This document shows positions 1 to 64,000 of a stretch of DNA of 64,000 nucleotides, in pieces. The stretch lies in NCBI RefSeq assembly GCF_044324875.1, contig NZ_CP172188.1; one strand, given 5' to 3'. Under the pieces are notes generated by a model that was not told the origin of the DNA, searched no databases, and worked only from the letters and a program-made list of their open reading frames with translations. The position numbers were made by a program, and so were the translations under genes. This stretch comes from Escherichia coli. GTDB taxonomy: Bacteria > Pseudomonadota > Gammaproteobacteria > Enterobacterales > Enterobacteriaceae. Numbering within the stretch: the first letter of the stretch is position 1; each line of letters begins with the position of its first letter.

Positions 1-149
1 CCAGCATCTCCGGGGATATCTCCTCCTCCGTAGCGAGCGTTTCTAATCGTTCGAGTATGTGGAAGGCTTTTTCCTGGGTAATCCTGGGTAATTCAGCGTT
101 ACGCTCTGCCAGTTGTGCGGGCGTTAAACCTTCAGACTTCATACACTCT
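1..149 (-). CDS. hypothetical protein, N-terminal fragment (gene runs off the window start)
   Basis: ATG at 149 on the minus strand with the frame open to position 1 (MKSEGLTPAQLAERNAELPRITQEKAFHILERLETLATEEEISPEML...); absent from the ORF track because truncated. Confidence 0.3.
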
Positions 150-449
150 CCTTTCGAAATAAACGTACTGATTAATCATGCCCAGGGGCATTTCGAGTTT
201 TTCCGCGATCTCACGGCGGGGAACACCACACTGATGAAGCTGCCGTGCCAGTTCTATATCGCTCTGCCGGTATTTGGCTGACGGATGAAAGTCACCTTTC
301 AGAATCATTCTGATCCCCAGTTCCCGCGCTTTAGTCCTGACAGCATCTCCGGTACGCCCGATCAGCCTCCCTATACTCTCGACTGTCATAGTTCCGGCAC
401 ACTGGCGGAGTATCATGATTTCTGCCCTTCTCCATCCCCGCCATCTCAC
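132..449 (-). CDS. putative DNA-binding protein with two helix-turn-helix-like segments
   Basis: 105-aa ORF; TVESIGRLIGRTGDAVRTKARELGI and VPRREIAEKLEMPLGMINQYV look like HTH motifs; true start uncertain. Confidence 0.4.
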   Translation of the reverse strand: MRWRGWRRAEIMILRQCAGTMTVESIGRLIGRTGDAVRTKARELGIRMILKGDFHPSAKYRQSDIELARQLHQCGVPRREIAEKLEMPLGMINQYVYFERRVYEV

Positions 450-596
450 GCTGACATCCTCTTAGACATAAACTCAACAAAACGAACTGCATCTTCAGAA
501 ACAACGCCGCATGACTTCAGCGAAAAACCGCCGAGAACCCTCGCCCAATGCGGGCGGGGAGGAAAGGCGGAAAAGCCCGAAGGGCTTTAAAAAAAA

Positions 597-1022
597 TCAT
601 TCCGGCGTTGACTGGTTTTGAACGTAAGCCCTGAGTGTTTCAATCGTTGCTCCTCCGGTACTACATGCAAAGTAGGCTCTCGACCAAAGCAAGCCTGTTT
701 TGCTCTGTGTTCGTAAATGTGTGTTTTGTTGACGTAGCAGACGTGACGATACTGATTTCAAATTATTCACCATTACGCTGACTGCCAGCTTTGGCGGATA
801 GGCAACCAGTAGATGTACATGATCTGCTTCTCCATCCATTTCAAGAATTTCGCATTCAAGTTTTGCAGCAGCGGAACAAAAAGCTTCCCGTAGTTGCTCT
901 ATCATGCAGCCGTCAAAAAGTTTTCTGCGGTATTTTGTAGTGAAAATTAAATGCACAACGAGCTTACTCACGCTGTGACGTTTCCGAAGGAATCCCTCAA
1001 GGGATTCATGCTGTTCGCTCAA
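597..1022 (-). CDS. tnpA: IS200/IS605 family transposase TnpA (Y1 HUH transposase)
   Basis: 141 aa; HVHLLV (HuH) motif and the size typical of IS200 TnpA. Confidence 0.85.
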   Translation of the reverse strand: MSEQHESLEGFLRKRHSVSKLVVHLIFTTKYRRKLFDGCMIEQLREAFCSAAAKLECEILEMDGEADHVHLLVAYPPKLAVSVMVNNLKSVSSRLLRQQNTHLRTQSKTGLLWSRAYFACSTGGATIETLRAYVQNQSTPE

Positions 1023-1078
1023 TTGAAAAAACGCCTCAATTTGTTAAAATGATTGAATAATATCAATGAGCGCTGAGT

Positions 1079-2257
1079 ATGTTAAGAGCGACAAAAGTAC
1101 GCATATATCCCACTACTGAACAGGCTGAGTATCTCAATGCCCAGTTCGGTGCGGTACGTTTTGCGTACAATAAAGCTCTTCACATCAAAAAACATGCTTA
1201 CCAGCGATACGGGGTGAATTTAAGTCCGCGCAAAGATTTAAAGCCGTTGCTGTCTATAGCGAAGAAGTCCCGTAAGTATGCCTGGCTCAAAGAGTTTGAT
1301 TCAATGGCATTGCAACAGGCAGTAATTAATCTTGATGCGGCATTTTCCAACTTTTTTAATCCGAAGCTGAAAGCACGGTTCCCGACGTTTAAACGTAAAC
1401 ACGGGAGACAATCGAGCTATCACTGCACCGGAATCAAGGTGCTGGATGATGCCATTAAGATCCCTAAACTGAATCTGCCGATAAAGGCGCGTATACACCG
1501 TGTAATTACGGGAAAAGTAACGAGCATAACAATTACTCGCAATGCCGCTGGGGAATATCACGCATCCATCCTTTGTGATGACGGTATTCCCGCGCCAGAG
1601 AAACCCACGTATCTGGAAGAAGAAAAGATTACTGGTGTGGACATGGGATTAACAGATTATGCCATCAAATCGGATGGTAATAAGGTTGGTAATCCTCGTC
1701 ATCTCATCAATGCCAGTCGTAATCTGCGACGCAAACAAAAAGCGTTATCCCGCAAGCAAAAGGGAAGCGCGAACCGTAAAAAGGCCAGAATCCGTCTGGC
1801 AGCGTTACACGAACGGGTGGCTAATGCCCGTGCTGATTTTCAACACAAGCTCTCTCGTGCAATTGTTGACGAAAACCAAGCGGTAATTGTCGAGACGCTG
1901 AAAACAGCCAACATGATGAAAAACCACAATCTGGCAAGAGCGATAGGTGATGCAGGCTGGCATAGCTTCATCACAAAGCTGGAGTACAAGGCAGCGGAAA
2001 AAGGCGTTCACCTGGTAAAACTCGACCAGTGGTTTGCCAGTTCGAAAACGTGCCATTGTTGTGGTTACAAAATGCCGGAAATGCCGCTTCATAAACGCAT
2101 CTGGCGATGCCCTGAATGTGGAGCAGAGCACGACCGCGATATCAATGCGGCGCTCAATATCCGGCAAAAAGGAATACTGGAACTAAAGGCGGCGGGACTC
2201 GTCGTTTCTGTCCATGGAGGCCAGCGTAAATCCGTCGAACAGACGGTAGCGGCCTGA
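1079..2257 (+). CDS. tnpB: IS605-family TnpB (RuvC-like RNA-guided nuclease, OrfB)
   Basis: 392 aa; N-terminus MLRATKVRIYPT..., C-terminal zinc finger CHCCGY...CPECGAEHDRDINAALNI typical of TnpB. Confidence 0.85.
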   Translation: MLRATKVRIYPTTEQAEYLNAQFGAVRFAYNKALHIKKHAYQRYGVNLSPRKDLKPLLSIAKKSRKYAWLKEFDSMALQQAVINLDAAFSNFFNPKLKARFPTFKRKHGRQSSYHCTGIKVLDDAIKIPKLNLPIKARIHRVITGKVTSITITRNAAGEYHASILCDDGIPAPEKPTYLEEEKITGVDMGLTDYAIKSDGNKVGNPRHLINASRNLRRKQKALSRKQKGSANRKKARIRLAALHERVANARADFQHKLSRAIVDENQAVIVETLKTANMMKNHNLARAIGDAGWHSFITKLEYKAAEKGVHLVKLDQWFASSKTCHCCGYKMPEMPLHKRIWRCPECGAEHDRDINAALNIRQKGILELKAAGLVVSVHGGQRKSVEQTVAA

Positions 2258-2300
2258 GAAGTGGGAAGCCTCGCCCGACAGGGCGGGGAGCAGTCACATA
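2140..2300 (+). ncRNA. predicted omega-RNA (reRNA) region at the tnpB 3' end / IS right end
   Basis: Inferred from the known position of the TnpB guide RNA scaffold over the tnpB 3' end and right-end hairpin (2269-2289); not demonstrated from sequence alone. Confidence 0.3.
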
Positions 2301-2846
2301 ATTCATTGCGTCATTAGGTAGCGGATTAGTTGGTTCGGCATTTGCCAGGGATTGAGATAAACGCGTGATTAATTTGACCATTCTCCGCTGCCGGAGGTTG
2401 TATCCTTCAGCTAAAGACAGGTAACTGGAAAGGGTATTGCTTAAGCGGGCGCGAAGCTGATCCGTGCCGTGACATTCAATAGCAACATCACGTAACGCAT
2501 CGACCAGTTCACGGTAAAGATGCGCTGCCATTCTGCAATCTGTGTCAGATGGTGCTTCATAAATTACCGTCAACCCCAGTTTTTCAGCCAGAGCGTGTTC
2601 TGCACGTGCTCCTGCGGACACATCCCATCCCTTAAGCAGATAGATCGCATCAGCAGAACGCACCATTGCCAGGCAAATATCCATGTATTCACTCTGGCAA
2701 AGGCCACCAGGTAACACAGCTGGATTCAGAACGATATGCCCTTCAGACATCAGCTCGCTCGCTTTCGCATTAAACGCCGCACGGTTGTAGTCTGGATAAC
2801 CAGTCATCGGCCCCGCGATGTAAATTTTCAAAACACGTTTCACCAT
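2154..2846 (-). CDS. DUF4406 / nucleoside 2-deoxyribosyltransferase-like protein; 3' part reads into the IS605 right end
   Basis: N-terminus MVKRVLKIYIAGPMTGYPDYNRAAFNAKASELMSEGHIVLNPA matches the DUF4406 pattern; start ATG at 2846 overlaps the stop of the upstream small ORF (TGATG); the frame below ~2300 runs through the IS hairpin and the tnpB 3' end. Confidence 0.45.
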   Translation of the reverse strand: MVKRVLKIYIAGPMTGYPDYNRAAFNAKASELMSEGHIVLNPAVLPGGLCQSEYMDICLAMVRSADAIYLLKGWDVSAGARAEHALAEKLGLTVIYEAPSDTDCRMAAHLYRELVDALRDVAIECHGTDQLRARLSNTLSSYLSLAEGYNLRQRRMVKLITRLSQSLANAEPTNPLPNDAMNYVTAPRPVGRGFPLLRPLPSVRRIYAGLHGQKRRVPPPLVPVFLFAGY

Positions 2847-3001
2847 CAAAATTTCCCCAAAATCGTGACGCAAAACATAAGCACTGCGAAAAGCTCAATA
2901 CCAAGCTCAAGTAGCGCCAACGCCCCGAAAAACAACACATAGAACAGGCCAATCTCATTCACAGATGGCTGGTGGATCGCACTTAAAGCTATAAGCATCA
3001 T
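2846..3001 (-). CDS. small hydrophobic protein (51 aa)
   Basis: GGAGGA Shine-Dalgarno before ATGATG at ~3001/2998; MMLIALSAIHQPSVNEIGLFYVLFFGALALLELGIELFAVLMFCVTILGKF; stop overlaps the start of the downstream gene. Confidence 0.35.
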   Translation of the reverse strand: MMLIALSAIHQPSVNEIGLFYVLFFGALALLELGIELFAVLMFCVTILGKF

Positions 3002-3037
3002 GTCCTCCAAACAGTTATCAGGAATGATATTAATGTT

Positions 3038-3050
3038 TTGTGTTAGAAAA
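3038..3050 (+). promoter_or_regulatory. copy of dispersed motif TTGTGTTAGAAAA, ~70 bp upstream of the Ref-like gene
   Basis: One of at least nine intergenic occurrences (see findings). Confidence 0.35.
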
Positions 3051-3118
3051 TCAATTTTGAATATCTAACTGTTTTGATCAATCATAGAAAAATAGCTGAA
3101 AAGTAAGAGGCAGCCATC

Positions 3119-3697
3119 ATGCAGAAACAGAGCTATTGGGAGAAACAGAGACAAAAAGCCATGCAAAAATTGGCTGACCCAGCCTGGCGAGAGGAACAAA
3201 GGGCAAAGCGCCTTCAACAAGCTCAACGCCAGCAGCAGCGAGCGAGAGAAAAAGCCGCATCGCCTGAATATCGGCAAAAGAAAATTGAAAAAGCAAAGCA
3301 ATATGAACAGCGGAGAAAAGATAAAGCTGTATCCGCTCCGCCCAAAAAAACACGCACGTCACGCGGCCTGAAGGGCAGATCACTCACAGCCGATGAACGC
3401 CGGATACAGACCGCTATCGGTACTCTCCCCTGCATTGCCTGCCATATTCACGGGCAACATAGCCCAGTGGTATCCCTGCACCATATCTTCGGGAGAACGG
3501 CAGAGAACGCACATAAATATGTCCTCCCTTTGTGTAAATGGCACCACCAGTACGCAGCGCCAGCCGAGGTCCGAGAACAATATCCCTGGCTGGTCCCTGT
3601 TCATGCTGATGGAAAAATAGGCGGAAAAGCAGATTTCATACGGCACAATGCCGATGAAATGGCGTTGTATCAGATGGCGATTGAATTAATAAATTAG
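3119..3697 (+). CDS. Ref-family (DUF968-like) HNH-type nuclease-like protein
   Basis: 192 aa; basic low-complexity N-terminus then LPCIACHIHGQ...SLHHIFG...LPLCKWHH Cys/His motifs; GAGG Shine-Dalgarno. Confidence 0.5.
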   Translation: MQKQSYWEKQRQKAMQKLADPAWREEQRAKRLQQAQRQQQRAREKAASPEYRQKKIEKAKQYEQRRKDKAVSAPPKKTRTSRGLKGRSLTADERRIQTAIGTLPCIACHIHGQHSPVVSLHHIFGRTAENAHKYVLPLCKWHHQYAAPAEVREQYPWLVPVHADGKIGGKADFIRHNADEMALYQMAIELIN

Positions 3698-3707
3698 TTT
3701 TCTAACA
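3698..3707 (-). promoter_or_regulatory. copy of dispersed motif (reverse orientation, TTTTCTAACA) just after the Ref-like gene
   Basis: Reverse complement of the TGTTAGAAAA core. Confidence 0.3.
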
Positions 3708-4028
3708 TTTTAAGTTGAATTGTAAATTTCTCCGATGTACATTCACTACCGATTGGCACACCGGTCAACTTTTTGAGACAAACTGTTTAGTTTTTCGTAT
3801 TATTGCCCCCGCCATACCTATGGCGGTGCAATATAGGTGGCTGAAAAGCCCCCGTTGACTCACGGTGTTCCAGCCTTTATTGCGCCGCCACCAGACCGTG
3901 GAACAGTCGATGGCGGCTCCGAAAGCAAGGAGTCACTACACTATGAACAACTACAGTCTTTTCCCATCACTCGTCGTCCACCACTCACGCGATAATCTGC
4001 ATTCTTTATTCGCGCTGGGGGAGTCAAA

Positions 4029-4196
4029 ATGACTGTTCGCTACCTCAACTTTCAAATCAAGAACATTACTGGCGGTTGCTATGACTGGTTTGTCACTCTC
4101 GGAAAAGAAGTGATTACCGGGAAGCTGGATGAAGTGAAAGCTAAAGCAATGGCCTACGCCTGCAAGCAAGCCCGGAAGAAATCCGCCAAAGCATAA
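4029..4196 (+). CDS. small hypothetical protein (55 aa), coupled to an upstream 29-aa ORF at 3943-4032
   Basis: GGGGGAG before ATG; ATGA overlap with the upstream mini-ORF; followed ~100 nt later by a terminator. Confidence 0.25.
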   Translation: MTVRYLNFQIKNITGGCYDWFVTLGKEVITGKLDEVKAKAMAYACKQARKKSAKA

Positions 4197-4301
4197 AATA
4201 CTGACTGTTGCGCCCTGGCATTATCGTGGGGTATATTTCTACGGCACCTTAGAAAAACGGGTGCCGGGATTGGAACCCCGGATAATGCAAAAGGCGACAC
4301 A

Positions 4302-4323
4302 GACGCCGAAAGCGTCTTTTCTT
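4302..4323 (+). terminator. rho-independent terminator candidate
   Basis: gacgc-cgaaa-gcgtc hairpin followed by ttttctt. Confidence 0.5.
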
Positions 4324-4329
4324 GTGTCA

Positions 4330-4508
4330 TGCCATCGCACAGCCATACGTAGCGTTTAGCTCAGAGATCAATGGTAGTGCTGGCTGGGCTGCCGAAAGGC
4401 AGGCCGGTTCCCTTTTGCGCCGGTAGTTCCAACCCAGTCAGTGCTACCGCCATTGAGATTGGAACCTCACGCGGTAGCTCCTTAAATTAGCAAAAGGAGG
4501 CTGCCAAT
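4330..4508 (+). promoter_or_regulatory. structured leader of antirepressor module A (differs from the leaders of modules B/C/D)
   Basis: Hairpins ctgcc-gaaa-ggcag (~4388-4401) and gttccaa...ttggaac (~4415-4458); AGGAGG before the ATG at 4509. Confidence 0.3.
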
Positions 4509-4724
4509 ATGGCTACTATCCCTACCCCAACTCATTCTGAATTTATCTGGCGTTTCTATTCCTGCCAAAAACACCTGTATATCTGCGTCATGGCTGCAAC
4601 CGAAGCAGAAGCTCGTTCATACCTTCCTGAAGAACCCTGCATTTTTGCCGCACGCTTCACTCTTGATGCGATGGAGATCCTCAATTACTGGAATCTGCCA
4701 ATGAACTGCGTGGAGGTGCACTGA
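4509..4724 (+). CDS. small protein upstream of the antirepressor (Icd-position ORF, module A)
   Basis: 71 aa; stop overlaps the ATG of the next gene (TGATG); paralogous to 28238-28462, 38110-38325 and 63376-63600. Confidence 0.6.
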   Translation: MATIPTPTHSEFIWRFYSCQKHLYICVMAATEAEARSYLPEEPCIFAARFTLDAMEILNYWNLPMNCVEVH

Positions 4725-5665
4725 TGAATCTGTCCATCTCTCAAAAAGCGACAATGACCAGCATTGAGATCGCGGAACTGGTAGGAAGTCGCCAAGATAG
4801 TGTGAAGAGAACTATCGAAACACTGGCTAAAAAGAGTGTGATCCAATTTCCACAATCTGTGGAAATTGAAAATAAACAATCAGTTGGCCCTCGTCGATTT
4901 TCCAAGGCTTACATCTTTGAAGGCGAACAAGGCAAGCGCGATAGTATCATTGTCGTCGCACAGCTCTCTCCGGAATTCACCGCCCGGCTGGTGGACCGCT
5001 GGCGCGAACTGGAGAATGCCAGGGGACCGTTAAAATCAAAAGCCGAAATCCTGGCTGAAATGGCGCAAATGCATCTTGAGCATGAACGCCGGATCAACGC
5101 CGTAAATGCCCAGGTAGCCGAGGTATCAGCACAAGTATCGATGGTCGCTGAAACACTCGAGCAAATAAAGAAAGGCAATATGCCGGAAGGCTACATTGGC
5201 TACCGCCAGCTGGCGGCGAAATGCGGCCTGACTGAAGCCAAATGTCGCAACCTGGTTAACGCTTACCGGATACCCACTGATACGCATGAGTTTTTGACTC
5301 CCGACGGTTTGCTTGCGCGACGCTCAATTGTGGCCCTGGCCCCCTTCCGGAAAGCCTTTAAGCAGGTTATGTCGGAGGCAGAACCACGCAACAAACGCTG
5401 GTATCATCCAAAGATGGGGATGTTTCAGGCAATCCACCATCCTGTGCCTGAAAGTCCAAAGGCAAACCTGTCGTTGCATACCGCCAGAGAGAGGATTAAA
5501 ACAGGGTATGCAATCGTATGCCGTCGAGCATCTTGGCCTGAAGGTGTATGGGTATGGCCCGAAGGTGGATCACGAAAGCACTGGCGCACTATCCGGGATG
5601 GGAAAATCCATGCGATTGATTTAGCTCCAGAGGATGTTGTTGCTACGGACTGGATTGTTAGTTAA
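4724..5665 (+). CDS. phage antirepressor-type protein (Rha-like N-terminal domain plus conserved C-terminal domain), module A
   Basis: 313 aa; N-terminus ...MTSIEIAELVGSRQDSVKRTIETL... resembles the Rha regulatory domain; C-terminal ~180 aa nearly identical to the module B and C proteins. Confidence 0.6.
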   Translation: MNLSISQKATMTSIEIAELVGSRQDSVKRTIETLAKKSVIQFPQSVEIENKQSVGPRRFSKAYIFEGEQGKRDSIIVVAQLSPEFTARLVDRWRELENARGPLKSKAEILAEMAQMHLEHERRINAVNAQVAEVSAQVSMVAETLEQIKKGNMPEGYIGYRQLAAKCGLTEAKCRNLVNAYRIPTDTHEFLTPDGLLARRSIVALAPFRKAFKQVMSEAEPRNKRWYHPKMGMFQAIHHPVPESPKANLSLHTARERIKTGYAIVCRRASWPEGVWVWPEGGSRKHWRTIRDGKIHAIDLAPEDVVATDWIVS

Positions 5666-5673
5666 TTACTGTT

Positions 5674-5695
5674 GCCCCGGCCTGTCCGGGGCTTT
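5674..5695 (+). terminator. conserved hairpin / terminator after the antirepressor gene
   Basis: ccccgg-cctgt-ccgggg followed by cttt; the same element follows modules B and C. Confidence 0.5.
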
Positions 5696-5724
5696 AACTA
5701 CTAAATAACCGGATTCTCCGCACG

Positions 5725-6009
5725 ATGAAGAAAATAGATTTCACTTACTCTGCTGCCACAATCCAGCGACGTTTCAGTCTCATAAGGGAAGTGGAACTAT
5801 CAAAAAACTGGTATCAAATTCTACTGGATGAAGAGTTTTCACTGATGGTTATAGCAGAAAAATTGGCTATGCCGAATGACCGGCACAAGGTCATAGCCAG
5901 CCTGGATCTGGTGACAAACAGATACTGGGAATCCGAGGAACTACTTGAAGTTGGCTTGATACGCGAGATGATAGAACAGGCTGTTCCCCTCCACTTACAG
6001 CAACCATAA
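5725..6009 (+). CDS. hypothetical protein (94 aa)
   Basis: ORF at the start of an AT-rich segment; no recognisable motif. Confidence 0.4.
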   Translation: MKKIDFTYSAATIQRRFSLIREVELSKNWYQILLDEEFSLMVIAEKLAMPNDRHKVIASLDLVTNRYWESEELLEVGLIREMIEQAVPLHLQQP

Positions 6010-6145
6010 TTGAAAGGTCTTAACGATAGTCTGCCACGAATAGTTACTTTCACTGCCTAAAGTTATTTAATTGCATTACAAAGTGTAAATTAGTAACATT
6101 AGAATCTCACACAGCACTATAACTATATGTTTTTTATGTAAAAGG

Positions 6146-6505
6146 ATGATAATCGTGGCTACTAAAATTAAACTTGAAAACCCTCAAACTGGCGAATCAA
6201 TCACCGGTTTTTATGGTTTTTCCTGGACTACATTCTTGTTTGGTGCTTTTCCAGCTTTGTTCAGGAAAGACTTTATAACTTTTATTGGGGTATTCGTAGT
6301 GATGCTGATACTGGCATTCCTCACAGCCGGAATTGGCCCGTGGATTGCCTCATTTATCTGGGCGTTCATGTATAATAAATATTTCACCGTAAATAAGATA
6401 AAACAAGGCTTCATTTTTGCTGGTTCTCACACAGAAAATGAGTTGGCTGCTAGCAAGCTAGGATTGTCATTAAATCAAAACAACTGCAAAACTATTACCG
6501 AGTAA
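6146..6505 (+). CDS. small inner-membrane protein (two hydrophobic segments)
   Basis: 119 aa; hydrophobic stretches FSWTTFLFGAFPALF and FIGVFVVMLILAFLTAGIGPWIASFIWAF; alternative GTG start at 6155 has better Shine-Dalgarno spacing. Confidence 0.45.
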   Translation: MIIVATKIKLENPQTGESITGFYGFSWTTFLFGAFPALFRKDFITFIGVFVVMLILAFLTAGIGPWIASFIWAFMYNKYFTVNKIKQGFIFAGSHTENELAASKLGLSLNQNNCKTITE

Positions 6506-6545
6506 TAGCCAAAAAGCAGGCTTAATAGTAAGCCTGCTATGTCAA

Positions 6546-7367
6546 TCACGAATCTCTCTGACAATTCAGAAACATAAACGCCCGCTTGTCTGTTAAATCC
6601 GTAACATAATACTCTCTCATGCCTGTAGGTTTTATTCTACGAGCATATACAAACTTATGAACTGGTTGTTTTTCCCCATAACTTACATCAGTCCTAAATT
6701 CATCAACCACGCTACCATCTTTTTCGACTTCCTTCCTCACCAGCTTATTTTCTAATGCTGGCTTTAATTCGTCCATGCCACTAAAAGCATCCTGGCCTGT
6801 ACTATTGCCTCGATTTCCGCGCGGCAAATCCCAGGAGAAATAAGTGCCATAGTCAGTAATCACACGATCCCAGACTCCGGTATCCCCCATATAGTTAGAG
6901 CGCTTTCCATTGTAGGTTACAGCCACTTTACAGGAGTACGTTTCTTCATTCCCTCCAGCCTTACTCGCTGTGGTTGCAGGGATATTTTGGATAGATGCGC
7001 TTACGTCATCTTGCGTTAATTCCTCAACTGGAGCAAATTCATATATGGGTGTGCCGAGGCTATTTAAATATAACTTATATCTAACCCTAAGCGCACTTCC
7101 ATCTGAGAATTCATACGTTCCCAGGCATTGGAGCTTATTTTTTTCTCTTATCTCATTGATCTGATAATAAGCATCAATTACAGAGATTGCTTCCTGATCG
7201 TCCTTCAGCAGTTCATTATAATCATCAATTAACATCTGTCTGGTTTTAGGGGCATTGCAGTCAATTTTGCTAAAATCATAAGCAAAGGCAAATGTGGGAA
7301 CAGAGAGAGCAACAACAGTAGCAAGTATTGTTGAGGAACATCTTTTTCCATTTTTTATAAAAAACAT
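6546..7367 (-). CDS. secreted / periplasmic protein of unknown function
   Basis: Start chosen at MFFIKNGKRCSSTILATVVALSVPTFAFA (signal-peptide-like, GGAG 8 nt upstream); the ORF track extends to 7430; AT-rich. Confidence 0.5.
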   Translation of the reverse strand: MFFIKNGKRCSSTILATVVALSVPTFAFAYDFSKIDCNAPKTRQMLIDDYNELLKDDQEAISVIDAYYQINEIREKNKLQCLGTYEFSDGSALRVRYKLYLNSLGTPIYEFAPVEELTQDDVSASIQNIPATTASKAGGNEETYSCKVAVTYNGKRSNYMGDTGVWDRVITDYGTYFSWDLPRGNRGNSTGQDAFSGMDELKPALENKLVRKEVEKDGSVVDEFRTDVSYGEKQPVHKFVYARRIKPTGMREYYVTDLTDKRAFMFLNCQRDS

Positions 7368-7607
7368 TTCATTAACTCCATACTTTACCATCTTAGCCGC
7401 GAGCGCGGTCCCTAAAACCATTAACTTCACTGCACCGTTCCTTCATGCAATCAAAATGACTTTTATGTTATAAAAATAATCAGCCAAATCAACATGATTT
7501 AGGCCAAATGCGTATTCCGCTCTATTCGATCACGGATTGGCATCGAAGTCCGATCAGCGATTCGCATCCATTCGATCAACCGGGAACTTAACTTTTTCTA
7601 CCGCTTT

Positions 7608-8363
7608 TTAACGCGTTTTTTCGCTGCTTTCCACTACCGGGGGATTTTTCCTCAGTGACTCTCCCTGAAGGACCACTCGGTGTGAGTTATGTACCAGTCT
7701 GTCCAGGATGGCATCTGCTGTTGTTGGGTTCTCCATCAGACCATGCCATTTATCTACCGGGAACTGGCTTACCACTATCGTGCTGCTTTGTCCGTAACGA
7801 TCCTCTATGAGCTCCAGAAGGTCATTACACTGGGCGTTACTTAACTGTTCCAGCCCCAGATCGTCCAGGATTAGAACCTGTATTTTTTGCAACTGTTTCA
7901 GATATTTCAGCCAGCTGCCATCAACACGTCCCTGAGCCAGTTGTTCCAGTAATCGCCCGGTTCTACAGTACCGGACGCTGTGTTTCTGTCGACATGCCTG
8001 TTCGCCCAGCGCATTGGCTATCCAGCTCTTGCCACATCCTGTCGGACCGGTTATCAGCAGGTTTTTCCTGTGGGTTATGTAGTGGCCGTTCAGCAGTTCT
8101 CTCATCTGTTCAGCCCGCAGACCTCTTGAGGCCGGATAGCGCAGCCCTTCCGGTGTTGCCTGGTATTTCAGGCCGGCATTTTTTCTCAACCGTGCCACAC
8201 GGCTGTTTTCCCTGCTCAGAAGCTCGTCATCAACCAGCAGCGTCAGCCTTTCCTCGAACGACAGTTCGTCGTAGGTCTGAGGCGTTTCCCGCTGCCGTAT
8301 CAGGCTCCCGGCCATCGCCGGGAGTTTCAGTTGGGTCAGTTTGTTTAACAGGTTATCACTCAT
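7608..8363 (-). CDS. istB: IS21-family transposition helper ATPase IstB
   Basis: Walker A GPTGCGKS, DExx-like LILDDLG; start set at MSDNLL with AAGGAA Shine-Dalgarno; the ORF track extends upstream to 8606. Confidence 0.85.
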   Translation of the reverse strand: MSDNLLNKLTQLKLPAMAGSLIRQRETPQTYDELSFEERLTLLVDDELLSRENSRVARLRKNAGLKYQATPEGLRYPASRGLRAEQMRELLNGHYITHRKNLLITGPTGCGKSWIANALGEQACRQKHSVRYCRTGRLLEQLAQGRVDGSWLKYLKQLQKIQVLILDDLGLEQLSNAQCNDLLELIEDRYGQSSTIVVSQFPVDKWHGLMENPTTADAILDRLVHNSHRVVLQGESLRKNPPVVESSEKTR

Positions 8364-8379
8364 ACTGTTGTTCCTTCTG

Positions 8380-9915
8380 TCAGTGGTAGTAGCCCGGACC
8401 ACGCAGGTTTTCATGCTCTGAAGCATATGCCGGATGTTGTTCGCCCTGGCGGGATAATGGAAGCTCCAGGTTCTCCCGATGGTGACGCAGCAGATTGTCG
8501 ATAAAGCGTCTGTCAGGGGCGTTATAGTGCAGGGCAACGTAACAGGCCTTTTCCAGCCGTTCCGGGCCGTATTTTTTCTGAAGTGCCAGCAGCCCCAGAA
8601 CTGCACGATAAGCCAGTTCCGGATGGGGTTTTGCCTTCAGCATGGATTCAACCACCCGGCCTGTGGACGGGCCCGTACGTTTTCCCTGCTCGATCAGGCG
8701 TTCCGGTGTCCATGTCCCGTGCTGCCGGTGGCGCTCTGGCATGTGAAGCGGATTGGTTGTGTGTTTATATTCATGTGTGCTGCGCGGATGTTGCGCCACA
8801 CACTGCCCCTTGTGCCAGAGCTGTACCACCGACTGCCCCGCCTTCAGTGACAGACGCTGACCGACCAGTTCGTGTGGAACGGAGTACCAGTGACGGGCAT
8901 ATTCAACGTGGTAGTCAGGGCCAACCTTCACAGCTTTGTATTCCGTGTATTCATAAGGTGCCAGAGGCAGCGGAGAGAGTGCTGGCGCATCCAGTATGCG
9001 GAAGCGTTCTGCACGGGTTTGATTGCCGTACCCCTTCATTGGCCGGTTATTCATGTCTGTCAGTAACTCCCTAAGGCGCGCATTCAGCGCCCTGAGCGTG
9101 TGGAAGGTTTCATTACGGATGCGGGCAAGAAGCCATCGTTCAACGATGAGGACGCCGTTTTCTGCTTTTGGTTTATCTTTAGGTTTGCGTGGTCGGGCCG
9201 GGATGATAACCGTGCCATAGTGCTCAGCCAGTGCCTGATAACTGTCGTTGATGACAGGCTCATATCGATCGGCCTTTTTCACTGCGCTTCTGAGGTTATC
9301 GGGGATGAGCAGCTTCGGTACGCCGCCCAGGAAGGTCAGGCAACGGCTGTGGGCATTTAACCATGACATCATGTCCTGACCTTCGCACGCTTCAACGTAG
9401 GTATAGTTGGACGCCCCCATTACGGCCACGAAGATTGCCACGCGGCGTATCTCACCGGTGTCCGGATTAATAACAGGAACCGTAGGACCACAGAAGTCGA
9501 TAAAAAGCTTTTCGCCGGCACGATGCTCCTGGCGCATGGAGAGACGTCGCGTTTTTTTCCACTCCCGGTAGCAACGGCAGAAGTGCGAGTATCCCATCGC
9601 TTTGTTACCCGCCTGTGCCTTGTATTCCATCCACAACAGTTGCCGCGTCACACCTGGTTTTCTCATTTCCGTATCGAAGTACAACATGTCAGGCATTACA
9701 AGCTCTGATGCAAAGGTGTCTTTGGGCGGAAAAATGAGTTTCTCCAGCGTGTCATGGGATATATCAGCAGGTAATGGCCATGACAGAGAAGAGGCTTTGA
9801 AGCGGGCAAGAACCTCAAAAACGGTTGAGGCGCTGATGTGTAACGTCAGTCCGATACAACGGTTAGTCAGCTTCTTGTCGAACTTGAGCTGAAGGATCTT
9901 AAAACAGGTTTCCAT
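8380..9915 (-). CDS. istA: IS21-family transposase IstA
   Basis: ~511 aa from METCF... (AGGAG Shine-Dalgarno); N-terminal HTH and a DDE-type core; the ORF track extends to 10026. Confidence 0.85.
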   Translation of the reverse strand: METCFKILQLKFDKKLTNRCIGLTLHISASTVFEVLARFKASSLSWPLPADISHDTLEKLIFPPKDTFASELVMPDMLYFDTEMRKPGVTRQLLWMEYKAQAGNKAMGYSHFCRCYREWKKTRRLSMRQEHRAGEKLFIDFCGPTVPVINPDTGEIRRVAIFVAVMGASNYTYVEACEGQDMMSWLNAHSRCLTFLGGVPKLLIPDNLRSAVKKADRYEPVINDSYQALAEHYGTVIIPARPRKPKDKPKAENGVLIVERWLLARIRNETFHTLRALNARLRELLTDMNNRPMKGYGNQTRAERFRILDAPALSPLPLAPYEYTEYKAVKVGPDYHVEYARHWYSVPHELVGQRLSLKAGQSVVQLWHKGQCVAQHPRSTHEYKHTTNPLHMPERHRQHGTWTPERLIEQGKRTGPSTGRVVESMLKAKPHPELAYRAVLGLLALQKKYGPERLEKACYVALHYNAPDRRFIDNLLRHHRENLELPLSRQGEQHPAYASEHENLRGPGYYH

Positions 9916-10307
9916 AGTGCTCCTGGATTTTCTCTTTCTGGACATTGACGTCTCCACTGGTTTAAACACGGCAATGGAGACTGTGGTGAAAAGAGTTAAT
10001 TCCCGGAGTGACTGGCAGGATGCCAATCAATGATCGGAAGCATGCCAAATCGTGATCGATTGTGATGCCAAACTGTGATCGGAGATGGATGCCAAATCAT
10101 GATCGATTCGAATGCCAAACTGCGATCGATTCAGATGCCATTTTGCAGCCAAATTTCTGTCAAAAAATAAAATCCACAAAAAGTGGTTGACACTATTTTG
10201 GAAATCACAAACTGCACATAATCCATCGCGCTAACGGCTCCCGTTGAAGGTTCTTTTGACGATTAACTTTCAGCCGAAGCGCGGTAGGGAGTCATAACGC
10301 CAAAGCA

Positions 10308-10331
10308 GGCCGCCATGTGCGGCCTTTTTTT
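10308..10331 (+). terminator. rho-independent terminator candidate between the IS21 end and the next gene
   Basis: ggccgc-catgt-gcggcc followed by a T7 run. Confidence 0.4.
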
Positions 10332-10358
10332 GTATCCGTCATCCGTGGAGGAAGGACA

Positions 10359-11012
10359 ATGGAAAAGATCGCAATATTCAGCCTGACCACCAGCAAGCCT
10401 CAAATGCTCACTGCAATACTGAAAGACGGTGCTCTCATTATTAACGAAGTAAAACCCCTTCCCGCGTCAGCATTGGAGCAAAAGCAAAAAATTCCTCCAG
10501 CTATAGCAGCCCTGCGGAAAAGCAAATTTAAGGTACTGGTAGACGAAATTACGCCAACGATCTCCGCTGGCACCGGAGCAAGCCAGGTTACTCTCAAGAC
10601 CCGTCATGCCGATGGCAGAGCAGCAATCATCGTCGGGATGGAAAGATACAGAGAGTTAAAACTCCAGAAGCTATTATCCCTGCCGCAAAATAACAAAGGT
10701 GCTTTCGAAATCCCTGACTCCATCGTTGACACCGAATACAACGGTAACGGAGAAGAAGTCTACCGGGTGAACTGGCAGGATATCAGGCCGGAACATATTC
10801 TGATGGTCCTGTGTTGCTACGCGACCGTATACCACAACGTTGCCAGTGCAGATTACGTAGAGCAGATGACCGGCACAGTCGAGAAAGAGCAAAAAACAGG
10901 CATACTCGCTTCGTTCCTGTCCATTATTGGGCATGAAAAAGTTGAAGCAGGCACCTCCCAGCCAAAGTCACTGGCTGGGAAAGAAGTTGATGAAGATACC
11001 GTGATACTTTGA
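10359..11012 (+). CDS. hypothetical protein (217 aa)
   Basis: GGAGGAAGGA Shine-Dalgarno before the ATG at 10359; no recognisable motif. Confidence 0.45.
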   Translation: MEKIAIFSLTTSKPQMLTAILKDGALIINEVKPLPASALEQKQKIPPAIAALRKSKFKVLVDEITPTISAGTGASQVTLKTRHADGRAAIIVGMERYRELKLQKLLSLPQNNKGAFEIPDSIVDTEYNGNGEEVYRVNWQDIRPEHILMVLCCYATVYHNVASADYVEQMTGTVEKEQKTGILASFLSIIGHEKVEAGTSQPKSLAGKEVDEDTVIL

Positions 11013-11348
11013 TCACATTAGTAGCTTTGTTAACTCCCTCAATACCAGGTAGAAGAGTAACAAAAACACTGACGTGGATACCTGCTGAGTTAAAGAAGCA
11101 CTAATGAATTTATTCAATAAATCAATCAGCTTATTAAAAATATTCATCTTTTCGAATCCATTCGATCGGTAAATAACACCCAGCTCACTATCGAGCTGGT
11201 CCACGCCTTAAGATTAATGAAAGTCACTTGTTGACAGTCAATAAATTCCAGGGTGGCGAAAAAACTCTGTCTATACGGATAGTGCTTGCATTTTACTCTT
11301 TCTGCGTGTAGCGTATATACACAGGTTGCACGCACGAATGGAATTATT

Positions 11349-11630
11349 TTGATTAAGTCATTTCGCCATAAAGGGCTTGAACGCTTTTTCAAGACAGGTT
11401 CAACCGCAGGCATTCAGGCCAAACATGCGGTTAAGCTACGCATTCAATTGACTGCGCTTAATACAGCTAAACGCCCGGACGATATGTCTGCGCCTGGATG
11501 GGAATTGCACCCTCTAAAGGGGGCGGACCTTAAAGGTCACTGGGCAATATCGGTAAACGGTAACTGGCGACTTACCTTCCGATTTGAAGGAGAAGACGCA
11601 ATTCTAGTTGACTATCAGGATTATCATTGA
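11349..11630 (+). CDS. higB: HigB-type toxin (plasmid-killer / RelE-like fold)
   Basis: [17 protein letters not shown]...[40 protein letters not shown] closely resembles Rts1-type HigB; probable TTG start at 11349. Confidence 0.7.
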
Positions 11631-11638
11631 GGAACACT

Positions 11639-11920
11639 ATGAGTCGTATGCATAATCCCGCGCATCCAGGCGCGGTTCTTCGTGAATATTTGGGAGACAT
11701 GTCAGTCACAGACGCCGCTGCGGCATTAGGCATTACTCGCACGGCGCTTTCCCGAATTCTGAATGAAAAAGCAGGTATATCTGCTGATATGGCACTTCGT
11801 CTGGAGTCCGCTCTTGGAACCAGTGCCGAAATGTGGACCGGTATGCAATCCCAGTATGAGCTTTGGGTTGCTTCGCAAACCACTCGCCCAAACATCCGTC
11901 CATTATTTTTCCACGCATAA
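11639..11920 (+). CDS. higA: HigA-type antitoxin (HTH, XRE-like)
   Basis: [18 protein letters not shown]...[14 protein letters not shown]...; start overlaps the higB stop region; GAGGA Shine-Dalgarno. Confidence 0.7.
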
Positions 11921-12012
11921 TTTCACAGCGTCACCAGGCCTGGTGACGCTGCTTTCTCGCATTTCACACCCTGCATACAGTTTTCCCCAGGTTATGACTG
12001 AGGGGCTTTGTT

Positions 12013-12342
12013 ATGGGCTATAGCAGACTCGACGATAGGTACATTGAAGACGATATTTTTCGTGCGCTGTTTCACCAGGAAATGATTAAGCGGGTATCGG
12101 AGTATCACTCTGATAATTTCCAGTACACGATAAAGATTGATGAAGTATATCGTTCAGACCTTGCAGCCTACAGGGCGTATGGCAATGCAGATTTGCGCTG
12201 GGTATTCCGGGTGCTGGTGGGCCATGAGTCAGAAATGGAAGAAATGCCCGCCGGGACCACGTTAACTCTTCCTGATGTGGCATGGCTGAGGAATAAGATC
12301 CGTGATTACGCGAGCGCGGAACCGGAGATAGAAAATGCCTGA
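12013..12342 (+). CDS. hypothetical protein (109 aa), first gene of a two-gene operon
   Basis: ORF; its stop overlaps the start of the next gene by 8 nt. Confidence 0.45.
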   Translation: MGYSRLDDRYIEDDIFRALFHQEMIKRVSEYHSDNFQYTIKIDEVYRSDLAAYRAYGNADLRWVFRVLVGHESEMEEMPAGTTLTLPDVAWLRNKIRDYASAEPEIENA

Positions 12343-13525
12343 TTTCCTGAAAAACCAGGACGGGCGCTATATCACTGACGGCCTGTCCTCTAAGGACTTC
12401 ACGCGTTTATTCGACCTTATCAGGAAAGAACAAACCCGTAAGCGCCGGCAAGCTCACCGGACGCTGACGCCAGGTAGACTGAGGAACAAATCCGCCGAAG
12501 ATATTCTCAAGTTAGGGAAGAAAAAAGGCGGCACGTTCTTCACGCGAGACGACCTGAAAGGTTTCGAAAAGCTACGGAGTAAAACGCGCGAAAAATATGA
12601 CAGCAAGACGGCTGGCATCACATACGCCCAGCTGGTGGCATCCAGCCAGGCAATCGATATTAAGCGTGCAAATAACGCCGTGGATGACGGATCTGGTATC
12701 AAAAGAGCTACACCCGTATCTCTTCGCCACAATGTGATTAATATCCGCGTAGAAGCATCGGATATATCCGTCCACCAGCACCATATCGTCCGGATACGCT
12801 TTGAAGAATGGGATCAGATGGTTGATGATATCGCAGAAGACGATAAATCAGCTCTCAAAATCACTAAATCACTGTGCGCCGGGCGAGTGTCTTTCGATTG
12901 TGACTGTGGTCGTCATCAATACTGGTATCGTTACATCGCCACTGCGGGTAACTTTGCCCTGGCACCGCCAAAAGAATACGCCTATCCAAAAGTTCGCAAC
13001 CCGAAGCTGCAAGGCGTCGCCTGTAAACACGTGATCCACTCAATGACGCGGTTACAGTCCGCCAGTTGGCAAATGAGTATTGCTCGTGCGCTACAAAAGG
13101 CTGCAACGCAAATTGCATTTGGTGACGATCGCCGCCGTACAACCAAACACTTCTCAAAAGAAGACGAGAAGGAGTTTAATCGCAATCGTAGCAGTAAAAC
13201 AAACGTTGAAGCCGCCAAACGCGAATGGAGGCTCTATCAGAAGCGCCAGGCAGCTTTAAGTACAAAACTGGCAAAGGACAACGGCAATATCGACAAGCTA
13301 CGTGACCAATTGACCAGGGCCAGAAAGTTGTCAGACGCACAGAAAAAACGGGCGGCTGCAAAAGAAGCGGCCTTGCAACGTGAGAAACAGAAAAATAAGG
13401 AACTTCAGCAACGCCTTGCCGATCAGTTCGCACTGAAGAAGCAGGCGTTCATTGATGCGCTTGTCATGGCTGGAACACCACCAGCACAAGCTGAAAAAAT
13501 GTTCATGGAGTACATAAAAAATTAA
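12335..13525 (+). CDS. hypothetical protein with a SWIM-like zinc-finger motif and a basic coiled-coil C-terminus
   Basis: CAGRVSFDCDCGRHQ...GVACKHVIH (CxC...CxH spacing); Lys/Arg/Glu/Gln-rich C-terminal 130 aa. Confidence 0.5.
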   Translation: MPDFLKNQDGRYITDGLSSKDFTRLFDLIRKEQTRKRRQAHRTLTPGRLRNKSAEDILKLGKKKGGTFFTRDDLKGFEKLRSKTREKYDSKTAGITYAQLVASSQAIDIKRANNAVDDGSGIKRATPVSLRHNVINIRVEASDISVHQHHIVRIRFEEWDQMVDDIAEDDKSALKITKSLCAGRVSFDCDCGRHQYWYRYIATAGNFALAPPKEYAYPKVRNPKLQGVACKHVIHSMTRLQSASWQMSIARALQKAATQIAFGDDRRRTTKHFSKEDEKEFNRNRSSKTNVEAAKREWRLYQKRQAALSTKLAKDNGNIDKLRDQLTRARKLSDAQKKRAAAKEAALQREKQKNKELQQRLADQFALKKQAFIDALVMAGTPPAQAEKMFMEYIKN

Positions 13526-13526
13526 C

Positions 13527-13552
13527 AAAGGTGGGTTTATCCCACCTTTTTA
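13527..13552. terminator. bidirectional terminator between convergent genes
   Basis: aggtggg-tttat-cccacct flanked by A and T runs. Confidence 0.5.
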
Positions 13553-14277
13553 TTAGCATCGCATTTAATTTTTTCAAGTGAATCAGAAAGCTTTGAGAGA
13601 ATCTCCTCAAGTGTCTCCCTGTCATTTGTATCACCCGAACGAAAAGATGAGTTTTTCACGGCAGTAAAAAATTCATAAAAATCATCCAACGAATTTAAGC
13701 TCTCACCTTTCTCTCTATATAATTTAATAACATGACGGATATCGCTATCCACACATTCAATCTGTTCCCTAACTTCTTCTACCTTTCTTTTTAATGATTC
13801 ATGTTCTTCTTTTTCTTTTTCAAGACGCTCTTCAACGTCTTTCCGTTTCTTAGTAAGATCATTAATGTCTCTGTTAATTTTTCTTACTTGTTCTTTTTTG
13901 TCTTCAATTTTATCTATCTCTCTCAATTTAGCGTATATTGTGCCAGTCACCATAGAAATTAGTAAAGTTAACATTGGGGCTAATATTGAAGCCACAACAC
14001 CATAAATAAAAGGCAAGACAAAATGAGCTACGAATGAGGGTACAAAAACATTCCCAAATAATGGAATCTTTTCCCCAACAAACACCATAGATAATGTATA
14101 CATAACATCATCTTTTGACTTCAACAATATAAATATATCTCGCCAGTTAGAAATTAAAAATGAAATAAAAATGTAGGCAAAAACCTTATTAAACAACTTA
14201 TCTTTTACAGCATCTTCTATCAGATTTTGGGCGGATGATTTTTCATTTTCCTTTTCTATTGATGAATCAGTGCTCAT
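13537..14277 (-). CDS. membrane protein with a long C-terminal coiled coil (unknown function)
   Basis: 246 aa; hydrophobic segments (FAYIFISFLISNW; VFVPSFVAHFVLPFIYGVVASILAPMLTLLISMV) then a K/E-rich heptad-like region; visibly AT-rich. Confidence 0.5.
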   Translation of the reverse strand: MSTDSSIEKENEKSSAQNLIEDAVKDKLFNKVFAYIFISFLISNWRDIFILLKSKDDVMYTLSMVFVGEKIPLFGNVFVPSFVAHFVLPFIYGVVASILAPMLTLLISMVTGTIYAKLREIDKIEDKKEQVRKINRDINDLTKKRKDVEERLEKEKEEHESLKRKVEEVREQIECVDSDIRHVIKLYREKGESLNSLDDFYEFFTAVKNSSFRSGDTNDRETLEEILSKLSDSLEKIKCDANKKVG

Positions 14278-14337
14278 ATAATCACCAAATATTTAAACCT
14301 TGATTTTATGTAAAATCGGCCCTCCAGACTGCCAAAC

Positions 14338-14718
14338 TTAAACACCAACTAGGCTTTCAAGAGGAATGCCAAACTGGGAATGTAAACGACGAATCATAGG
14401 TAACGTTAAATTTCGTGTCCCATTTAGCACTTCGTAAACACGATTTGACTTACCAATCGCCGGTTCCAGATCCTTCACGGTCAACCCTTGCTATTCCATA
14501 CGGGATTTAATGGCTTCAATAGGTGATGGCGGCTCAATTGGGTAATGTTTTTTCTCGTACTCCTCAATGAGAAGACACATAACCTCCAAGAAATTACCTT
14601 CCGGGGTGTTCGTTTCCGGTTCGTTATCGAACATCGGTTCTACCGCACGCAGTGCGGCCTCATAATCTTGTTCTGTACGGATAGTTTTAATGTTCATTAA
14701 TTCCAAAGGAAAGCCCAC
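14338..14718 (-). pseudogene. higA-like antitoxin gene (N-domain plus HTH) interrupted by an in-frame TAG
   Basis: 75-aa ORF ...IKSRME then TAG at 14491-14493; the same frame continues QGLTVKDLEPAIGKSNRVYEVLNGTRNLTLPMIRRLHSQFGIPLESLVGV to TAA at 14338, resembling the E. coli K-12 HigA C-terminal HTH. Confidence 0.45.
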
Positions 14719-14753
14719 TTGTTAAGTGGGCTTTTTGTATGTGTTTTACTATA

Positions 14754-15092
14754 TCAGGCTGCTTTTTTATTCAGGTTCCGCTGAGAAATAAATTTTTCAG
14801 CAGTATTGATACGACTTAACTCTTCCTGAACGCGCATGTCATTTTCGACTTCCCACAGGTCTACTGCGGTCTGGAGATTAATCCAAAAATCTACAGAAGT
14901 ATCGAATGCTTTTGCCAGGCGATATGCCATATCCATCGTTAGCTTACGATTATTATTAACAAGAGCACTTACGGTGTTACGATGAACATGAAGTATTTCT
15001 GCTAACTCGTTGATCTTCAGCTCTAACGGCTCCAGGTATTCGTACAGCAGGATATCACCTACGGTCGTCGGTTTTCTGGTTGCCTGTTTCAT
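14754..15092 (-). CDS. higA: HigA-family antitoxin (HTH), second TA pair
   Basis: KPTTVGDILLYEYLEPLELKINELAEILHVHRNTVSALVNNNRKLT...FWINLQTAVDLW matches the HigA antidote pattern. Confidence 0.7.
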   Translation of the reverse strand: MKQATRKPTTVGDILLYEYLEPLELKINELAEILHVHRNTVSALVNNNRKLTMDMAYRLAKAFDTSVDFWINLQTAVDLWEVENDMRVQEELSRINTAEKFISQRNLNKKAA

Positions 15093-15162
15093 TTTTTGCC
15101 CTTACTAGCGTGCGTATTAAGTGGACTCTGGTCAGAACCCGGTCCGTAACCGGGTATCTGTT

Positions 15163-15465
15163 TTAGTATTTGTGAGGGTCGAGATACAAGTCCTCGGCCT
15201 TTCCGTTAACCCACTTAAAAATTAACCTATATTGCTTATTCACCCTTACTGATGAATAGCCATTTAGCTTCCCTGACAGTTCCTCATACCGATTACCTGG
15301 TGGTGATCTTAAATCCTTACAGGTAGTTGCGGCATTGATAATGTCCAACTTCCGTGACAATGTCATATGAATATCAGGAGGTATCTTTCTATGTGGTGTT
15401 GAAAATTCAAAAAAATCATCAAGCCACGCATCCCTGAAATCCTTTATGTTAATTTTTTTGGTCAT
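15163..15465 (-). CDS. higB: HigB-like killer toxin, second TA pair
   Basis: ...DLRSPPGNRYEELSGKLNGYSSVRVNKQYRLIFKWVNGKAEDLYLDPHKY resembles the plasmid-killer (HigB) family; lies immediately upstream of the antitoxin. Confidence 0.65.
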   Translation of the reverse strand: MTKKINIKDFRDAWLDDFFEFSTPHRKIPPDIHMTLSRKLDIINAATTCKDLRSPPGNRYEELSGKLNGYSSVRVNKQYRLIFKWVNGKAEDLYLDPHKY

Positions 15466-15627
15466 TAGTCATTTGATCCTCCGTGATGATTACCGAATGC
15501 CATAACTATAGCGCACTGTTGCACTGTGCGCAAGTGCATTTTATGAATTCCCCCTCCTTCATCCAAAATCACAATCTCCCGAAAATCTTCCTTTCGATAC
15601 CTGACAGATCGACCTTTGAGGATGCTT

Positions 15628-16419
15628 ATGGGCCGTTTTGACGAATGGTTTGCTGACGATGCAAACCTGGCAAGTAAGGAGTCAGAACATGACAGCACGC
15701 AGAGAGAAACGCCAGCACCGATTGAAGCGAATGCAGGAGGCGCGCCGGAACATGGCAATACCGGTTCGGATTCATTCAGCATTCTGGAAGAGCAACCCGC
15801 CGCCAAAGCTGATAGCCATGATAATTTTGCTGATAGCAACGGTGGCCTTACTTCGGATGCTGGCGAATCAGATATAGCCATACTTCCATCTTCCCTGGCT
15901 GGCAGAGAACCGACTCCACAGTTAAAAGCACGCTATAACGGGCATAAAGCCTTTAACGACCAAATCCGCGCAGACTGGATGCTGATTATTGAATCCAGCC
16001 CAGACGCGTTTCAGGCTCTCTTATATCGACCAGATGTTGGCACATATGGGGTAGTCAGCGACGAAACAGGAGAAGAGTCATTCACCGAACTGGATAACAA
16101 CCAACGCGAACTGACTTACCAGGAACCTGAAATCGTTTATGTGCTGGATAACCCTGACGGGCGTGACTCTTTCCATGCGATTGACGCAGACGGTGAGCAG
16201 GATGGCTTAACCGATGATGTTCTGATTCTGCGTATTGCAGCAAATAACGTCCCCGTCGGCTCAATTCTTGAATGGAATGAAGAGATGGTAAACGGCGTAG
16301 CGCGCCGCTGGTGGTACGTGCACCGTATTTTTAGCTACGGCACACAGCATGTTGGTTCGCTTTACTACTGCATACCTGCCAGGAATTTTGATACGACTCA
16401 AAACGGAGTGATCGAATGA
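15628..16419 (+). CDS. phage virion morphogenesis protein (unknown role)
   Basis: First gene of a four-gene overlapping operon that ends in a spike-like gene; GAGGA Shine-Dalgarno; start at 15628. Confidence 0.4.
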   Translation: MGRFDEWFADDANLASKESEHDSTQRETPAPIEANAGGAPEHGNTGSDSFSILEEQPAAKADSHDNFADSNGGLTSDAGESDIAILPSSLAGREPTPQLKARYNGHKAFNDQIRADWMLIIESSPDAFQALLYRPDVGTYGVVSDETGEESFTELDNNQRELTYQEPEIVYVLDNPDGRDSFHAIDADGEQDGLTDDVLILRIAANNVPVGSILEWNEEMVNGVARRWWYVHRIFSYGTQHVGSLYYCIPARNFDTTQNGVIE

Positions 16420-17183
16420 CTTCAAATAAAACCCTCCTGGCGCGAACAGGTGAATGGCAAACCTCACGCACAGGAAAATTCCAGACCACGGGCTTTGAAA
16501 ACGTGGATAACGCGTTTGCGACGCTAATCAGCAACATTTTTTCTGATATCTTACTGGTGGCCCCCGCGCCGGAAGAAAAACGCTTTGCGTCATTCCTGAA
16601 TCGTCCACCAGCAGAGCGTGTCTATGTGGCCCGTTTCGACAATGCGATCGAGTTTCTTAAAGCAGTTCGTCGCGCAAATGCCGGGCAAGGGAGAAAACCT
16701 GAAAACCAGAACATTAACCGGGATGCTCTCCCCCTGGTCAATATCTCACGCAATATGGATATCAATTATATCAACGATGATCAGCAGATTGACCGCAAAA
16801 AAGTAGCCAGTTTTTGCGAACCGGATACCGGAATGCCTTTAGCAGAACTGGAATACACCCAGGCCATTCTGACGTATGACGTTACGTTAATGGCAACTGA
16901 TAAAGCGACCATGAGTCTGATGTGTAATTCGCTGGGCGCACGGCTTCGCCTGATGACAGGTACACAATTTGAAGCAACCACTCACCTTGTTCGTGTCCCG
17001 GTCCCGCTGATTAGCTCGATACAGGATGCCAAAGAAGTCGGCTTTACGGATGTTTCAGCACCAATTGGAGAAGAGCGTATTTATGCCACACAAGCGCCGA
17101 TAAGTGTGATTGCAGACGTGATCACAGCATGGGAGTTGGACGCAAAACGTATTATTACCGAAACCTCGATATCTATGGGGTGA
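16416..17183 (+). CDS. phage structural / baseplate-associated protein (unknown)
   Basis: Overlapping start/stop coupling within the operon. Confidence 0.4.
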   Translation: MTSNKTLLARTGEWQTSRTGKFQTTGFENVDNAFATLISNIFSDILLVAPAPEEKRFASFLNRPPAERVYVARFDNAIEFLKAVRRANAGQGRKPENQNINRDALPLVNISRNMDINYINDDQQIDRKKVASFCEPDTGMPLAELEYTQAILTYDVTLMATDKATMSLMCNSLGARLRLMTGTQFEATTHLVRVPVPLISSIQDAKEVGFTDVSAPIGEERIYATQAPISVIADVITAWELDAKRIITETSISMG

Positions 17184-17186
17184 TAA

Positions 17187-18167
17187 GTGGCCCAGGAGTT
17201 ACAACAATATTTTCTACAGTCAGTGCTCATTAACGATAACAAAGTGCCACGAGACTGGATTTTTACCGCAGTATATGTAGAAAAAACCAGCCTCAAAGCC
17301 CCTTTGCTAAAACTGGAAATTCATGACGCTACCGGCACCGTAATTGATGACTGGAAAGCCAAATACGGTGCATCGCTGGTGGCTGAAATGGGCGATCCAA
17401 ACGGTAATGCAGGCACTTTTAAAACAGATTTCTTTGTTACGTCTGCAATGCTGGCTGGTGATGTTGTTACCGTTATTGCTGTCAGTGAAGACGTGCGCAG
17501 GTTTAAGATCCCCTCCCCGCGCACAAATTTACATACCAACAAAACACCAGACGCTATATTCAAGGCATATTCCGGCAAGCTTAAAATTACCAGCAGCGTG
17601 CTAAAACGCGCAGTTACATATCATCTGAATGCCGGTGACAAACCGTCAAAAATGCTTTCGGAGATAGCGCGAGACAAAGGTGCATTATGTTGGGTATGCC
17701 GGGGGGAATTTAACTTTTACACCCTGGATGATCTGATGAAGCAAACGCCATCATTTACCTACGAGGGGAATAACCCTAAAGCAGAATACACTTTGTCCAA
17801 AATGCGCCTACTCCAACAGGAACATGCGACAACAGCAAAGAATCAATATCGTTTTGTTGGGTATTCCATGACCGATGGCTACGTCGAATATGGCGATAGC
17901 TCACTCCCAGTGCGTTATATATCCGACTCTGATATGGAAACTCTTCGCAATATGCAGCTGTCTCTCGTCCCCAAAATGGATATAGAAGTCGCAGGCAATC
18001 CGGATATAAAACCGGGAATGGTAATAGAGATTATCGTATACCGCTATGACCAGGAAAACCGCATTGATGAATCAATGCCCCGCAAGCTGATAGTAAAAAA
18101 TGTTGCGCACTTTGAAGACCGCGTAGGCTACACAACACGAATGATATTAGGAGTGCCGAACAAATGA
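17187..18167 (+). CDS. baseplate / tail-associated protein (unknown)
   Basis: 326 aa; stop overlaps the start of the spike-like gene. Confidence 0.4.
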   Translation: MAQELQQYFLQSVLINDNKVPRDWIFTAVYVEKTSLKAPLLKLEIHDATGTVIDDWKAKYGASLVAEMGDPNGNAGTFKTDFFVTSAMLAGDVVTVIAVSEDVRRFKIPSPRTNLHTNKTPDAIFKAYSGKLKITSSVLKRAVTYHLNAGDKPSKMLSEIARDKGALCWVCRGEFNFYTLDDLMKQTPSFTYEGNNPKAEYTLSKMRLLQQEHATTAKNQYRFVGYSMTDGYVEYGDSSLPVRYISDSDMETLRNMQLSLVPKMDIEVAGNPDIKPGMVIEIIVYRYDQENRIDESMPRKLIVKNVAHFEDRVGYTTRMILGVPNK

Positions 18168-18817
18168 AGCGTAGAGCGCAAATTGTTGGAACTGTGCACC
18201 CGGCAGGGCTTATGCGTGCTCAGGTCCGTGTTTTACCAGACTGGAATGGCGTTCCTGATGACGATCTACCCTGGGCAGAATACCTGTTACCCATAGGTAA
18301 CGCGTTTGTACCTACAGTAAAAGGCGACCTGGTATGGGTAGAGTTTCCTTATCTGGATGTTAATGGTCGAATTGATACCAGACGCCCAATGATAGTTGGC
18401 GCAGCTCAGGATGCGCCTGGCGGAGTACCAAACGTCGCGCCGGAGGCGTCAGGCAATGGTAGCGGCTGGACGCCACCAGAAGTAGACGGAGCGCCTCCCC
18501 GCCCGCAATTTTCGGCGACAAAAGATTTCGTGATTCACCGCAACAATGTGCTCGAAGTGCGAACGGCTGGCGGTGGATATGAAATAGCGAATACGGCAGC
18601 AGGCTCAAGGATTGGAATGAATGAATCAGGGCAGATATACATCATTGGTCCGGCTGATGTAGTAGTGAATGCGGGAGGGAGTGTTAACGTCAAATCAGCC
18701 GATAACATCAGCGTTAATGGCAAAAACATTACTGTGACAGCCGACGAAAATATTGATTTCAAGGCTGGAGGCACCTTCCAGGCTATCGCAAGCAACTTTG
18801 ATTTCAAGAAGGGATAG
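18164..18817 (+). CDS. baseplate central spike protein (gpV-like)
   Basis: N-terminal region VRVLPDWNGVPDDDLPWAEYLLPIG... and a Gly-rich C-terminal repeat-like region (ISVNGKNITVTADENIDFKAGG) resembling gpV-type spikes. Confidence 0.5.
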   Translation: MKRRAQIVGTVHPAGLMRAQVRVLPDWNGVPDDDLPWAEYLLPIGNAFVPTVKGDLVWVEFPYLDVNGRIDTRRPMIVGAAQDAPGGVPNVAPEASGNGSGWTPPEVDGAPPRPQFSATKDFVIHRNNVLEVRTAGGGYEIANTAAGSRIGMNESGQIYIIGPADVVVNAGGSVNVKSADNISVNGKNITVTADENIDFKAGGTFQAIASNFDFKKG

Positions 18818-18826
18818 AAAACACAT

Positions 18827-18870
18827 CCAATTGTGTTAGATAATTGAACAGAATTTTCTAACACAATTGG
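18827..18870. promoter_or_regulatory. perfect 14-bp inverted repeat carrying the dispersed motif in both orientations, upstream of rdgC
   Basis: CCAATTGTGTTAGA (18827-18840) ... TCTAACACAATTGG (18857-18870), 16-bp spacer. Confidence 0.45.
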
Positions 18871-18876
18871 TGAAAC

Positions 18877-19782
18877 ATGAGATCAGTCGCTTTCAAAAAC
18901 ATCTTCATCTATCGTCTTTCACGTGAAGTTAACTGGAGTGCCGCAGAAGTATCCGATGCTCTTAGCAAATTCGTGTTTACTCCTTGCGGTTCTCAGGACA
19001 CAGCTAAAGTCGGTTGGACACCTGTTCTTGGTGACAACCTCACCCATGAATACCAGGGTTTTCTGCTAATACAGCATAAGCGAGAAGAAAAAATTCTCCC
19101 CTCGCAGGTGCTCAAGGAAGAGTTGCAGAAAAAAGTCCTGAAACTCGAAGAAGAGCAAGCCCGCAAGCTGAAGAAAACGGAAAGAGACAGTCTTAAAGAT
19201 GAAGTCCTGCATTCCCTTTTGCCTCGCGCGTTCACGAGAAAATCACTCGCCAAAATCCTGATCGACCGCAGCAACCATCTGGTATTCGTTGAGGCAAGCA
19301 GCGCCAAAAAGGCAGAGGACCAGCTGGCTTTATTGCGAAAATCGCTCGGCAGCCTGCCTGTCATTCCATTCACACCACGCGAACCGCTGGAAATTACAAT
19401 GACCGAGTGGTTTAAAAACGGCTTCCCTGCCGGATTTACAGCAGGTGAAGACGCCACATTAAAGGGTCTGCTCGATAATGGTGGTGCCGTTCGCTGCAAC
19501 AAAGTTGATCTACAGTCCGACGAGATTATGTCTCACATTGAGGCGGGGAAAGTAGCTACGACCGTTGCAATTAACTGGATGGAACGCGCGTCGTTCAGAG
19601 TCAACGATGATATGAGTATCAAAGCCCTGACATTCTGTGATGATCTCTATGACCAGAACGACGATATCGACCGGGAGGATGTAGCACAACGATTTGATGC
19701 TGATTTCGTGCTCTTTACGGGCGAATTATCTGCACTGTTTAACGCGCTGGTGGAGGCCATTGGCGGTGAAGCAGAACGATAA
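18877..19782 (+). CDS. rdgC: recombination-associated protein RdgC homologue
   Basis: 301 aa; near-colinear similarity to E. coli RdgC as I recall it ([35 protein letters not shown]..., [26 protein letters not shown]). Confidence 0.85.
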
Positions 19783-19798
19783 TAACCGACAGCTTGTT

Positions 19799-20446
19799 GT
19801 GAGTCTTTGTGATTTTACGGGGGCAATGGTTGCCCCCTGGCTGGAATACGGTGTCGATGCCGCTATCGTCGATCCACAGCACTTATCGACCAGTGACGAG
19901 CGGATGCAATCAGGTGCCGTTCTGACGCGTATTAGTGCGATCATCGATAGCGATGAAGTATACGCTTTTCTTCGTAAGAATTTGCAGCGCATCGTGTTTC
20001 TGGCCGGGTTCCCACCGTGTACTGACCTGGCTGTTTCCGGCGCGCGCTGGTTTTCTGACAAGGCTAATAAAGATCCGGTTTTCCAGTTCAAAGCAATGCA
20101 GGTTGTCTGGCAGTGTTACGACATTGCAAAGATGATTGGTTGCCCGTACATGATTGAAAACCCGGTCAGCCAAATATCGACATTCTGGCGTAAACCTGAT
20201 CACATCTTCCATCCTTACCACTTCACTGCATATTGCAAGGAAGACAATTACACCAAAAAAACATGCCTCTGGAGCGGGCAAGGCTTTGTCATGCCTGATG
20301 CCCTAATGGACGAATCATTAGGCAAGCCAGATAACAGAATCCATACCGCGCCACCTGGACCTGAAAGGGCTAATTTTCGAAGTGCTACTCCGCATGGATT
20401 CGCAAAGGCAGTTTTCGAAGCGAATAAGGGGGTGCTCTATGAGTAA
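19799..20446 (+). CDS. DNA cytosine-C5 methyltransferase-like protein (short; start uncertain)
   Basis: LCDFTGAM (motif I-like), GFPPC (PC catalytic motif-like), MIENPV (ENV-like); candidate starts GTG 19799 or ATG 19826; the frame is open from 19694. Confidence 0.4.
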   Translation: MSLCDFTGAMVAPWLEYGVDAAIVDPQHLSTSDERMQSGAVLTRISAIIDSDEVYAFLRKNLQRIVFLAGFPPCTDLAVSGARWFSDKANKDPVFQFKAMQVVWQCYDIAKMIGCPYMIENPVSQISTFWRKPDHIFHPYHFTAYCKEDNYTKKTCLWSGQGFVMPDALMDESLGKPDNRIHTAPPGPERANFRSATPHGFAKAVFEANKGVLYE

Positions 20447-21344
20447 ATCTATAGCAAGCATAGCCATAGAAAAACAGGATACGATGGCTGAAATTAGCTA
20501 TATGCGCACCATTCGGACTCAGGATGAATATGAGCGCCCGATCTTCAAATGGGTAGGCGGTAAATTCTCAGAGTTGCCTACAGTGCTTGAGCATCTACCA
20601 CACGGCAAGCGGTTAATAGAACCATTCGTTGGTGGCGGTTCCGTATTTACAAATGCAGGATTTCGCCACAACCTGCTTAATGATATTAACGGTGACCTGA
20701 TTAACTTCTATCAGACATTGCAGCGAGAAGGACATTCGCTCGTCACGCTGTCATATAGTTTTTTCCAAAATTACAACAACGCTGACGCTTACCTCGAAGT
20801 GCGTGAGGCATTTAACAGAGGAAAGTATGACCAGCTACATCATGCTGCCGCCTTTTTGTACCTTAATCGGCACTGTTTTAATGGCGTAACGCGGTACAAC
20901 CAAAATGGCGAGTTCAACGTGGGGTATGGCAAATACAAAGCGCCCTACTTCCCACATGCAGAGATGGAGGCATTTTTGGCTGATGACGTACTCAAAAACA
21001 CGTCCTTTGTATCAGGTGACTTTGCTGGCGTCATCGAGGCGGCTGGTGAAGGCGATGTGATTTTTTGCGATCCGCCGTATGAACCGCTGCCGGATACAGA
21101 AGGGTTTACCAGTTATTCAGGAAATAGCTTCCGTTTCGACGAACAGAAACGGCTGGTATCTCTATTGGTGGAAGCCCACCAGCGCGGCGCTAAGGTAGTG
21201 ATAACAAATAGTGGTGCGCCAAACATCCGTGAACTATATGAAGGAAACGGGTTTAAAGTACATCATATGGCAGCCAGACGGTCGGTTTCCTGCAAGGCGT
21301 CAACACGTGTAGTTGCTAACGATATAATTGCAATAATGAAGTAA
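20439..21344 (+). CDS. dam: DNA adenine methyltransferase (Dam-like, N6-adenine)
   Basis: FKWVGGK, EPFVGGGSVF, DPPY motifs; AAGGGGG Shine-Dalgarno; start overlaps the upstream stop. Confidence 0.8.
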   Translation: MSKSIASIAIEKQDTMAEISYMRTIRTQDEYERPIFKWVGGKFSELPTVLEHLPHGKRLIEPFVGGGSVFTNAGFRHNLLNDINGDLINFYQTLQREGHSLVTLSYSFFQNYNNADAYLEVREAFNRGKYDQLHHAAAFLYLNRHCFNGVTRYNQNGEFNVGYGKYKAPYFPHAEMEAFLADDVLKNTSFVSGDFAGVIEAAGEGDVIFCDPPYEPLPDTEGFTSYSGNSFRFDEQKRLVSLLVEAHQRGAKVVITNSGAPNIRELYEGNGFKVHHMAARRSVSCKASTRVVANDIIAIMK

Positions 21345-21372
21345 AAAACGCCGCAGTAGCGGCGTTTACTTT
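21343..21372. terminator. bidirectional rho-independent terminator (mainly serving glnS on the minus strand)
   Basis: aacgccgc-agta-gcggcgtt with T-runs on the minus-strand side. Confidence 0.55.
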
Positions 21373-21392
21373 TTCATGTGGCGAAATACCTA

Positions 21393-23054
21393 TTAACCTA
21401 ACTTCGCCCAGGTATCACGCAGCCCAACGGTGCGGTTAAATACCGGTTTTTCCGCCGTAGAATGGCGGCTATCGAGGCAGAAGTAACCTTCACGCTCAAA
21501 CTGGAATGCTTTACCCGCAACCGCATCTTTCAGCGACGGTTCAGCAAAGCCCTGTTTGATCACCAGCGATTCCGGGTTAATCACCGACAGGAAATCATCC
21601 GCAGCACCTGGGTTAGGCACGCTGAACAGACGATCGTACAGGCGGATTTCAACCGGCAGCGCATGTGCCGCGCTCACCCAGTGAATAACGCCTTTCACTT
21701 TACGACCATCTGCCGGATCTTTGCTTAAGGTGTCGGCGTCATAAGTACAGAAGATGGTGGTGATATTGCCTTCGGCATCTTTCTCCACGCGTTCAGCCTT
21801 AATGACGTAAGCATTACGCAGACGCACTTCTTTACCCAGCACCAGACGTTTGTACTGCTTGTTAGCTTCTTCGCGGAAATCGGCGCGGTCGATCCAAATC
21901 TCACCGCTAAACGGCACCTGACGGCTACCCATTTCCGGTTTGTTCGGATGGTTCGGCATGGTGACCATTTCGCCTTCGCCCTGGTAGTTTTCGATAACCA
22001 GTTTCACCGGATCGATAACCGCCATTGCGCGCGGCGCATTTTCGTTGAGATCTTCACGGATGCAGGATTCCAGCGACGCCATCTCAATGGTGTTGTCCTG
22101 CTTGGTCACGCCGATGCGTTTGCAGAACTCACGAATAGAAGCCGCAGTGTAACCACGACGACGCAGACCGGAAATGGTCGGCATACGCGGGTCATCCCAG
22201 CCTTCAACGTGTTTGTCGGTCACCAGCAGGTTCAGCTTACGCTTGGACATCACGGTGTATTCCAGATTCAGGCGCGAGAATTCGTACTGGCGCGGGTGAA
22301 CAGGAATGGTGATGTTGTCCAGCACCCAGTCGTACAGGCGACGGTTGTCCTGGAACTCAAGCGTACACAGAGAGTGCGTAATACCTTCCAGCGCATCGCT
22401 GATGCAATGGGTGAAGTCGTACATCGGGTAGATGCACCACTTGTTGCCAGTCTGGTGGTGTTCAGCAAATTTAATGCGGTACAGCACCGGATCGCGCATT
22501 ACGATAAATGGCGACGCCATGTCGATTTTCGCACGCAGGCAGGCTTTACCTTCTTCAAAACCACCGGCACGCATTTTTTCGAACAGCGCCAGGTTCTCTT
22601 CAACGCTGCGATCGCGGTACGGGCTGTTTTTACCCGGCTGCGTCAGGGTGCCGCGGTATTCGCGGATCTGTTCCGGCGTCAGTTCGTCAACATACGCCAG
22701 GCCTTTGTTGATCAGTTCAACAGCATAGGCGTGGAGCTGATCAAAATAATCGGAGGAGTAACGGATGTTGCCAGACCAGTGAAAACCTAACCATTCAACG
22801 TCGTTTTTAATCGACTCGACGTACTCGATATCTTCTTTTACCGGGTTAGTGTCGTCGAAACGCAGGTTGCACTGGCCTTTATAGTCCTGGGCGATCCCGA
22901 AGTTCAGGCAGATAGATTTCGCATGACCAATATGCAGATAGCCATTCGGTTCCGGCGGGAAACGGGTATGTACTGTGGTGTGCTTACCACTGGCCAGATC
23001 TTCATCGATGATCTGACGAATAAAGTTAGTCGGGCGGGCTTCTGCCTCACTCAT
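21393..23054 (-). CDS. glnS: glutamine--tRNA ligase (GlnRS)
   Basis: 553 aa, colinear with E. coli GlnS over the whole length as I recall it (HIGH motif, VMSKR motif); C-terminus ...WAKLG. Confidence 0.95.
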
Positions 23055-23224
23055 TGTGGATTCCTCAAAGCGTAAACAACGTATAACAGCGTATGATCTT
23101 ATAAGCCGAATAGGCTGACAACCACTAGTTGATTAGAAATTGCTTTCTATCGTTATTTCAATAATGAGCTTTTTCATTAAGCCCACTTTTGCGCATAAGT
23201 AAATTAATGACAAATGGTACACAA

Positions 23225-23289
23225 TTGGAACCAAAAAGGATGTAAAGGTGCACCAAATTAGTGGTGTATTGGTGCACCTTTGGTTCAAG
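23225..23289. promoter_or_regulatory. palindromic partition-site-like element downstream of the parA/parG operon
   Basis: TTGGAACCA ... AAAGGTGCACCAA-12 bp-TTGGTGCACCTTT ... GGTTCAAG; related 9-mers recur upstream of parA (24270-24480). Confidence 0.4.
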
Positions 23290-23322
23290 ACTTTTTAAGT
23301 TCTAAAACCAACCTGAAAGACT

Positions 23323-23610
23323 TTATTTTGCTTCCTCAGACTCCGCTAACATGAGGATAGCATGGCGGATCATATTCAATTTGCTACGATTATGCTTTTT
23401 ACTTAACGCATCAAGTACCTGGTACTCGTATTCATTGAAACCAACACGAATAGATTTAAAATCACGTGGAGCGTCCTTATCGAGCACTTTGTTGTCTTCT
23501 GGTTGCTCACCCGGCACCAAATCAGCCTTACTTGCAAAATCCTCAATTCGGCGTTCAAGATCGGGGTCTTTTACTTCGGGGGCTTTTACCGATTTACGAG
23601 GCTTAATCAC
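23323..23610 (-). CDS. small partition protein (ParG-like, second gene of the ParA operon)
   Basis: 95 aa, directly downstream of and overlapping the Walker-type parA; C-terminus ...LNMIRHAILMLAESEE consistent with a ribbon-helix-helix-type centromere binder. Confidence 0.6.
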   Translation of the reverse strand: MIKPRKSVKAPEVKDPDLERRIEDFASKADLVPGEQPEDNKVLDKDAPRDFKSIRVGFNEYEYQVLDALSKKHNRSKLNMIRHAILMLAESEEAK

Positions 23611-24244
23611 TTAATAACTCCTTAACCAACATCTGGATTTCACCTTTAGCTTTCCCGTTGTCCATCTCAACAACGCCCTTCCCTTCAGCCATGCAATCGC
23701 GGTAAACCTTACGATCACGAATGATGGTTTTCAGCAACTTCAGTTGCGGATATTCAGCCAGGTACTCTTTGGCCTCATTGGTTTCATTCACAACCGGATT
23801 GGATGGGGCCATTGTTAAGACTGCGAACGCCTTAATGCTAGGATTAGGCATCAGGTCCAAAGCCTCTTCAAACACTTCAACAAAGTGTGCCAGCGTGTCT
23901 AAATCTGGTTGAGATGGTCTGAATGGGACCAACACAATATCTGCAGCGGTTATGCCTGTACGCATCTCTTTGCTATCGCGCCCGGCTGTATCAACAACTA
24001 CAAATTCATAACGCTTATCCAGATCGAGAAGTGTTTCTCGAATATTACCAAACTTCTGGACACAATGAATTACAGGAGAAACCTCTGCCGTGTTACGGTC
24101 AGCGGCCCAGCGGGCAGCTGTTCCTTGCTTGTCTGCATCTAGTAACACTACATCCTTATTTTCGCGGGCAAGCTCCGCACAGATGTTTACGCTTGTGGTT
24201 GATTTTCCACAGCCACCTTTTTGGCTGACTACCAATATAATCAT
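23603..24244 (-). CDS. parA: ParA-family partition ATPase (small, type Ib-like)
   Basis: KGGCGKST deviant Walker A; 213 aa. Confidence 0.8.
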   Translation of the reverse strand: MIILVVSQKGGCGKSTTSVNICAELARENKDVVLLDADKQGTAARWAADRNTAEVSPVIHCVQKFGNIRETLLDLDKRYEFVVVDTAGRDSKEMRTGITAADIVLVPFRPSQPDLDTLAHFVEVFEEALDLMPNPSIKAFAVLTMAPSNPVVNETNEAKEYLAEYPQLKLLKTIIRDRKVYRDCMAEGKGVVEMDNGKAKGEIQMLVKELLSD

Positions 24245-24269
24245 ATCCGTTCCTCGGTGTTATTTTGGT

Positions 24270-24480
24270 ATCAAACTGGTTCCAAACAGAAGCCTTATTG
24301 ATGCGGTTTTGGCTCTATAGTGGAGTCATTATGCTTTGCAAAAGTATAACACTAATCATTCTAAATTTGCCCTCTGTTGCATCCTGTTTAACACGAAATC
24401 AGCACTAAATTGGAACCAGATACAAAGCAGCACCATAACAACACCGTTTTGGTACTAAAAGAGCACCAAACTAGAACCAT
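24270..24480. promoter_or_regulatory. parA upstream region with repeated TGGTTCCAA / TTGGAACCA and GCACCAAA motifs
   Basis: Short repeats shared with the element at 23225-23289. Confidence 0.35.
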
Positions 24481-24488
24481 AACGGTAT

Positions 24489-24516
24489 AAAAAAGGCTGC
24501 AAATTGCAGCCTTTGA
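24489..24516 (-). terminator. rho-independent terminator after parR
   Basis: Perfect palindrome GGCTGCAAATTGCAGCC flanked by A6 (plus) / T6 (minus). Confidence 0.55.
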
Positions 24517-24529
24517 AGATGTAGATTGG

Positions 24530-24901
24530 TTAATCAGGGAGTGAGTTTGCCAAATTCTGAGCAGAGCGGCTTTTCGGAACGCCTGGTTTTTTTACATCCT
24601 CTGAGACAGAGGTTTTTCCTTCAGTAGGTTCCCGAACTTCATGCGAAATTTCAAGAAACGAAACCAGCATTTTTCTGATCACTTCAGAGCTATTATCACC
24701 GGATAAAAGCGATGCCAACATGGGAGGTAATCTGCTATCAACCTCGCCAAGAGCGATACCTGCAAGCATCGCAGTGCGCACCATATCATTGCGATCACTT
24801 AATGGATGGGCCTCAATTTTTGCCACAGCATATTGCTCACTGGCGTAAGCGTTAAGATCTGAACGAAGATAAAACATTATTTTTCGACGTTCTTTAGACA
24901 T
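24530..24901 (-). CDS. parR: ParR/StbB-like centromere-binding protein
   Basis: 123 aa directly downstream of parM; similar in size and N-terminal character to plasmid R1 ParR. Confidence 0.6.
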   Translation of the reverse strand: MSKERRKIMFYLRSDLNAYASEQYAVAKIEAHPLSDRNDMVRTAMLAGIALGEVDSRLPPMLASLLSGDNSSEVIRKMLVSFLEISHEVREPTEGKTSVSEDVKKPGVPKSRSAQNLANSLPD

Positions 24902-24911
24902 GGCAACCTCA

Positions 24912-25871
24912 TCAACCGATAGATTTTAGACCATATACAAGAGCAAGTTGTGGATCATCAGCAACGAAAAACCTATCGTCACGAATGTTTACCTGCTCAC
25001 GGATAGCATCAGCAACAAGCGGCGCGCCGCCACCAATTACCATAACATGTGTGTATCCTTTGAAATCACTGATCACATCCAGTACGCGTGTACGGAGTCG
25101 CTCTATGCTTGACGAAATGGCTTTCTTAACATCATCAATAGCAGACGGATCGTTAATATTGTCGGTCAGATAATCCTCATCATCTCGATTAATGATTAAT
25201 TGATCGACGTTATAATTAGAGGTTTCGGTATTAGCTTTTGCAAGTGCCTGTCTGACCTCTTTAGTTACCAGCGAAACGCCGAGATTAGAATCGCCAAATA
25301 CGCGAGAAACGGCGGTCATTTGCCCGGCAACCATCGACACATCCAGAGTAGTCCCGCCAAGATCAACAATAAGCACAGAATGCGCTGGCACAAGGCTGTC
25401 GCACAGACCGATCCCTGCGGGTATTGACTCCGGGCGCACAGTCACTTTTTTGATAGTAAAAACCTGACCTTTGTTAAGGGTGACTGGTCGCATCAGGCTG
25501 GCCTTTTTCCGCTCAATATTTTTCATGTTGTATTGTGCGTCGTCGTCATAAAACTCTGCCAGTGGCAACGTGACTACTATTTCCACTTCTTGAGGCTCAA
25601 TGCCACTTGTAAGCAGGGCATGATGAACAGCAAGCACATTAAGCGGGCTGTATTGCCATTCAACGTTATTCGTTGGCAGAGCATCCGGCGAGATCAAGTC
25701 ATATGAATATTTTTCGTCATCAATGATGTAGTTAAACGTTTTTCCTGCGCCAAATGTGGCGGACCATCCACGTTTAAAACTGTTCGGGCAGATATGGGTT
25801 CGAGTTTCCCCGTCTTGTTCCCACAGCATTTTGATATTGGTAGAACCATCGTCGATAAAAATGCGCATCAT
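24912..25871 (-). CDS. parM: ParM/StbA actin-like plasmid segregation ATPase
   Basis: MMRIFIDDGSTNIKM..., WQY..NV.AVHHALLTSG, ESIPAG, IVDLGGTTLDVS, GYTHVMVIGGGA: colinear with R1 ParM as I recall it; start at MMRIF. Confidence 0.85.
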   Translation of the reverse strand: MMRIFIDDGSTNIKMLWEQDGETRTHICPNSFKRGWSATFGAGKTFNYIIDDEKYSYDLISPDALPTNNVEWQYSPLNVLAVHHALLTSGIEPQEVEIVVTLPLAEFYDDDAQYNMKNIERKKASLMRPVTLNKGQVFTIKKVTVRPESIPAGIGLCDSLVPAHSVLIVDLGGTTLDVSMVAGQMTAVSRVFGDSNLGVSLVTKEVRQALAKANTETSNYNVDQLIINRDDEDYLTDNINDPSAIDDVKKAISSSIERLRTRVLDVISDFKGYTHVMVIGGGAPLVADAIREQVNIRDDRFFVADDPQLALVYGLKSIG

Positions 25872-25964
25872 ATTGCTCCACTTCTGAGACACATTTGAGA
25901 AAGAATTGAATCTTATATGAGAAAACAAAATAAAACCAGAAGTTGAGAGAGCAAAAAGCACCAG

Positions 25965-26032
25965 ATTTGAGACAAACCAGAGACAAACCAGAGACAAACT
26001 AGAGACACACTAGAGACAAGTATGAGAAACAA
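25965..26032. repeat. parC-like centromere iterons upstream of parM
   Basis: Five to six tandem ~11-bp units GAGACAAACCA / GAGACAAACTA / GAGACACACTA / GAGACAAGTAT. Confidence 0.6.
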
Positions 26033-26090
26033 GAAATCTTAAGAGTGAAAATCACAAAGTGGAGAAGATTTAAGAAAAAGGAGGTGTTAG

Positions 26091-26375
26091 ATGAGTGCAA
26101 TAGCGACCTGTGACACAGTTTGTTCCGGTCATGGAGGATTCCCTCCGCGACCTGTAGCAGAAACAGTTTCCTGGTTTACCGTAAATGGAAAGCCAGTTGT
26201 TGTAGATGGTGCCATGTTTCCCAGTCACACTGACGGTAACAGTGCACATCCAGGGGCAGCTGTATCGACGCGAGTATGGTTTTCGATAGGTGGAAAGGGA
26301 GTTGTCTGTGTAGGCGATCCGCTTTCTTGTGGTTCTGTTATCGCCAACGGCGAGGATATTTTTCAGGTTGCATAA
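26091..26375 (+). CDS. PAAR-like spike-tip protein
   Basis: 94 aa; Cys/His/Gly-Pro pattern CDTVCSGHGGFPP...HPGAAVS...GDPLSCGSV typical of PAAR-repeat proteins; strong AAGGAGG Shine-Dalgarno. Confidence 0.55.
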   Translation: MSAIATCDTVCSGHGGFPPRPVAETVSWFTVNGKPVVVDGAMFPSHTDGNSAHPGAAVSTRVWFSIGGKGVVCVGDPLSCGSVIANGEDIFQVA

Positions 26376-27181
26376 TGCTTGATTCAATAGGTGAAGTTAA
26401 AGCCTTCAAAATTCTGTCAGATGCCGGTATCTCTACACCAGAATCTATAACCATAAGCCGGGCAGCTTCTGTAAAAGCCTCATCGCTCGCCAGCGCCATA
26501 CAGGGAATAGTTCACGCCGATAAAACCTATCCTGATTCTGTTTCGGCCTGGACTACTCAATTGCTTGGCTTTTCTGAACAGCTCAATGAGGCCAGCAAAG
26601 CGTCTTCATCACTGGCTGATTCTCTTTCCCCATACACCAAGCCATCAGAGCTGTTACAGATGAAGATTGGCTGGGAATGCTACGCAAAAGGTAACGAGCT
26701 GACCCCCATACCTGCTTTCGCCCTTGTTGAGGGAATGGGGAATGTTTCCATTCCGCAATCTCTAACGGACGCATTGACGGCGCTAAAACTTGATGCTCTG
26801 AAAACCGCCATGAACGCCATTAACGCAAAAATTGAAGCTGCCGGAAGTGCTGGTGGTGGTGAAAGCAATGGTGGACAGGGTGGTGCTGGGGGCGCTCAGG
26901 CTCCAGTCATTACTCAGGATGAAATTGATGCTTTACGGGAAGCAGTGACAGCCGCCGAAGTTTTACTCTCCGAAATTAACTCAGCAAGTGAGGGTGTCGT
27001 AGCCCTTACAGGTCGCATTAAAACGTCAACCACTCAGGCAACCAAAGGTTTAGAGAACGCTGTCGCCATCACGTTAACTGGTTCTCTACTGGATGATGCA
27101 GTAATGAGTCCGGCAATCAGTTTAATCATGCCACAAGGCGTTATTGATGCGCTCCAAAAGAACACCAAAAAGGAACCATAG
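26375..27181 (+). CDS. hypothetical two-domain protein with a Gly-rich linker, coupled to the PAAR gene
   Basis: Start ATG overlaps the PAAR stop (TAATG); internal linker AAGSAGGGESNGGQGGAGGAQAPV. Confidence 0.45.
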   Translation: MLDSIGEVKAFKILSDAGISTPESITISRAASVKASSLASAIQGIVHADKTYPDSVSAWTTQLLGFSEQLNEASKASSSLADSLSPYTKPSELLQMKIGWECYAKGNELTPIPAFALVEGMGNVSIPQSLTDALTALKLDALKTAMNAINAKIEAAGSAGGGESNGGQGGAGGAQAPVITQDEIDALREAVTAAEVLLSEINSASEGVVALTGRIKTSTTQATKGLENAVAITLTGSLLDDAVMSPAISLIMPQGVIDALQKNTKKEP

Positions 27182-27206
27182 AAACACCACTTAGGCACAC
27201 AAAAGG

Positions 27207-27710
27207 ATGTATATTGGTACATGTTTAACACCAAAAATGAACCTGAAGAGGATGGTTTTGAAAAAGATAATTTTGATTGTAATTGCGCTTTTAGCCATTT
27301 CTGGAATTTACCGAACAACGACGGCAGTTATCGAACACATCAGGTATGTCCGATCGCTTGAAGACTCAAAATCACAACTGGAAAGCACGAACAACACGCT
27401 TTCTACCGCATTACAGTTAAGTGAGAACGCTCGCTCAGCCATGCTGACCGAAAACGAAAGAATTAAAGCACTGGAAAAGGAGTACCAGCGCAAAACAGCA
27501 GAACTGAATGCCAACCTAATCAAACAACGAGAGGAAAGCCAGAATGAAATCACTCGCCTTGAAAATGCGTTGCGCCGTGCTGGGATTAACGATGTGCGTG
27601 TGCCTGATGACGTTATCAGGATGCAGCGGGAACGGGCAAAAGCCATCAACCAGCGTGCCAGTGAAAATTACCGTAGAAGCCACCAGCAAGCCGCAGGCAA
27701 ATCTGATTGA
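27207..27710 (+). CDS. i-spanin (Rz-like): N-terminal membrane anchor plus coiled coil
   Basis: Hydrophobic IILIVIALLAISGIY then heptad-rich region; start ambiguous (27207, 27237 or 27252). Confidence 0.55.
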   Translation: MYIGTCLTPKMNLKRMVLKKIILIVIALLAISGIYRTTTAVIEHIRYVRSLEDSKSQLESTNNTLSTALQLSENARSAMLTENERIKALEKEYQRKTAELNANLIKQREESQNEITRLENALRRAGINDVRVPDDVIRMQRERAKAINQRASENYRRSHQQAAGKSD

Positions 27711-27870
27711 TTACTCCCCTTGTTTAGTGCCAGAGGACACGCCAGTGCTGTTAAACAAGTATCCGACATACGCTGAACAGTTATTCAGCACGATCGACGA
27801 ATGCAACCAACGAAACGCACTGAATAACCAAAGAAACAGGGAGATTTGGGAAGGGAAGGGGCGGCAGTGA
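27544..27870 (+). CDS. o-spanin (Rz1-like lipoprotein), overlapping Rz in another frame
   Basis: Signal peptide with lipobox LSGC; Pro-rich mature part; begins inside the Rz gene in a different frame and extends past it; GAGAGGAAAG Shine-Dalgarno. Confidence 0.6.
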   Translation: MKSLALKMRCAVLGLTMCVCLMTLSGCSGNGQKPSTSVPVKITVEATSKPQANLIDYSPCLVPEDTPVLLNKYPTYAEQLFSTIDECNQRNALNNQRNREIWEGKGRQ

Positions 27871-27896
27871 GCTTCACAAAATCTATATAGCTATTT

Positions 27897-27909
27897 TATG
27901 TTAGAAAAA
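27897..27909 (+). promoter_or_regulatory. copy of dispersed motif (TATGTTAGAAAAA) ~50 bp upstream of the module B promoter
   Basis: See findings. Confidence 0.35.
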
Positions 27910-27961
27910 TAATTTGAATTTTCGAACATAAACAATAAAATAAATCATCAAAAATTTGATG

Positions 27962-27990
27962 TTGATCTTCCATGTTTTCAGGCTTATATT
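27962..27990 (+). promoter_or_regulatory. sigma70-like promoter of module B
   Basis: TTGATC - 17 bp - TATATT; identical sequence in module D and, reverse-complemented, in module C. Confidence 0.5.
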
Positions 27991-27996
27991 CACGCC

Positions 27997-28237
27997 GTTG
28001 CAGCAAATTCTGCGACCGGGTTTAGCAGCCTGAATGTACATGCGGACAACCGCAGATATCCGATATTGCGGTATTTTTGTGTCCGTAAAACCATGTTACG
28101 CCCGAATTATGGTGGGGCGTGATGGGGAGGCTTCGGCCTGCTGGTTTCATGTACGCCAGTCTGCTAACCCCGTCACGTCCTGCCACCCGTTTAGCAGCGG
28201 GTAGCAGGTTGTTAAACCTGTACATGAGGCCGTAACT
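27997..28237 (+). ncRNA. structured leader with an embedded c4-like antisense regulator and two target sites (module B)
   Basis: Elements TTAGCAG/GTACATG at 28022-28042 and 28191-28226 (the second abuts the GAGG Shine-Dalgarno) are complementary to CATGTAC/CTGCTAA at 28148-28167; the complementarity is kept by compensatory changes in modules C and D. Confidence 0.5.
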
Positions 28238-28462
28238 ATGGTTAATGCCAATCCTTGCTCACGTCCAGAATTCATCTGGCGTTTTCACTCCCTGCAAAAA
28301 CACTGCGATCACTTCGCAATTGCCGCAACTGAAAAAGAAGCCCGTTCTCTGATCCCTGATCAGTATGGTGTTCTTACTGGTCGTTTCTCTACTTCCCCAC
28401 AACCAAACACTAATCCCTGGTATCGCAATATTACCAATCCCGGAATTGCGGAGGCACACTGA
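28238..28462 (+). CDS. small protein upstream of the antirepressor (Icd-position ORF, module B)
   Basis: 74 aa; TGATG coupling to the next gene. Confidence 0.65.
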   Translation: MVNANPCSRPEFIWRFHSLQKHCDHFAIAATEKEARSLIPDQYGVLTGRFSTSPQPNTNPWYRNITNPGIAEAH

Positions 28463-29382
28463 TGGATATCTGCATTCTTGAAAAGCCATCAATGACCAGC
28501 ATTGAGATCGCGGAGCTGGTGGGAAGTCGTCCAGATAACGTAAAAATATCAATAGAGCGCCTGGCTAAATCTGGAGTTATTCAACTTCCTGCATTGCAGG
28601 TTTTCGAAAAAATCAATAACTTAGGACTACGCCGTAGTGTCGAGGCTTACGTCTTCGAAGGCGAGCAAGGCAAACGAGACAGCATTATTGTCGTTGCGCA
28701 GCTCTCTCCCGAATTCACCGCCCGGCTGGTGGACCGCTGGCGCGAACTGGAAGAACAAGTACGCCAGCCGTTGACCGAAATAGAGATGATCGCCGCAATG
28801 GCTGCAAATGCAGTTCAGCAGCAAAAGCGGCTTCATGTTGTTGAGTCAAAGGTTAGCCAGGTTGCTGAAACCGTCGAGCAGATCAAGAAGGGCAACATGC
28901 CAGAAGGTTACATTGGCTACCGCCAGCTGGCGGCGAAATGTGGCCTGACTGAAGCCAAATGTCGCAACCTGGTTAACGCTTTCCGGATTCCCACCGATAC
29001 GCATGAGTTTTTAACTCCAGATGGTTTGCTTGCGCGACGCTCCATTGTGGCCCTGGCCCCCTTCCGGAAAGCCTTTAAGCAGGTGATGTCGGAGGCAGAA
29101 CCACGCAACAAACGCTGGTATCATCCGAAGATGGGGCTGTTTCAGGCAATCCATCATCCTGTGCCTGAAAGCCCAAAGGATAATCTGTCACTACATACCG
29201 TCAGAGAGAAGATCAGGACTGGATACGCAACAGTGTGTCGTCGTTCTTCCTGGCCTGAAGGTATATGGGTGTGGCCCGAAGGTGGATCACGAAAGCACTG
29301 GCGCACTATCCGGGACGGGAAAATCCATGCTATTGATTTAGCGCCAGAGGATATTGTTGCTACGGACTGGATTGTTAGTTAA
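28462..29382 (+). CDS. phage antirepressor-type protein (Rha-like N-domain), module B
   Basis: 306 aa; N-terminus ...MTSIEIAELVGSRPDNVKISIERL...; conserved C-terminal domain. Confidence 0.65.
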   Translation: MDICILEKPSMTSIEIAELVGSRPDNVKISIERLAKSGVIQLPALQVFEKINNLGLRRSVEAYVFEGEQGKRDSIIVVAQLSPEFTARLVDRWRELEEQVRQPLTEIEMIAAMAANAVQQQKRLHVVESKVSQVAETVEQIKKGNMPEGYIGYRQLAAKCGLTEAKCRNLVNAFRIPTDTHEFLTPDGLLARRSIVALAPFRKAFKQVMSEAEPRNKRWYHPKMGLFQAIHHPVPESPKDNLSLHTVREKIRTGYATVCRRSSWPEGIWVWPEGGSRKHWRTIRDGKIHAIDLAPEDIVATDWIVS

Positions 29383-29389
29383 TTACTGT

Positions 29390-29413
29390 TGCCCCGGCCT
29401 GTCCGGGGCTTTC
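29390..29413 (+). terminator. conserved hairpin / terminator after module B
   Basis: ccccgg-cctgt-ccgggg followed by cttt. Confidence 0.5.
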
Positions 29414-29417
29414 GTGA

Positions 29418-29822
29418 CTAAAAATCTGTTCGCTGTCGCCATGCGTTTTTTAACTCAGGAATATCCGCCATTTCAATTAACTTGCGAAGTCCAGCACTGA
29501 CTTTCCCATTGCCAACCATAGCAAGCCAATCTCTTACAGCTTTCGGCATGTAGAGCGTTGCAGTTACCGGCTCTTCAACCCTGGCAGGACATCCGCATAC
29601 AGGCCATTTAATTGATTCCATAACTTCGGATGCCGGGGTGAGGGCGGGGACATTGAGTATATCTCTACCAGAAAACTGGATAACGATCCGTTCAGCGAGC
29701 GAGAGTATCTCACTTTCGGCAAGAATTGATGCCAACTGCGCCTCAACAAGAAAGCGACTTGTTGTGTTCAGAGAGTGGCTCTTAGCGCCATTTTTATACG
29801 AAACAAAGATTCGATACGCCAT
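29418..29822 (-). CDS. hypothetical protein (134 aa)
   Basis: ORF; its start lies 12 bp from a copy of the dispersed motif (29834-29848). Confidence 0.45.
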   Translation of the reverse strand: MAYRIFVSYKNGAKSHSLNTTSRFLVEAQLASILAESEILSLAERIVIQFSGRDILNVPALTPASEVMESIKWPVCGCPARVEEPVTATLYMPKAVRDWLAMVGNGKVSAGLRKLIEMADIPELKNAWRQRTDF

Positions 29823-29980
29823 AACTCTAATGATTTGTGTTAGAAAACTAAAATTAAATCACATAACAACATGTGTGTTAATAGATTTTATTTTACTAAA
29901 CCTATTGACTAAATCACAAAGTAGGTATTGTTAGCCCGTCAAAAGAACCTTCACGCCGCGCCCGAATTTAGGGCTTAACC

Positions 29981-31678
29981 GTGAATAAAAACATTCAGCC
30001 AGCTCGTGATCGCGAGCGCGAGATTATGAATCGGGCGGCAAGCGTCATGGCTATGACCGTCGATCCGACCACCGATGCAGCAGGCAACATGATTGCTGAC
30101 CAGGCAGTAATGATGGAAAACCTGGATAAAGCAATCCAGAAAGTGCCTATGTTTGAAGGCGTAAATCCAGAGGTCGCTCGTCAGATCACTGGTGGGTGGG
30201 CTATGTCTCTGCATGAGTATAAACGTCAACATGGTCATTACCCGGCAAGTGACATCCTGGCGAACGCACACATGGCTCTTGAACGCCTGATGACTGAATG
30301 TGCCAGTGATACCCATGAAGGCACGGGTAAGGCAATGTTTGAGTCTGTCGCGCAATCAATGCGTAGCTCTGACGGCGTAATGAAAGTTGCTCAATATGCT
30401 GCTCTAATTCTGCCTGCCTCTCTGGGCGCTGCTACCAGTGATGCCTGTACTTTTGTTCCTTGTGATCGTGACGAGTCAAATATTTATGAACTGGTCAACG
30501 TAGCAGGCACAAAATTCGGCACCTTCAAACAAGGTGACGAACTGAATATGCAGTCAGCTGGTGTTTATTCTCAAATGAAGCGCCTGTATACCCTTTCCAC
30601 TAAAGGGGATGGCAGCACCAAAACCTTCCAGTTCGACATCCAAAATTTTGAGGGACAATCCTGCCCGCTTCGCGCTGGTTATAACAAACTGCTGATCAAC
30701 CGCAAACCGTCCAAAGTTGACGACGGCGATGGCAACCTTTATTTCAATGCTAAAGACAGCAAAGGTAATGCTTTCTCAGCGACTGCCAAAGTTGCCTATG
30801 ACACTGGTGTCATTGACATTACATTTACCCAGGCTCCGCCAGAAGGTACTGAAATTGCTGTTCAGGTCGAAATTAACATCGAGCGCAATCCAAGCCTGAT
30901 TCCGGTGATCAACCAGGCTATGCGTAAGTACGAAGTTCGTCCGTCCCAGTACGTAATTGCTTCCGAACACACCGTAATGTCCGCTTCCGATTTAAGCCGT
31001 GAACACGGCCTTGAATTGGCGGCACTTCAGTTCTCCGCAATGCGGAACTGGATCTCCCATGAAACCGACATCATGCGTCTGCGCACCCTGGTATTCCATA
31101 CCGTTTATGGTCGTGAATTTGATGTGGCTCTGCCTGAAGCTCAAAACTATGAGTCCTGGGTCGGCCTCCTGCGCCACGCAGTAAACGCCCTGTCTCAGGA
31201 AATGGCAAACCGCACCCTGACCACAGGTATTCGCGGTGGCTTCGCAGGTGGTGACGCAGCTAACTTCCTGCGTTCTCTGCCTCCACAGCACTTCCAAATC
31301 GCGCCGGGCTACGTTCAGTCACCGTATGTGCAGTACATCGGCACCCTGTTTGGCACGATTCGTATTTACGAAGTGCCGCAGCCTGTGTGTGAGCAATTCA
31401 AGGCTCAGGGATATGACTTAGGTCTGGATGACATTTATTTCTATGGTCGCGGTGAAGGCATCGGTAAAGCCGGGCTGATCGCTGGTGATGCGGTCCCAGC
31501 AATCCCGTATGTGCACGAAACCAATCCATCTCTCGTTAACCGCACCACTCTCTGGGGTAGTGCTATCAACGAAGTCCACCCGCGCAACGGTGAGAATTAT
31601 TTCGCCCGCCTGCGTCTGACTCGTGCCAAAGAAGGTGCTATCGACATGCTGACAGGCAAGGTTAACGAAAAAAAGTGA
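29981..31678 (+). CDS. large virion structural protein (possibly major head protein)
   Basis: 565 aa; GTG start with AGGG Shine-Dalgarno; function inferred from position at the head of a structural operon and from size only. Confidence 0.35.
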   Translation: MNKNIQPARDREREIMNRAASVMAMTVDPTTDAAGNMIADQAVMMENLDKAIQKVPMFEGVNPEVARQITGGWAMSLHEYKRQHGHYPASDILANAHMALERLMTECASDTHEGTGKAMFESVAQSMRSSDGVMKVAQYAALILPASLGAATSDACTFVPCDRDESNIYELVNVAGTKFGTFKQGDELNMQSAGVYSQMKRLYTLSTKGDGSTKTFQFDIQNFEGQSCPLRAGYNKLLINRKPSKVDDGDGNLYFNAKDSKGNAFSATAKVAYDTGVIDITFTQAPPEGTEIAVQVEINIERNPSLIPVINQAMRKYEVRPSQYVIASEHTVMSASDLSREHGLELAALQFSAMRNWISHETDIMRLRTLVFHTVYGREFDVALPEAQNYESWVGLLRHAVNALSQEMANRTLTTGIRGGFAGGDAANFLRSLPPQHFQIAPGYVQSPYVQYIGTLFGTIRIYEVPQPVCEQFKAQGYDLGLDDIYFYGRGEGIGKAGLIAGDAVPAIPYVHETNPSLVNRTTLWGSAINEVHPRNGENYFARLRLTRAKEGAIDMLTGKVNEKK

Positions 31679-31824
31679 TGGTGGCGAACGTGTCGGTATC
31701 ACCAACGTCACTTGACGTAGATGAAGGTGAAACTATCGCCGCGAACACTTCAAAGGCACAGAAAAAAACAAAGCAGAAGTAAGGCAAAAACACGCCCCTG
31801 ATTAAGGGGCGTTCAGGAGAAAAA

Positions 31825-32103
31825 ATGGCAAACATTCAAGTAACTATCACGCCATCTGACGCAACAGACAAATCTTTCACTGTTGAGTCAGATCACCCTG
31901 AAATTGTCCGGGTTGATGGCACTACATGTACCGCTCTTAAGGCCGGGCAGGCAGTGCTGACAATCAAAACAAATGACGGCAATAAAACCGCACAGTGCAC
32001 AGTCACTGTTAGGGAGGCACATAAAAGCGTAAGCACCGTCAGTGTTGAACCAACTACGAAAGAAGTAACCGTAGGCGATAACTTCACGGTAAGCGAATCC
32101 TGA
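31825..32103 (+). CDS. Ig-like (Big_2-type) domain protein, possible capsid/tail decoration
   Basis: 92 aa; beta-rich pattern ...FTVESDHPEIVRVDGTTCTALKAGQAVLTIKTNDG..CTVTV. Confidence 0.45.
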   Translation: MANIQVTITPSDATDKSFTVESDHPEIVRVDGTTCTALKAGQAVLTIKTNDGNKTAQCTVTVREAHKSVSTVSVEPTTKEVTVGDNFTVSES

Positions 32104-32170
32104 TCAGAGGCTGCCCATTAACCGTGGGTAGCCTTGCCTCGTTCTCTCGCTTTAGAGGATAAGAACCAGC

Positions 32171-33829
32171 ATGAATAAGATTAGTTTTTCGGTAGGGCAG
32201 GCAGCTGGCGTTGCTGTAATGTCAGTAAATGCTGACGCTACCCTCACCAATACCAGCGGTGGCGCATCCGTCTTTGCTGGGCTTGTAATATCGCGTCGTG
32301 GCGCACCGGGTAAGGTACTGAAAGTTGACGATGCGACTTATCAAAGCGTATTAGGTTCACCGATTCACCCTCGCCAGGGCGCGGCATTTGAACCATATCG
32401 CCACGTGGAGCGTGCAGTAAAAGGCGGCTCTGGATATGTCGTTCGAGTTTGCGCTAAAGACATGAAGGTGCCGGGTATTTCTGTTTCCGTTGTGGGCAGA
32501 GCAAAAGCGGCAAAGGCGAGTAAAGAACTTTCCGTTGAACCAACTGAAACCACAGTAAATCCAGGTGACACATTAAGCGTTGGTGTTGCTTCAACTGCAA
32601 CGACTCAATCAGTGACCTTCACACCCAAAGAGACGCCCCAGATTAAAGGTGGAGAGAAGGCATTATTCTTCATCAAAGATGGTGATGCATCTCAAAATCG
32701 CACGTTATCACTAACTCGCGATGATGAAGAAAGCGAACTCTTTACGCTGACGCTGAAAGAAAAACAAACCGATGGGTCCATTGAGGTGCTGGAAAGCCAC
32801 CAAGTGTCTTTCAATCCAGAAGGCACCAACGACATGGGCCAACCAGCATGGATTCCGACACTGCTTGAAAGCCAGTCCTCTCGCATTGGTGCCGTACTGG
32901 CAGATAATGCAGAAGCATCCGCTGCTCAACTCATTTTTGAGGATGTAGCTTTTGAAGGTGGTACTGATGGAAATCTGTCCGAAATTAACGCTGCAGACTA
33001 TCTGGAAGCATTAAAGGTTCTCGAAGCTTCAGAGGTTAATTACACCGCATTGCTGTCACTGGGTTGTTATGACGCATCCGCCTTAGCCGCAATCAAAAAG
33101 CTGGCTGAAGATGTTCGCGTAGACATGTTCTATGACCTGAAGGGCAACCAGACACCTGAAAACGCTATTTCAGAAGCGAAAAGCCATAGTTTTGGCGGCT
33201 CACATCAACCAAGCCGTTACTACTTCCCACTTTCCTGCCGAGATACCTTCACTGGGATGAATGTCGTCTATGGCATTAGTTGCGACGCATTCGTAGCGAA
33301 AGCAAAAGGAGTTGCGCTGGTACCGGATGTTGGTGGTTGGCATTACGCACCCGCAGGTATATCACGCGCGATTATTGATCGACAGAACATTGCCCGAATT
33401 CCAAATATCGGTGCGGTTGATCGTGAAGCGTTCGTTCTTGCGCGCATTAATCCAGTTTCAGTTGCTGCTGACGGGTCCGTTTACATTGACGACTCTTTAA
33501 CAACTTACAGCAAAAACAACTATCTGCGATTCCAGCATGTGTCTTCCTTGATGAACGCCATCGCCAGAGATTTCTATGAAGTAGCTCAGGCGATTAAGCA
33601 CGAACCGGATGGCATTACCAAAGAAACGCTAATGAAAGCAATGACTGAATTGCTTGACCGTTACGTTGCAGCCGGTGCGCTGGTTACTCCACGTGACAAG
33701 TCCCAGGGTGAAGATCCATATGTTGTTCAGGTTGTCCAAAAGGACATCGATCTGTGGGAAGTGTCCTGGTCTGTTTGTCCGACCGGTACAGCTCGCCGAA
33801 TCGTCGGTAAGCCAATTCTGATGCGCTGA
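32171..33829 (+). CDS. tail sheath-like protein
   Basis: 552 aa; C-terminal region GGWHYAPAGISRAIIDRQNIARIPNIGAVDREAFVLARINPV resembles the conserved sheath C-domain; PAAR and spike genes elsewhere fit a contractile tail. Confidence 0.45.
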   Translation: MNKISFSVGQAAGVAVMSVNADATLTNTSGGASVFAGLVISRRGAPGKVLKVDDATYQSVLGSPIHPRQGAAFEPYRHVERAVKGGSGYVVRVCAKDMKVPGISVSVVGRAKAAKASKELSVEPTETTVNPGDTLSVGVASTATTQSVTFTPKETPQIKGGEKALFFIKDGDASQNRTLSLTRDDEESELFTLTLKEKQTDGSIEVLESHQVSFNPEGTNDMGQPAWIPTLLESQSSRIGAVLADNAEASAAQLIFEDVAFEGGTDGNLSEINAADYLEALKVLEASEVNYTALLSLGCYDASALAAIKKLAEDVRVDMFYDLKGNQTPENAISEAKSHSFGGSHQPSRYYFPLSCRDTFTGMNVVYGISCDAFVAKAKGVALVPDVGGWHYAPAGISRAIIDRQNIARIPNIGAVDREAFVLARINPVSVAADGSVYIDDSLTTYSKNNYLRFQHVSSLMNAIARDFYEVAQAIKHEPDGITKETLMKAMTELLDRYVAAGALVTPRDKSQGEDPYVVQVVQKDIDLWEVSWSVCPTGTARRIVGKPILMR

Positions 33830-33866
33830 TTTATAACCCCCGCTAAATGATGCGGGGGAGAGAGGT

Positions 33867-34607
33867 TTGAATATGAAAAATTATACTGCTGATCCTTTTA
33901 TGCGTGCGATTTTCGGTTCTGGCTGCTTTGAAAGCGGTGATAAATCCACGCAGGACAATAATGATAACGCCATGCTGGAAAGCGCAGGACAGAAAGGAAA
34001 GGACACTCAACCAAAGCCCAAAGACGACATTGAAACCGCGATGATGGAAGCGGTTGAATCCCGTGCACAAGGTGATATGCGCAGCCTGGCAGCTTCCATG
34101 ATTGCTGGTTGGGTTGAAGATGGTGATCCGGAGGCTGACTCATTTGATGCATTAGCAATCACTATGGCTGGCCTGGCTGATATCGATGAAGACACCGATT
34201 TCACCGATGAGCAAATCGATGCTTATAACGATGCTCTCGCAGCTCTTGCTGATGCAGCTGTTGCGCTTGGCGCTGATCAGGACGATGTAACCGAAATGAT
34301 CGACGATGAAGATGACTCAGCTGCCGAACGTGTTTATGACGCTCTTTCCGAAAGCGACACCGACATGATGGAAACAGCTATTGCCATTTACACCGTTGCT
34401 GGTGGTGATAGCGCAATGCTGGAAGCGGTACGTAAAAAAGTGGTTCGTGATGGCAAGGTTACCATCATCCGTAAACGCCCGCGTCCTCGCCGCATGACGT
34501 CATTGCAAAAACAGGCGCTGAAAAAAGCACGCCGCAAAGCACATACATCCGTAGCGAATATCAACCGCAAAAAATCAATGCGCATTCGCAAAAAACGCGG
34601 TTTGTAA
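33867..34607 (+). CDS. acidic protein with a basic C-terminal tail (unknown; possibly internal virion protein)
   Basis: 246 aa; D/E-rich body, C-terminus RKRPRPRRMTSLQKQALKKARRKAH...KKRGL. Confidence 0.4.
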   Translation: MNMKNYTADPFMRAIFGSGCFESGDKSTQDNNDNAMLESAGQKGKDTQPKPKDDIETAMMEAVESRAQGDMRSLAASMIAGWVEDGDPEADSFDALAITMAGLADIDEDTDFTDEQIDAYNDALAALADAAVALGADQDDVTEMIDDEDDSAAERVYDALSESDTDMMETAIAIYTVAGGDSAMLEAVRKKVVRDGKVTIIRKRPRPRRMTSLQKQALKKARRKAHTSVANINRKKSMRIRKKRGL

Positions 34608-34655
34608 GTGACATAGGCCGCCTGCAAAGGTGGCCTCTACCTGGGAGAAATAGCT

Positions 34656-35252
34656 GTGTATTGCGGAGCAAGTTTAGCTGATGGCATAAGCCCTTTTTTA
34701 AAGGTTTATATTATAAACGAGTCCAATACAGATATGGTGGTCGGCTATATTGGAGAAGGTTCGTCGGCGGAATTAGCATCACTATGGCAATCCCCATTTG
34801 AAGATAAAGCTATGGGAAGTTTGTTAGGCTCAATTAGTGAAGCAGCGTCATCATTTGCCAGCATAGTTCAAAATTTAAGTGGACTGACAAGCAAAAGCCG
34901 ATTCAATTCCACGTTAATCTGGGAAGGACAACAGCCACCAGAGTTCAATCTTGTGCTGGATTTCTTAGCAACATCCAATGCAAAAATTGAAGTTAATGAC
35001 GCAATTACAACCTTATTGAAAATGGCCTCTCCAGAGTTAAATGACGTTGCGCCAATGGGAAGGATTCCTGAAACAGTCACAATTAATATTGGCAGAAACG
35101 TCCTGCTAACTGGCGTTGTTATCAAAAGCGTGAGTTACCAACTGGACGCCCCGCGCACACCGGAAGGCTATTTCACTCATAACACGGTAACCCTGCAATG
35201 CAGCGGTAACACATCGATCAACCGTAGCAATATCTCATCTGTTTTTGTGTAG
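34656..35252 (+). CDS. tail tube-like protein (tentative)
   Basis: 198 aa, downstream of the sheath-like gene; size and position only. Confidence 0.3.
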   Translation: MYCGASLADGISPFLKVYIINESNTDMVVGYIGEGSSAELASLWQSPFEDKAMGSLLGSISEAASSFASIVQNLSGLTSKSRFNSTLIWEGQQPPEFNLVLDFLATSNAKIEVNDAITTLLKMASPELNDVAPMGRIPETVTINIGRNVLLTGVVIKSVSYQLDAPRTPEGYFTHNTVTLQCSGNTSINRSNISSVFV

Positions 35253-35260
35253 GAGTATTT

Positions 35261-35752
35261 ATGTCCGGTTTTGCAAATACAAAAGCCGATATGGCCTTTC
35301 TAAAATCCCGGTTTAATAAAAACCTGGCTGCAGGCGAAAAACTTATTGGTTCTGAATATTGGATGACCATTAAGGGTTACGAACATCTGTCTGTACTAGT
35401 TCGTACAGCTCAGTTACCAGAAATGACACGTGAAGATGTGGAGGATTACGCCCCTGGTGGCATGAAATTCAACCAGCACGGACCATTACGCAACTCTGGT
35501 GAATTTCAGGTCACATGCGCGGAAACTATCGAAGGCGCAGTTCTCGCCGCTGTAAAACAGATGGTATACGGAAAAGAATATCTGGAAATTACCTTACAGG
35601 CGGCGGCTGAATCGAATAGCGGTAACCATAAAGGTCTGATCCGCACATATTCTCATTGCAAAGTGTATTCCGACGCCGTGGACTTCTCATCCGAAGACGT
35701 AACGGCGGTCGTTAAACCTTCCCTGCGCATTGTTTACAACTGGGCGGAATAA
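35261..35752 (+). CDS. hypothetical phage structural protein
   Basis: 163 aa ORF in the structural operon. Confidence 0.4.
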   Translation: MSGFANTKADMAFLKSRFNKNLAAGEKLIGSEYWMTIKGYEHLSVLVRTAQLPEMTREDVEDYAPGGMKFNQHGPLRNSGEFQVTCAETIEGAVLAAVKQMVYGKEYLEITLQAAAESNSGNHKGLIRTYSHCKVYSDAVDFSSEDVTAVVKPSLRIVYNWAE

Positions 35753-35806
35753 TCCCTATCCCGCCCTTGTGGCGGGAACATCCTTGTTATTGAGTTGTAG
35801 GCAACA

Positions 35807-36358
35807 ATGACACCAATTGAATTATTAGAAAGCGTTAAAGAGCGATTTAATCCGCTGCTTGTGCGTGAAGAAGAAACGTTGAAAGCATTCCTGATCAAAG
35901 CTCTGACCACGTATCAGGACAGGGCAGGGGTAGTGAAAACGTTAAAACTTGAAAGAGCTGGTGGTACTGCAATCCCGTTGCCAGAAGATTATCTCTCTCT
36001 GGTTCATGTTACCGACAACAACGGCCTGTTGGTCTATTCGGATGAATTATCCGGCTTTATTGAATTAGAGCTAACAGGTTCAGAACGCTGGCCTTTTCGA
36101 ATGCTGTATCTGGTTAATCTACGCGACAGAAAGCTGGATGAATGGCAAGTGCCTCCTGCAATCATTGGAATGCTAGAGGAATATCTGGAGGCGCTTATCA
36201 ATGTAAGAAATGTCGCCCGGCAGCGTAGAGCGTCCATCGACGGGAAATTTGACTACTCCGATCTGCCCGATGAAGCCACGCTATATGCCCGCGTGCAGGA
36301 GATTGAGGAAAAAATGTCCTCAAACCGGGCCATTATTCCGGGGGCTACCATTTTTTAA
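35807..36358 (+). CDS. hypothetical phage structural protein
   Basis: 183 aa ORF in the structural operon. Confidence 0.4.
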   Translation: MTPIELLESVKERFNPLLVREEETLKAFLIKALTTYQDRAGVVKTLKLERAGGTAIPLPEDYLSLVHVTDNNGLLVYSDELSGFIELELTGSERWPFRMLYLVNLRDRKLDEWQVPPAIIGMLEEYLEALINVRNVARQRRASIDGKFDYSDLPDEATLYARVQEIEEKMSSNRAIIPGATIF

Positions 36359-36373
36359 CGCTGGAGGCGCAGA

Positions 36374-37081
36374 GTGAGTATTTTCAGCAGCGTTGGTAGA
36401 ACGTTGACCACCGCATTGTCATTTAACACGAAATCATTCACCAGCAACCTCATTAGCGACATTCTTGATAAAGCCATATCAGGCGGCGGGGTAAGCGGGA
36501 ATTACAGTAGCGATATTGCCTACGGGAAAAATATTGTTGCTGCCGCTATGCGCATCCGTTACGCCCAGGGGTGGCAGTGGACCGTTGAAGTGGATGGTCT
36601 GAACGGCTTCGATATGTTCGTGAAGGATATCACCTACAGCAGTGGGAACATCGAGACAGAAAGCAAGGTGATCGGTAGCGTAGAATTCAGCAAGCCAACC
36701 TATGTTAGCGCCGGACCGGTCACTATGACCGTGAGGGATACCGAAGATGGCAAGATCATGGACTGGTTCAAAGAGCGTCGTTCTCGTGTAACAAATCCTG
36801 ATGGAACAATAAACCTTCCTCCGGAATATCTGATGAAAATCCGTGTCTACCGGGTAACTCAGGACGGCGGAAAAGAACTGGAAGAAGAAATGCGCGTATT
36901 TCCTACACAACTTGGGGAAATCACTCGCTCACGTGATCAGGTGTCAGAGTTCTTGTCATACCCAATCACTTTCCAGAAATACACATCCGCAGGCTCAGGT
37001 GTTTCTGCTTTGGTCAACGGTGCCGCTGGCATGGCTACAAGTGCCCTGAAAAATACTGCCAGTAACATAATTAAATTTTAA
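36374..37081 (+). CDS. hypothetical phage structural protein
   Basis: 235 aa ORF in the structural operon. Confidence 0.4.
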   Translation: MSIFSSVGRTLTTALSFNTKSFTSNLISDILDKAISGGGVSGNYSSDIAYGKNIVAAAMRIRYAQGWQWTVEVDGLNGFDMFVKDITYSSGNIETESKVIGSVEFSKPTYVSAGPVTMTVRDTEDGKIMDWFKERRSRVTNPDGTINLPPEYLMKIRVYRVTQDGGKELEEEMRVFPTQLGEITRSRDQVSEFLSYPITFQKYTSAGSGVSALVNGAAGMATSALKNTASNIIKF

Positions 37082-37083
37082 AA

Positions 37084-37106
37084 AGCCCCGGACAGGCCGG
37101 GGCAAC
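37084..37106. terminator. conserved hairpin / bidirectional terminator (shared by the structural operon and module C)
   Basis: ccccgg-acagg-ccgggg between convergent genes. Confidence 0.5.
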
Positions 37107-37111
37107 AGTAA

Positions 37112-38110
37112 TTAACTAACAATCCAGTCCATAGCAATAACATCCTCTGGAGCTAAATCAATAGCATGGATTTTCCCGTCACGGATGGTGCGCCAGTGCT
37201 TTCGTGATCCACCTTCGGGCCATACCCATACACCTTCAGGCCAGGAAGAACGACGACACACTGTTGCGTATCCAGTCCTGATCTTCTCTCTGACGGTATG
37301 CAGTGACAGATTATCTTTTGGGATTTCCGGTAAAGGATGATGGATTGCCTGAAACAGCCCCATCTTCGGATGATACCAGCGTTTGTTGCGTGGTTCTGCC
37401 TCCGACATAACCTGCTTGAAGGCTTTCCGGAAGGGGGCCAGGGCCACAATGGAGCGTCGGGCAAGCAAACCATCTGGAGTTAAAAACTCATGCGTATCGG
37501 TGGGAATCCGGTAAGCGTTGACAAGGTTGCGGCATTTGGCTTCAGTCAGGCCACATTTCGCCGCCAGCTGGCGGTAGCCAATGTAGCCTTCCGGCATATT
37601 GCCTTTCTTGATTTGCTCGACGGTTTCAGCGACTTTGGACACTTGTGCCGATACCTCGGCTACCTGGGCATTTACGGCGTTAATCCGGCGTTCATGTTCA
37701 AGATGCATTTGCGCCATTTCAGCCAGGATTTCGGCTTTTGATTTTAGCGGTGAGTGCTCCGGTATTAATTGCTTAATACGAAAATAGCTGTTTACCAGCT
37801 CACGTTGCACTTGCCAGGCCAGATCGTCATTGAATGACTTAACAATCATTAGATAACCGGACTCAGTGAACACGCGCAAACCGCGCGGGGGGACATTAAT
37901 TCCAAAAGTGTCAAAAACGCCCTTTTCAGAGTAATCAATAAGATAGGTATCTACACCATCAACAAAACGGTGCTTGTTACGATGGAAAGTTGTTTTAGCT
38001 AATCCTTTTGGTCGCTCGTGCACCTCATCAATCATCTCAAAGGTCACTACACGCTGATTTTTATATTCGAGAGTCGGGAATGGTTTGTTATTGATAGTTA
38101 CTGCGTCCAT
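37112..38110 (-). CDS. phage antirepressor-type protein with a KilA-N/ORF6N-like N-domain, module C
   Basis: Start at MDAVTINNKPFPTLEYKNQRVVTFEMIDEVHERPKG... (TAATG coupling with the upstream small ORF); C-terminal ~180 aa nearly identical to modules A and B; the ORF track extends to 38197. Confidence 0.6.
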   Translation of the reverse strand: MDAVTINNKPFPTLEYKNQRVVTFEMIDEVHERPKGLAKTTFHRNKHRFVDGVDTYLIDYSEKGVFDTFGINVPPRGLRVFTESGYLMIVKSFNDDLAWQVQRELVNSYFRIKQLIPEHSPLKSKAEILAEMAQMHLEHERRINAVNAQVAEVSAQVSKVAETVEQIKKGNMPEGYIGYRQLAAKCGLTEAKCRNLVNAYRIPTDTHEFLTPDGLLARRSIVALAPFRKAFKQVMSEAEPRNKRWYHPKMGLFQAIHHPLPEIPKDNLSLHTVREKIRTGYATVCRRSSWPEGVWVWPEGGSRKHWRTIRDGKIHAIDLAPEDVIAMDWIVS

Positions 38111-38325
38111 TAATGCACCTCCACGCAGTTCATTGGGCGGTTCCAGTAGGTCAAAACGTCCAGGGCATCGAGTTTGAAGCGAGCCGCAAAAATGCACGGA
38201 TCTGTAGGAAGAAATGAACGCGCTTCAGCCTCAGTAGCTGCCATTACGGTGATATAGGTGTGTTTTGTGCAGGAATAAAAGCGCCAGATGAATTCTGGAC
38301 GTGAGCAAGGATTGGCATTAACCAT
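38110..38325 (-). CDS. small protein upstream of the antirepressor (Icd-position ORF, module C)
   Basis: 71 aa; paralogue of 4509-4724. Confidence 0.65.
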   Translation of the reverse strand: MVNANPCSRPEFIWRFYSCTKHTYITVMAATEAEARSFLPTDPCIFAARFKLDALDVLTYWNRPMNCVEVH

Positions 38326-38566
38326 AGTTACGGCCTCATGTACAGGTTTAACAACCTGCTACCCGCTGTCAAACAGGTGGCAGGGCGTGACAGGGTTGAC
38401 AGACTGGCGTACATGAAACCAGCAGGCCGAAGCCTCCCCATCACGCCCCACCATAATTCGGGCGTAACGTGGTTTACGGACACAAAAATACCGCAATATC
38501 GGAAATCTGCGGATGTCCGCATGTACATTCAGGCTGTCAAACCTGGTCGCAGAATTTGCTACGACG
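38326..38566 (-). ncRNA. structured leader with a c4-like antisense regulator (module C)
   Basis: Minus-strand elements TTGACAG/GTACATG (targets) and CATGTAC/CTGTCAA (antisense) in the same arrangement as module B. Confidence 0.5.
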
Positions 38567-38571
38567 GCGTG

Positions 38572-38600
38572 AATATAAGCCTGAACATCTGGAAGATCAA
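38572..38600 (-). promoter_or_regulatory. sigma70-like promoter of module C
   Basis: Reverse complement of TTGATC-17-TATATT. Confidence 0.5.
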
Positions 38601-38653
38601 CATCAAATTGTTGATGATTTATTTTATTATTCATGTTTGAAAATTCAAATTAT

Positions 38654-38666
38654 TTTTCTAACACAA
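38654..38666 (-). promoter_or_regulatory. copy of dispersed motif upstream of the module C promoter
   Basis: TTTTCTAACACAA on the plus strand = TTGTGTTAGAAAA on the minus strand. Confidence 0.35.
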
Positions 38667-38789
38667 TACGAAAGGGAGTGAAAATTATTCTCCAGCGTTA
38701 ACCCAAACAAAATTATGTGTGCTGGAGGGTTGCTCATTTCCCGTCAGCACCCACGCCCTCAACGATAGCGGGTAGGGAAGGAAGCGCAA

Positions 38790-39088
38790 TTTTGAGGGCA
38801 TTTTTTACATCATCAATCCATATGTAATGAAGGCATTCTTTACACATTTCAATAATATCAATCAGTTAGCACAGTGAATGATAATAAAAAAGCGCAATAA
38901 GAATGCACGATACGCACGATATTGGTTGAGGGTAATTTTTACATAATCCTTATATATCAATATGTTATATAAAAACACAACTTACCAATAACAAGATACA
39001 TGCAATTAAGATGTAAAAATTGCCCTCAATTGCCGATCGTTAAGGGCAAATTCTACACCTTGAGAGGGGTGTAAAAATTGCCCTTAAG
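38790..39088. repeat. iteron cluster downstream of repE (copy-control / incompatibility-type repeats)
   Basis: Repeats of TGAGGGCA(A/T)TTTTTACA and inverted copies (for example 38791-38812, 38926-38946, 39010-39029, 39041-39088) in an AT-rich region. Confidence 0.55.
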
Positions 39089-39839
39089 ACTGCTGATAGG
39101 TAAATTTTATCCTGGTAACTTTGCCGCCTTCCGTCACCTCTGAGAAGACTATTTTCATTTTTGTATTTTTTTCAATCTCTGCTACAGCCTTCGTTAAAAA
39201 ACTTCTCTTAAATTCGGCATACCGCTGATAGCTTTTTGGTAACCCATAACGCTCCCGCATCCATTCGACGCCAAGTATGGCAAAGCCGCTTCCATCATCC
39301 TTCCTGTACTGGCATAAGGACTCATAAAGCCGCATAGAATAAGGATTTGTAAGGCGAGATACTTCGGTAAAATTCAGCCTTGTGAATCTCTTATCAAGCA
39401 GAGTAAAAAACGGCATGAGATATGGATTAAGATGAATAATGTAAGTCCCACGCCGTGGTGAATAGGCATCCTTAATCATCCAAGGATAAGACTCATAACT
39501 GTCTTCTGATTCGGTCGATTCATCAGGGTTATATATCGTAACTTTCTTCTCGCTAAGACCTGAAATGGCCTTACGAATATCCTTGCTGGCTTCAGCAGAG
39601 GGCAAATTATACATCTCTGCATATTCGTTGACCGTCAACTCACAGGCACCTGAACCAAGAACGCCATCCTTAGAAGCATAGCGAAGCCTTCCCACCACAA
39701 TAAACAACAGTCGCTTTTGGTCGCGAGTCAGGTGATAAGCAGCCTCCGTGATCTCATTGGCTTGTGCCAAACTACGACTAATAGGTGTCGCTGACTCAAT
39801 CAGGCTGACGGCTTTTGCTGTTAATTCCGCTCTGTTCAT
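39084..39839 (-). CDS. RepE-like iteron-binding replication initiator (mini-F type)
   Basis: ...EAAYHLTRDQKRLLFIVV..., FGLTSAEASKDIR-like NLPSAEASKDIRKAISG, YESYPWMIKDAYSPRRGTYIIHLNPYLMPFF, NPYSMRLYESLCQYRKDDGSG closely resemble F-plasmid RepE as I recall it; start at 39839 (ATG) or 39872 (TTG). Confidence 0.75.
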   Translation of the reverse strand: MNRAELTAKAVSLIESATPISRSLAQANEITEAAYHLTRDQKRLLFIVVGRLRYASKDGVLGSGACELTVNEYAEMYNLPSAEASKDIRKAISGLSEKKVTIYNPDESTESEDSYESYPWMIKDAYSPRRGTYIIHLNPYLMPFFTLLDKRFTRLNFTEVSRLTNPYSMRLYESLCQYRKDDGSGFAILGVEWMRERYGLPKSYQRYAEFKRSFLTKAVAEIEKNTKMKIVFSEVTEGGKVTRIKFTYQQS

Positions 39840-39863
39840 AACCCTGTGTGATCCTTCAAATGG

Positions 39864-40125
39864 TGAGGGCAATTTTTACATCACTTTGAGGGCAATTACT
39901 ACACCTTTTGAGGGCAAATCTTACACCTTCTGAGGGCAAATCTTACACCGATCGTATCTAATTGAGGGCAAATCTTACACCAGACTCCTCTACAGCCCGC
40001 GCCACTACTGGCTCCAGCGACGCCTAAAAAGGATCTAAAAAGGATTAAAAATGGAAAAAGGTTTATAAAAATACTCTGTGGATATGTGAGTAGCGTCACT
40101 TAAGGTGTAAAAATCACCCTCAATA
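39864..40125. repeat. origin-type iterons, AT-rich tract and DnaA-box-like site upstream of repE
   Basis: Five direct ~19-22-bp iterons TGAGGGCAAATCTTACACC (39864-39981), one inverted copy (40105-40123), A-rich tract 40030-40075, TGTGGATAT (~40078-40086) one mismatch from a DnaA box. Confidence 0.6.
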
Positions 40126-40227
40126 ATCGCTTCTCGACCGGCAAAGATCTTCATTCAATCCCCATCGCAAATCACACACTCCCTATCCTCTGGAAAATGA
40201 ACAGATACCTGCTTTTCGGAGGAATAA

Positions 40228-41049
40228 TTGAACATTCCAAAATTTCCATTGCCTTCCCGTCCTGAGACAGAAATTCAGTTCCACGCCCCTACCGTGAAGG
40301 ATGCGCTGAAATATTCTGACCTGAACCCGGCAGAAGATGAGGCAACTACTACAGAGTACCTTAACTCGATGCAGGATGGTGAAATTAACGACAGTGCTAA
40401 CTGGACAGTTCAGGATCGCAGAACTGCTCTTTGGTGGATATTTGTTAATTCGCGCCCCGATGCAGTAATGACCTACTCCTATGAGTGCAGTCACTGCGGT
40501 AATACGCATCATGCAGATATTAACCTAAGCGACCTGGCCCAAACAGTAGAAATACTCACTGTACCTCCTTACGTGAAAACCAACGTACCAGTAAATGGAG
40601 TACCAACTAACTGGATACTTAAACCATTAACCGGGAAAGGCGCGGAACTCCTTGAACGAATGCGAGCGTCACTTCCTGATATGAAAAGCCCCGAATACAG
40701 TGCTGGCGTGGCACGGATGCGGATTGCTGAACTCGCTTTATGCACGGCGCTTGAAGACGATCCGGAGGACTTCACGCAGGCCGCTAACCGACGCTTTGAC
40801 ATCATTGAAAGCATGGCGCTTGAAACCGAATTTACACCGCTTGTGGCTCGCATACAGCTTATGCAAAAAGACCTACGCCACGGCCTGAAGATGTCTATTG
40901 AGAGAGGCAAAAGCCGCCTGATCCTGCCTCCGCAACATTGCAAAAACGCTAAGGAGGGTGCAGACGTGACTACCACGCTGTACGTCACCTTTCACAATAG
41001 AGAGTTTATCCCATCAATTAGATCTGAATGGATGGCTAACCATTATTAA
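40228..41049 (+). CDS. hypothetical protein with a Cys/His cluster
   Basis: 273 aa; TTG start with strong GGAGGA Shine-Dalgarno; CSHCGNTHH. Confidence 0.45.
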   Translation: MNIPKFPLPSRPETEIQFHAPTVKDALKYSDLNPAEDEATTTEYLNSMQDGEINDSANWTVQDRRTALWWIFVNSRPDAVMTYSYECSHCGNTHHADINLSDLAQTVEILTVPPYVKTNVPVNGVPTNWILKPLTGKGAELLERMRASLPDMKSPEYSAGVARMRIAELALCTALEDDPEDFTQAANRRFDIIESMALETEFTPLVARIQLMQKDLRHGLKMSIERGKSRLILPPQHCKNAKEGADVTTTLYVTFHNREFIPSIRSEWMANHY

Positions 41050-41103
41050 CAACCTGACTCTGTATGGATATCAGCCCGTTAGTGACGTTGAACAATTGCC
41101 ACA

Positions 41104-44100
41104 ATGGCGAGCACTCCATATGTCAAAAGCCCTAGAAGAAAAATACAAAGCTCAAGCCGGGAAACGTTGATCGCCGCTGGCAAAAGAGAGGTTATTTTGA
41201 AAGAGAATAAAGACCGTATCGCAATAATTGACGCTATTCAGGGGGCGAGCACAAACGAACTTAAGGCTCTTGCTGAGATCAAAGACGCCATTCTCTCTGG
41301 TAGAGGGTCTATAACTCAACTTGGTGAAAATCAAGGTAAAGTAAGTCAAAGACTATCCCGTAGACGCATAGCAAGCGAACCCTATGTCTCTGGTGATGCC
41401 AAGAATACCCAAGCTAACCCATATATAAAACGCCTTCCGATGAAAAAAGGGAGGACGCAGGTCAACAACGGAGAAGAACGTCTCATTGTTGCAACCAACA
41501 CATCAGAGCGCGTTCATTTTGCGTCATCACGCCAGTCCGCCCAAAAGTTGAAAGGTTCTGTGCCAGTAGCCGCTAATTCTGCTCCTCTTGAACCACAATC
41601 CCCCCAAAGCCAAAAAGGACCGCTTCGGGATAGTAATGGACGCTTTGTATCCCAGAAAAACAACGAAGATATAGCCAGAAAAAAAGAATGGCAGAACGCA
41701 CGTAAGGCCGACGCCAAACTACAAGAAGGCTTCCTCCGGAAATTAGGCTCCATTATAGGGGTAGATGGCAATCAGTCTTCCAGTGAAGAGTCTTTAACAG
41801 ATGCCGCAGGTGTCGGCGCTGGTGGTCCGTTGTGGATGGCTGCTCGCGGCATGTACGACATTACTAAAGAGATCACAGGTAAAGCAGAATCTCTTAAAGA
41901 ATGGGTAGAAAAGGGGAAAGGTGAGGCTTTATCTTCGAAAGCGACATCACCAGCTATCACTTATCCGGCGGTGGTGAATACTCAAAAAGCAACCTCTGCA
42001 ACAGCATTTAATAATGCTGTTGAGACAAAATCAGCACAAGCAGTAGAAGAGCAAACAAAAATTCTTCAGACCAATGACAACAAAATAATTGATGGTCTGG
42101 AAAATGTCTCCGACGAAGTAGTTAAGCTACGCAAATCAGTATCTTCTGGGAATAAGTTCGGCTTAAGTGATCTCTGGAGAAATCGAGCAAGCAGAAGAAA
42201 TAAAATCAATATTGGCGATCAGGCTGGTAAAAATAAACGGAACAAACCGAAAAGGAAAGGTCGCAATCTGGGGAAAAATGCCCTTTCTGTTGGTGAAAAA
42301 GCCGCTGCCGGAACCGCTGCTGCTGGAGCTGGTGCCGGAGCTGCAAAGACTGTTAAAACAAAGGTTAGTAAAGCCAAAGACATCAGCACCACAAGCGACG
42401 CATCTAAGGGTATTGCTAAAGAAACAAAAAACACAGCAAAGGCAGTTAAGCCAGCAGGTGTTGTTGCCGAAGAGGCCACAATTAAAACAGGTGAAACTGT
42501 TGCAAAGAAAAAAACCGAATCCGTAGCCCTCAAAAGTGCTGCAAAAATAGGTGTTAAATCAGCTGCTTCTACAGCTGCAAGAGCTATCCCGATCATCGGA
42601 TCGCTGGCTATGGCGGGATATGACGCTATAGATGGTTACACTGATACAGATGCGCAAAAGGCAGCCTTTGGATTAAGTGACGATGATGCTGTATCCGAAC
42701 AGCAAAAAACGGCTTACGCAACAGCTAATGTGCTCGATATGGGGGGCTTGGTGTCGGGCGCAACGAACTTGATAGGGAAAGGAATTTCTGCGCTAGGATT
42801 TGAAAGAGCAGGTGAAAAACTTCAGAATTTTGATACCGGAGATATTGCTCGTGGTGTTAACGGCGCGGTAGATATCACCAAATCTGTTTTTGGTAACCTT
42901 AAGGATACATTTTTATCCACTGACGAAAACACGAAACAAGTAAAAAAAGCTGTTGAAGACGGCACAAAAAAAACTGTCGATGCGATTCATTCTCTTGGTG
43001 AACAATTACAAGGTGGGCGTAATGGCGAGGATGGAGTTGGTGAGCACGGGTATACTTCTCCAACTGAATTTAGTGCACCTGCCAACAACACCATTGCAGC
43101 GGATCTGAATATTGGCGGCAGCAACGCTAAAAACCGCAATTACCGAAATAATAATCTCGGCAATCTTGTTTTTGCCAACCAGGAAGGGGCGACGCTGGAA
43201 TCGCCAAATGCAAAAGGTGAACAACGTTTTGCGCGATTTAACACACCTGAAGAAGGGATCAGGGCACTGGCAAACCAGGTTTCCAGCTATTACAACGGCA
43301 CCAGTGCCGCAGCGGGATATCAGAAGTTACAGACGGTATCCAGCATCATTTCAAAATGGGCACCGCCAAATGAGAACAATACTAACCAATATATTGATAA
43401 CGTCAGTAAATATCTTGGTGTATCGCCTAATGAAAAAATAGATGTCAGCAAACCAGAAGTTATGACGCAATTAGTTCGTGCAATTGCGACGAAAGAAGGC
43501 GGAAATCCGGCAGTTAATAATGAGTTCATTAAGAACGCACTTGGAGCATTTAACACAAACACTGGTCGATGGGAGGGACAATTCTCTGACGAAACATTGG
43601 CGCGGATTAATAAAATTCAGAAAGAAAATGGTGGTCAGCTAATTGCCCGCGATTCGCAATATAGTGTTGGTCGCAAGGTAAAATATGCTAATGGAAAATC
43701 TCCAGCTCAACCAGTTTTGAATGCCGTTCCGACAGCAACACAACAGCCAATTGAGGTTGCACAACATGCCCAGGCAGTCAAAAAGCCACAAAAAACAGGT
43801 AACCAACCACAACCGATTAATCCAGAGAACGCTGATGTTAATACCGGCTCTCCATCGAGTTTGCTTGAGCGGTTAATCACAATAAATGAAAGCGGAATCA
43901 GTGGTGCAAGTAATTTATTTGGCGGCGCGGCTACCAGCCTTGCTGGAACAAGTCTGGACCTGGTAAAGGATTTTGCGTTAGCTACTTCGTTTGGTTCTAT
44001 ATCTTCGCTTTCCGAAAAAGCGAAAGGAATGGATCAGGCTCTTACTGAAAAGATATCCAGCTTAACCGGTAAATCTTTTGGATTTAAAAAAGCTTCTCAA

Positions 44101-45168
44101 GTGGCTGATATCGCAACAGCCATACAACAAAAACGCACTGTTAATCACGATACAGAAATCATTGATCTACTTCCGGGAGATCAAGTATCCCCTTCTACTC
44201 CGAAAACTCCACAGCAGGAGCAGGCTCTGGCAATCAACCAGGCTATGGAGGGCTTTTCGTCTGCAGCGCCAGCACCGAAAACCCCACAGCAGGAGCAGGC
44301 TCTGGCAATCAGCCAGGCTATGGCGGGCTTTTCGTCTGCAGCGCCAGCACCGAAAACCCCACAGCAGGAGCAGGCTCTGGCAATCAACCCGGCTATGGAG
44401 GGCTTTTCGTCTGCAGCGCCAGCACCGAAAACCCCACAGCAGGAGCAGGCTCTGGCAATCAGCCAGGCTATGGCGGGCTTTTCGTCTGCAGCGCCAGTAG
44501 TTACCTCTGGAAAACGAACTATCACGGCACCAAGTGATGTGCAGATTTATGACAACGGCTACAAGGTGGTTACAGGTGAGGATAAGAGCTTCTTTGGTTC
44601 GCTATTTGATTCCACGGTGTCAGGGCTTAAACAGACAGGAACCGCAGTAATTCCTGCCGTTGGCGATAACCTTTCACGACTTGTTGGGGGGATTGATAGT
44701 ACAGGGATATTGAACGATCTTGTAATGCAGTCTACTGGGCAGAATAGTGCGATTGCGCGAGCTATTAGCCCATTAACAAGAAATGTTGGAGACTGGTTGA
44801 ATGGGGGGATTCAACAAACCGCTAATAGCATTAGGGGAATAGCAACTGGTGCCAATAACGCCATATTTGGCTCTGCTTCAGCTGTGCAAGAACCTTTTCT
44901 TGCTATGCCGCCACAACTCCCTACTGTAACCGATCTCGCACGAAGCGGAATAAGACAACCATTAACTACTGACACTATAAATAACGATCCTGCTATGTTG
45001 AAGGCGCTGGATAACATCTGCTCTATCCTGAACGATCTGCTGAATGTGAACAAGAACAATACAAAAGGCGATCCGGATAATGTTGTCAAAACATCGCAGC
45101 CGCAGCCGCGACCACGTGCGAGCACAACTATTAATGACCAGTCGCTGGATGCTCTGCTTGAGGATTAA
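41104..45168 (+). CDS. tail tape-measure-like protein with an internal putative peptidoglycan-hydrolase-like region
   Basis: 1354 aa; Ala/Gly-rich helical stretches, internal 25-aa tandem repeats, and the region NRNYRNNNLGNLVFANQEGA...GGNPAVNNEF; located immediately upstream of baseplate genes. Confidence 0.55.
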   Translation: MASTPYVKSPRRKIQSSSRETLIAAGKREVILKENKDRIAIIDAIQGASTNELKALAEIKDAILSGRGSITQLGENQGKVSQRLSRRRIASEPYVSGDAKNTQANPYIKRLPMKKGRTQVNNGEERLIVATNTSERVHFASSRQSAQKLKGSVPVAANSAPLEPQSPQSQKGPLRDSNGRFVSQKNNEDIARKKEWQNARKADAKLQEGFLRKLGSIIGVDGNQSSSEESLTDAAGVGAGGPLWMAARGMYDITKEITGKAESLKEWVEKGKGEALSSKATSPAITYPAVVNTQKATSATAFNNAVETKSAQAVEEQTKILQTNDNKIIDGLENVSDEVVKLRKSVSSGNKFGLSDLWRNRASRRNKINIGDQAGKNKRNKPKRKGRNLGKNALSVGEKAAAGTAAAGAGAGAAKTVKTKVSKAKDISTTSDASKGIAKETKNTAKAVKPAGVVAEEATIKTGETVAKKKTESVALKSAAKIGVKSAASTAARAIPIIGSLAMAGYDAIDGYTDTDAQKAAFGLSDDDAVSEQQKTAYATANVLDMGGLVSGATNLIGKGISALGFERAGEKLQNFDTGDIARGVNGAVDITKSVFGNLKDTFLSTDENTKQVKKAVEDGTKKTVDAIHSLGEQLQGGRNGEDGVGEHGYTSPTEFSAPANNTIAADLNIGGSNAKNRNYRNNNLGNLVFANQEGATLESPNAKGEQRFARFNTPEEGIRALANQVSSYYNGTSAAAGYQKLQTVSSIISKWAPPNENNTNQYIDNVSKYLGVSPNEKIDVSKPEVMTQLVRAIATKEGGNPAVNNEFIKNALGAFNTNTGRWEGQFSDETLARINKIQKENGGQLIARDSQYSVGRKVKYANGKSPAQPVLNAVPTATQQPIEVAQHAQAVKKPQKTGNQPQPINPENADVNTGSPSSLLERLITINESGISGASNLFGGAATSLAGTSLDLVKDFALATSFGSISSLSEKAKGMDQALTEKISSLTGKSFGFKKASQVADIATAIQQKRTVNHDTEIIDLLPGDQVSPSTPKTPQQEQALAINQAMEGFSSAAPAPKTPQQEQALAISQAMAGFSSAAPAPKTPQQEQALAINPAMEGFSSAAPAPKTPQQEQALAISQAMAGFSSAAPVVTSGKRTITAPSDVQIYDNGYKVVTGEDKSFFGSLFDSTVSGLKQTGTAVIPAVGDNLSRLVGGIDSTGILNDLVMQSTGQNSAIARAISPLTRNVGDWLNGGIQQTANSIRGIATGANNAIFGSASAVQEPFLAMPPQLPTVTDLARSGIRQPLTTDTINNDPAMLKALDNICSILNDLLNVNKNNTKGDPDNVVKTSQPQPRPRASTTINDQSLDALLED
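44200..44500 (+). repeat. four in-frame tandem ~75-bp repeats inside the tape-measure-like gene
   Basis: Unit encodes APAPKTPQQEQALAI(N/S)QAM(E/A)GFSSA; read directly from the sequence. Confidence 0.8.
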
Positions 45169-45173
45169 TACTG

Positions 45174-45548
45174 ATGCTTTACGAAATAGACGCAAGACTT
45201 CAAACGAATGAGAGCGGTGTCATTATTGCAGAAGGAAGTACCGCAGCATGGATGGCCCGACTTGACGAGTGGCTACGAACCCCTGAAGGGAGTGTTTATG
45301 GTTTACCCTCTTGGGGGAGTCCAATGGAAGAATTTAAGCATGAACCATTCGGCTCTGAAACTTCGCACATAGTTGAAGTGGCTATTGAAGGGAGAATGAT
45401 GAAAAAACTACGACAAGACTTGCCAGGTTTGGATGTGCAGGGGATTCGTTGCACATCAATTTCTGAAGATTCTTTATTAATTAGTTTTTATGCGAAAGGT
45501 GGGAGCATGGATATTGTTATGCAGAAATCAAGTGGGGTGGGCGCGTGA
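45174..45548 (+). CDS. baseplate wedge protein (gp25/GpW-like)
   Basis: 124 aa; LRTPEGSVYGLPSWGSPMEEFKHEP resembles the GpW/gp25 motif. Confidence 0.45.
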   Translation: MLYEIDARLQTNESGVIIAEGSTAAWMARLDEWLRTPEGSVYGLPSWGSPMEEFKHEPFGSETSHIVEVAIEGRMMKKLRQDLPGLDVQGIRCTSISEDSLLISFYAKGGSMDIVMQKSSGVGA

Positions 45549-46975
45549 CGATTACAGAATTACTGGACAAATTTAACGCTAAGTTAAATGAAAACACATG
45601 GTGGTCACGATTTGTAAATAGTCAGTTTGTGCAGATGCACGCTATATTCGGATCACAGCTTATTTATATTGCCCGTACATTTGCAAGCCGCGGCCTCACT
45701 GAGGGACTTATTTCAACGGCTACGCGCCGCTCAAGTATTTTAGCGGTTGCTGAAGACCGTAGCTACGTAGGGCGATTTGTTAGTGCTTCATACGGAACAA
45801 CGTCTATAACCAATAAAACTGATCGGGATATTACATTACCAGCCGGGGCTGAATTGCTTGCCAATGACCAAACACCTTTGGCAATTATTAACAGTGTTGT
45901 AATTCCTGCTGGAGGAACTGTTTCTGGCGTAGAAACTAAACAGCATGAAGCTGTTAGCGTTACATTTGATATTGAGAAGGAAACTTTATTTCTGACATTG
46001 TTGCTTTCCAGAGAGTTAACAAAAGAAGTCTCTAGCCTGGATGTTTATGTTATTACAGATGGCGTAGAAGAAAAATGGACATATAACCCATTATTTAGAA
46101 TGTCCAGAGACAAGAGTAAGCACTATTCATTGGCATATAAACCTACAGAACAACTTGGAGTCAAGTTTGGTGATGGTTCTATGGGTATGATGCCTCCAGC
46201 AGGCTGTCAGGTTCGAATCGATGTTATGGCTAGCCTTGGCGACTATACTTTGGCTGAAGGACAAAAGTTAGAACCGGCTGGAAATATCGCTCAATATGTG
46301 GAGTCACTTGAGTTTAAAACTGATTCGATCATTACCGGTGGTAGTGGTATGGAAACTACAGAAGAAACTCGAAATCGTGCTCAGTATTATGTTGCATACG
46401 ATGAACAAGTGGTATGGGGCGGTGATTATCGCCAATTCATTCAGAATGTTGTTCATGGAACTTCATGGTTGAACGTTTGGGGCGAAGCGTTACAAGAGAA
46501 AATAACTGGGTTTGACGTTCGAAACATCAACAAAATTTTCTTTTGCGGACATAAGCCGGGTGTAAGCCAGGCTCAGCTAAAATCAGAAATACTGAAAGCT
46601 CTAGAGAATGTTCCAAATGAGTTGAACAAGCGGTTCGAGTATGTAGATACAAATGAACAGCCATTTACTATAAATTTTACAGGTATTGCACGTAAAAATG
46701 TTCTGATAGACGACGCTCAAAATGCTATTAAAGCAGCATTGGAAGATAATTTTGGTCGTGATTCGTCATCATTTAGTTTATTACTACAGAGTGATGATGA
46801 TTCTCAGCAATGTTATGCACAGGTAAAAGTTAAAGATATTTGGCGAGTAATAGAATCGCTGGATATGTTTCTCTCTTATGACATAACAATACAAAATATG
46901 AAAGATGCAGTTTACTTTAATGACTTCATTTATCTTGACGTGAAATCTTCCACGTTCAGCATTTCTTACCCGTAA
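45545..46975 (+). CDS. baseplate J-like protein
   Basis: 476 aa, directly after the gp25-like gene with overlapping start; order and size typical. Confidence 0.4.
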   Translation: MTITELLDKFNAKLNENTWWSRFVNSQFVQMHAIFGSQLIYIARTFASRGLTEGLISTATRRSSILAVAEDRSYVGRFVSASYGTTSITNKTDRDITLPAGAELLANDQTPLAIINSVVIPAGGTVSGVETKQHEAVSVTFDIEKETLFLTLLLSRELTKEVSSLDVYVITDGVEEKWTYNPLFRMSRDKSKHYSLAYKPTEQLGVKFGDGSMGMMPPAGCQVRIDVMASLGDYTLAEGQKLEPAGNIAQYVESLEFKTDSIITGGSGMETTEETRNRAQYYVAYDEQVVWGGDYRQFIQNVVHGTSWLNVWGEALQEKITGFDVRNINKIFFCGHKPGVSQAQLKSEILKALENVPNELNKRFEYVDTNEQPFTINFTGIARKNVLIDDAQNAIKAALEDNFGRDSSSFSLLLQSDDDSQQCYAQVKVKDIWRVIESLDMFLSYDITIQNMKDAVYFNDFIYLDVKSSTFSISYP

Positions 46976-46985
46976 TGAGGTTAGC

Positions 46986-47831
46986 ATGAAAGATAATTGG
47001 CTTAAGGAACGATTAACTAAAGTAAAGCAGGATTCACATCTCTGGAGTGCCTTTATAGACGCTTTACAGGATGTCTGGAATGAGGCAGTAGAACCAATAT
47101 TAACAAGAATAAGTAACAGAAAATCCTTCTTCACTATGGACAGTGAGGATATGGATGCCCGCATTGCTGAATACGGGCGTTTTTTCGTTATCACTGAAAA
47201 AGATAATGCCCGTAGGCCAATGCTTCTGGCGCAGCGTTTAGATGAAGTGCACTTTAAAGGTACTATCTTGCCTATTGAGCAGACATTCTGGCGTGAATTC
47301 GGTTGTATTCCTGTTAGTTGGGAACCGCTGTATGCACCTGTAAATATAGAAAAACACCCCTATGGTTCATATTTTGCGACCGAAATAGAAATACCTACGG
47401 CACAGGCTCAATTCGGTGAGTTCTTCCTGACATCAAGGGGGCTGGTCGTTGTTGATCAGAACAAGCTATATCGCTCATATGGAGAGCAGGATAAAGAAGC
47501 CGCTGTGCAGAAATTGTTATCTGACTTCGAAACAGTAATAGCCCCTTTGTTGCCATTGCATATTGTTTTTGATGGCGTCTCGTTTCGGCTTAGTGCTGTA
47601 TTCCCTGAAGTGGCAGAAATACTAAATTGCCTGTCTACGGATGTTTCGGTAATTGAAGGTGTTTATGTTACTGAGAGTATGGCTGATATGCTATCCCGTA
47701 GTGATACCTCCTGCCAGGTAAACAATATTTCTCTTAACGCCATACCGAACAGAACGGCAGAAAAGCAATTACATCTTGATGTAACCCCACTCGATGCGTG
47801 GCCTTTGGATTACCACCTTCAACCTGTTTAA
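46986..47831 (+). CDS. baseplate / tail-fibre attachment protein (tentative)
   Basis: 281 aa ORF in the baseplate operon. Confidence 0.35.
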   Translation: MKDNWLKERLTKVKQDSHLWSAFIDALQDVWNEAVEPILTRISNRKSFFTMDSEDMDARIAEYGRFFVITEKDNARRPMLLAQRLDEVHFKGTILPIEQTFWREFGCIPVSWEPLYAPVNIEKHPYGSYFATEIEIPTAQAQFGEFFLTSRGLVVVDQNKLYRSYGEQDKEAAVQKLLSDFETVIAPLLPLHIVFDGVSFRLSAVFPEVAEILNCLSTDVSVIEGVYVTESMADMLSRSDTSCQVNNISLNAIPNRTAEKQLHLDVTPLDAWPLDYHLQPV

Positions 47832-47925
47832 TAATTCTTCCCCCAAATGCGGGGGAAGAACAACGGAAATCACAAACTGAGCATACTCTCCTTTGGTTCA
47901 TTGCTTATGAAGGGGCTATGTTCGT

Positions 47926-48372
47926 ATGGCTGAAAATTTAAAGGCAAGAGATGGTAACCGCCTGTATAAGGCGCAATTGCTTTCCTACTATTATTCACGC
48001 CGCGCTGAGTCGGCGATCGGCAAAGGTGCGCGTTTTGTTATCTCTAAGGCGTATTGGTGCAAATCTAGTCTGGTAACTGCTAATGGTGCAGGAGGCTGGA
48101 ATATAGCGGACATTCCACTCGATTTTAAATTGAGTAACGCTCAACAGTTTGCTGTGTCCGATCTGATATTGTCCAGTGTGGATGGGATTATCACTATCAA
48201 TGCAGCCTTCCCTCAAGAAAGAATGCCGGATAACACGCCTTACGACTTTAACACGCTTGTGCTTGTGGATGCTGAGGAACAGGCTTTTGCTGTGCTTTGC
48301 ACCCAGCAAGACACCCTCTATAAAGGTAAACGTTACAGTATTCTCATGACAATCGAGCAAGTTGAGGGTTGA
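47926..48372 (+). CDS. hypothetical tail protein
   Basis: 148 aa; stop overlaps the tail-fibre start. Confidence 0.35.
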   Translation: MAENLKARDGNRLYKAQLLSYYYSRRAESAIGKGARFVISKAYWCKSSLVTANGAGGWNIADIPLDFKLSNAQQFAVSDLILSSVDGIITINAAFPQERMPDNTPYDFNTLVLVDAEEQAFAVLCTQQDTLYKGKRYSILMTIEQVEG

Positions 48373-51257
48373 TTATGGGTGCTGATAAAACGAACAACAT
48401 AATGACACTATCCTCTGGTGTCTCACAGCCGTTGCTTGCTGATGTTCAATATTTCGAACTCTATAGTAGTTCGGCTCTTAACAGAAAACTTAAAAATATT
48501 GTTTTGCCGGGCTTTTACTGTGGATTTGAACCGGTTCCCGGCACAGGGTTGAGTGTCCGTATAACTTCTGAAAACTCAGAAGGTAAAGGGGCTGCTTCAG
48601 TAGATGTAAATAATGTTCAGATATCCGTTCAGCAAATAGAAGATGTGACTGTCTCGGTAAAGGCAGGGGCTACCAACATTATTGTGCTGGAAGCCAATTT
48701 TGAACATGGTGTAAAAACGACACAGGTAGATAGCGCATCTTCTGTCAGTGCTGCAAGAATTTACGCGCGTACGGACAATACTATTGGGCAGAATCAAATT
48801 GAATTATGTCGAGTTATCGTGCCTAGCGGCGCAACGGCTGTGACTAAAGAAATGATTGTGCTTAAATACCGGGTTAACCGTGCTGTTGGTGTCGAATTCT
48901 CTAATGAAATAAGCAGTACAGAAGAAAGAAAAGCGGCTACACCTCTGGCTGTCAAAACTCTCCATGATTTGGTTGATACAAAAGCCCCGATCAACAGCCC
49001 GAATCTGACAGGAACGCCAACAACACCAACAGCGCCACAGGGGACTAATAATACCCAGATCGCAAGCACGGCTTTCGTTATGGCCGCGATTGCCGCACTT
49101 GTAGATTCGTCACCTGATGCACTTAACACTCTGAACGAACTGGCCGCCGCGCTTGGTAATGATCCGAACTTTTCCGCGACAGTGACTCGCCTGATTGGAG
49201 AAAAAGTTGCCAAAGATGGCGACACCATGACAGGTAAACTTAATCTGCCGCAGACCTCTGCATTCGGCATCAATACCAACAACAGACTGGGGGGGAACTC
49301 TCTGACGCTGGGCGATCACGATACCGGAATTAAACAGGAAGGAGACGGCGTATTGTCCGTGTTCGCCAACGGCCAGCGTGTGTTCCTTTTCACGGAAAGA
49401 AGTATTACCTCATTAAAAGAGCTTCTGATAGGGGATGCACGTTATAGCACCGGTGGTGATGTGTATGGCAGTCAGTGGGGAGACGGTTGGTTGAGTTCCT
49501 GGTTAAGTGCTCGCTTTGCAGAGTGTGCCAACGCCAGCCATAACCACCCTTGGAGCCAGATTACCGACGTACCAGCAGCCAGCCTCACTCAGAGCGGCAT
49601 TGTACAACTTAGTAGTGCCATCAACAGCACTTCTGAAACATTAGCTGCAACTCCAAAAGCGGTTAAAGCTGCATACGATCTAGCAGCCGGAAAGGCACCA
49701 TCCAGTCATACACACCCCTGGAATCAGATCACTGGTGTGCCAACAGCTTCATTGACAGCGAAAGGCATCACTCAGCTCAGTAGTGCTACTAACAGCACGT
49801 CTGAAGTGCTGGCCGCCACACCAAAAGCTGTCAAGGCTGCATATGACCTGGCTAACGGGAAGTATACAGCCCAGGATGCAACCACGACACAAAAAGGGAT
49901 AGTTCAGCTCAGTAGCGACACCAACAGCACTTCTGAAACATTAGCTGCAACTCCAAAAGCGGTTAAAGCTGCATACGATCTAGCAGCCGGAAAGGCACCA
50001 TCCAGTCATACACACCCCTGGAATCAGATCACTGGTGTGCCAACAGCTTCATTGACAGCGAAAGGCATCACTCAGCTCAGTAGTGCTACTAACAGCACGT
50101 CTGAAGTGCTGGCCGCTACACCGAAAGCGGTTAAAGCTGCATACGATCTAGCAGCCGGAAAGGCACCATCCAATCATATACATCCCTGGAATCAGATCAC
50201 TGGTGTGCCAACAGCTTCATTGACAGCGAAAGGCATCACTCAGCTCAGTAGTGCCACTAACAGCACGTCTGAAGTGCTGGCCGCTACACCGAAAGCGGTT
50301 AAAGCTGCATACGATCTAGCAGCCGGAAAGGCACCATCCAGTCATACACACCCCTGGAATCAGATCACTGGTGTGCCAACAGCTTCATTGACAGCGAAAG
50401 GCATCACTCAGCTCAGTAGTGCTACTAACAGCACGTCTGAAGTGCTGGCCGCTACACCGAAAGCGGTTAAAGCTGCATACGATCTAGCAGCCGGAAAGGC
50501 ACCATCCAATCATATACATCCCTGGAATCAGATCACTGGTGTGCCAACAGCTTCATTGACAGCGAAAGGCATCACTCAGCTCAGTAGTGCCACTAACAGC
50601 ACGTCTGAAGTGCTGGCCGCTACACCGAAAGCGGTTAAAGCTGCATACGATCTAGCAGCCGGAAAGGCACCATCCAATCATATACATCCCTGGAATCAGA
50701 TCACTGGTGTGCCAACAGCTTCATTGACAGCGAAAGGCATCACTCAGCTCAGTAGTGCCACTAACAGCACGTCTGAAGTGCTGGCCGCTACACCGAAAGC
50801 TGTCAAGGCTGCATACGATCTGGCAAACGGAAAACAACCGGCAGATGCCACGCTCACTGCTCTGGCAGGACTTGCCACTGCAGCAGATCGGTTGCCTTAT
50901 TTTACCGGAGCAGACCGCGCAGCGCTGACAACCCTTACAGCTATTGGTCGCGCTATTATCGCTAAGGGCAGTATAAAAGATGTCCTCAATTACCTTGGTT
51001 TAGGAGAAGGCTCGGCGCTACCCGTTGGTGTGCCTGTTCCATGGCCCACCGCCACACCGCCAGCAGGCTGGTTAAAGTGCGACGGGCGCGCCTTTACAAA
51101 AGAACAATATCCTGTTCTGGCCAGAGTCTACCCGACCCTCCGTCTTCCCGATTTACGCGGTGAGTTTATCCGTGGATGGGACGACGGGCGAAAAGTTGAT
51201 ACAGGGCGCGATTGCTTTCACGGCAAGGGGTACAAGTTTTTCTCATTACGGAGGTAA
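48369..51257 (+). CDS. tail fibre protein with variable C-terminus encoded in the invertible segment
   Basis: 962 aa; about seven tandem ~60-aa repeats containing ATPKAVKAAYDLA...H.HPW.QITGVP (classic fibre repeat); the last ~85 aa lie inside the invertible segment. Confidence 0.7.
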   Translation: MIMGADKTNNIMTLSSGVSQPLLADVQYFELYSSSALNRKLKNIVLPGFYCGFEPVPGTGLSVRITSENSEGKGAASVDVNNVQISVQQIEDVTVSVKAGATNIIVLEANFEHGVKTTQVDSASSVSAARIYARTDNTIGQNQIELCRVIVPSGATAVTKEMIVLKYRVNRAVGVEFSNEISSTEERKAATPLAVKTLHDLVDTKAPINSPNLTGTPTTPTAPQGTNNTQIASTAFVMAAIAALVDSSPDALNTLNELAAALGNDPNFSATVTRLIGEKVAKDGDTMTGKLNLPQTSAFGINTNNRLGGNSLTLGDHDTGIKQEGDGVLSVFANGQRVFLFTERSITSLKELLIGDARYSTGGDVYGSQWGDGWLSSWLSARFAECANASHNHPWSQITDVPAASLTQSGIVQLSSAINSTSETLAATPKAVKAAYDLAAGKAPSSHTHPWNQITGVPTASLTAKGITQLSSATNSTSEVLAATPKAVKAAYDLANGKYTAQDATTTQKGIVQLSSDTNSTSETLAATPKAVKAAYDLAAGKAPSSHTHPWNQITGVPTASLTAKGITQLSSATNSTSEVLAATPKAVKAAYDLAAGKAPSNHIHPWNQITGVPTASLTAKGITQLSSATNSTSEVLAATPKAVKAAYDLAAGKAPSSHTHPWNQITGVPTASLTAKGITQLSSATNSTSEVLAATPKAVKAAYDLAAGKAPSNHIHPWNQITGVPTASLTAKGITQLSSATNSTSEVLAATPKAVKAAYDLAAGKAPSNHIHPWNQITGVPTASLTAKGITQLSSATNSTSEVLAATPKAVKAAYDLANGKQPADATLTALAGLATAADRLPYFTGADRAALTTLTAIGRAIIAKGSIKDVLNYLGLGEGSALPVGVPVPWPTATPPAGWLKCDGRAFTKEQYPVLARVYPTLRLPDLRGEFIRGWDDGRKVDTGRDCFHGKGYKFFSLRR
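49540..50830 (+). repeat. tandem ~180-bp in-frame repeats in the tail-fibre gene
   Basis: Near-identical units with few substitutions (for example SSHTHPW versus SNHIHPW). Confidence 0.8.
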
Positions 51258-53036
51258 TTTCGACATTGGGTCTGGTTATTCAATCAATAACTACGACCAA
51301 TAGTTGTTTCTAACAACCAAGATTTTCCCGACCTTCATGAGGGCCTTTAACGAGGTGATGGGGTTAACATGTAACCATTCGTCCTGGTAACATTGTTTAA
51401 TTATATGGTATGCAGGCTATAAACGTTGGTTTAGGAGAAGCGGCGCTATGCGTTGGTGTGCCTGTTCAGTGGCCCCCGCCACACCGCCATTGCAGGCTTA
51501 ATTAAATTGTGAGGGCGCGTTTACAAAAGAACAATATCAGTTCTGGCCAGAAAACCCGACCCTCCGCTTCCCGATTTAGCGGTGCGATATCCGTGGATCA
51601 CTATGACGAGACGAAAGGTTGATACACGGGCGTGCCTCTTTGGAGTTTCGCCCTTGGGACTATCGTATCCGGTTTTGATGCGCCGATGCATACCGGAGAT
51701 TTCAGGTTACGTGGTCGGCTGCCACACAAACGGATGGTGACGCATTTAACCTGATCACCTGGGGGTATAAATGGCAAAAAGTGGATATTTGATGCATCCC
51801 AACCGGTGCACAAAGATATGACTGGCGGACTTACCACCAGCAAAACAGCCTGCCACAATATGGGATTTAACTATATCGTGAAGGCGGCGTATACCGTTAC
51901 TGAACGGCATAGAGCCGCAGTGGCGCTGGCCAGCTGCAACGCCAGAAACCTTGTGATATCCAGGCGTTCAGCTCGTCGATATAATCCAGCACGGCGGGCA
52001 GTTTTGCCGTTTCTTCCAGTTTCAGACTGCGACCTGCCCGCCGTTTGGGTTGATAGGTCGACGGCTTCACGCCTGGATCCACCCGGCACTGGCGTTGCAG
52101 TTGGCAAGTCTCCAGCTCTGCGGCTCTATGCCGGCTCAGTATCACGCCGCCCACGATTACCGTTCCAGGTATCCCATGGTGTGGCAGGCTGTTTTGTGGT
52201 GGTGTCCGCCGGTAATCACCCGGTTGAGGTGCATCAGAACGGGGTTCCCGTTTTCCGTTTATACCGTCTCCCGCGGTGATTAGGGTTACATGCGTCCCAA
52301 ATCCGTTCAGTGTGGCAGTCCGAAACCACGTAACCCGATATCCTCCGGTATGCATTATCATCACGAACCGGAGTACGATAGTCCCAAGGGCGAGATACTG
52401 AAAGTAGCGCACGCCCGGTATCAACCTTTCGTCCGTCATATCCACGGATAAACTCACCGCGTAAATCGGGAAGACGGATCGGTTAGACTCTGGCCAGAAC
52501 AGGATATTGTTCTTTTGTAAACGCGCCCTCACAATGTAACCAGCCTGCTACGGCGGTGTGACGGTGATACCCTTCGCATACAGGCTTCTGATAGAGGTCA
52601 GAATAGTAGCCTGCATACCATTGTCTGACATTACCACGATGTTACGAGGATCGCTGAATGTTGTCCCGTCCGGCATTTTGAAGGCCCTCACGAAGGTCTG
52701 TAATGGAATCTTCATTGTTGAATCCCATGCCGACTATCCCCGAGGTTCCCGTAGTGTCCTGGTTATAATAATCCAGCATTGCTGTTCTTAACAGCGTTGC
52801 CCCTTGTGCGGACAGCAACTTACGTCCTGTATCAACTTTGCGCCCGTCGTCCCATCCACGGATAAACTCACCGCGTAAATCGGGAAGACGGAGGGTCGGG
52901 TAGGCTCTGGCCAGAACAGGATATTGTTCTTTTGTAAAGGCGCGCCCGTCGCACTTTAACCAGCCTGCTGGCGGTGTGGCGGTGGGCCACGGAACAGGCA
53001 CACCAACGGGTAGCGCCGAGCCTTCTCCTAAACCAA
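50995..53036. other. invertible tail-fibre segment (Cin/Gin-type) with ~210-bp inverted repeats plus two degenerate internal repeat copies
   Basis: IR-L 50995-51205 and IR-R 52826-53036 are near-identical inverted copies beginning with TTGGTTTAGGAGAAGG; degenerate copies at ~51425-51640 (direct) and ~52440-52570 (inverted, partial); invertase gene starts 67 bp beyond IR-R. Confidence 0.6.
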
Positions 53037-53102
53037 CGTTTATCTCTCAAATCCTCCCCACATTATCTCAGTACTTTAACCACTCAAAAGGGAGTATTTT
53101 TA

Positions 53103-53675
53103 ATGCTGATTGGCTACATACGTGTGTCAACAAATGACCAAAACACAGATTTGCAACGCAATGCATTAATGTGCGCAGGATGTGAACAGATTTTTGAGGA
53201 CAAAATGAGCGGAACCAAGTCGGAACGACCAGGCCTGAAACGCGCTTTAAAGTGCCTTAAAAGAGGGGATACATTGGTGGTCTGGAAGCTGGATCGGTTG
53301 GGTAGAAGAATGAAACACCTCATTGCTCTCACAGAAGAGCTACGCGCAAAAGGTGTCAATTTTCGCAGTCTGACGGATTCAATCGATACCAGCACTCCGA
53401 TGGGAAGGTTCTTTTTTCATATGATGGGTGCACTGGCAGAAATGGAGCGTGAACTGATAGTTGAGCGCACGCTGGCAGGACTGGCTGCTGCGCGATCACA
53501 AGGAAGAGTTGGAGGACGTCGCCCGAAACTGACGAAGGAGCAGCATGAGCAGATCGCAAGATTGCTCCAGAAAGGGTATGACAGAAAGCGGCTGGCAATT
53601 ATCTATGATATTGGACTGTCAACGATCTACCGCTATCACCCTGTTGGGACTGTCATAACGCAACCTGAAATGTAA
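53103..53675 (+). CDS. serine DNA invertase (Hin/Gin/Cin/Pin family)
   Basis: MLIGYIRVSTNDQNTDLQ..., RPGLKRAL, LVVWKLDRLGR, C-terminal HTH; 190 aa. Confidence 0.85.
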   Translation: MLIGYIRVSTNDQNTDLQRNALMCAGCEQIFEDKMSGTKSERPGLKRALKCLKRGDTLVVWKLDRLGRRMKHLIALTEELRAKGVNFRSLTDSIDTSTPMGRFFFHMMGALAEMERELIVERTLAGLAAARSQGRVGGRRPKLTKEQHEQIARLLQKGYDRKRLAIIYDIGLSTIYRYHPVGTVITQPEM

Positions 53676-53891
53676 TTCTTTTTCAAATAATGAAACGCCG
53701 CGTGGATGCCATTTATCGCACAAGATAGAGTGCATTTATCGCGCGGCGCATCATCATTTGTTGATATGCGAATGTATCCAATAAGCATATGTCTCCCTTG
53801 TATGCTAAGGATACGATCCTAGAAGATGTCCTGTAAGGAAATAACAAACTGACTAAGTTAGTGGCGCATTAGATGTTATTTCTGGAGGGGT

Positions 53892-54218
53892 ATGTTTGCA
53901 GATTATGAAAATCTGGCTGTAGTAGTCATAACATCCCTACTAAGTGGAACCGGCGTATTCCTTCTCGGAGTTAGAGACGGGCGCATTTCTGCGTCCCTGC
54001 TCAATCTTGCGAGTGAATTGTTTACTGCGGTAACAGCCGGGCTTGCGGGGTATGGGGTGGCGGTTAGCCAAGAATGGCCTGAAGGTATCATTTTCTGCGT
54101 TGTTCTGATTGCCAGTAACAACGGTAGTGAAATTTTACAGGGCTTGAAGTCCAGAGCTAGTAACGTCTTGAATCTCTTAAGCGTAATAGCGAATGGGGGA
54201 AAAGGTGGAGAGAAATAA
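53892..54218 (+). CDS. holin-like small membrane protein (LydA-position)
   Basis: 108 aa with ~3 hydrophobic segments; first gene after the invertase, as in the P1 lydA position. Confidence 0.4.
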   Translation: MFADYENLAVVVITSLLSGTGVFLLGVRDGRISASLLNLASELFTAVTAGLAGYGVAVSQEWPEGIIFCVVLIASNNGSEILQGLKSRASNVLNLLSVIANGGKGGEK

Positions 54219-54664
54219 TGGGTAACTTTGGAAATTATTTCATTTTTATCATGGCATTTGTTGCCATCATTGACCGTTTCATTTTTCGTCGCAAGAGTGT
54301 TGAGATTTTGAGTATTGGTGACGCTGTAGTGAAAGAATCCGCTATAGCATTTCCTGTTTCGCTACGTGTTAAGCGAAGCTGGGTCAGCAATGCTCAAATC
54401 GAATATTGGTTGCAAGACCTGAAAAATCCATCTGTGGTTATTTCAGGGAAAACGCGACCAGTTGACGCCTCAAAACGCGGTGAGAGAGAAGAGTATTTGC
54501 TCATCGATACGAAATATCTTGAGCCAACGAAGTGGGATCTGAAAGTCACATTGACTAACGGTAACTGCCGACTGAATCCGCTTTATCGCATTTTCCCTAT
54601 CAATGACTGCATAGAGCGCCAGTTTACGATCGAAAAGCGTAAAGGAGACTGGGATGTCAAATAA
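54218..54664 (+). CDS. membrane-anchored protein (antiholin / LydB-position, tentative)
   Basis: 148 aa; N-terminal hydrophobic segment NYFIFIMAFVAIIDRFIF; ATGA coupling. Confidence 0.35.
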   Translation: MGNFGNYFIFIMAFVAIIDRFIFRRKSVEILSIGDAVVKESAIAFPVSLRVKRSWVSNAQIEYWLQDLKNPSVVISGKTRPVDASKRGEREEYLLIDTKYLEPTKWDLKVTLTNGNCRLNPLYRIFPINDCIERQFTIEKRKGDWDVK

Positions 54665-55274
54665 GAATAATTATGTTCTTCTTAATTATGATGAGTTAAA
54701 CGAAAAGGGGCTGGCAAAACTCGTCAAAGAAATCAGCAAAGGTGGTTACAAGATAGCGAGGGTGATCCCTGCAAGTAATGGCAGGAAGAAAGATGGGATC
54801 ATGACGCGCACGTTTACCCTTATTGGTATTGATGAACAGACAATGGAAGTTCAGGTTAACGATACCGGTGATATATCTGGGATCAAACTGAATGGTAAAA
54901 CAGTACCGTTCAAGCCAGTAAAAACAATGTCGGCTTTGGGGCAATCTCTTGCGGCTTTATTTAATCGCGGAGCAACTTCTTTCCAGAAGTCATTAGCTCG
55001 AAAACTTGCTCGTGCAGCAAAAAATATTGATGACGGAAATAAGAAGCGGCAGGGAGTTAAATCTAACGCTCAGAAATTAGCTGAAGCGAAAGAATCACGT
55101 GATGCACTCCGTGAAGATATCGCTAATGCTAACGACAAACTGTCTAAACTCCAGAGCAAGTCAGACAAAGTAATACAAGATACGGGTAACGTTAAAGCTG
55201 CCTTGTCTCAGGAAGTAGCTAAGACACGTGCTCTTAAAGAAGAAATCGCGCGCCTGGAGGATGAGCATGATTAA
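54654..55274 (+). CDS. hypothetical protein (Hdf-position, tentative)
   Basis: 206 aa; coiled-coil C-terminus; assignment by synteny with the P1 darA operon as I recall it. Confidence 0.3.
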   Translation: MSNKNNYVLLNYDELNEKGLAKLVKEISKGGYKIARVIPASNGRKKDGIMTRTFTLIGIDEQTMEVQVNDTGDISGIKLNGKTVPFKPVKTMSALGQSLAALFNRGATSFQKSLARKLARAAKNIDDGNKKRQGVKSNAQKLAEAKESRDALREDIANANDKLSKLQSKSDKVIQDTGNVKAALSQEVAKTRALKEEIARLEDEHD

Positions 55275-57192
55275 CAATCCTTTACGAATTAATATTCAGT
55301 CTACTTTTGCTGATACGATCCCCGGCTATATGCCAAGTCGCTGGTCTTCAGAAGAATTAAGCGAAGATGACCTGATTTTTGAGGCGGCGACCTTAGAAGA
55401 TATTGAGCTTGCCTATATGGGCAATGAAATTCTGGTTGTGTCTGACGAAGCTATGTTTGAGTCCATAACTACAACCAGAATTCGGTTAGCTCAAACAATG
55501 CGAGCTTTCGTCCGTGCGCTGAATCGTGGCCTGAATGGTACGAATATTATGGCAGGGACTGATGAAGCTGGGACCGATGAAAATGGACGTAATTGTATTG
55601 GAGGTGCGATTATCGGTCGTGTACGTCGGGTAGCTAATATCCCTGTTTTGACCGCGCAGATACCGCTTACTGACGGGCAGAGTACAAGCATAATTTTCCA
55701 CTCTCCAACAGCTGACGGGGCAAAAATAAAGAGTAACGACGAGCTTGTTGCATTTCAGTTTTTACTTAATAAACGTAACGTAACTCACGTTGTCGCCCCG
55801 ATTGGTGGGAGAGATGTTTCTTTAAGCCAGGTATGCCAGGCGCTATCTAATTTGATTGAGCGTAACAGCGAAAAATTTAAGAAAGCAAAAGAGCGCCAGG
55901 ACAAAATGAAGGCAGATATTGAGAGTTATCTCAATGAAGCAGATAAACTGGCAGAAGAACGGTCAATAATGATTGATCAGGTGGAAGTTGCGCAACGTGG
56001 GCTGACTGAAAAGCGTGCTGCTCTTACGGAGATGCAAAAAAAACTTGATGCCCAGAAAGCCATCAACGAGGAATTACAAGCAAAACGCGATAAATTGTTG
56101 TCTGCTAAAGGTGAAAAAACGAAAGAACGAGCGTTTAGTGACCAGCTGCGACATGTAAAACATAATCTTGCCATTGACGGAAAAACAGTGCTGGATAATG
56201 GCGCTGAAGTTAATTATGTCACGTCCGGCAGTGATAATTTCGTTACGATAGTAGCACCTGAAGGTAAATTCAGTATTGATGCCAGTGCTGTCAAAGGAGG
56301 CAGTTTGGCAGATGCTGCAACTAAATTACTTAAAGCCTACCGAGAGCATAACGCAGATAAATATAAAGTTGATGTGTTACCAGGCCAGCAGGAAGACCCC
56401 GAACCACCACAGACAGACCCCGAGACGAACCCAGTATCACAACCAGAGAGCCAGGATGTAGGTAAATACCACTATGCACTTCAATCTCGCCCGGCTGGTG
56501 TTGGTGCTGTGCCGGATGGAAATAAAGCCGTGCTTGATCGTCCTGACCAGGCTGATCAGTATTACGAATATGCTCGTCACGGTATCATTACGTATGACCG
56601 TAAACTGACAGATGAAGAAGTCAGCCAGTACGAGTTGCTCTATCTTCCTGATGAAGATGAGCTGAAAGATTTTGCAGGCCAATTGGTTGTGTCCAGCATG
56701 TCGAAACATATTGATGGCTATGTAGACCTGTTTGGCAGTGACCTGAAAACATTCAAGGCGCAAGTGAAAATTCTTTTCCGCAAAGCGTTTCCAAATGTGG
56801 CGTATCCACTTGGTGATGGGGAGAACCTTTTCATTATGGACGTGTATAACGCCCTTCAAAATCATTCAAGCGAAGTAAAAACAGAGCATGTGGTTGAGCC
56901 GGAATCACAACCACAACCAGCACCAGAACAGGAGCCGGAGCCAGAAGAAGTTGGTGAATCAGCAAGTGAAGCTGATCAGGAAGCAGATAAAGCGCTGGAG
57001 TACCTGAAATCCGTGCCGGAGCAGTTTACATCCCGCGATCTGACGGTCATCAGTGCTGAACTTGATCATGTGCAGGAAGCAGCGAACGCTCTAATCAGTG
57101 CAGGTCGATACGACGAGAACGAAGCCACTGTGGGTGCAGCAGTTGACTACCTGATCAATATTCTGGCTGAAATTCAGCAGGGAGGTGTTTAA
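55267..57192 (+). CDS. large protein in the DarA position (possible antirestriction / capsid-associated protein)
   Basis: ~641 aa; assignment by synteny and size only (P1 DarA is ~639 aa as I recall it); start overlaps the upstream stop. Confidence 0.3.
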   Translation: MINNPLRINIQSTFADTIPGYMPSRWSSEELSEDDLIFEAATLEDIELAYMGNEILVVSDEAMFESITTTRIRLAQTMRAFVRALNRGLNGTNIMAGTDEAGTDENGRNCIGGAIIGRVRRVANIPVLTAQIPLTDGQSTSIIFHSPTADGAKIKSNDELVAFQFLLNKRNVTHVVAPIGGRDVSLSQVCQALSNLIERNSEKFKKAKERQDKMKADIESYLNEADKLAEERSIMIDQVEVAQRGLTEKRAALTEMQKKLDAQKAINEELQAKRDKLLSAKGEKTKERAFSDQLRHVKHNLAIDGKTVLDNGAEVNYVTSGSDNFVTIVAPEGKFSIDASAVKGGSLADAATKLLKAYREHNADKYKVDVLPGQQEDPEPPQTDPETNPVSQPESQDVGKYHYALQSRPAGVGAVPDGNKAVLDRPDQADQYYEYARHGIITYDRKLTDEEVSQYELLYLPDEDELKDFAGQLVVSSMSKHIDGYVDLFGSDLKTFKAQVKILFRKAFPNVAYPLGDGENLFIMDVYNALQNHSSEVKTEHVVEPESQPQPAPEQEPEPEEVGESASEADQEADKALEYLKSVPEQFTSRDLTVISAELDHVQEAANALISAGRYDENEATVGAAVDYLINILAEIQQGGV

Positions 57193-57560
57193 TGACCATC
57201 TCTGTTTTAGACCGCCTGAAATTAGGTAAAGAGCTATCAGATCTAATGCAGGCGCAGAAAACTGCGCCAGTATTGCAACGCGTCACCATTGGTAAGCAGA
57301 TTGTTGATGTGATGCTGAAATTGGGCCTGGGGACTGCCGCGCAACCGGCAGCGGAACCGCAACAACAGGCTGATCCTGTTGTAGATGAAGTCCCTAAGAT
57401 AGTGACTGACTTCCTGGGCGGTGTGTTCACAAAGTCCACACAAATGGAATTTATTGATGCGCTGCGTGGGATCTCAAACTATGTTGGCGAGTTCCTTACG
57501 TTGGAGCAGGCTAAAGAGCAGACCATAAGCTGGGTGAAAGCTAACGGTTATGCCGGGTAA
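57192..57560 (+). CDS. hypothetical protein (DdrA-position, tentative)
   Basis: 122 aa; start overlaps the upstream stop. Confidence 0.3.
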   Translation: MTISVLDRLKLGKELSDLMQAQKTAPVLQRVTIGKQIVDVMLKLGLGTAAQPAAEPQQQADPVVDEVPKIVTDFLGGVFTKSTQMEFIDALRGISNYVGEFLTLEQAKEQTISWVKANGYAG

Positions 57561-57642
57561 TCAAAAGGGGCTGAAATGCCCCTTTCACTTATCTGTTCTC
57601 ACATAAATCACACACTTTTTACACTCACAGCTTTCTCTATAG

Positions 57643-59040
57643 TTGGAGTGTATTTTGAACAAATCAGTTACTTCTGCGCTTTCCGAGGCCGCAGATATTA
57701 ACAGCGTCATTGCTCTGGTTTCTTCATTAGAGAGGAAAGAAACACGCCTGGGGCGAAGTAGCTACGTAGTCACCAGCAAAGGTGCAGAGGTAAAGACGGC
57801 TTTTAAGGTCGTTGATGCCAGCAGTCTGATCATTTCGAACAACCTTGACGGTACGATTAACCCGGCCTTCCCGGAAGAACTCCAACCACGAGATCGTACC
57901 CGGCTATCCAGCAAACTCCAGGTTAACCGTATTGCCTCCAATTTACGCCCGGCACAATTAACGGATTCCGGTATGAGCAGCCACGGAGCGCCGATAGTTG
58001 GTCCGGACAACGTTGTTGAATCCGGCAACGGAAGGAGTATGGGTATCTGGCGTGCCTATGAGCAAGGACAGGCGGATGAGTATCGCCAGTACCTGATCGA
58101 CCATGCGAAAGAGTTTGGTCTGAATCCTGACGAAATTTCGCAAATGTCTATGCCTGTACTGGTGCGAGAAAGACTCACAGATGTAGACCGCGCTCAATTT
58201 GCCCGCGATTCAAACATTAGTGATCTGCAAGAGATGGCAGCAAGTGAAAAAGCGTATGCGGATGCGCAATTTCTCACTGAGAGCGTCATGGCGCTATTTA
58301 ATCCTTCAGATGATGGAAATCTGCTGGCGCGGTCCAATGATGCGTTTATTCGTGCGTTTTTGCGCGAAATTGGCGATACAGCGACGGCAGGCTTGCTTAC
58401 TGCCGATGGGCGTCCCACGAAACAGCTTATCGATCGCATCCAGAATGCAATTTTTGCCAAAGCGTACAAGGATGAAAGGCTTGTTCGGCTGGTGTCGGAA
58501 GAGCCAGATCCGGAAATGCGTAATATCCTGACCGCATTAAATACGGCAGCCAGCGATTTTGCGCAAATGCAGTCGCTGTCTGGCGACGCTCACCATGACG
58601 CAGTAACAGGCTTAGTGGACGGTATAGAGCAGGTTAATGGCCTGGATACACAGGCGATAGCAGCACTCCAGGAAGCAATTAATCTTGTTCGTGAAGCCAA
58701 AGACAACGGTCAGGCCGTTGAAGAAGTGATCGCCCAAAGGGGGTTATTCGGCGACAGTACACCGGAAGCTGAGGCATTGGCGTTATTCATCGTAGCAAAT
58801 AATCGCAGTGCGAAGCGTATGGGGGCAGCATTCAAAAAAATGGCGCAAAAAATCAACGACGAGCTGACTCATAAACAACAGGCATTGGGCGATATGTTCG
58901 GCGGTGGCGATGTTGATCTGCGTCGTATTTTGTCTGCTGTATCTGATGAAATTGAGGGTGAATTTGGCGAAGGGAAAGGTCTGAACTTTGCTATGTTTGA
59001 AAATTCTACAGATCTAAATAATTGCCGTACGGAAAACTAA
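57643..59040 (+). CDS. hypothetical protein, possibly virion-associated
   Basis: 465 aa; TTG start (alternative TTG at 57655); segment HGAPIVGPDNVVESGNGRSMGI is faintly ParB/Srx-like. Confidence 0.35.
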   Translation: MECILNKSVTSALSEAADINSVIALVSSLERKETRLGRSSYVVTSKGAEVKTAFKVVDASSLIISNNLDGTINPAFPEELQPRDRTRLSSKLQVNRIASNLRPAQLTDSGMSSHGAPIVGPDNVVESGNGRSMGIWRAYEQGQADEYRQYLIDHAKEFGLNPDEISQMSMPVLVRERLTDVDRAQFARDSNISDLQEMAASEKAYADAQFLTESVMALFNPSDDGNLLARSNDAFIRAFLREIGDTATAGLLTADGRPTKQLIDRIQNAIFAKAYKDERLVRLVSEEPDPEMRNILTALNTAASDFAQMQSLSGDAHHDAVTGLVDGIEQVNGLDTQAIAALQEAINLVREAKDNGQAVEEVIAQRGLFGDSTPEAEALALFIVANNRSAKRMGAAFKKMAQKINDELTHKQQALGDMFGGGDVDLRRILSAVSDEIEGEFGEGKGLNFAMFENSTDLNNCRTEN

Positions 59041-59104
59041 ACCAACCGCTGAAATCACATACTGATTATGCTGCCGCAAAACTGGAAACAATTTGCGGTG
59101 ATTC

Positions 59105-60787
59105 ATGGCAACGAAAGACAAAAACAAAGGCTTTCTGTCAGCATTGAAGAAAGCCTTCAACGGTGGTGATGTTACGCCCGCCGATCCGGTCGTTTTTACG
59201 AGCGGGCATAGTGTCGTTGCTCGTTCCGGCCTGTCTGCTTTACGTCCAGGTATACTGGGGAGCAACAGCGATGGCATGACGAGTGCAGCAGATTCAATTT
59301 CTTTATCCGCTGAACTGCCCGGCGAGCGCCTGCAAAAGTACAACATCCTGGAAACGATGGCTAAAAGCCCGACTATCTCGACGGCTTTAAATATTCACAT
59401 TGCACATGCGCTTGCGCCTTCAAAAAAAACCGGACAAGCATTCATCCTTTCGCCAAAGGATGGTTCCGATGCTGAGGCAGTAAGTAGATGTGAAGAGTTA
59501 ACTGCTGATTTGGGGGCGATGATTAATGACGGACTTCCTTCATGGGCCATGATTATGGCGATCTTTGGGGTGTCTTATGTCCGCCCTTATGCTGAACAGG
59601 GCAGGGGGATAACAGGCATTGAGTCCAGTTATTACACTCTGCCACACTTCGTCCAGGAGTTTTATCGTGGTAGCCAGCTGGTAGGTTTCAGTGGTGATTA
59701 CATCCTGGATACGCATAGTTTGCGCAGAGTAATAACCGAACCGTGGAATCTGGTTTCCATGAAAAATCCCTATTGGACGCCACAGCATAAAGTTATTCCG
59801 GTTAGCTACGGCACAAAAGGGTACTCACTGTTAAGTGATCAGGCTGATAAGCCGTTAATGGAGACGCAGAATTACGGGACTTCATTCCTGGAATACAGCT
59901 ATGAACCTTACCTTAATTTATGTGCTTCGCTCGCCGCGCTGAAATCAACGCGAAATAATGCAGCCAAAATTGACCGCCTGATTGCTCTTACGACGAACAC
60001 ACTGGACCCGGTTAATGCGGCGAACTATACGCGTGGCGTCAGCCAGGCATTGAAGCGTCATAGTGACTTGGTGGCGCAAAGGTCGATTAATGCCAACGCT
60101 ATTCCGACTGTGCTTAACCATCTGATACCTGTTATGGGAGACGGGAAGAACGGCATCACCATTGATACGCAATCCATACCCGCAGATATCAGTGGTATCG
60201 AAGACGTTATGTTTCACCTCCGGCAGCTTGCTGCAAGCCTCGGCATTGACGCAACAATGCTTGGCTGGGCTGATCAGATGAGCGGAGGGCTTGGAGAAGG
60301 CGGCTGGCAGCAAACTGCTATCCAGGCTGCATTGCGTGCGAACTGGATCAGACAGGCCGCCCAGCGAACTATTTATCGGCTTCTGGACATTCACCTCGCT
60401 TATAAATACGGCAAGGTTTACACCGAAACAAACCGCCCTTATGACGTGCAATTCAACTCAATGAACACTGCTATCCAGGAAGAGGAAAACCGAGAACTGG
60501 ATGCACGCGCCAACTTTGTTGCTGTCATCTCCCAAATTATGGACCAGATCCAGAATAACCCGAAACTGGCTGGTAGCGACGCGTTTATGCGTTATCTGTT
60601 CACTGAGCAGTTGCACATCGACGATGACACTCTCAACACCATGATCAAAGAGTTTAAGGCGAATGAATCAGAGCAAAACAACGAGCATGGTATGTACGAA
60701 TCCGCGCCGTTGTCGTCCGGTGACGATCCGGAAAACTGGACGCCAGAACAGTTAATAAACTTTGCAAAATTTGTGATGAGCAATTAA
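59105..60787 (+). CDS. portal-like protein (tentative)
   Basis: 560 aa immediately upstream of a protease/scaffold-like gene; size and position only. Confidence 0.4.
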   Translation: MATKDKNKGFLSALKKAFNGGDVTPADPVVFTSGHSVVARSGLSALRPGILGSNSDGMTSAADSISLSAELPGERLQKYNILETMAKSPTISTALNIHIAHALAPSKKTGQAFILSPKDGSDAEAVSRCEELTADLGAMINDGLPSWAMIMAIFGVSYVRPYAEQGRGITGIESSYYTLPHFVQEFYRGSQLVGFSGDYILDTHSLRRVITEPWNLVSMKNPYWTPQHKVIPVSYGTKGYSLLSDQADKPLMETQNYGTSFLEYSYEPYLNLCASLAALKSTRNNAAKIDRLIALTTNTLDPVNAANYTRGVSQALKRHSDLVAQRSINANAIPTVLNHLIPVMGDGKNGITIDTQSIPADISGIEDVMFHLRQLAASLGIDATMLGWADQMSGGLGEGGWQQTAIQAALRANWIRQAAQRTIYRLLDIHLAYKYGKVYTETNRPYDVQFNSMNTAIQEEENRELDARANFVAVISQIMDQIQNNPKLAGSDAFMRYLFTEQLHIDDDTLNTMIKEFKANESEQNNEHGMYESAPLSSGDDPENWTPEQLINFAKFVMSN

Positions 60788-60800
60788 CCGGAGGGAAATA

Positions 60801-61799
60801 ATGCAATCACTGAATACTGTTACGGATCGCTTCTCCCTGGTAGAGAAAATCCGCAAACACACACCGCAGAACAACCGAAATTACGTCATTCAGTCGGTAC
60901 GAGACACATTCAACTCGCCAGAAACAAAAGAGCGTATCGCGCTGGGTGAGATGTATGGTTATTACGGTCATGGTCGCCGGGCGATGCACTATAACAAAAC
61001 GAAAAGCCTGAACTTGCCGGAAGTCTCTGTTGTGATGGTAGATGGGAAGCCTGTTGTATTGGAGAACGTGCCATCCAACAGGACTATCGACATTTCGATT
61101 GACGACAACGGCATTGTTACCCATACGCAGGAAATACTGGATACAGACACCGGGCGTATTGTTCAGGGGATGATAAATTCTGGCGCCGGTGGTTGGTCAT
61201 GGGCTACATCTGGTCCAGACTCATCGGTATCCCTGGTAAAGTCTTTCCACGGCTTTGATTACGTAACTGTGCCTAACTATATCAGCCTCGACAAGAAAAG
61301 CCTGATGCTTGAATCAGCAGAAGAGCGCGATGCGGCTATTCATGCAGCACTTATCGAACAAGGTTTTACCGATAACGCTGCCACGGATCTGGTTCACCAC
61401 TTTTCAGCGATGAAAAATCAGCAAGCCATGCTCGAGTCTGCACATCGTGAAGCCCTGGAATCAGAATTAATGCTCCTTGAAGCGGAAAATATGCAACTTC
61501 GCGACAAATTACGAAACCAGGCTGCAATGATGGAAAGCCAGGGCGAAGATGCGAAGAAATGCCGCCGTATTTTGCGTGATGCTATCCAGGAAATGCCTGT
61601 TTTTATCAGTGCAGAACAACGCCGGGCGCTCTGCCGTATGCAGTCTGAAGATGATGCTCGCATAGTGGCTGCGATGCTTGAATCTCTGGGGGCAAATGCG
61701 ACTTATGGCTTACCGATATCAGGCAAGAAAGAGGCGGAGTTATCACCGAAGGAGAACAAAAATACCACACCGTTACTCTTCGTTTCGCGACGGGCGTAA
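60801..61799 (+). CDS. prohead protease / scaffold-like protein (tentative)
   Basis: 332 aa; GEMYGYYGHG motif near the N-terminus and a helical C-terminal half. Confidence 0.4.
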   Translation: MQSLNTVTDRFSLVEKIRKHTPQNNRNYVIQSVRDTFNSPETKERIALGEMYGYYGHGRRAMHYNKTKSLNLPEVSVVMVDGKPVVLENVPSNRTIDISIDDNGIVTHTQEILDTDTGRIVQGMINSGAGGWSWATSGPDSSVSLVKSFHGFDYVTVPNYISLDKKSLMLESAEERDAAIHAALIEQGFTDNAATDLVHHFSAMKNQQAMLESAHREALESELMLLEAENMQLRDKLRNQAAMMESQGEDAKKCRRILRDAIQEMPVFISAEQRRALCRMQSEDDARIVAAMLESLGANATYGLPISGKKEAELSPKENKNTTPLLFVSRRA

Positions 61800-61815
61800 C
61801 CGTTACATGAAGTTA

Positions 61816-61828
61816 AATTTCTAACATA
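61816..61828 (-). promoter_or_regulatory. copy of dispersed motif (reverse orientation) after the protease-like gene
   Basis: AATTTCTAACATA = reverse complement of TATGTTAGAAATT. Confidence 0.3.
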
Positions 61829-61911
61829 GTGTATTTATATACACTGTTGATCCTGTTCGATGTGATCGAGTAGGATCGCGGTCACTGCTCCGGTAGCGAC
61901 TGCCAAAAAAG

Positions 61912-61937
61912 CAAAAGCCGCTGAGAAGCGGCTTTTG
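61912..61937 (+). terminator. rho-independent terminator candidate
   Basis: agccgc-tgagaa-gcggct followed by TTTT. Confidence 0.55.
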
Positions 61938-61999
61938 GGTGTATAAATCCTCGGACATAGATTTATACGGTAGATAGATTTTTTTCACGGAACTATCTG

Positions 62000-62962
62000 G
62001 TGAGTATTTTAAATTCAGTTTCAGTAACTTTCAACACTTCTGAGTATAAAAACAACACTGAATACCACAAAAAAATCAAAGGTCATCAGTTGAGTTTTTT
62101 TGCTCGCCACTGTGGTTTTCTTTCCCCTTCACATAGCGCCATTATTGCCGAGTTCGCCAACCTGGCAGGGGCTACCGATGAATACATGATCCGTCGTTCA
62201 TATGCTGATATGTCCGAGATTACAGGACGCAGTATTTCTACTGTGCGCCGGGCATTTGCTGAAGCGACGAAGTGCGGAATGCTTGTTAAGCAACATCAGG
62301 TAGCGAATAACAATGCTCAGGTGTGTAACGTATACCGGTTTACAACACAATTTCTCCACTTCATTCATGTAGCAATGGAGATAGGGGGTAAGCAGGGCAT
62401 CAAATTTGCGAACGCCACAAAACTGGTTAAGCAGTTGATTTCAAATGTTCGGTATTTTTTTGAAACTGGGAACCCCCTGTTCAAATTGAACAAGTCCCCC
62501 CATGTTCAAAATGAACAGCCAATAGAAAATAAGAGTCACTCTATAGCCAAAAGAAGAGAAAGATCATGCGCGGTTCAGCCAAAGGCTTCACCAGCAGATA
62601 GTTCCCAAGCGGATAATGGATTACTGGATAAAAAACCAGTAATCAGGGAGGAACATACCAACCACTGCCTGGCGGCGGCAAAAGCGAGAGCTGCAAAGCG
62701 TCGTTCAGACGAGGGGCACGCAAAACGGCAGGCTCTGTATCGTACCGCTGAAAAGCTGGCAAAAAAATTTGCATGGATACGTAGTGCCGCTACCGCAGTG
62801 AATAAGCCTAAACAATCCAGTGCCCTGGATTTCTCAATGGATTATTCTGGCTCCCAGGGGTGTGCAACCATTGGTGAAGCCTTTGACCTGATGAAACAGC
62901 GTGGCTATCGGTCTGAATTTGACCGGGAGGATTGGTCAATCCCTGCGGGATTTAGGGGATGA
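62000..62962 (+). CDS. HTH-containing protein, possibly a replication initiator or regulator
   Basis: 320 aa; MSEITGRSISTVRRAFAEATKCGML HTH-like; basic C-terminal region; preceded by palindromes and a GATC cluster. Confidence 0.35.
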   Translation: MSILNSVSVTFNTSEYKNNTEYHKKIKGHQLSFFARHCGFLSPSHSAIIAEFANLAGATDEYMIRRSYADMSEITGRSISTVRRAFAEATKCGMLVKQHQVANNNAQVCNVYRFTTQFLHFIHVAMEIGGKQGIKFANATKLVKQLISNVRYFFETGNPLFKLNKSPHVQNEQPIENKSHSIAKRRERSCAVQPKASPADSSQADNGLLDKKPVIREEHTNHCLAAAKARAAKRRSDEGHAKRQALYRTAEKLAKKFAWIRSAATAVNKPKQSSALDFSMDYSGSQGCATIGEAFDLMKQRGYRSEFDREDWSIPAGFRG

Positions 62963-63012
62963 CCTGTGTGTCTACAAAGCATCCCAATGATCGGAAAATG
63001 CTCGCTCGATGA

Positions 63013-63027
63013 TTTGTGTTAGAAAAT
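63013..63027 (+). promoter_or_regulatory. copy of dispersed motif upstream of the module D promoter
   Basis: TTTGTGTTAGAAAAT. Confidence 0.35.
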
Positions 63028-63100
63028 TAATTTGCTGTTTCTAAATCGGAATGTATGATCTGCATCATCGACTGAAGTCATCCATTGCTGAAATTTTTAG

Positions 63101-63129
63101 TTGATCTTCCATGTTTTCAGGCTTATATT
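63101..63129 (+). promoter_or_regulatory. sigma70-like promoter of module D
   Basis: TTGATC-17-TATATT, identical to module B. Confidence 0.5.
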
Positions 63130-63135
63130 CATGCC

Positions 63136-63375
63136 GTCGTAGCAAATTCTGCGACCAGGTTTGACAGCCTGAATGTTAGTGCGGACAACCGCAGATTTCC
63201 GATATTGCGGTATTTTTGTGTCCGTAAACCGCGTTACGCCCGAATTATGGTGGGGCGTGATGGGGAGGCTTCGGCCTGCTGGTTTCACTAACGCCAGTCT
63301 GTCAACCCTGTCACGTCCTGCCACCTGTTTGACAGCGGGTAGCAGGTTGTTAAACCTGTTAGTGAGGCCGTAACT
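63136..63375 (+). ncRNA. structured leader with a c4-like antisense regulator (module D)
   Basis: TTGACAG/GTTAGTG at 63161-63181 and 63329-63364; complementary CACTAAC/CTGTCAA at 63286-63305. Confidence 0.5.
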
Positions 63376-63600
63376 ATGGTTAATGCCAATCCTTGCTCAC
63401 GTCCAGAATTCATCTGGCGTTTCCACTCCCTGCAAAAACACTGCGATCACTTCGCAATTGCCGCAACCGAAAAAGAAGCCCGTTCTCTGATCCCTGATCA
63501 GCATGGTGTTCTTACTGGTCGTTTCTCTACTTCCCCACAACCAAACACTAATCCCTGGTATCGCAATATTACCAATCCCGGCATTGCGGAGGCACACTGA
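63376..63600 (+). CDS. small protein upstream of the antirepressor (Icd-position ORF, module D)
   Basis: 74 aa, near-identical to the module B copy. Confidence 0.65.
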   Translation: MVNANPCSRPEFIWRFHSLQKHCDHFAIAATEKEARSLIPDQHGVLTGRFSTSPQPNTNPWYRNITNPGIAEAH

Positions 63601-64000
63601 TGGATATCTGCATTCTTGAAAAGCCATCAATGACCAGCATTGAGATCGCGGAGCTGGTGGGAAAACGTCATGACAATGTGAAGCGTACCATTGAAACATT
63701 AGCCGAATCCGGCGTTATTGTTCGTCCTCAAATTGAGGATGAACCAAAAATAGATGTAATGGGGCGTTCTCGATTAATTCAGGTGTTCCGATTTAGCGAC
63801 GAGCAAGGCAAACGAGACAGTATCATTGTAGTCGCACAGCTTTGTCCTGAGTTTACTGCCCGGCTGGTGGACCGCTGGCGCGAACTGGAAGAACAAGTAC
63901 GCCAGCCGTTGACCGAAATAGAGATGATCGCCGCAATGGCTGCAAATGCAGTTCAGCAGCAAAAGCGGCTTCATGTTGTTGAGTCAAAGGTTAGCCAGGT
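63600..64000 (+). CDS. phage antirepressor-type protein (Rha-like N-domain), module D, truncated by the window end
   Basis: MDICILEKPSMTSIEIAELVGKRHDNVKRTIETL...; frame open to position 64000. Confidence 0.6.
   Translation, partial: MDICILEKPSMTSIEIAELVGKRHDNVKRTIETLAESGVIVRPQIEDEPKIDVMGRSRLIQVFRFSDEQGKRDSIIVVAQLCPEFTARLVDRWRELEEQVRQPLTEIEMIAAMAANAVQQQKRLHVVESKVSQ

Follow-up and report, generated by a model that had tools for sequence, protein, structure and literature searches.

Whether natural variation in a protein ruler can alter the length of a phage tail is the question raised by a tandem repeat array inside the sit gene of the 64-kb stretch of DNA analysed here (the window). Control of tail length by a protein ruler is textbook knowledge, derived from engineered mutants in a few phages. 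In P1-type phages, which have a very long contractile tail, such control would presumably be exerted by Sit.

Tandem repeats in the sit gene

Four tandem 75-bp repeats had been predicted at 44200-44500 in a gene described as tape-measure-like, and four head-to-tail units with 95% identity were indeed found at 44200-44499. Tandem Repeats Finder (TRF) placed the array at 44200-44497 (period 75, 4.0 copies, 95% matches, 0 indels, score 554). The only matches in the window to a 37-nt core of the unit are at 44200, 44275, 44350 and 44425; as compared with these 4 matches, 0 were expected and 0 were seen in 100 dinucleotide-preserving shuffles. Unit 1 begins at codon phase 0 of the open reading frame (ORF) at 41104-45168, and the array is made up as follows.

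44200-44499, + strand: in-frame array of four units of 75 bp (25 aa) each, Sit aa 1033-1132 (TRF, core count and unit typing)
44200-44274, + strand: unit 1, which translates to PKTPQQEQALAINQAMEGFSSAAPA, preceded by SPST instead of APA
44275-44349, + strand: unit 2, ...ISQAMAGFSSAAPA, of the 'B' type that is commonest among close relatives
44350-44424, + strand: unit 3, ...INPAMEGFSSAAPA, with a private Q to P replacement
44425-44499, + strand: unit 4, ...ISQAMAGFSSAAPV, in which the FSS tripeptide is kept

These translations agree with the unit consensus given in the original prediction, which had missed the replacement in unit 3 and the closer pairing of units 1/3 and 2/4. The Q to P replacement is due to a change of CAG to CCG at 44390, and is found in no other unit of the typed loci. 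In the nomenclature used for typing units across relatives, the array is D-B-J-B'. The terminal unit in most relatives is without FSS and reads ...QAMAG-AAPVV, whereas unit 4 of the window includes this tripeptide. The units of the window differ from one another at 1-4 positions, and the closer pairs are units 1/3 and 2/4, with 2 and 1 differences, respectively, as compared with 3-4 in the other pairs. Hence, as judged by the sequence, the latest event in this array looks like a 150-bp duplication of two units. The G+C content of the array is 61-62%, as compared with ~45% in the flanks, owing to its Ala, Pro and Gln codons.

Two ORFs in other frames extend across the array, at 44078-44500 (+) and 44181-44525 (-), and are by-products of the repeat. 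The possibility that the array acts at the DNA level, as iterons of RepB, which is located nearby, or as binding sites of another kind, was considered and rejected as unsupported, given the confinement of the unit to this one place in the window and the reading frame that is always kept.

The sit gene and its product

The domains of the protein that carries the array, and the genes located on either side, are as follows.

40228-41049, + strand: pmgB homologue, directly upstream of sit (phrog_1854, 4e-134)
41104-45168, + strand: sit homologue, 1354 aa, D6-type 'tail injection transglycosylase', putative tape measure (phrog_7182)
42490-42957, + strand: Gly/hydrophobic module of Sit, aa 463-618, RAIPIIG...ANVLDMGGLVSG (phrog_2533/24683/21630, tblastn, BLASTP)
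43126-43551, + strand: muralytic domain of Sit, aa 675-816, of the endolysin-7q47 / T7-like internal-virion-protein type (PDB sequence search, tblastn)
44500-45165, + strand: C-terminal domain of Sit, aa 1133-1354, nearly invariant in alignment A2
45174-45548, + strand: pmgA, directly downstream of sit (phrog_1896, D6 annotation)
45545-46975, + strand: bplA, baseplate wedge, downstream of pmgA (phrog_1369, D6 annotation)

Residues 32-1354 of the product match positions 1-1228 of 1228 of phrog_7182 (E=0, 2323 bits), which places the protein over its full length in the P1 Sit family, and the gene is 88% identical in nucleotide sequence to orf40 of phage D6. The gene order pmgB-sit-pmgA-bplA-16-R-S is that of P1 and D6, as expected for this family. 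In addition, sit is the longest non-fibre gene of the tail module, and the window includes no other ORF of >700 aa except that for tail fibre S. P1 Sit (1140 aa) and D6 orf40 (1260 aa) share with the window Sit the same PHROG family over the full length, the gene order and the extreme C-terminus but, unlike it, neither includes a tandem repeat.

The Gly/hydrophobic module of the window Sit recurs in P1 Sit and, in a 66.7-kb phage, in a protein of the virion interior ('inside capsid'), as supported by tblastn (H106) and by BLASTP of P1 Sit against P0138, a plasmid protein of Nissabacter sp. SGAir0207. The muralytic domain matched 7q47_A (1.5e-15) and 9vvp_L (3.6e-13) in the PDB sequence search, and endolysins and internal virion proteins by tblastn. 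It had no match in Pfam, and so is not the Pfam SLT domain (PF01464), which is present in P1 Sit at 3.4e-26; Sit of the window/D6 type thus includes a different muralytic domain. The extreme end of the protein, ...TSQPQPRPRASTTINDQSLDALLED, resembles the ends of P1 Sit and P0138, and the C-terminal domain presumably anchors Sit in the baseplate hub. The product of the pmgB homologue weakly resembles T4 gp51 (Pfam T4_baseplate, 23.8 bits, below the cutoff of 24.5), and PmgB was proposed as a tape-measure chaperone in P1 (PMC9024508).

In the GenBank record of P1, sit is described as encoding a structural injection transglycosylase and 'putative tail ruler', and Sit is treated as the P1 tape measure in two papers (PMC9024508, PMC12810830). 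P1 Sit was found in the virion by mass spectrometry and predicted to be the tape-measure protein (TMP), and Gonzales et al. placed the ruler in its helical N-terminal two-thirds (PMC9024508). In the cryo-EM study of P1, which reports 52 tube and 53 sheath rings and lists Sit as the TMP, Sit appears as low-resolution density in the hub and was not resolved, and contracted particles no longer contain the TMP (PMC12810830). Neither a deletion experiment on Sit nor a length-proportional test for P1 or D6 Sit was found in the literature consulted. Sit is in all likelihood the tape measure of P1-type phages, a role accepted by inference only. The description of the gene as tape-measure-like is therefore backed by phrog_7182, the P1/D6 gene order, the size of the ORF and the P1 literature, but finds no backing in Pfam or NCBIfam, where the whole protein had no match, curated tape-measure models included. 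A match to phrog_2276 'tape measure' covers only the muralytic domain (aa 665-841).

Unit number in related elements

The original prediction envisaged variation in copy number, and this was borne out by comparison across relatives. Near-identical relatives contain 0 (phage D6), 1, 2, 3, 4, 5, 6, 8, 9, 11, 14 or 17 units, and the rest of sit is 93-99.6% identical among records with 0-17 units. The start-to-start spacing of the units is exactly 75 bp in all typed relatives, the genes are all in frame, and the arrays differ in the type and order of their units besides the number. A census of 120 cluster representatives from the protein database gave 0 to 6 units, and the complete plasmid records fetched (PLSDB, RefSeq complete genomes) reach 17. 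The array thus has the features of a coding-region VNTR, namely highly identical copies arranged head to tail, units whose length is divisible by three, a varying number of units and conserved flanks, and represents a minisatellite inside sit of a D6-like (P1-related) myophage kept as a plasmid. There is hardly any room for doubt that the repeat and its polymorphism are real. No prior description of polymorphism in the sit array was found in literature searches, and D6-like prophages are said only to diverge 'in the sit sequence' (PMC6799933).

D6 is a plaque-forming phage and has no unit; hence, the module behaves as a dispensable spacer and not as an essential motif. Many megablast matches ended where the array does, at query position 3394. 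A mosaic junction at this position was rejected, as the C-terminal domain of these records is unchanged on translation, and the matches stopped there because BLAST split the longer arrays.

Reliability of the unit counts

Two related isolates with 92,487-bp plasmids have 17 matching places each, and the array typed from one of them (L011) consists of 17 units. Paired records from the same strain or from related ones are in agreement for the 89,248-bp, 92,643-bp and 92,487-bp pairs, and the last of these indicates that the assembly of long arrays can be reproducible.

Strain Ec-050 is represented by five assemblies, made from its serial subcultures, which gave 11, 9, 5, 5 and 5 units. Across 2700+2200 nt of flank, the four records compared had no mismatch, the T5-ESBL record shares the protein accession of T20, and the plasmid lengths differ by exactly the array sizes. 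Three of the five assemblies give the shortest path, DEAFG, and the 9-unit array is not a sub-path of the 11-unit array. As the counts differ, the number obtained from a single assembly is a snapshot. The series of 11, 9, 5, 5 and 5, which was read from assemblies, may be due to real change, heteroplasmy or assembly error. According to the original prediction, a repeat number that differed in raw reads would indicate an assembly artefact. Counts that differ among assemblies, or among reads, may instead come from real instability within one strain, so that such a finding would not separate the two cleanly.

It is quite improbable that the array is real but mis-sized, with the number four and part of the variation among records arising from collapsed or mis-bridged repeats. 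The ceiling of 6 units among protein-database representatives, as compared with 17 in complete plasmids, would fit short-read collapse, and the exact 1354-aa protein (WP_395762629.1) is recorded from a single contig only; the private replacement in unit 3, the three different arrays from five Ec-050 assemblies and the recurrence of the shortest path among them point the same way. Against mis-sizing stand the differences among arrays in unit type and order, the agreement of duplicate records, the constant spacing of 75 in genes that are all in frame, and a 9-unit Ec-050 array that does not nest in the 11-unit one. Among the Ec-050 subcultures, plasmid lengths as assembled shift with the array in 75-bp steps, and this would produce apparent plasmid differences in genomic epidemiology. 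Assemblies at the sit array are not to be trusted without spanning reads.

Related repeats in other Sit lineages

Two further Sit lineages, both divergent, also contain repeats of a related helix core, TP.(L/Q)Q(E/Q)(Q/N)(I/A)(Q/L)A(V/I).(D/Q)A, at the corresponding position; they are represented by Nissabacter P0138 with 7 units of 25 aa and by P0145-P0149 with 2-3 units of 40-41 aa. In a HMMER search with three units against 1.84 billion representatives, the matches were mostly unrelated low-complexity repeat proteins, and the only relevant one was P0138. Like the window Sit, P0138 and P0145-P0149 have the array after the muralytic domain and include a Pro/Ala linker. P0138 further has the 25-aa unit length in common with the window Sit. 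As compared with the window Sit, identity in these lineages is only 37% in the alignable core. Unlike the near-identical units of the window, those of P0138 and P0145-P0149 have diverged from one another, and the duplications are therefore older there. A correspondence of 25 aa to one tube ring as a general design rule was rejected, given the 40-41-aa units of the related arrays.

The recurrence of the core at one position in these lineages could indicate a multivalent module that binds the tube lumen, the chaperone PmgB or some component of the host envelope, with copy number tuning avidity and not length. The unit variants, read by eye from the unit list, include 7 non-synonymous and 5 synonymous variable sites, which is fewer non-synonymous changes than neutrality would predict and agrees with such a role. 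However, the core was sought in D6, P1 and 45 other Sit homologues and was absent, hence it is dispensable. The substitutions seen also fall on the helix itself (N/S, E/A, L/I, Q/P). A binding module is a very improbable explanation of the array.

Possible effect on tail length

The best reading of the array, held with even confidence, is a recombination-prone in-frame repeat that lengthens a tape measure. Gain and loss of units would come about when identical units undergo unequal homologous recombination or give rise to replication slippage, as exemplified by a loss between two identical 'A' units and by 150-bp two-unit duplications. Each unit would add 25 residues, consisting of a Pro/Ala-rich linker and a short helix (QQEQALAINQAME), at a point that follows the muralytic domain and precedes the conserved C-terminal domain, the presumed hub anchor. 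The helix-plus-linker picture is a weak one, as the AlphaFold2 model of aa 919-1354 from an 11-sequence alignment is unusable (mean pLDDT 34; range 26-44). Such low values agree with an extended and mainly helical protein that has no stable globular fold by itself, but do not diagnose one. With the tape measure stretched inside the tube from hub to terminator, the ruler would gain ~3.75 nm per unit if helical, and up to ~4.7 nm at the P1 average of ~1.9 Å per residue. One unit would then correspond to about one tube/sheath ring, and the natural range to ~16 rings or ~30% of a P1-type tail.

That tail length follows copy number may prove right or wrong with equal chance, and this step rests on analogy with lambda gpH, T4 gp29 and the TMP of TP901-1. 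In the length mutants of lambda gpH and T4 gp29, internal non-terminal segments contributed to length. The TP901-1 TMP gene, like the window sit, includes repeats inside the ruler; its in-frame deletions and duplications changed tail length linearly, loss or gain of repeats giving proportionally shorter or longer tails, and the repeats were proposed to facilitate such changes (Mahony et al. 2016, PMC5099701). In TP901-1 the repeats have diverged from one another, are 11/18 aa long with Trp/Phe as markers and were altered by engineering, whereas those in sit are 25-aa units, near-identical in DNA, that lie behind a muralytic domain, belong to a contractile tail and range naturally from 0 to 17. 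The TP901-1 pattern of Trp/Phe every 11 or 18 residues was not found in the window unit, which has one Phe and no Trp.

Alternatively, the array may be a flexible, largely disordered linker outside the ruler that folds back or compresses, with length set by the N-terminal helical part and copy number near-neutral. Any function would then be exerted after ejection, for example by setting how far the C-terminal part extends across the periplasm. This possibility is the less likely one, and several observations count against the ruler reading. The array lies in the C-terminal third of the protein, whereas the proposed P1 ruler consists of the N-terminal two-thirds, which are helical (PMC9024508). 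Its region is Pro/Ala/Ser-rich, with the low pLDDT given above, and may be compressible slack. Near-identical elements contain 0 to 17 units with no sign of a compensating change, and the number may therefore hardly matter. D6 is viable with none, and Sit homologues range from 1017 to 1568 aa. In the Ec-050 assemblies, the arrays also appear to have shortened during subculture on plates, a condition that does not select for tails. On the other hand, neutrality as a prophage says nothing about the virion. Moreover, P1 Sit would need ~1.9 Å per residue over its whole length to account for 54 tube-type rings, and this leaves little slack. In the tape measures tested by deletion or duplication, namely lambda gpH, T4 gp29 and that of TP901-1 (PMC5099701 for TP901-1), internal segments, including non-repeat ones, contributed to the length.

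Phage-plasmids that are otherwise near-identical, and often inducible, provide a natural series of alleles with 0 to 17 units, the longest array amounting to 425 residues. Sheath-ring counts across this series would bear both on Sit as a ruler and on the contribution of its C-terminal third.

The array resembles bacterial coding-region VNTRs in its near-perfect head-to-tail units, unit length in a multiple of three, rapid gain and loss in near-clonal relatives and concerted evolution of units. It differs from these minisatellite or contingency-type loci in being located in a structural gene of a phage-plasmid and in having all alleles in frame, with no on/off switch. It is decidedly unlikely that the sit array acts as a fast-mutating contingency-type locus of the phage-plasmid, with recombination among its units continually generating virions that vary in tail length and/or C-terminal reach. 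If it did, the element would hedge its bets among hosts whose envelopes or capsules differ in thickness, and selection for an expandable site would account for the repetition of a related helix core in three divergent lineages of Sit.

A four-unit array in the sit gene of a D6-like phage-plasmid

The ORF encoding the window's homologue of phage P1 Sit (1354 aa) has a full-length match (E=0) to phrog_7182 ('tail injection transglycosylase'). Upstream of it are homologues of sheath, tube (BplB-like), Tub, PmgC and PmgG, and its surroundings are as follows.

37112-38197 (-), anti-repressor-like gene, between tub and pmgB
39084-39872 (-), RepB-type plasmid replication initiator, between tub and pmgB
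40228-41049, PmgB-like
41104-45168 (+), sit homologue
45174-45548, PmgA-like
45545-46975, baseplate BplA, followed by gene 16, R and tail fibre gene S

The sit DNA shares 88% identity with Escherichia phage D6 orf40 ('similar to P1 gene sit'), and 93-99.6% with 'transglycosylase' genes on ~90-kb non-mobilizable plasmids of E. coli, Shigella and Salmonella. The window thus belongs to a D6-like phage-plasmid related to P1. The exact Sit protein was found in one record only, WP_395762629.1, on a 97,923-bp contig. The minus-strand genes interrupt the tail operon in the tub-pmgB interval (37112-39872), where D6 has a rep gene only. A transposase-like ORF (8380-10026, -; phrog_1157, 4e-91) also lies inside the phage-plasmid.

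The original prediction of four tandem 75-bp repeats inside this gene was borne out. Tandem Repeats Finder returned one strong array only, at 44200-44497 (period 75, 4.0 copies, 95% matches, no indels, score 554). A 37-nt unit core recurs at intervals of exactly 75 nt, four copies in all, and has no other match in the 64-kb window; 100 dinucleotide-preserving shuffles gave 0 matches. The first unit begins in codon phase 0 of the ORF, and the units translate as PKTPQQEQALAI(N/S)(Q/P)AM(E/A)GFSSAAP(A/V). Unit 1 is closest to unit 3 (2 differences) and unit 2 to unit 4 (1 difference), against 3-4 differences in the other pairs, which suggests that the latest expansion duplicated two units, 150 bp, at once. 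A Q->P change is private to unit 3. The G+C content of the array, 61-62% against a background of ~45%, is expected from its Ala, Pro and Gln codons. Open frames crossing the array in other frames, at 44078-44500 (+, 140 codons) and 44181-44525 (-, 114 codons), are unsupported as genes and exist only because the repeat has no stop codons there.

Copy number and unit order among relatives

Units were counted in sit translated from 18 fetched relatives, plus the window. The variation in repeat number that the original prediction had envisaged was found, with 0 to 17 units per array.

Units in sit of the window, phage D6 and relatives' plasmid records (L numbers), with unit order in brackets for some arrays; letters and * are unit types
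0: phage D6; L013
1: L006
2: L003, L007
3: L002 (D-B-*)
4: window (D-B-J-B'), L004, L005
5: L009 (D-O-F-B-*); three records of strain Ec-050
6: L012
8: L008 (D-N-B-F-B-F-B-*)
9: L010
11: L014
14: L016
17: L011 (G-A-A-C-A-C-E-A-A-C-E-A-E-A-A-C-*)

Start-to-start spacing of the units is exactly 75 in every case. Arrays vary in unit type and order and not in number alone, which is the pattern expected of repeated unequal exchange. The array is thus a hypervariable VNTR, always in frame, with both unit number and unit order polymorphic. In a large protein collection, 54 of 120 cluster representatives have no unit, and one to six units are present in 8, 22, 16, 8, 10 and 2, respectively. The array region is present in 77 of 5426 complete E. 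coli genomes, plasmid-borne in all 77, and the unit was found in four IMG/VR contigs.

The terminal unit of most relatives is degenerate and lacks FSS (…QAMAG-AAPVV). The window has the rarer state with FSS (GFSSAAPVV), shared with the Sit homologues P0009 and P0058 and consistent with a 66-nt deletion that fused a full unit with the terminal one. Variable sites among the 18 distinct units, counted by eye from the unit list, include ~7 non-synonymous and 5 synonymous, which suggests that constraint is mild at most.

That tape-measure genes can hold tandem repeats, and that such repeats bear on tail length, is already known. No description of the sit array polymorphism was found in the searchable literature; divergence 'in the sit sequence' is mentioned for D6-like prophages (PMC6799933).

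Array differences within strain Ec-050

Five RefSeq assemblies represent one ST167 strain, Ec-050. PMC11039899, with reference to Moser et al. 2022, describes 20 propagation steps on agar, over which the strain was 'genetically highly stable' (0-9 SNVs).

Arrays in the Ec-050 assemblies
T0: 11 units, DEACBAHBAFG
T5-MAC: 9 units, DEAACBAFG
T5-ESBL: 5 units, protein accession identical to that of T20; order untyped
T20-MAC: 5 units, DEAFG
T20-ESBL: 5 units, DEAFG

Flanks were compared in four of the assemblies, T0, T5-MAC and both T20, and had 0 mismatches over 2700 nt before and 2200 nt after the array; the fifth, T5-ESBL, has the T20 protein accession. Plasmid lengths of 90446, 90296 and 89996 bp differ exactly by array size; the 150-450 bp separating these plasmids (L014, L010, L018, L015, L017) lie entirely within the sit array. 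Read from its unit order, DEAFG is the product expected when the first of the identical 'A' units recombines with the last. No single step leads from the 11-unit array to the 9-unit array. Compared through assemblies alone, the differences may reflect real recombination, pre-existing heteroplasmy or loop-dropping by the assembler. Duplicate or sister records agree (an 89,248-bp pair, a 92,643-bp pair, and a 92,487-bp pair whose two members each have 17 matching places). The count of four in the window is a snapshot, and differing counts in reads alone would not by themselves prove an assembly artefact. The array hence calls for caution when plasmids are compared.

Sit as probable tape measure and a possible effect of copy number

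By size and position, Sit is the sole tape-measure candidate in the window. In the P1 GenBank record, sit carries the description 'putative structural injection transglycosylase; putative tail ruler'. Gonzales et al. 2022, who detected Sit in P1 virions by mass spectrometry, argued that the tape measure is Sit and not gp6, with pmgB a possible chaperone (PMC9024508). In the 2026 P1 cryo-EM study, Sit is listed as TMP of a tail with 52 tube and 53 sheath rings, is not resolved beyond low-resolution hub density, and is gone from contracted particles (PMC12810830). The PmgB homologue matches Pfam T4_baseplate (T4 gp51) at 23.8 bits, below the cutoff of 24.5, and phrog_150 'baseplate hub'. This weak likeness fits a hub/ruler assembly neighbourhood and hints that PmgB is a hub-assembly factor, not a head protein as its PHROG name implies. 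The 'tape-measure-like' label given to the gene is reasonable on P1 annotation and papers, size and position. Against it, no Pfam or NCBIfam model matched the window Sit, and its PHROG 'tape measure' match covers the muralytic domain only. On balance, Sit is probably the ruler.

Tape measures span the tail tube from hub to terminator, the ring rise in T4-type tails is ~4 nm, and length mutants of lambda gpH and T4 gp29 shift tail length. The same effect was seen in TP901-1, where TMP deletions and a duplication changed tail length linearly and the authors suggest that repeats naturally favour such events (PMC5099701). In sit, unequal recombination or slippage between the often-identical 75-bp units would add or remove units of 25 residues each in the stretch that separates the muralytic domain from the conserved C-terminal domain. 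On the assumption that Sit reaches from hub to terminator inside the tube, a unit would contribute ~3.75 nm as alpha-helix, or ~4.7 nm at the P1 average of ~1.9 Å per residue (1140 residues over 52+2 tube-type rings at ~4 nm). Both estimates would give ~1 ring per unit and up to ~16 rings across the natural range. The main rival is that the Pro-rich, probably disordered C-terminal segment is slack outside the ruler, which Gonzales et al. put in the N-terminal two-thirds (PMC9024508); an AlphaFold2 model (mean pLDDT 34) is too poor to decide between ruler and slack. We give an effect of copy number on tail length an even chance. The array offers a natural set of alleles with which the ruler could be tested in a contractile tail of great length.

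Mosaic structure of Sit and related modules in other lineages

Compared with P1 Sit, D6-type Sit is mosaic. A Gly/hydrophobic module and the extreme C-terminus are common to both, whereas the muralytic domain is PF01464 SLT in P1 and of endolysin-7q47/T7-like internal-virion-protein type in the window (aa 675-816; 43126-43551), where it resembles endolysin 7q47, endolysins of several other phages and T7-like internal virion protein D. The 'transglycosylase' label on D6-type Sit is an annotation transfer; the window Sit has no Pfam SLT match. Residues 474-617 (42520-42957) are 43% identical to 'protein inside capsid D' encoded by a phage of 66.7 kb; an ejection-protein module is therefore common to the tape measure and to internal virion (ejection) proteins of other phages.

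The family has two alternative N-termini (41064-41180). The window, L004, L010-L012 and the Ec-050 records start at ATG 41104 (MASTPYVK…), and D6, L002 and L005 start 40 nt upstream in a different frame (MDISPL…), which enters the main frame via a 1-nt indel at window position 41174 and is closed in the window by TAG at 41133-41135. A second indel-prone region, a low-complexity Ala/Gly/Lys stretch (42316-42344; Sit aa ~359-432), contains a 12-nt micro-repeat, GCTGCTGCCGGA x 2.4, and differs by 5-18 residues among relatives.

A three-unit query against 1.84 billion representatives gave one relevant match, P0138. This Sit homologue of 1095 aa (phrog_7182, 1e-151) is encoded on a Nissabacter sp. 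SGAir0207 plasmid of 101,864 bp and shares 37% identity with the window Sit across the alignable core. P0138 has seven units of the same size, 25 aa, after its muralytic domain (APAAPATPLQEQIQAVYDAEHGKAS). In the related P0145-P0149, the units number two or three, are 40-41 aa long and have the core TP.TLQQNIQAVADAQ. Neither D6 nor P1 has the unit core, nor does any of 45 further Sit homologues (869-1568 aa). It follows that a putative helix-plus-Pro-linker module recurs at the array site in at least three divergent lineages. The module is dispensable, since the unit-less D6 is a plaque-forming phage, and its lack of a fixed period speaks against 'one unit equals one ring' as a strict design rule. 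The C-terminal thirds of P0145, P0146, P0165 and P0171 contain a second, longer duplicated motif, (Y/F)..(A/G)..LP…G….(K/L)..GG…(A/R)N(A/T)EGLRHQ, in two copies per protein, another sign that this third of Sit may evolve by internal duplication.

Follow-up and report, generated by a model that had tools for sequence, protein, structure and literature searches.

Organisation of the tail-fibre locus

The window, a stretch of 64,000 nt from Escherichia coli contig NZ_CP172188.1, is a D6/P1-like phage-plasmid. Its tail-fibre gene runs into a segment that lies between inverted repeats and is followed by an invertase gene (Table 1). On both sides of a garbled stretch within this segment, the tip and invertase cassette is 98–100% identical to intact cassettes of E. 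coli ST131 prophages and of the plasmids pF374-2 and pGF4-B.

Table 1. Features of the tail-fibre locus (positions in nt of the window)
Feature	Position	Strand	Basis
Tail-fibre constant N-terminal part, P1 S-like	48369–50994	+	ORF list; PHROG tail-fibre families, phrog_2631 E=0
Fibre ORF as read	48369–51257	+	ORF list; end ...DCFHGKGYKFFSLRR
Tandem 168-nt (56-aa) units inside the fibre gene, 5.5 copies	49904–50833	+	TRF
Crossover site s1, TCCTCAATTACC TT GGTTTAGGAGAA	50983–51008	+	Core TT 50995–50996; comparison with annotated P1 cixL
Left inverted repeat	50992–51208	+	217 nt, 98%; codes for first ~72 codons common to every tip (LGLGEGSALPVGVPVPWP...)
Tip A, unique part	51209–51418	+	Alignment to JJ1886; intact translation from pF374-2
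Site s2 (second direct site) with its ~217-nt repeat copy	51414–51640	+	Core TT 51426–51427
Tip B, unique part, garbled in the window	51641–51892	+	Alignment to JJ1886; PHROG; intact translation
Tail-fibre assembly chaperone, U-like, garbled in the window	51897–52517	-	JJ1886 5106–5720, phrog_105 E=3e-87; alignment
Putative mirror image of s2 and its repeat	52391–52605	.	Seen as partial inverted copy 52434–52570
Probable collapsed mixed-orientation consensus (assembly artefact)	about 51300–52660	.	Self-alignment, three-way alignments, in-register 10-mers, allele test
Tip C, including right inverted repeat 52823–53039	52517–53036	-	Repeat search; alignment; intact translation
Site s3', top strand TTCTCCTAAACC AA CGTTTATCTCTC	53023–53048	-	Core AA 53035–53036; inverted relative to s1 and s2
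Serine DNA invertase, Gin/Cin family, intact, 190 aa	53103–53675	+	PDB; PHROG

The invertase was most similar to Gin among solved structures (PDB 4m6f/3uj3, E=8e-94 over residues 1–181) and matched phrog_125 ('DNA invertase') with E=4.5e-94. Its C-terminus aligns with the DNA-binding domain of Hin (1hcr). The motifs GYIRVSTNDQ, with the catalytic Ser9, and LDRLGR are conserved, as in the small serine recombinases of the Din family (Gin, Cin, Hin, Pin and Min). The gene is the only recombinase gene at the locus; it adjoins the segment and reads away from it, as in Mu. Nucleotides 19–90 of the gene (53121–53192) are homologous to the annotated enhancer of P1 cin, a Fis-dependent cis element in the 5' part of that gene, with 75% identity. 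This likeness can be explained by coding constraint alone, because the first 120 nt of the gene are identical to the same extent (75%). The preliminary description had proposed an invertase-driven switch of the tail-fibre tip, which is borne out by this intact Gin-like enzyme. A lack of inverted-orientation reads together with an inactivated invertase gene had been named beforehand as evidence against the switch; the gene is intact, and the consensus bears the signature of the inverted orientation.

In intact relatives, the segment carries alternative 3' ends of the fibre gene together with a chaperone gene, as in other Din-family systems. Tips A, B and C measure 144, 155 and 172 aa from the crossover and are all in frame, the chaperone has 204 aa and belongs to phrog_105, and all three tips match the C-terminal end of the fibre families phrog_523/3100. 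With NCBIfam, neither the tips nor the chaperone could be assigned to a family and the invertase had only sub-threshold matches; PHROGs and PDB were informative instead. In the window itself, the tips and the chaperone are legible only through a mosaic. Compared with JJ1886, tip A has a frameshift at 51213 and is garbled from about 51300. Tip C is clean from about 52690 onward, while 2 nt are deleted and 6 nt inserted in its disrupted upstream part, and a minus-strand ORF at 52642–53001 reads ...KLLSAQGATLL...NIQRSS.

Crossover sites and isomers in related genomes

The two arms of the inverted repeat lie about where the preliminary description had placed them. They are 98% complementary over 217 nt and stand 1,614 nt apart, which is far beyond chance. 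The motif TTGGTTTAGGAGAAGG opens both arms, at 50995 and as reverse complement ending at 53037. It had been suggested as the crossover site, and the comparison with annotated P1 cixL (CAATCCTAAACC TT GGTTTAAGAGAA) agrees with this: the inner half-site GGTTTAGGAGAA has the same base as GGTTTAAGAGAA in 11 of 12 positions, and the core TT is shared. Din-family crossover sites consist of two 12-bp half-sites with an identical 2-bp core between them. The inner half and the core TT are common to the 26-bp sites s1, s2 and s3', with s3' opposed to the other two, so that the suspicion of more than two sites, as in Min, held.

Site s2 has an in-frame counterpart at 4628–4846 of the JJ1886 locus (L004), where it opens an annotated 'phage tail protein' (4632–5099). 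In the window, the repeat search found this direct copy in fragments at 51423–51640. A third repeat copy had indeed been noticed there before, and was regarded as degenerate by decay; it is rather a real site, probably corrupted in this assembly by consensus mixing. The outer half-site of s2 is unreliable in the window since its printed form is a chimera of both orientations.

Intact isomers are on record in JJ1886 (isomer d), pF374-2 (isomer a) and pGF4-B (isomer c), in cassettes that are otherwise 96–100% identical. Orientation thus differs among relatives, namely, between JJ1886 on the one hand and pGF4-B and the ST131 strains ZH063 and SaT040 on the other. Both orientations are therefore seen directly among relatives and indirectly, through the mosaic, in the window. 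A query from the constant part to tip C was covered to at least 80% at one place in 272 complete E. coli genomes, and among the best 30 records listed, ST131 chromosomes included, the junction was unbroken at 99.4–100% identity. As some isomers on record require s2, this site is evidently used, contrary to the assumption that only one pair of sites is still active. Judged by these relatives, the true locus reads as a multiple-inversion system of the Min type with three sites, three tips, four isomers and one chaperone gene. It has more than two sites and overlapping segments, and several isomers (a, c and d) are realised.

Mosaic interior of the invertible segment

When compared with its reverse complement, the segment 50992–53039 aligned along its entire 2,048 nt (73.9% identity, 1,105 bits, centre 1024.5). 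In JJ1886, the counterpart of equal length matched its own reverse complement at the true repeats only. In the three-way alignment with pF374-2/pGF4-B, 1,661 interior columns were divided into 625 matching both orientations, 649 matching the forward and 321 the inverted one only, and 66 matching neither; hence, one orientation explains 970 of the 1,036 columns that do not match both. With JJ1886 and the columns of the whole segment, the respective numbers were 1006, 638, 350 and 101. When shuffled, reversed or complemented interiors, which are the valid controls for this alignment, took the place of the inverted partner, the columns matching neither climbed to 250–331. A control in which the inverted interior was rotated by 30–300 nt is uninformative because MAFFT re-registered the sequence. 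The interior shares 76.8% of its bases with the forward isomer and 52.7% with the inverted one, although the two isomers are only 35.6% alike, and in-register 10-mers from the forward orientation alternate with those from the inverted one in stretches of about 10–40 nt. Isomers d (A,B) and c (B',A') jointly account for 1,251 of 1,614 interior bases, to which the other two add nothing. This result comes from an in-register test of all four configurations, which told the s2-based isomers apart; a histogram of k-mer offsets cannot separate them, as the paralogous repeats themselves give offsets of ±410–440.

These observations make it highly probable that the window contains an intact tip switch of the Gin/Cin type, the seemingly decayed interior of which is an artefact with both orientations merged into one consensus; this origin of the mosaic we infer from the sequence alone. 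The 190-aa invertase would recombine the direct sites s1 and s2 and the inverted site s3', each at the start of the repeat of about 217 nt that codes for the common beginning of the tip. Inversion between s1 or s2 and s3' would join the constant shaft (about 875 codons) in frame to tip A, B or C, and in the resulting isomers inversion between s1 and the then inverted s2 should also be possible. Four isomers are expected, with tip C co-oriented with the single chaperone gene. By analogy with Gin, Hin and Cin, the reaction presumably takes place in a Fis- and enhancer-dependent invertasome with 2-nt staggered cleavage at the TT core and 180-degree subunit rotation. The sequenced DNA would have contained two isomers in roughly comparable amounts, differing by inversion of the whole 2,048-nt segment between s1 and s3'. 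If assembler or polisher stacked both on one backbone, a base-level mosaic full of indels would result, with a frameshifted third repeat copy, a mirror-image fourth copy, stop-riddled tips and truncated ORFs. Two observations count against a merged consensus: about 4% of the interior columns match neither orientation, and the forward isomer dominates near both segment ends, which a simple mixing model does not specifically predict.

The fourth repeat copy had been described as a separate degenerate element at about 52440–52570. A partial inverted copy is present at 52434–52570, but it is not independent, because it lies at the mirror position of the third one: with the segment centre at 52015.5, 51426–51640 is mirrored to 52391–52605. 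In the bin 52400–52499, 59 columns were inverted-only and four forward-only, and the in-register 10-mers of this region derive from the inverted configuration only. The copy was apparently supplied by the inverted orientation, the forward isomer having no real element there. The alternative fibre ends reported at 15 and about 59 codons past the repeat are correct as ORFs; as biological C-termini they fail, since they seem to be frameshift artefacts. The first interior lesion is a 1-nt deletion at 51213 (GATCTGC in relatives, GAT-TGC in the window). The early stops and the degeneracy are due to indels present in this assembly alone.

Genuine decay is very unlikely. It would mean that a larger Min-like system has lost its interior tips, its chaperone and two of the four repeat copies to pseudogenisation, with the outer pair of sites alone still active. 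The deposited interior does lack a long intact ORF, both fibre frames stop early, and related loci do have pseudogenised or truncated tail-fibre pieces, such as the fibre CDSs annotated as partial in JJ1886. However, decay cannot produce a sequence in which an intact relative and its reverse complement alternate, true to register, in steps of 10–40 nt. The change in identity is also abrupt and falls exactly at the recombination sites, so that the mosaic is confined to the invertible segment. The left flank differs from pF374-2 by one mismatch in 2,723 nt (46221–48943) and the right side by 11 mismatches in 3,781 nt (52823–56603), i.e. 99.7–99.96% identity with no indels in 6.5 kb. In contrast, gap openings in the interior occur about every 15–30 nt, with 73 in about 1,000 nt at 51423–52399. 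Decay would be expected to leave heritable changes that the other orientation does not explain and that are comparable with the divergence of the flanks, which is not the pattern seen here. The idea of stop-interrupted, decayed tips is not supported; the intact relatives have three in-frame tips, and the interior is better read as a two-orientation consensus.

Decay is further opposed by the garbled version occurring in no other public record of the collections searched. Megablast with 50800–53700 against phages, PLSDB plasmids and complete E. coli genomes returned no high-identity match including the garbled interior, and a 45-mer from the garbled part had 0 exact matches in IMG/VR and the GTDB representative genomes. 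The best plasmid match, the unannotated S. Typhi plasmid LT905089.1, was considered as a carrier of the same artefact and rejected, since its self-reverse-complement match is a true repeat of 229 nt only.

The reads of the opposite isomer could also stem from a cassette elsewhere in the genome, for instance in a P2-like prophage remnant of the ST131 type, which would still make the mosaic an artefact. Positions 50386–53754 have a chromosomal counterpart of 98–100% identity, a prophage cassette that 59 complete E. coli genomes carry, so that co-residence of both cassettes in one host is plausible. Such recruitment is nevertheless unlikely: differing flanks would anchor long reads, and plasmid-type alleles prevail over ST131-chromosome-type (JJ1886) alleles by 30:1 in the forward and 9:1 in the inverted component, both of which therefore come from one locus. 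A second copy of the plasmid-type cassette may still conceivably have supplied the inverted component.

Errors at the library or read level, such as fold-back chimeras among the long reads or SMRTbell adapters that were missed, do produce sequence that is symmetric to its reverse complement independently of any invertase. As the source of the mosaic they are extremely improbable. The limits of the symmetric zone coincide exactly with the invertase inverted repeats, and its centre with the midpoint of the segment; nothing would make fold-back chimeras keep to these boundaries. Moreover, the inverted isomer really exists, having been sequenced independently. Just as hard to credit is a physically real sequence, i.e. 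a plasmid lineage in which the two orientations of the segment have become interleaved in vivo, true to register. It would need an unknown process, for example faulty exchange or repair of strands in the invertasome when plasmid copies of opposite orientation meet there.

The merged consensus was simulated crudely with noisy reads, MAFFT alignment and a majority consensus, as a plausibility check of a generic consensus rather than a real assembler. Mixtures of 70:30 or more unequal remained clean, and a forward/inverted mosaic arose at 60:40 to 50:50; the top self-reverse-complement match of the simulation spanned the terminal repeats only, compared to the full length in the window. There is a precedent in a shufflon, where two equally abundant variants led to a poorly mappable region that required special polishing (PMC6158609). 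As the mosaic implies both orientations in the sequenced DNA, the switch is probably active, and the garbled consensus would itself be evidence of flipping in the sequenced culture, with two isomers at roughly comparable abundance. For annotation, a pseudogene-like, indel-rich stretch that lies exactly between invertase sites and is self-complementary about its midpoint should be interpreted as a consensus collapsed from mixed orientations rather than as decay; aligning the stretch with its own reverse complement serves as a one-line diagnostic.

Relation to known inversion systems

Tip switching, multi-site versions included, has been known since Mu, P1 and p15B, so the locus is of a known kind and adds little biologically. 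The three-tip, single-chaperone cassette of the Gin type in P2-like prophage remnants and D6-like phage-plasmids may not have been formally described, which is more likely than scrambling in vivo and would add no more than a new member to a known kind.

With the Mu G segment and Gin, the locus shares the position and direction of the invertase gene as well as tail-collar-fibre C-termini with a U-like chaperone. Mu has two sites in 34-bp repeats and two S/U pairs, whereas here three sites lie in coding repeats of about 217 nt, with one chaperone for three tips. The C segment and Cin of P1/D6 are resembled in the D6-like replicon type, in R-like and S-like genes upstream and lydA/lydB/darA downstream, and in crossover sites nearly identical to cixL of P1. 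In P1/D6 the segment measures 4.2 kb and contains the pairs S/U and S'/U', with cin directed towards cixL; here, the segment is only 2.0 kb long, the invertase is oppositely oriented and a third site is present. D6-like plasmid prophages, too, are on record as switching fibre tips by means of an invertase (PMC6799933).

As in the R64-type shufflon, multiple inversion gives alternative C-termini of a surface adhesin. The shufflon employs the tyrosine recombinase Rci and sfx sites. Membership in this group is ruled out by the serine invertase and the 26-bp cix-like sites found here; the shufflon sites are 19-bp repeats, and a shufflon breaks assemblies when the population is mixed (PMC6158609).

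With Min of plasmid p15B, the locus has in common that a plasmid prophage related to P1 encodes a Gin/Cin-family serine invertase, that the crossover sites number more than two and the invertible segments overlap, and that different 3' ends can be joined to a constant fibre gene. In Min the sites number six and the isomers are far more numerous, unlike the three sites and four isomers of this locus. Min itself is a Din-family invertase (Sandmeier et al. 1990 PNAS and Iida et al. 1990 Mol Microbiol, as cited in PMC5903667 and PMC6906374). As a further difference in this comparison of organisation, the cassette sequence found here is one common to P2-like prophages, and the invertase is closest to Gin among solved structures.

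Type of switch and its recombinase

The locus belongs to the Din-family tail-fibre switches and, within these, to the multi-site (Min) type. The preliminary description had also considered a shufflon; this was rejected because shufflons use Rci, whereas the recombinase of the locus is a serine invertase. Switches of this kind are already known: among the modules of D6-like plasmid prophages, the tail-fibre inversion regions have been reported to vary most (PMC6799933), and P1-like elements to carry Cin/Min systems (PMC6906374).

The window is part of a D6/P1-like phage-plasmid. Between 30000 and 50000, it showed 98-99% identity to E. coli plasmids with sizes of ~92-94 kb and 95% to phage D6. 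The genes are arranged in the order baseplate, tail protein, R-like, tail fibre, invertible segment, invertase, holin, LydB-like, Hdf-like and DarA-like head protein. Four C4 antisense RNA/ImmI-like loci were found within the 64 kb (4244-4454, 27984-28190, 38373-38578 on the minus strand and 63123-63328), compared to only two in phage D6; each has c4-a1b1 targets or isrK, followed by icd/ant-like ORFs. The C4-type loci 27896-29412 and 37082-38666 form an inverted pair (88-95%) around ~7.7 kb with genes for capsid, sheath and tube.

The invertase is intact. It aligned with Gin, the closest relative among solved structures, over residues 1-181 (E=8e-94), and with P1 Cin without internal gaps and with a conserved catalytic-serine motif. 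While cin of P1 and D6 reads towards cixL (P1 locus 5661-6221 compared), the invertase of the window reads away from the invertible segment. Mu gin likewise reads away from its segment. In all three crossover sites (s1, s2 and s3'), the inner half-site is GGTTTAGGAGAA and the core is TT; annotated P1 cixL has GGTTTAAGAGAA / TT. As a homologue of Gin, Hin and Cin, the enzyme would be expected to bring inverted sites together in a Fis/enhancer-dependent synapse and to cut at the 2-nt core, after which its subunits would rotate. Identity to the P1 enhancer is 75% in the homologous stretch, which is no higher than in the surrounding coding sequence.

Features of the switch in the window, in the ST131 chromosome JJ1886 and in the four segment arrangements (isomers); tips A, B and C are the alternative ends of the fibre
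Feature	Position or arrangement	Strand or orientation	Remarks
Tail fibre	48369-51257		
Copies 1 and 2	50992-51208 / 52823-53039	inverted pair	217 nt, 98% complementary, 1,614 nt apart
Copy 3	51423-51640	direct	fragmented
Copy 4	52434-52570	inverted	partial
s1	core 50995-50996	direct	
s2	core 51426-51427	direct	
s3'	core 53035-53036	inverted	
Invertase	53103-53675		
JJ1886 fibre tip A		plus	annotation
JJ1886 tip B		plus	annotation; starts at second direct site
JJ1886 tail-fibre assembly gene		minus	annotation
JJ1886 tip C (third tip)		minus	annotation
JJ1886 recombinase		plus	annotation
Isomer d	A,B		expresses tip A; intact in JJ1886
Isomer c	B',A'		expresses tip C, chaperone downstream; intact in pGF4-B
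Isomer a	B,A'		expresses tip B; intact in pF374-2
Isomer b	A,B'		expresses tip A

Extent of the damage and intact relatives

No highly identical record covering the region was found among phages or in PLSDB. Of the complete E. coli genomes, 59 have a collinear counterpart with precisely the same length (2,901 nt in both); most of them are ST131, and JJ1886 is among them. Identity between the window and JJ1886 is 98-100% at 50800-51300 and 52700-53700; between ~51300 and 52600, it drops to 64-84% in 100-nt bins (37% in the bin at 52400), and indels are numerous. Compared to the closest plasmid, pF374-2, the flanks contain one mismatch in 2,723 nt and 11 mismatches in 3,781 nt, both without gaps, and 73 gap openings fall into the about 1,000 nt of 51423-52399. 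The system had been taken for a decayed one. This did not hold, as all of the damage lies between the recombination sites and none outside them, which is not the pattern of gene decay. The decayed look, the source of the apparent interest, does not appear to be a property of the DNA.

The proposed inverted repeats were confirmed, with copies 1 and 2 as the genuine repeats at the segment ends. The third and fourth copies are present as well, but neither is what it had been taken for. Copy 3 represents the true internal direct site s2 with its repeat, which is in frame in the relatives, where tip B starts, and it is apparently corrupted in the window through admixture of the inverted orientation. 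Copy 4 is not an independent element but a ghost of s2 from inverted reads, because it sits at the mirror position of copy 3 (51426-51640 is reflected to 52391-52605 about the segment centre 52015.5) and its bin follows the inverted orientation (59 inverted-only versus 4 forward-only columns). Similarly, the two short C-terminal readings exist in the sequence, but they are not alternative tips. The 15-codon tail of the fibre ORF results from a 1-nt deletion at 51213, as seen in the alignment to relatives, and the 59-codon alternative from small indels near 52640-52690. The intact tips comprise 144, 155 and 172 aa counted from the crossover and all end in ...RPR(N/S)IA(F/L)NYIVRA(A/V).

A ~3.4-kb cassette of fibre end, invertible segment and invertase (50386-53754; JJ1886 locus 3585-6955) is, outside the garbled stretch, 98-100% identical between the D6-like phage-plasmid and a P2-like prophage remnant of E. 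coli ST131 that lies beside aroA/serC; in phage D6 itself, the cin/C segment is of the P1 type. These sequence comparisons point to a recent cassette exchange between unrelated temperate phages. In the ST131 prophage (JJ1886 locus 3578-5099), the annotation gives the upstream fibre gene as partial pseudogenes, and aroA/serC directly adjoin the locus. This suggests a defective prophage, which has yet retained an intact invertase and a segment whose orientation differs among ST131 strains.

Probable mixing of orientations in the consensus

The 2,048-nt segment aligned end to end with its own reverse complement (73.9% identity, 1,105 bits), centred on the midpoint, while the intact JJ1886 segment of 2,048 nt aligned with its own only at the true repeats. 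In a three-way alignment with both JJ1886 orientations over the whole segment, 1,006 columns agreed with both, 638 with the forward only, 350 with the inverted only and 101 with neither. With the more closely related pF374-2/pGF4-B sequence, the corresponding values for the 1,661 columns of the interior were 625, 649, 321 and 66. Almost all bases of the segment thus fit at least one of the two orientations; ~4% of the interior columns agree with neither. Shuffled, reversed or complemented 'inverted' interiors as controls raised the 'neither' class to 250-331. At 76.8% identity to the forward isomer and 52.7% to the inverted one, the interior resembles both, although these two share only 35.6% with each other. 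Alignment-free, in-register 10-mers revealed alternating forward and inverted runs of ~10-40 nt across the interior.

Only two of the four isomers were needed, namely d (A,B) and c (B',A'), the latter being d fully inverted; jointly they cover 1,251 of the 1,614 interior bases. Plasmid-type alleles prevailed over JJ1886-type ones by 30:1 and 9:1 in the two mosaic components; since both are plasmid-type, they stem from the same locus and not from a chromosomal paralogue. A crude simulation with noisy reads and majority consensus gave a similar mosaic at 60:40 to 50:50 and a clean sequence at 70:30 or more unequal mixtures. Mixed shufflon variants have been reported to yield a poorly mappable, hard-to-polish region (PMC6158609). 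From the sequence, we infer that the garbled interior is an assembly artefact, and several independent tests agree on this. The consensus can still serve as a diagnostic pattern, and it indirectly indicates switch activity in the sequenced culture.

Isomers, chaperone and fibre shaft

Four isomers are reachable, and three of them (d, a and c) are intact in public records. Isomer a can be linked to c or d only through recombination at s2. The constant-to-tip-C junction was found as one unbroken piece with 99.4-100% identity in the best 30 records listed, among them ST131 chromosomes such as ZH063 and SaT040, and 272 complete genomes contain a stretch that covers at least 80% of this query. In pF374-2 and pGF4-B, there is a single U-like chaperone gene for three alternative tips; it is co-oriented with tip C, and neither tip A nor tip B is followed by a chaperone gene. 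In pF719-4, there are two assembly genes instead of one.

At 49586-50857, a 168-nt (56-aa) unit is repeated 5.5 times in tandem within the fibre shaft, with 95% identity, and there is also a 300-nt higher-order repeat. Since closely related fibres are not equally long (962 aa in the window, 1,176 aa in pGF4-B), the copy number is variable or possibly mis-assembled. Within the shaft, ~650 nt (48944-49595) had no megablast counterpart in pF374-2 or pGF4-B, while both sides are 97-99.9% identical to them; the shaft is therefore mosaic.

Follow-up and report, generated by a model that had tools for sequence, protein, structure and literature searches.

A D6-like, P1-family phage-plasmid of Escherichia coli bears the repeat array described here, which lies in a 64,000-nt stretch of DNA (hereafter, the window). 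The array sits within gene S, which as assembled spans positions 48369–51257 on the plus strand and, according to the open reading frame list, encodes a protein of 962 aa. Nine stretches of this protein match the Pfam family Phage_fiber_2 (PF03406; 514.3 bits against a cut-off of 22, E = 1.8e-158) and a Collar domain (PF07484) follows at its C-terminus. Because of these domains, and because the gene order agrees with that around phage D6 gene 35—the homologue of P1 gene S—we annotated S as a tail-fibre gene. Its product is laid out as a D6-like N-terminus, a repeat shaft, and a Collar-type tip, the frame of which is lost after the residues DTGR, at about position 51208. The first 653 nt of S are 97.5% identical to D6 gene 35; the match to D6 is confined to this segment, and D6 itself has no array. 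As in the fibre operons of P1, p15B, and D6, the order in the window is R–S–invertible segment–invertase–lydA–lydB, with a crossover site located within S. In P1 and p15B, Sandmeier, Iida and Arber (1992, J Bacteriol 174:3936) reportedly described amplified sequences that form mosaics of partly related repeats within the constant regions of the fibre genes.

As assembled, the array occupies positions 49521–50828, in frame within S, and is composed of seven 168-bp (56-aa) units and one 132-bp (44-aa) unit, all on the plus strand. A previous, sequence-only reading had placed an in-frame tandem array at this site in the tail-fibre gene, and both Tandem Repeats Finder (49904–50833; 5.5 copies, 95% matches, score 1671) and Pfam confirmed it, with the span now refined. 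That reading had also proposed a period of ~180 bp (60 aa), a figure that derived from averaging the seven 168-bp units with the single 132-bp one and has to be replaced by 168 bp (56 aa). Common to all units is a 32-aa core, I[TV]QLSSxTNSTSExLAATPKAVKAAYDLAx. When the linker ahead of this core is 12 aa long, a 44-aa unit results; when it is 24 aa long and carries an HxHPW motif, the unit measures 56 aa. The motif is present in every 168-bp unit, starting at nt 49539, 49707, 50007, 50175, 50343, 50511, and 50679.

From 5′ to 3′, the array opens with U0 (49521–49688; ECANASHNHPW…), a diverged 56-aa unit that shares 64–69% nucleotide identity with the other long units. It is followed by U1 (49689–49856; allele L0, with SSHTHPW), another 56-aa unit whose nucleotide sequence recurs unchanged in five related loci (L002, L003, L004, L005, and L014), and by U2 (49857–49988; allele s1), the 44-aa unit, which is devoid of histidines (GKYTAQDATTTQKG…). 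Next come U3 and U4 (49989–50324), a dimer of 56-aa units formed by alleles L2 (SSHTHPW) and L3 (SNHIHPW), and U5 and U6 (50325–50660), an exact 336-bp copy of that dimer (100% nucleotide identity; U3 = U5, U4 = U6). The final 56-aa unit, U7 (50661–50828; allele L4, SNHIHPW, ending in …DLAN), is nucleotide-identical in L003, L009, L010, and L014. Both motif variants noted beforehand, SSHTHPW and SNHIHPW, are found in the array. The claim that the repeats are near-identical holds for six units (U1 and U3–U7; 91–100% nucleotide identity among themselves) but not for U0. Upstream of the array lies an isolated, N-proximal Phage_fiber_2 core (48900–48986, plus strand; …EERKAATPLAVKTLHDL…), from which the next core is 237 aa downstream; in the relatives L003, L007, L010, and L014, this core is joined directly onto the array.

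Downstream of the array, the constant part of S ends at a first crossover site (50990–51009, plus strand; TTACCTTGGTTTAGGAGAAG, codons …LNYLGLGEG…). A second site (51421–51440, plus strand) has the same orientation, and a third (53022–53041, minus strand) is inverted and adjoins a gene for a 190-aa serine DNA invertase of the Cin/Min/Pin type (53103–53675, plus strand; Pfam Resolvase, 2.2e-50; HTH_7, 1.3e-12). These three matches in the window compare with 0.01 expected by chance. The segment is bounded by inverted-repeat arms of 217 nt (50992–51208 and 52823–53039) that are 98% complementary. Three crossover sites combined with small Collar-type cassettes are also a feature of Min, whereas P1 and D6 possess two large Sv/U cassettes.

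Inside the invertible segment (51209–52700) lie four cassettes for fibre tips and one gene for tail-fibre assembly, all of them frameshifted, and we found no intact alternative C-terminal cassette or tail-fibre assembly gene within the window's segment. Alignment of the segment to a collinear relative required 109 gap openings in 1.6 kb. Judged from these sequence features, the interior most probably represents a consensus of low quality or chimeric origin, and with the consensus garbled in this way, the stop codon that truncates S is probably an assembly artefact. A base-by-base mix of the two orientations was rejected as the source, since mismatches equalled the mirrored base at ~27%, which is the chance level. 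A tile-wise test, however, showed positions 52409–52528 to follow the mirror orientation, and the two tests together argue for a mosaic rather than a base-by-base mixture. The frameshifts in this segment should not be taken as gene decay.

Comparison with related plasmids put the array in context. The same alleles (L0, s1, L2, L3, and L4) occur, base-identical, in independent plasmid assemblies, yet their number and order differ: two units were counted at locus L009, five in pF719-4, seven in the window, eight in pF374-2, and 14 in pGF4-B. Copy number therefore does vary among isolates, as the sequence-only reading had expected. The allele string of the window reads L0 s1 L2 L3 L2 L3 L4 and that of pF374-2 reads …L0 s1 L2 L3 L4, such that the window differs from the 3′ part of the pF374-2 array by one extra L2 L3 dimer, with the remaining units base-identical. 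Together with the exactness of the 336-bp duplication (U3U4 = U5U6), this supports the earlier suggestion of a recent expansion. A second case of a two-unit (336-bp) duplication is seen in L007 (L14 L3 L14 L3), and pGF4-B harbors a 972-nt duplication of six units and encodes an S protein of 1176 aa. Among the best 120 homologous proteins or clusters, the unit number ranges from 1 to 13 and the length from 652 to 1117 aa; 44- and 56-aa units alternate strictly in most, and runs of at least three consecutive 56-aa units occur in only three of the 120. Matches to the array region were present in 896 of 5,426 E. coli genomes. The exact arrangement of the window had no match among the 5,426 complete E. 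coli genomes, PLSDB plasmids, or IMG/VR viruses, the latter searched for the L2-L3-L2 arrangement with a gapped pattern. We found nothing specific in the literature on repeat number or fibre length in P1/D6-like plasmids.

That no public record matches the arrangement could mean that the unit number, and the identity of U3U4 and U5U6, arose during assembly or polishing, with the array expanded or collapsed or with multi-mapping reads having equalised the units. Shifted by 336 nt, the sequence matches itself exactly over 385 nt, from which it follows that positions 49956–50676 are perfectly 336-periodic; short reads cannot resolve such a 721-nt tract, and the array is indeed the assembly hazard it had been suspected to be. 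The garbled invertible segment—with its many gap openings just 400 bp downstream—points in the same direction. On the other hand, the whole array is in frame, its units are base-identical to those in several independent assemblies, and their order is that of pF374-2 bar one extra dimer. Similar block duplications in L007 and pGF4-B, and neighbouring errors of the indel type, which suggest long reads able to span the 1.3-kb array, speak against an artefact as well, and we consider this explanation quite unlikely. Annotators and assemblers would do well to distrust the length given for gene S in a P1- or D6-like phage-plasmid when no long reads cross the array.

Another process that could keep the units alike is gene conversion still at work within the array (concerted evolution), as opposed to recent duplication or deletion of blocks. 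It would account for the long units being all identical in L002 and L005 (100%) when the difference between lineages amounts to 6–11%. Moreover, among the 16 long-unit alleles compared, differences are mostly synonymous (H7, H9, P10, and W11 are invariant), and selection at the protein level alone would be insufficient to produce identity of the DNA. However, related arrays differ by insertions or deletions of whole units or blocks of identical alleles, as unequal crossing-over predicts, and arrays retain divergent units next to identical ones, namely U0, U2, and the two allele groups in L008. Mean within-array identity of the long units extends from 87% (L008) to 100% (L002 and L005), arguing that homogenisation is not uniform. 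Gene conversion as the main cause seems unlikely to us.

In our view, and with good confidence, the array is best explained as the modular shaft of a trimeric gene S fibre, the units of which are gained and lost by recombination or slippage. Given the length of the units, their common reading frame, and their near-identity in DNA sequence, unequal recombination or slippage can alter their number without breaking the frame. The comparisons between plasmids suggest that unequal homologous recombination or replication slippage adds or removes single units or blocks and is the likely cause of the copy-number change, in which case the 336-bp two-unit duplication of the window would be one very recent such event.

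PF03406 is known from lambda Stf, P2 gpH, P1 S, Mu S, and collagen-like fibres of EHEC prophages, and each unit of the array corresponds to one such module, with the Collar domain at the C-terminus of the same protein; the module has been reported in lambda Stf and EHEC prophage fibres (PMC3368898). Compared with these fibres, the window array stands out by its eight tandem copies, the DNA of which is up to 100% identical; most are of the 56-aa HxHPW variant, and five consecutive 56-aa units are rare. In the wider family (2593 clusters), a spacing of 44 aa is the most frequent, and 28 of 29 spacings of 56 aa carry HxH. A 100-aa unit pair used as query matched 400 phage records, among them lambda, P1, P2-like phages, and Stx phages; the P2-like matches begin past the HxHPW motif, at query residue 18.

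In T4 gp37, R-type pyocin fibres, and P2 gpV, three HxH motifs together bind one Fe in an octahedral His6 site (PMC6116203). The window shares the conserved HxH (one per 56-aa unit) with the T4 gp37 needle, the shaft of the R1/R2 pyocin fibre, and the P2 gpV apex, but differs from them in that its spacing is regular, at 56 or 100 aa. A Protein Data Bank search with the 380-aa array revealed no sequence similarity to solved HxH fibres; the sole match was to Mu S residues 110–150, covering one motif without HxH, and the Mu S chains (5yvq, 9ki1) contain a single copy of this motif. An AlphaFold2 monomer model of four units in the order L-s-L-L, built from a 43-sequence alignment, was too poor for fold comparison (pLDDT 62, pTM 0.30) and gave a weak hint of a beta-hairpin and an 11–14-residue helix per core. 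Given this single match and the poor model, shaft geometry and metal binding rest on analogy.

By that analogy, the number of units would set the length of the fibre shaft, and in a homotrimer each HxH would place six histidines around a buried metal (Fe), an arrangement known from other trimeric phage fibres. A change in unit number is likely to affect both the length of the shaft and how many His6 metal sites are possible. Changing fibre length through module number is ordinary and long known in phages—that length is adjustable through repeats has been argued before (PMC6116203)—and the array belongs to this familiar class rather than to a new type of system. On this reading, receptor specificity comes not from the repeats but from the downstream Collar-type tip, swapped by the serine invertase.

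Long perfect repeats in a host-range gene, next to an invertase that shows the locus to be built for variation, might also bring to mind a programmed contingency locus that switches the fibre on and off, or its host range, at high frequency. With specificity residing in the Collar tip instead of the repeats, this appears highly improbable. A frame-shifting version of such a locus was rejected, as each length (132, 168, 336, or 972 nt) is divisible by three and every variant is in frame.

Returning to the modular shaft, a more far-reaching set of ideas can be entertained jointly, although we doubt that the set holds. Here, the HxH-bearing 56-aa module would be a self-contained, 'metal-clamped' segment of the shaft, which the D6-like lineage might amplify in place of the usual 44/56 alternation. 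Each fibre could then carry Fe sites at even intervals, up to seven or more of them, and the amplified modules might tune its reach through O-antigen or capsule. As part of the same set, near-identical cores common to P1-like plasmids and chromosomal prophages may act as recombination joints that move receptor-binding tips between unrelated phages.

For practical purposes, the relatives offer a natural series of fibres with 2 to 14 modules built from identical parts, usable for assessing the effects of shaft length and HxH on adsorption and host range. The same series could inform efforts to engineer P1-based delivery vectors with fibres of a chosen length. Among those found, D6-like plasmids with the array came mostly from poultry and food isolates.

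The repeats lie within a 962-codon open reading frame on the plus strand (48369–51257), the tail-fibre gene S, whose product matches Phage_fiber_2 (PF03406) nine times (Pfam, E = 1.8e-158) and, at residues 887–934, has a Collar domain (PF07484). Tandem Repeats Finder reported a single array (49904–50833; period 168, 5.5 copies, 95% matches, score 1671). Anchoring unit boundaries on the TPKAVK core of every repeat placed cores at residues 190, 427, 483, 527, 583, 639, 695, 751, and 807, that is, at spacings of 237, 56, 44, 56, 56, 56, 56, 56 residues. Successive array units are U0 (49521–49688, ECANASHNHPW…), U1 (49689–49856, SSHTHPW), U2 (49857–49988), U3 (49989–50156, SSHTHPW), U4 (50157–50324, SNHIHPW), U5 (50325–50492, SSHTHPW), U6 (50493–50660, SNHIHPW), and U7 (50661–50828, SNHIHPW), all of 56 aa except U2, which has 44 aa and no histidines. 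The sequence-only reading had proposed about seven near-identical units of ~180 bp (60 aa). Its count agrees with the seven HxHPW motifs; the true period is 168 bp (56 aa), and the 132-bp unit had been missed. Near-identity held for U1 and U3–U7 (91–100% at the nucleotide level) but not for U0, which shares only 64–69% with them. U3 equals U5 and U4 equals U6 exactly, and an exact match of 385 nt at a 336-nt offset makes 49956–50676 perfectly periodic.

Units of both lengths share a 32-aa core, I[TV]QLSSxTNSTSExLAATPKAVKAAYDLAx, and differ solely in the linker preceding it, which comprises 12 aa in the short unit (YTAQDATTTQKG) and 24 aa in the long one (APSxHxHPWNQITGVPTASLTAKG). In a broader survey of the family covering 2593 clusters (50% identity, E ≤ 0.001), 44 aa was the commonest spacing (93 cases) and HxH was present in 28 of the 29 spacings of 56 aa; by sequence, the latter spacing is specifically the histidine-bearing variant. 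Nine arrays yielded 16 distinct long-unit alleles, whose variable codons were mostly synonymous, with H7, H9, P10, and W11 invariant. Fibre repeats of phages and pyocins form a trimeric shaft of repeat-adjustable length, and HxH motifs from three chains build buried octahedral His6-Fe sites in T4 gp37, R1/R2 pyocin fibres, and P2 gpV (PMC6116203). By analogy, each 56-aa unit would extend the shaft by one segment and add a metal site, and the window's fibre would hold seven such sites. Sequence matches in the Protein Data Bank comprised only one Phage_fiber_2 motif, in Mu fibre S, and a poor AlphaFold monomer model (pLDDT 62, pTM 0.30) suggests a beta-hairpin and a short helix per core.

For comparison with related plasmids, exact nucleotide alleles were named from the window (L0 = U1, s1 = U2, L2 = U3 = U5, L3 = U4 = U6, L4 = U7; L, long unit with HxHPW; s, short unit), with [237] marking the 237 aa that separate the isolated first core from the array. 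The window thereby reads [237] L0 s1 L2 L3 L2 L3 L4; pF374-2 (L003), s10 L3 L3 L0 s1 L2 L3 L4; pGF4-B (L014, S = 1176 aa), sx1 L3 L3 L0 s1 L2 L3 L3 L3 L0 s1 L2 L3 L4; pF719-4 (L010), s10 L22 L22 L3 L4; and five further records, [237] L21 L4 (L009), [237] L0 s1 L0 s1 L0 s9 (L002), [237] L0 s1 L0 s1 L11 (L004), [237] L0 s1 L0 s12 s1 L0 s9 (L005), and s10 L13 L14 L3 L14 L3 L15 (L007). Related arrays thus differ by gain or loss of whole units or unit blocks composed of base-identical alleles, always in frame: a single L2-L3 dimer (336 bp) is all that separates the window from the 3′ part of the pF374-2 array, pGF4-B, with 14 units, differs from pF374-2 by a six-unit duplication (972 bp), and L007 has a two-unit duplication of its own. 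The earlier expectation that copy number varies between isolates was borne out, the same base-identical alleles recurring in different numbers across related records. Among the best 120 protein-cluster representatives, proteins of 652–1117 aa carried 1–13 units, which usually alternate strictly between 44 and 56 aa and so form a super-repeat of 100 aa; just 3 of these 120 had at least three consecutive 56-aa units, and the window's run of five is therefore unusual. Its exact arrangement was absent from PLSDB, 5,426 complete E. coli genomes, and IMG/VR. The array differences would be explained by unequal homologous recombination, or by replication slippage, acting on direct repeats of at least 168 bp; gene conversion may also homogenise units, whose within-array mean identity ranged from 87% to 100% for long units. 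The first reading is confirmed with corrections, and its interpretation supported. Separately, in L003, L007, L010, and L014 the first core (residue 190) is joined in frame directly to the array, with loss of the 237-aa segment (cf. window 48939–49688) that the window, L001, L002, L004, L005, and L009 keep; this fusion looks like recombination between repeat cores.

The first 653 nt of gene S are 97.5% identical to phage D6 gene 35, annotated as a long tail fibre similar to P1 gene S. Gene order is as in D6 (sit, pmgA, bplA, gene 16, R, S, invertible segment, invertase, lydA, lydB), and the 23 kb upstream share 95–99% identity with non-mobilizable E. coli plasmids of ~92 kb. Together, these likenesses assign the window to a D6-like phage-plasmid of the P1 family whose tail-fibre gene, judged from sequence, carries the array in its constant part. 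A 1992 analysis of P1 and p15B fibre genes reportedly found that the constant parts contain repeats that are partly related and have been amplified. The Phage_fiber_2 module is catalogued in Pfam and was described in lambda Stf and EHEC prophage fibres (PMC3368898); the 100-aa unit pair has hits in 400 phage records, among them those of P2-like phages, lambda, P1, and Stx phages, and gene S has matches in 1229 of 5,426 E. coli genomes. The module itself is old knowledge, and the array is best seen as a previously unrecorded arrangement within a familiar class rather than as a novel system. Within gene S, 48980–49173 (nt 612–805) is ~85% identical in DNA to tail-fibre gene H of phage P2 and relatives, a predicted mosaic patch common to unrelated phages, and the repeat region also shares 95% identity with chromosomal prophage fibres, e.g. 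in NZ_CP098187.1.

Three AAACGTTGGTTTAGGAGAAG-like crossover sites, at the end of the gene S constant part (50990–51009, +), at 51421–51440 (+), and at 53022–53041 (−), together with a serine invertase (Resolvase/HTH_7; 53103–53675), are predicted to form a Min/Pin-like multiple inversion system swapping small Collar-domain fibre tips of ~140 aa; phage D6, by contrast, has an annotated Cin system with two cassettes. The 217-nt arms of the segment (50992–51208 and 52823–53039) align ungapped with L009 at 97–98% identity, whereas the interior (51209–52822, 1614 nt), though collinear with that of L009 (1615 nt), aligns at only 82% identity and is broken by 109 gap openings, besides 140 mismatches. 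Compared with intact homologues, none of the four fibre-tip cassettes keeps its reading frame, nor does the tail-fibre assembly gene (51209–52700); the segment is closer to its own reverse complement (70%) than the L009 segment is to its own (52%), and 52409–52528 fits the mirror-image orientation (score 56.5/60 versus 11.5 forward). The segment probably represents a low-quality or chimeric consensus, produced by molecules that differed in inversion state; a test for base-by-base mixing of orientations was negative. If the consensus is faulty in this way, the truncating stop of the fibre at 51257 is probably an artefact, and the fibre would in reality carry a tip like …DTGRDLLSRQDGTSFSHYGG…NIAFNYIVRAA, of the type seen in proteins P0030, P0101, and P0111. 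Every unit of the repeat array, by contrast, is base-identical to other assemblies, arguing that its sequence is sound, even should the assembled copy number be inexact. Cassettes of pSOI121-1 (L013, NZ_AP035758.1; locus 4507–8834) are 'frameshifted' in the same manner, and RefSeq annotates its fibre gene, five fibre-tip cassettes, and assembly gene as frameshifted or incomplete, so this consensus fault may be common in public assemblies of related plasmids.

Rfam additionally placed four copies of C4 antisense RNA in the 64 kb (4367–4454, 28105–28190, and 63243–63328, +; 38373–38458, −), three of them adjoined by a1/b1 target elements (27984–28036, 38526–38578, and 63123–63175), and an isrK-like sRNA at 4244–4322; P1 is described as carrying just one c4, within immI.

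Follow-up and report, generated by a model that had tools for sequence, protein, structure and literature searches.

Gene organization of the locus

A serine invertase gene in the window, the 64,000-nt stretch of Escherichia coli contig NZ_CP172188.1 analysed here, is followed on the same strand by six open reading frames (ORFs), designated lydA, lydB, hdf, darA, ddrA and ddrB (Table 1). The first-pass annotation had described ORFs of 108, 148, 206, ~641, 122 and 465 aa after the invertase gene, and all six were found where it had placed them. For two of them the length depends on the start codon: darA encodes 641 aa if read from the ATG start of phage D6 and 654 aa as a mechanical ORF from GTG 55228, and the ddrB ORF (57643-59040) encodes 465 aa from the first TTG and 461 aa from TTG 57655, which is preceded by GGAG and is the ddrB start in both the D6 and the RefSeq annotations.

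From lydA through ddrA each gene lies directly upstream of the next and overlaps it (lydA-lydB by 1 nt, lydB-hdf by 11 nt, hdf-darA by 8 nt and darA-ddrA by 1 nt), and each of these starts has a GGAG-type Shine-Dalgarno (SD) sequence. The coupling of starts and stops that had been proposed for the whole series holds at these four junctions but not for ddrB, which begins 94 nt past ddrA, with no overlap. The six ORFs are real genes and not chance reading frames, since all of them have highly significant homologues and the differences from D6 are mostly synonymous (synonymous/non-synonymous codon differences 67/18 in ddrB, 18/7 in ddrA and 28/20 in darA).

Table 1. Genes and other features of the invertase-pro region (window coordinates)
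Feature	Coordinates	Strand	Description
Serine invertase (context)	53103..53675	+	Co-directional with lydA; Pfam Resolvase + HTH_7
Relic of the ancestral divergent cin 5' end	53753..53788	-	12 codons (MLIGYIRISTND); at the joint where D6 homology resumes
Candidate late promoter, lydA-ddrA unit	53839..53859	+	AAATAACAA-ACTGAC-TAAGTT (box, 6-nt spacer, -10-like hexamer)
lydA	53892..54218	+	108-aa holin, three hydrophobic segments
lydB	54218..54664	+	148-aa holin antagonist, N-terminal membrane anchor
hdf	54654..55274	+	206-aa DarA_N-domain paralogue of DarA, C-terminal coiled-coil helix
darA	55267..57192	+	641-aa internal head/antirestriction protein
ddrA	57192..57560	+	122 aa
GC-rich hairpin	57564..57585	+	AAAGGGGC-UGAAAU-GCCCCUUU; 4 nt past the ddrA stop
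Candidate late promoter, ddrB alone	57605..57625	+	AAATCACAC-ACTTTT-TACACT
ddrB (short form)	57655..59040	+	461 aa, DdrB-type ParB/Srx domain
Candidate late promoter, prt-pro	59052..59072	+	AAATCACAT-ACTGAT-TATGCT; next transcription unit
pro (context)	60801..61799	+	Homologue of the P1 prohead protease, which processes DarA in P1

The block is the counterpart of the P1 darA operon

The region shows 96% DNA identity to phage D6, with protein identities of 93-100%, and the same block recurs across some 100 E. coli plasmids ~90 kb in size. The window, colinear with D6, contains Pro, portal and other P1-like morphogenesis genes; we assign it to the D6-like phage-plasmids of P1 type, which are common in E. 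coli and Salmonella. In D6 (NC_050154/MF356679) the same six genes stand in the same order as orf30-orf25 and are already annotated as P1 homologues, and the identification as such is known and ordinary.

The proposal that the block parallels lydA-lydB-hdf-darA-ddrA-ddrB of phage P1 had been made from gene size and order. BLASTP against P1 LydA, LydB, Hdf, DarA, DdrA and DdrB gave matches for all six proteins in the same order, with 43, 34, 40, 39, 33 and 64% identity, respectively, and E-values from 1e-21 to 0; DarA and Hdf aligned end to end with their P1 counterparts. Curated Pfam cutoffs were passed by LydB, DarA_N (in both Hdf and DarA), DarA_C and ddrB-ParB, and the PHROGs labels obtained were holin, lysis determining protein, Hdf-like and DdrA-like. 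Together with the PDB 9ukm chains described below and the D6 annotation, these matches confirm the proposed correspondence. The order and overlapping organization of the first five genes of the P1 operon, which is transcribed from the late promoter LPdar, are kept, and their sizes lie within 3 aa of those in P1 (109, 147, 203, 639 and 121 aa); the parallel in size fails for the sixth, as P1 DdrB has 995 aa, over twice the length found here. The identification, based on pairwise, family-model and PDB-chain matches, is unambiguous.

The idea that the genes are unrelated to lydA-ddrB and match P1 in ORF size and order only by chance was refuted by the pairwise BLASTP, the Pfam, PHROGs and NCBIfam models and the 9ukm chains. 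Six independent significant matches in order, family models above threshold and the recovery of the P1 DarA and Hdf chains leave it virtually no probability, and after testing nothing remained in its favour, with only the sixth size (465 versus 995 aa) being off. We also considered a plasmid-borne system for defence of the host, such as abortive infection, in place of phage counter-defence. A holin-like membrane protein combined with a ParB-like putative nuclease/NTPase domain would suit such a reading, as parts of this kind occur in defence systems, but no PADLOC defence family matched the block, the sole similarity being to ZorA at the coiled-coil level (E 6e-4). Moreover, late morphogenesis genes and late-promoter-like boxes surround the block and its P1 homologues are virion proteins (PMC9024508), so that we regard a host-protective role as scarcely conceivable.

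We are thus highly confident that the block is the D6-lineage orthologue of the P1 darA operon, which joins lysis timing to capsid-packaged antirestriction. For the present element, packaging and antirestriction would follow by homology from experiments on P1, and for Hdf, DarA and DdrA this extrapolation would span 33-43% identity. In the RefSeq annotation of close relatives, most genes of the block are still called 'hypothetical protein' or 'head protein'. D6-like plasmids with LydA/LydB lysis and antirestriction modules are described in PMC6799933.

The lysis pair LydA-LydB

Hydropathy analysis of the 108-aa protein revealed segments at residues 5-27, 39-59 and 60-82, in accord with the multi-pass membrane protein described earlier, and the membrane anchor attributed to the 148-aa protein was found as a single N-terminal hydrophobic segment (residues 1-25). 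LydA is identical to D6 LydA (100%) and 43% identical to P1 LydA (E 9e-23), and it matched the holin family phrog_1527 (8e-39); Pfam PF16083 scored 18 bits, under its gathering cutoff of 28.4 bits. LydB, with 34% identity to P1 LydB (E 1e-28), matched Pfam PF16084 LydB (87.5 bits versus a cutoff of 28) and phrog_1898 (6e-69). P1 Lyz, LydC, LydD and LydE had no tblastn matches in the window or in D6, and no hxr homologue was found in the window.

Hdf, DarA and DdrA as predicted capsid-associated proteins

Hdf (40% identity to P1 Hdf) matched Pfam DarA_N (PF18788) with 65 bits and the Hdf-like family phrog_1620 (7e-76), and the solved P1 Hdf chain, PDB 9ukm_H, was recovered by sequence with E 3.6e-25. 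For DarA, which is 39% identical to P1 DarA over 621 aa, the NCBIfam DarA equivalog model NF052326 scored 1154 bits against a cutoff of 350, PF18788 (DarA_N) and PF18789 (DarA_C) scored 136.6 and 68.2 bits, and the solved P1 DarA chain, 9ukm_I, was recovered with E 2.4e-124. DdrA had no matching model in Pfam or NCBIfam; it shares 33% identity with P1 DdrA (E 1.6e-21) and matched the DdrA-like family phrog_1855 (4.8e-50).

Cleavage of P1 DarA by the Pro protease has been reported (PMC12810830). The Pro homologue encoded downstream is 42% identical to P1 Pro (E 2.5e-84), and P1 E68, the residue directly preceding the modelled part, is matched by a glutamate in the DarA alignment.

The cryo-EM structure of P1 contains 55 DarA-Hdf pairs, and Hdf and DarA are located at every penton-hexon junction, where they reinforce the capsid (PMC12810830); a table of the P1 virion proteome lists both as head-size determinants (PMC9024508). 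Conservation within DarA is highest in the hexon-binding DarA_N region, which is 59% identical to P1. These observations could mean that the Hdf/DarA block of this lineage is primarily a module for capsid morphogenesis or stabilization, with antirestriction being minor, lost or entirely the task of DarB. In addition, a review (PMC12707154) indicates that mutual dependencies of the Dar proteins for incorporation into the virion complicate the reading of dar mutant phenotypes. A structural role is nevertheless compatible with packaged antirestriction, because P1 DarA does both jobs, and a primarily morphogenetic block would hardly explain why homologues of DdrA, DdrB, DarB and Ulx are kept in the lineage under purifying selection. 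We therefore consider this alternative unlikely, and prefer the combined lysis-timing and antirestriction function.

DarB and Ulx were searched for in the window and not found. Both are present in D6 (DarB homologue at 12283-19119, Ulx homologue at 11812-12246) and in plasmid pKY1497_2, which shares 99.2% identity with window 52900-59200, the invertase-operon block used as query; in both elements the homologues of DarB (43%) and Ulx (46%) lie a few kb past the equivalent of the window end. By colinearity, DarB and Ulx of the present element should lie past the 3' end of the window. DarB is a methylase/helicase of ~2,250 aa, and DarB and Ulx are required by the full P1 system.

DdrB corresponds to the N-terminal half of P1 DdrB

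Of the domains shared with P1 (DarA_N, DarA_C and DdrB-ParB), the last is found in a much shorter protein. DdrB matched Pfam PF18763 ddrB-ParB (144.3 bits versus a cutoff of 27.6) and carries the VESGNGR motif of P1. It is 64% identical to residues 2-442 of P1 DdrB, where the alignment ends, and tblastn with P1 DdrB 443-995 gave no match in the window, the complete D6 genome or a 34-kb stretch of pKY1497_2 (locus L006). Judged from these alignments, the present protein is the N-terminal, ParB-like half of the 995-aa P1 DdrB only, as in D6; the two short proteins differ in the last ~9 residues. The C-terminal half of P1 DdrB (~443-995) is a zincin-like metallopeptidase region according to Iyer et al. 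(PMC5512222), who proposed that it processes P1 DdrB. As D6 also lacks this half, the metallopeptidase is a feature of the P1 protein rather than of the Dar system, and the handling of DdrB may differ here from that in P1, the peptidase half being absent.

A tblastn match to the P1 antisense ORF iddB was also obtained within ddrB. In the window this frame is of low-complexity composition and lacks a start codon where P1 has one, so the match was dismissed as a by-product of ddrB conservation.

Late-promoter-like motifs and a hairpin probably divide the block

A motif consisting of a AAATCACA(A/C/T) box, six bases and a -10-like hexamer is enriched (12 versus 3.4 +/- 1.7 expected; 0/100 shuffles), strand-biased and situated ahead of late operons, those of lydA, ddrB and prt among them; we predict that it is a lineage-specific late promoter. 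A weight matrix was trained on 8 other AAATCACA sites of the window. The site before lydA was its best non-training match (rank 9/127,960 positions, 17.4 bits); it ends 32 nt from the lydA ATG and has the same sequence in D6, where the whole 70 nt upstream of lydA are identical to the window. By analogy with P1 LPdar, it would act as a late promoter. The candidate before ddrB has an exact AAATCACA box, scores 22.0 bits and is conserved in D6 at 27747, and the position of the third matches that of P1 LPpro upstream of prt. Occurrence of the motif before lydA, ddrB and prt suggests three transcription units. The lydA-ddrB block is thus probably two units and not one; the P1-like gene order of the first-pass annotation stands, but its single operon probably does not.

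The P1 late promoter consists of AAGTKACTT, a 4-nt spacer and the hexamer, in contrast to the AAATCACA-type box and 6-nt spacer of the window, and a weight matrix built from the six annotated late promoters of P1 had no match upstream of lydA. Generic sigma-70 and terminator scans performed no better than on shuffled sequences. Our first candidate box, AARTTAGT (AAGTTAGTG at 53855), gave 6 matches versus 4.4 expected, with 30/100 shuffles reaching 6, and was given up in favour of the better AAATAACAA site, whose -10-like hexamer it overlaps. A full-text literature search for the promoter motif, outside which the 2018 D6 genome paper fell, returned no relevant paper. The lpa gene lies outside the window and is annotated in D6. 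In place of P1 Lyz, D6 has orf16, a TIGR02594/lysozyme-like gene also outside the window, with the same late-promoter-like box upstream.

The GC-rich hairpin between ddrA and ddrB could act as an intrinsic terminator or affect RNA stability. The 131-nt region containing it folds with -37.1 kcal/mol (z = -4.66), and 0/200 shuffles fold as well; the hairpin is conserved in D6, with one stem change, and in pKY1497_2. It was not called by a simple terminator scan, and Rfam at gathering thresholds had no match within 53.7-59.1 kb. D6 shares the short DdrB and the 94-nt spacer with hairpin and promoter box, whereas the ddrA-ddrB junction of P1 is 12 nt. D6 differs from the window in two extra genes, orf23 and orf24 (the latter coding for a DUF4145 protein), which separate ddrB from prt; in the window prt-pro follows ddrB directly.

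Taken together, the D6 lineage might have rewired the Dar module relative to P1, with a short DdrB devoid of the autoprocessing peptidase, insulated by a hairpin and expressed from its own late promoter of distinct box and spacing, although we hold this only tentatively and find it rather doubtful. If true, the peptidase half would be dispensable for packaging and function of DdrB, and the dosage of DdrB would be set independently of DarA and Hdf.

Invertase and tail-fibre neighbourhood

The invertase is 72% identical to P1 and D6 Cin. In P1 and D6, cin is transcribed away from lydA into the invertible segment and has cixL at its 3' end, an arrangement not matched here: the window invertase is a foreign Mu/e14-type module, opposite in orientation to that of D6 and co-directional with lydA, and the old cin persists only as a 12-codon relic. 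Perfect 22-nt inverted sites span 51419-51440 and 53022-53043, and the invertase ATG lies ~60 nt past the second of them.

The tail-fibre variable region next to the block has a degenerate appearance. The gene for tail-fibre assembly was matched only in fragments over two frames and without ~58 N-terminal codons, and the S ORF stops 15 codons past the end of homology with its relatives. This copy of the element may accordingly produce no infectious particles, and the genes studied here could be intact but unused cargo, conserved in a defective prophage-plasmid; defective D6-like variants are on record (PMC6799933). Yet the six ORFs, prt and pro are intact, their divergence from D6 is mostly synonymous, promoter boxes and SD sites are conserved, and the apparent tail-fibre damage could stem from sequencing or assembly of an invertible region in mixed orientation. 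We thus judge a defective element to be quite improbable.

Working model of the operon

In a model transferred largely from P1, an Lpa-type activator would switch on the promoter ~50 nt upstream of lydA late in lytic growth. The LydA holin would build up in the inner membrane and LydB would delay its triggering, while Hdf and DarA would associate by way of their helical domains and attach to the inside of the capsid at the penton-hexon junctions. There they would help to set head size and offer a platform for the loading of DdrA, DarB, Ulx and DdrB, and Pro, encoded just downstream, would remove the N-terminal ~70 residues of DarA. On infection the Dar proteins would exit the capsid with the DNA and, acting in cis, shield it in the new host against type I restriction and BREX; for P1, cis-acting protection against type I restriction-modification (R-M) and BREX is reported in PMC12707154. 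The lineage-specific element of the model is DdrB, a stand-alone ParB-like protein apparently expressed from its own late promoter downstream of the terminator-like hairpin.

The element thus very probably carries capsid-packaged antirestriction proteins, by analogy with P1, and such proteins would help phage-plasmids of this kind to pass between strains despite type I restriction and BREX. The assignment of each gene is of use in curation, with little significance beyond correct annotation; for work on regulation in the P1 family and on capsid loading of Dar proteins, modest starting points are the short DdrB with its own candidate promoter and the late-promoter motif specific to the lineage.

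The internal proteins of phage T4 (IPI*) are not detectably related in sequence to the block. The general strategy is shared: antirestriction proteins enter the procapsid, are cut by the prohead protease and leave together with the genome (PMC12810830, PMC9024508), as would be predicted for the present block. The T4 proteins are named as anti-R-M, and for Dar PMC12707154 describes a cis action on packaged DNA that counters type I systems and BREX.

Six genes match the P1 lydA-ddrB proteins in order

The first-pass annotation had proposed, from ORF sizes and order, that the genes 3' of an invertase gene form a block of the phage P1 lydA-lydB-hdf-darA-ddrA-ddrB type, which comprises lysis and antirestriction (Dar) genes. 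All six ORFs were confirmed at the positions it had assigned, and all six end with TAA. The coupling of starts and stops that it described holds from lydA to ddrA, where each start overlaps the preceding stop (by 1, 11, 8 and 1 nt) and each of the five starts has a GGAG-type Shine-Dalgarno sequence. It does not hold for ddrB, whose TTG start at 57655, with GGAG 7 nt upstream, follows ddrA after a gap of 94 nt. By hydropathy, the 108-aa product has three hydrophobic segments and the 148-aa product a single one at its N terminus, the patterns of P1 LydA and LydB, respectively, in agreement with the multi-pass and membrane-anchored proteins predicted earlier.

The relationship to P1 was tested by BLASTP of the window proteins against the P1 reference record, in which LydA is annotated as a holin and LydB as its antagonist. 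Significant matches were obtained for all six proteins, with E values from 2e-21 to 0, and they keep the P1 gene order. The proposed identity of the block with P1-type lydA-ddrB homologues is thus supported.

Features of the window and BLASTP matches of the block proteins to P1
Feature	Position	Strand	Product or length	Identity to P1	E value
lydA-like	53892-54218	+	108 aa	43%	9e-23
lydB-like	54218-54664	+	148 aa	34%	1e-28
hdf-like	54654-55274	+	206 aa	40%	2e-30
darA-like	55267-57192 (mechanical ORF start, GTG 55228)	+	641 aa from ATG	39% over 621 aa	5e-142
ddrA-like	57192-57560	+	122 aa	33%	2e-21
ddrB-like	57643 or 57655 to 59040	+	465 or 461 aa	64%	0
Serine invertase (5' of the block)	53103-53675	+
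Crossover-like sites ATAAACGTTGGTTTAGGAGAAG	51419-51440, 53022-53043		22 nt
Inverted repeat	50992-51208 / 52823-53039		217 nt
Relic of cin 5' end MLIGYIRISTND	53753-53788	-	12 codons
Hairpin 3' of ddrA	57564-57585
Promoter-like motif: AAATCACA(A/C/T), six bases, -10-like hexamer	10202, 15566, 26049, 29856, 29911, 40169, 47867, 53839, 57605, 59052	+
C4 antisense RNA (Rfam RF01695)	4367-4454, 28105-28190, 38373-38458 (-), 63243-63328
Further Rfam match listed with the C4 copies	4244-4322

Profile searches gave the same picture. The LydB-like protein matched the Pfam LydB model (87.5 bits), both Hdf and DarA matched DarA_N, DarA_C was also matched, and DdrB matched ddrB-ParB (144 bits). The NCBIfam equivalog 'antirestriction phage head protein DarA' was hit with 1154 bits (cutoff 350), and the PHROGs matches were holin, lysis determining protein, Hdf-like antirestriction and DdrA-like, with DarA falling in a family named 'released from the phage upon host infection'. 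The only sub-threshold result was that for the Pfam LydA holin model (18 versus 28.4 bits). None of the block proteins matched a host-defence family.

The solved P1 chains of DarA (9ukm_I, E 2e-124) and Hdf (9ukm_H, E 4e-25) were recovered, and the P1 DarA and Hdf proteins align with their window counterparts end to end; no solved structural relative of DdrB was detected by sequence. Within DarA, the hexon-binding DarA_N region is 59% identical to P1, versus only 22-23% for the coiled-coil helices. In P1, DarA residues 1-69 are missing from the cryo-EM model, consistent with cleavage by the prohead protease Pro (PMC12810830). A window glutamate (...MFE|SITTTR) aligns with P1 DarA E68 (...LLE|AISSTR), just before the first modelled residue.

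When darA or hdf is deleted in P1, the particles contain none of the other Dar proteins. Hdf, DarA, DdrA, DdrB, DarB and Ulx were detected in the P1 head by virion proteomics (PMC9024508), and cryo-EM revealed 55 pairs of DarA and Hdf inside the capsid, bound to its inner surface where pentons and hexons meet; these pairs touch the DNA and are gone after ejection (PMC12810830). The packaged DNA is protected by the Dar proteins in cis, and this protection also covers BREX (PMC12707154). By analogy with P1, the Dar proteins of the window block would act through the capsid in the same way. DarB and Ulx have no homologue within the window, but are encoded in Escherichia phage D6 (NC_050154 / MF356679) and the related plasmid pKY1497_2 (43% and 46% identity to P1, respectively), a few kb past the window's end point. 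As for lysis partners, and in contrast to P1, no homologues of lydC, lydD, lydE, lyz or hxr were found in the window.

The block belongs to a widespread D6-like lineage

Along its full length, the window aligns colinearly with the D6 reverse strand at 93-98% identity, and we therefore regard it as part of a D6-like P1-type phage-plasmid. D6 matches the block with 96.3% identity across 5.1 kb (93-100% for the proteins), and its record names a holin (lydA), a holin antagonist (lydB), hdf, darA, ddrA and ddrB as 'similar to P1'. When window positions 52900-59200 were used as a query, the closest relatives were pF374-2 (NZ_OY754373.1) and NZ_CP172219.1, each with 99.9% identity, and pKY1497_2 matched in a single piece with 99.2%. 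At least 80% of the block is carried by about 100 plasmids of ~90 kb from E. coli, Salmonella and others. Most of its genes are labelled 'hypothetical protein' or 'head protein' in RefSeq. Directly 3' of the block lie prt (portal) and pro (prohead protease), 50% and 42% identical to P1.

D6-like plasmid prophages have already been described as carrying antirestriction modules along with a LydA/LydB lysis module related to that of P1 (PMC6799933). The block is a widespread, already annotated module, and the refinements reported here (a short DdrB, its candidate separate promoter, a lineage late-promoter motif and a swapped invertase) are modest, and the D6 genome paper may already report part of them.

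Codon differences from D6 are mostly synonymous (67 synonymous versus 18 non-synonymous in ddrB, 18 versus 7 in ddrA, and 8 versus 0 in prt), and the genes are therefore considered to be under purifying selection. Divergence is uneven along the operon: lydA, lydB and hdf are essentially the same as in D6, with 0-5 codon differences each, whereas 7-20% of the codons differ in darA, ddrA and ddrB; in prt, near-identity returns. This mosaic pattern suggests recombination breakpoints inside the operon.

DdrB lacks the metallopeptidase half of the P1 protein

DdrB of the window and D6 corresponds only to residues 2-442 of P1 DdrB. The DdrB-type ParB/Srx domain is present, with a VESGNGR motif identical to P1, and this half is the best-conserved Dar component (64% identity versus 33-43% for the others). 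The ~550 further residues of P1 DdrB hold a zincin-like metallopeptidase domain, for which autoprocessing of DdrB was proposed (Iyer et al., PMC5512222). In contrast to P1, these C-terminal residues have no counterpart in the window, the D6 genome or the examined pKY1497_2 stretch.

The ddrB-prt intergenic region (59000-59104) is a variable hotspot. It is only a 64-nt spacer in the window, versus ~1.1 kb with orf24 (DUF4145) and orf23 in D6, and an XRE-family regulator occupies the position in other related plasmids. The joint lies inside the last ~10 ddrB codons, so that the DdrB C-terminus differs from D6.

A tblastn search with iddB, the P1 antisense ORF inside ddrB, gave a 62% match at 58230-58625 (-). 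The frame lacks a start codon where P1 has one, and its translation is of low complexity and rich in Ser, Ala and Arg, which argues against a gene and for a by-product of ddrB conservation.

A candidate late-promoter motif suggests three transcription units

The P1 late-promoter matrix had no match upstream of lydA. In contrast, 12 copies of the octamer AAATCACA were counted across the window, versus 3.4 +/- 1.7 expected, and 0 of 100 shuffles reached this count. Ten of the 12 copies are on the late-gene strand, and nine of these ten are intergenic, 38-230 nt 5' of ORFs (the D6 mat, gene 7, upfC, gene 23, pmgB, R, ddrB and prt homologues), each with a -10-like hexamer six bases past the box. 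When a matrix was trained on eight such sites, with the lydA site left out, AAATAACAA-ACTGAC-TAAGTT (53839-53859), 5' of lydA, was the top non-training match of 127,960 positions (17.4 bits; next 13.1). The same matrix marks in D6 the lysozyme-like orf16 and also darB, the latter with the same AAATAACA variant. Four motif positions match the annotated P1 promoters LPmat, LPs, LPpro and LPdar. The motif, which stands 5' of late or structural operons, is probably the D6 lineage's late promoter dependent on the late activator Lpa; it differs from that of P1 in its box and in a spacer that is 2 nt longer.

The GC-rich hairpin directly 3' of the ddrA stop (z = -4.66) is kept in D6 and pKY1497_2, whereas the P1 ddrA-ddrB junction is only 12 nt. 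From the promoter-like motifs, we infer three candidate late units: lydA-lydB-hdf-darA-ddrA, ddrB and prt-pro.

The neighbouring invertase module is a foreign replacement

The invertase gene of P1 and D6, cin, is transcribed away from lydA, into the invertible segment. The window invertase gene, in contrast, is co-directional with lydA, and its product is only 72% identical to Cin. Perfect inverted crossover-like sites flank a 1.6-kb segment that ends ~60 nt 5' of the invertase ATG, which is the layout of Mu gin and e14 pin; a longer inverted repeat is also present. The module (51419-53788) is a foreign replacement. It shares about 89% identity with tail-fibre/invertase modules of chromosomal prophages in many E. 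coli, and a remnant of the 5' end of the ancestral cin lies exactly where D6 homology resumes.

The variable tail-fibre segment (51209-52640) looks degenerate. Homology of the S ORF (48369-51257) with pF374-2 S ends at 51209, and the ORF runs on for only 15 codons before a stop. Matches to the tail-fibre assembly gene are fragmentary and split between two frames (51912-52346), with ~58 N-terminal codons missing, and the segment holds several partial tail-fibre C-terminal cassettes. This apparent damage could be real decay, or it could be an assembly artefact of an invertible region in mixed orientations.

In the constant part of the S tail-fibre gene (49596-50833), a 168-nt (56-aa) unit (...APSSHTHPWNQITGVPTASLTAKGITQLSSATNSTSEVLAATPKAVKAAYDLAAGK...) is repeated in tandem about seven times, a copy number that differs from those of pF374-2 and pKY1497_2. 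Elsewhere in the window, Rfam searches identified four copies of C4 antisense RNA (69-77 bits), three of them beside a1/b1 target elements (RF03163), and also matched the isrK Hfq-binding RNA. This suggests several immI-like antirepressor control modules within one element.
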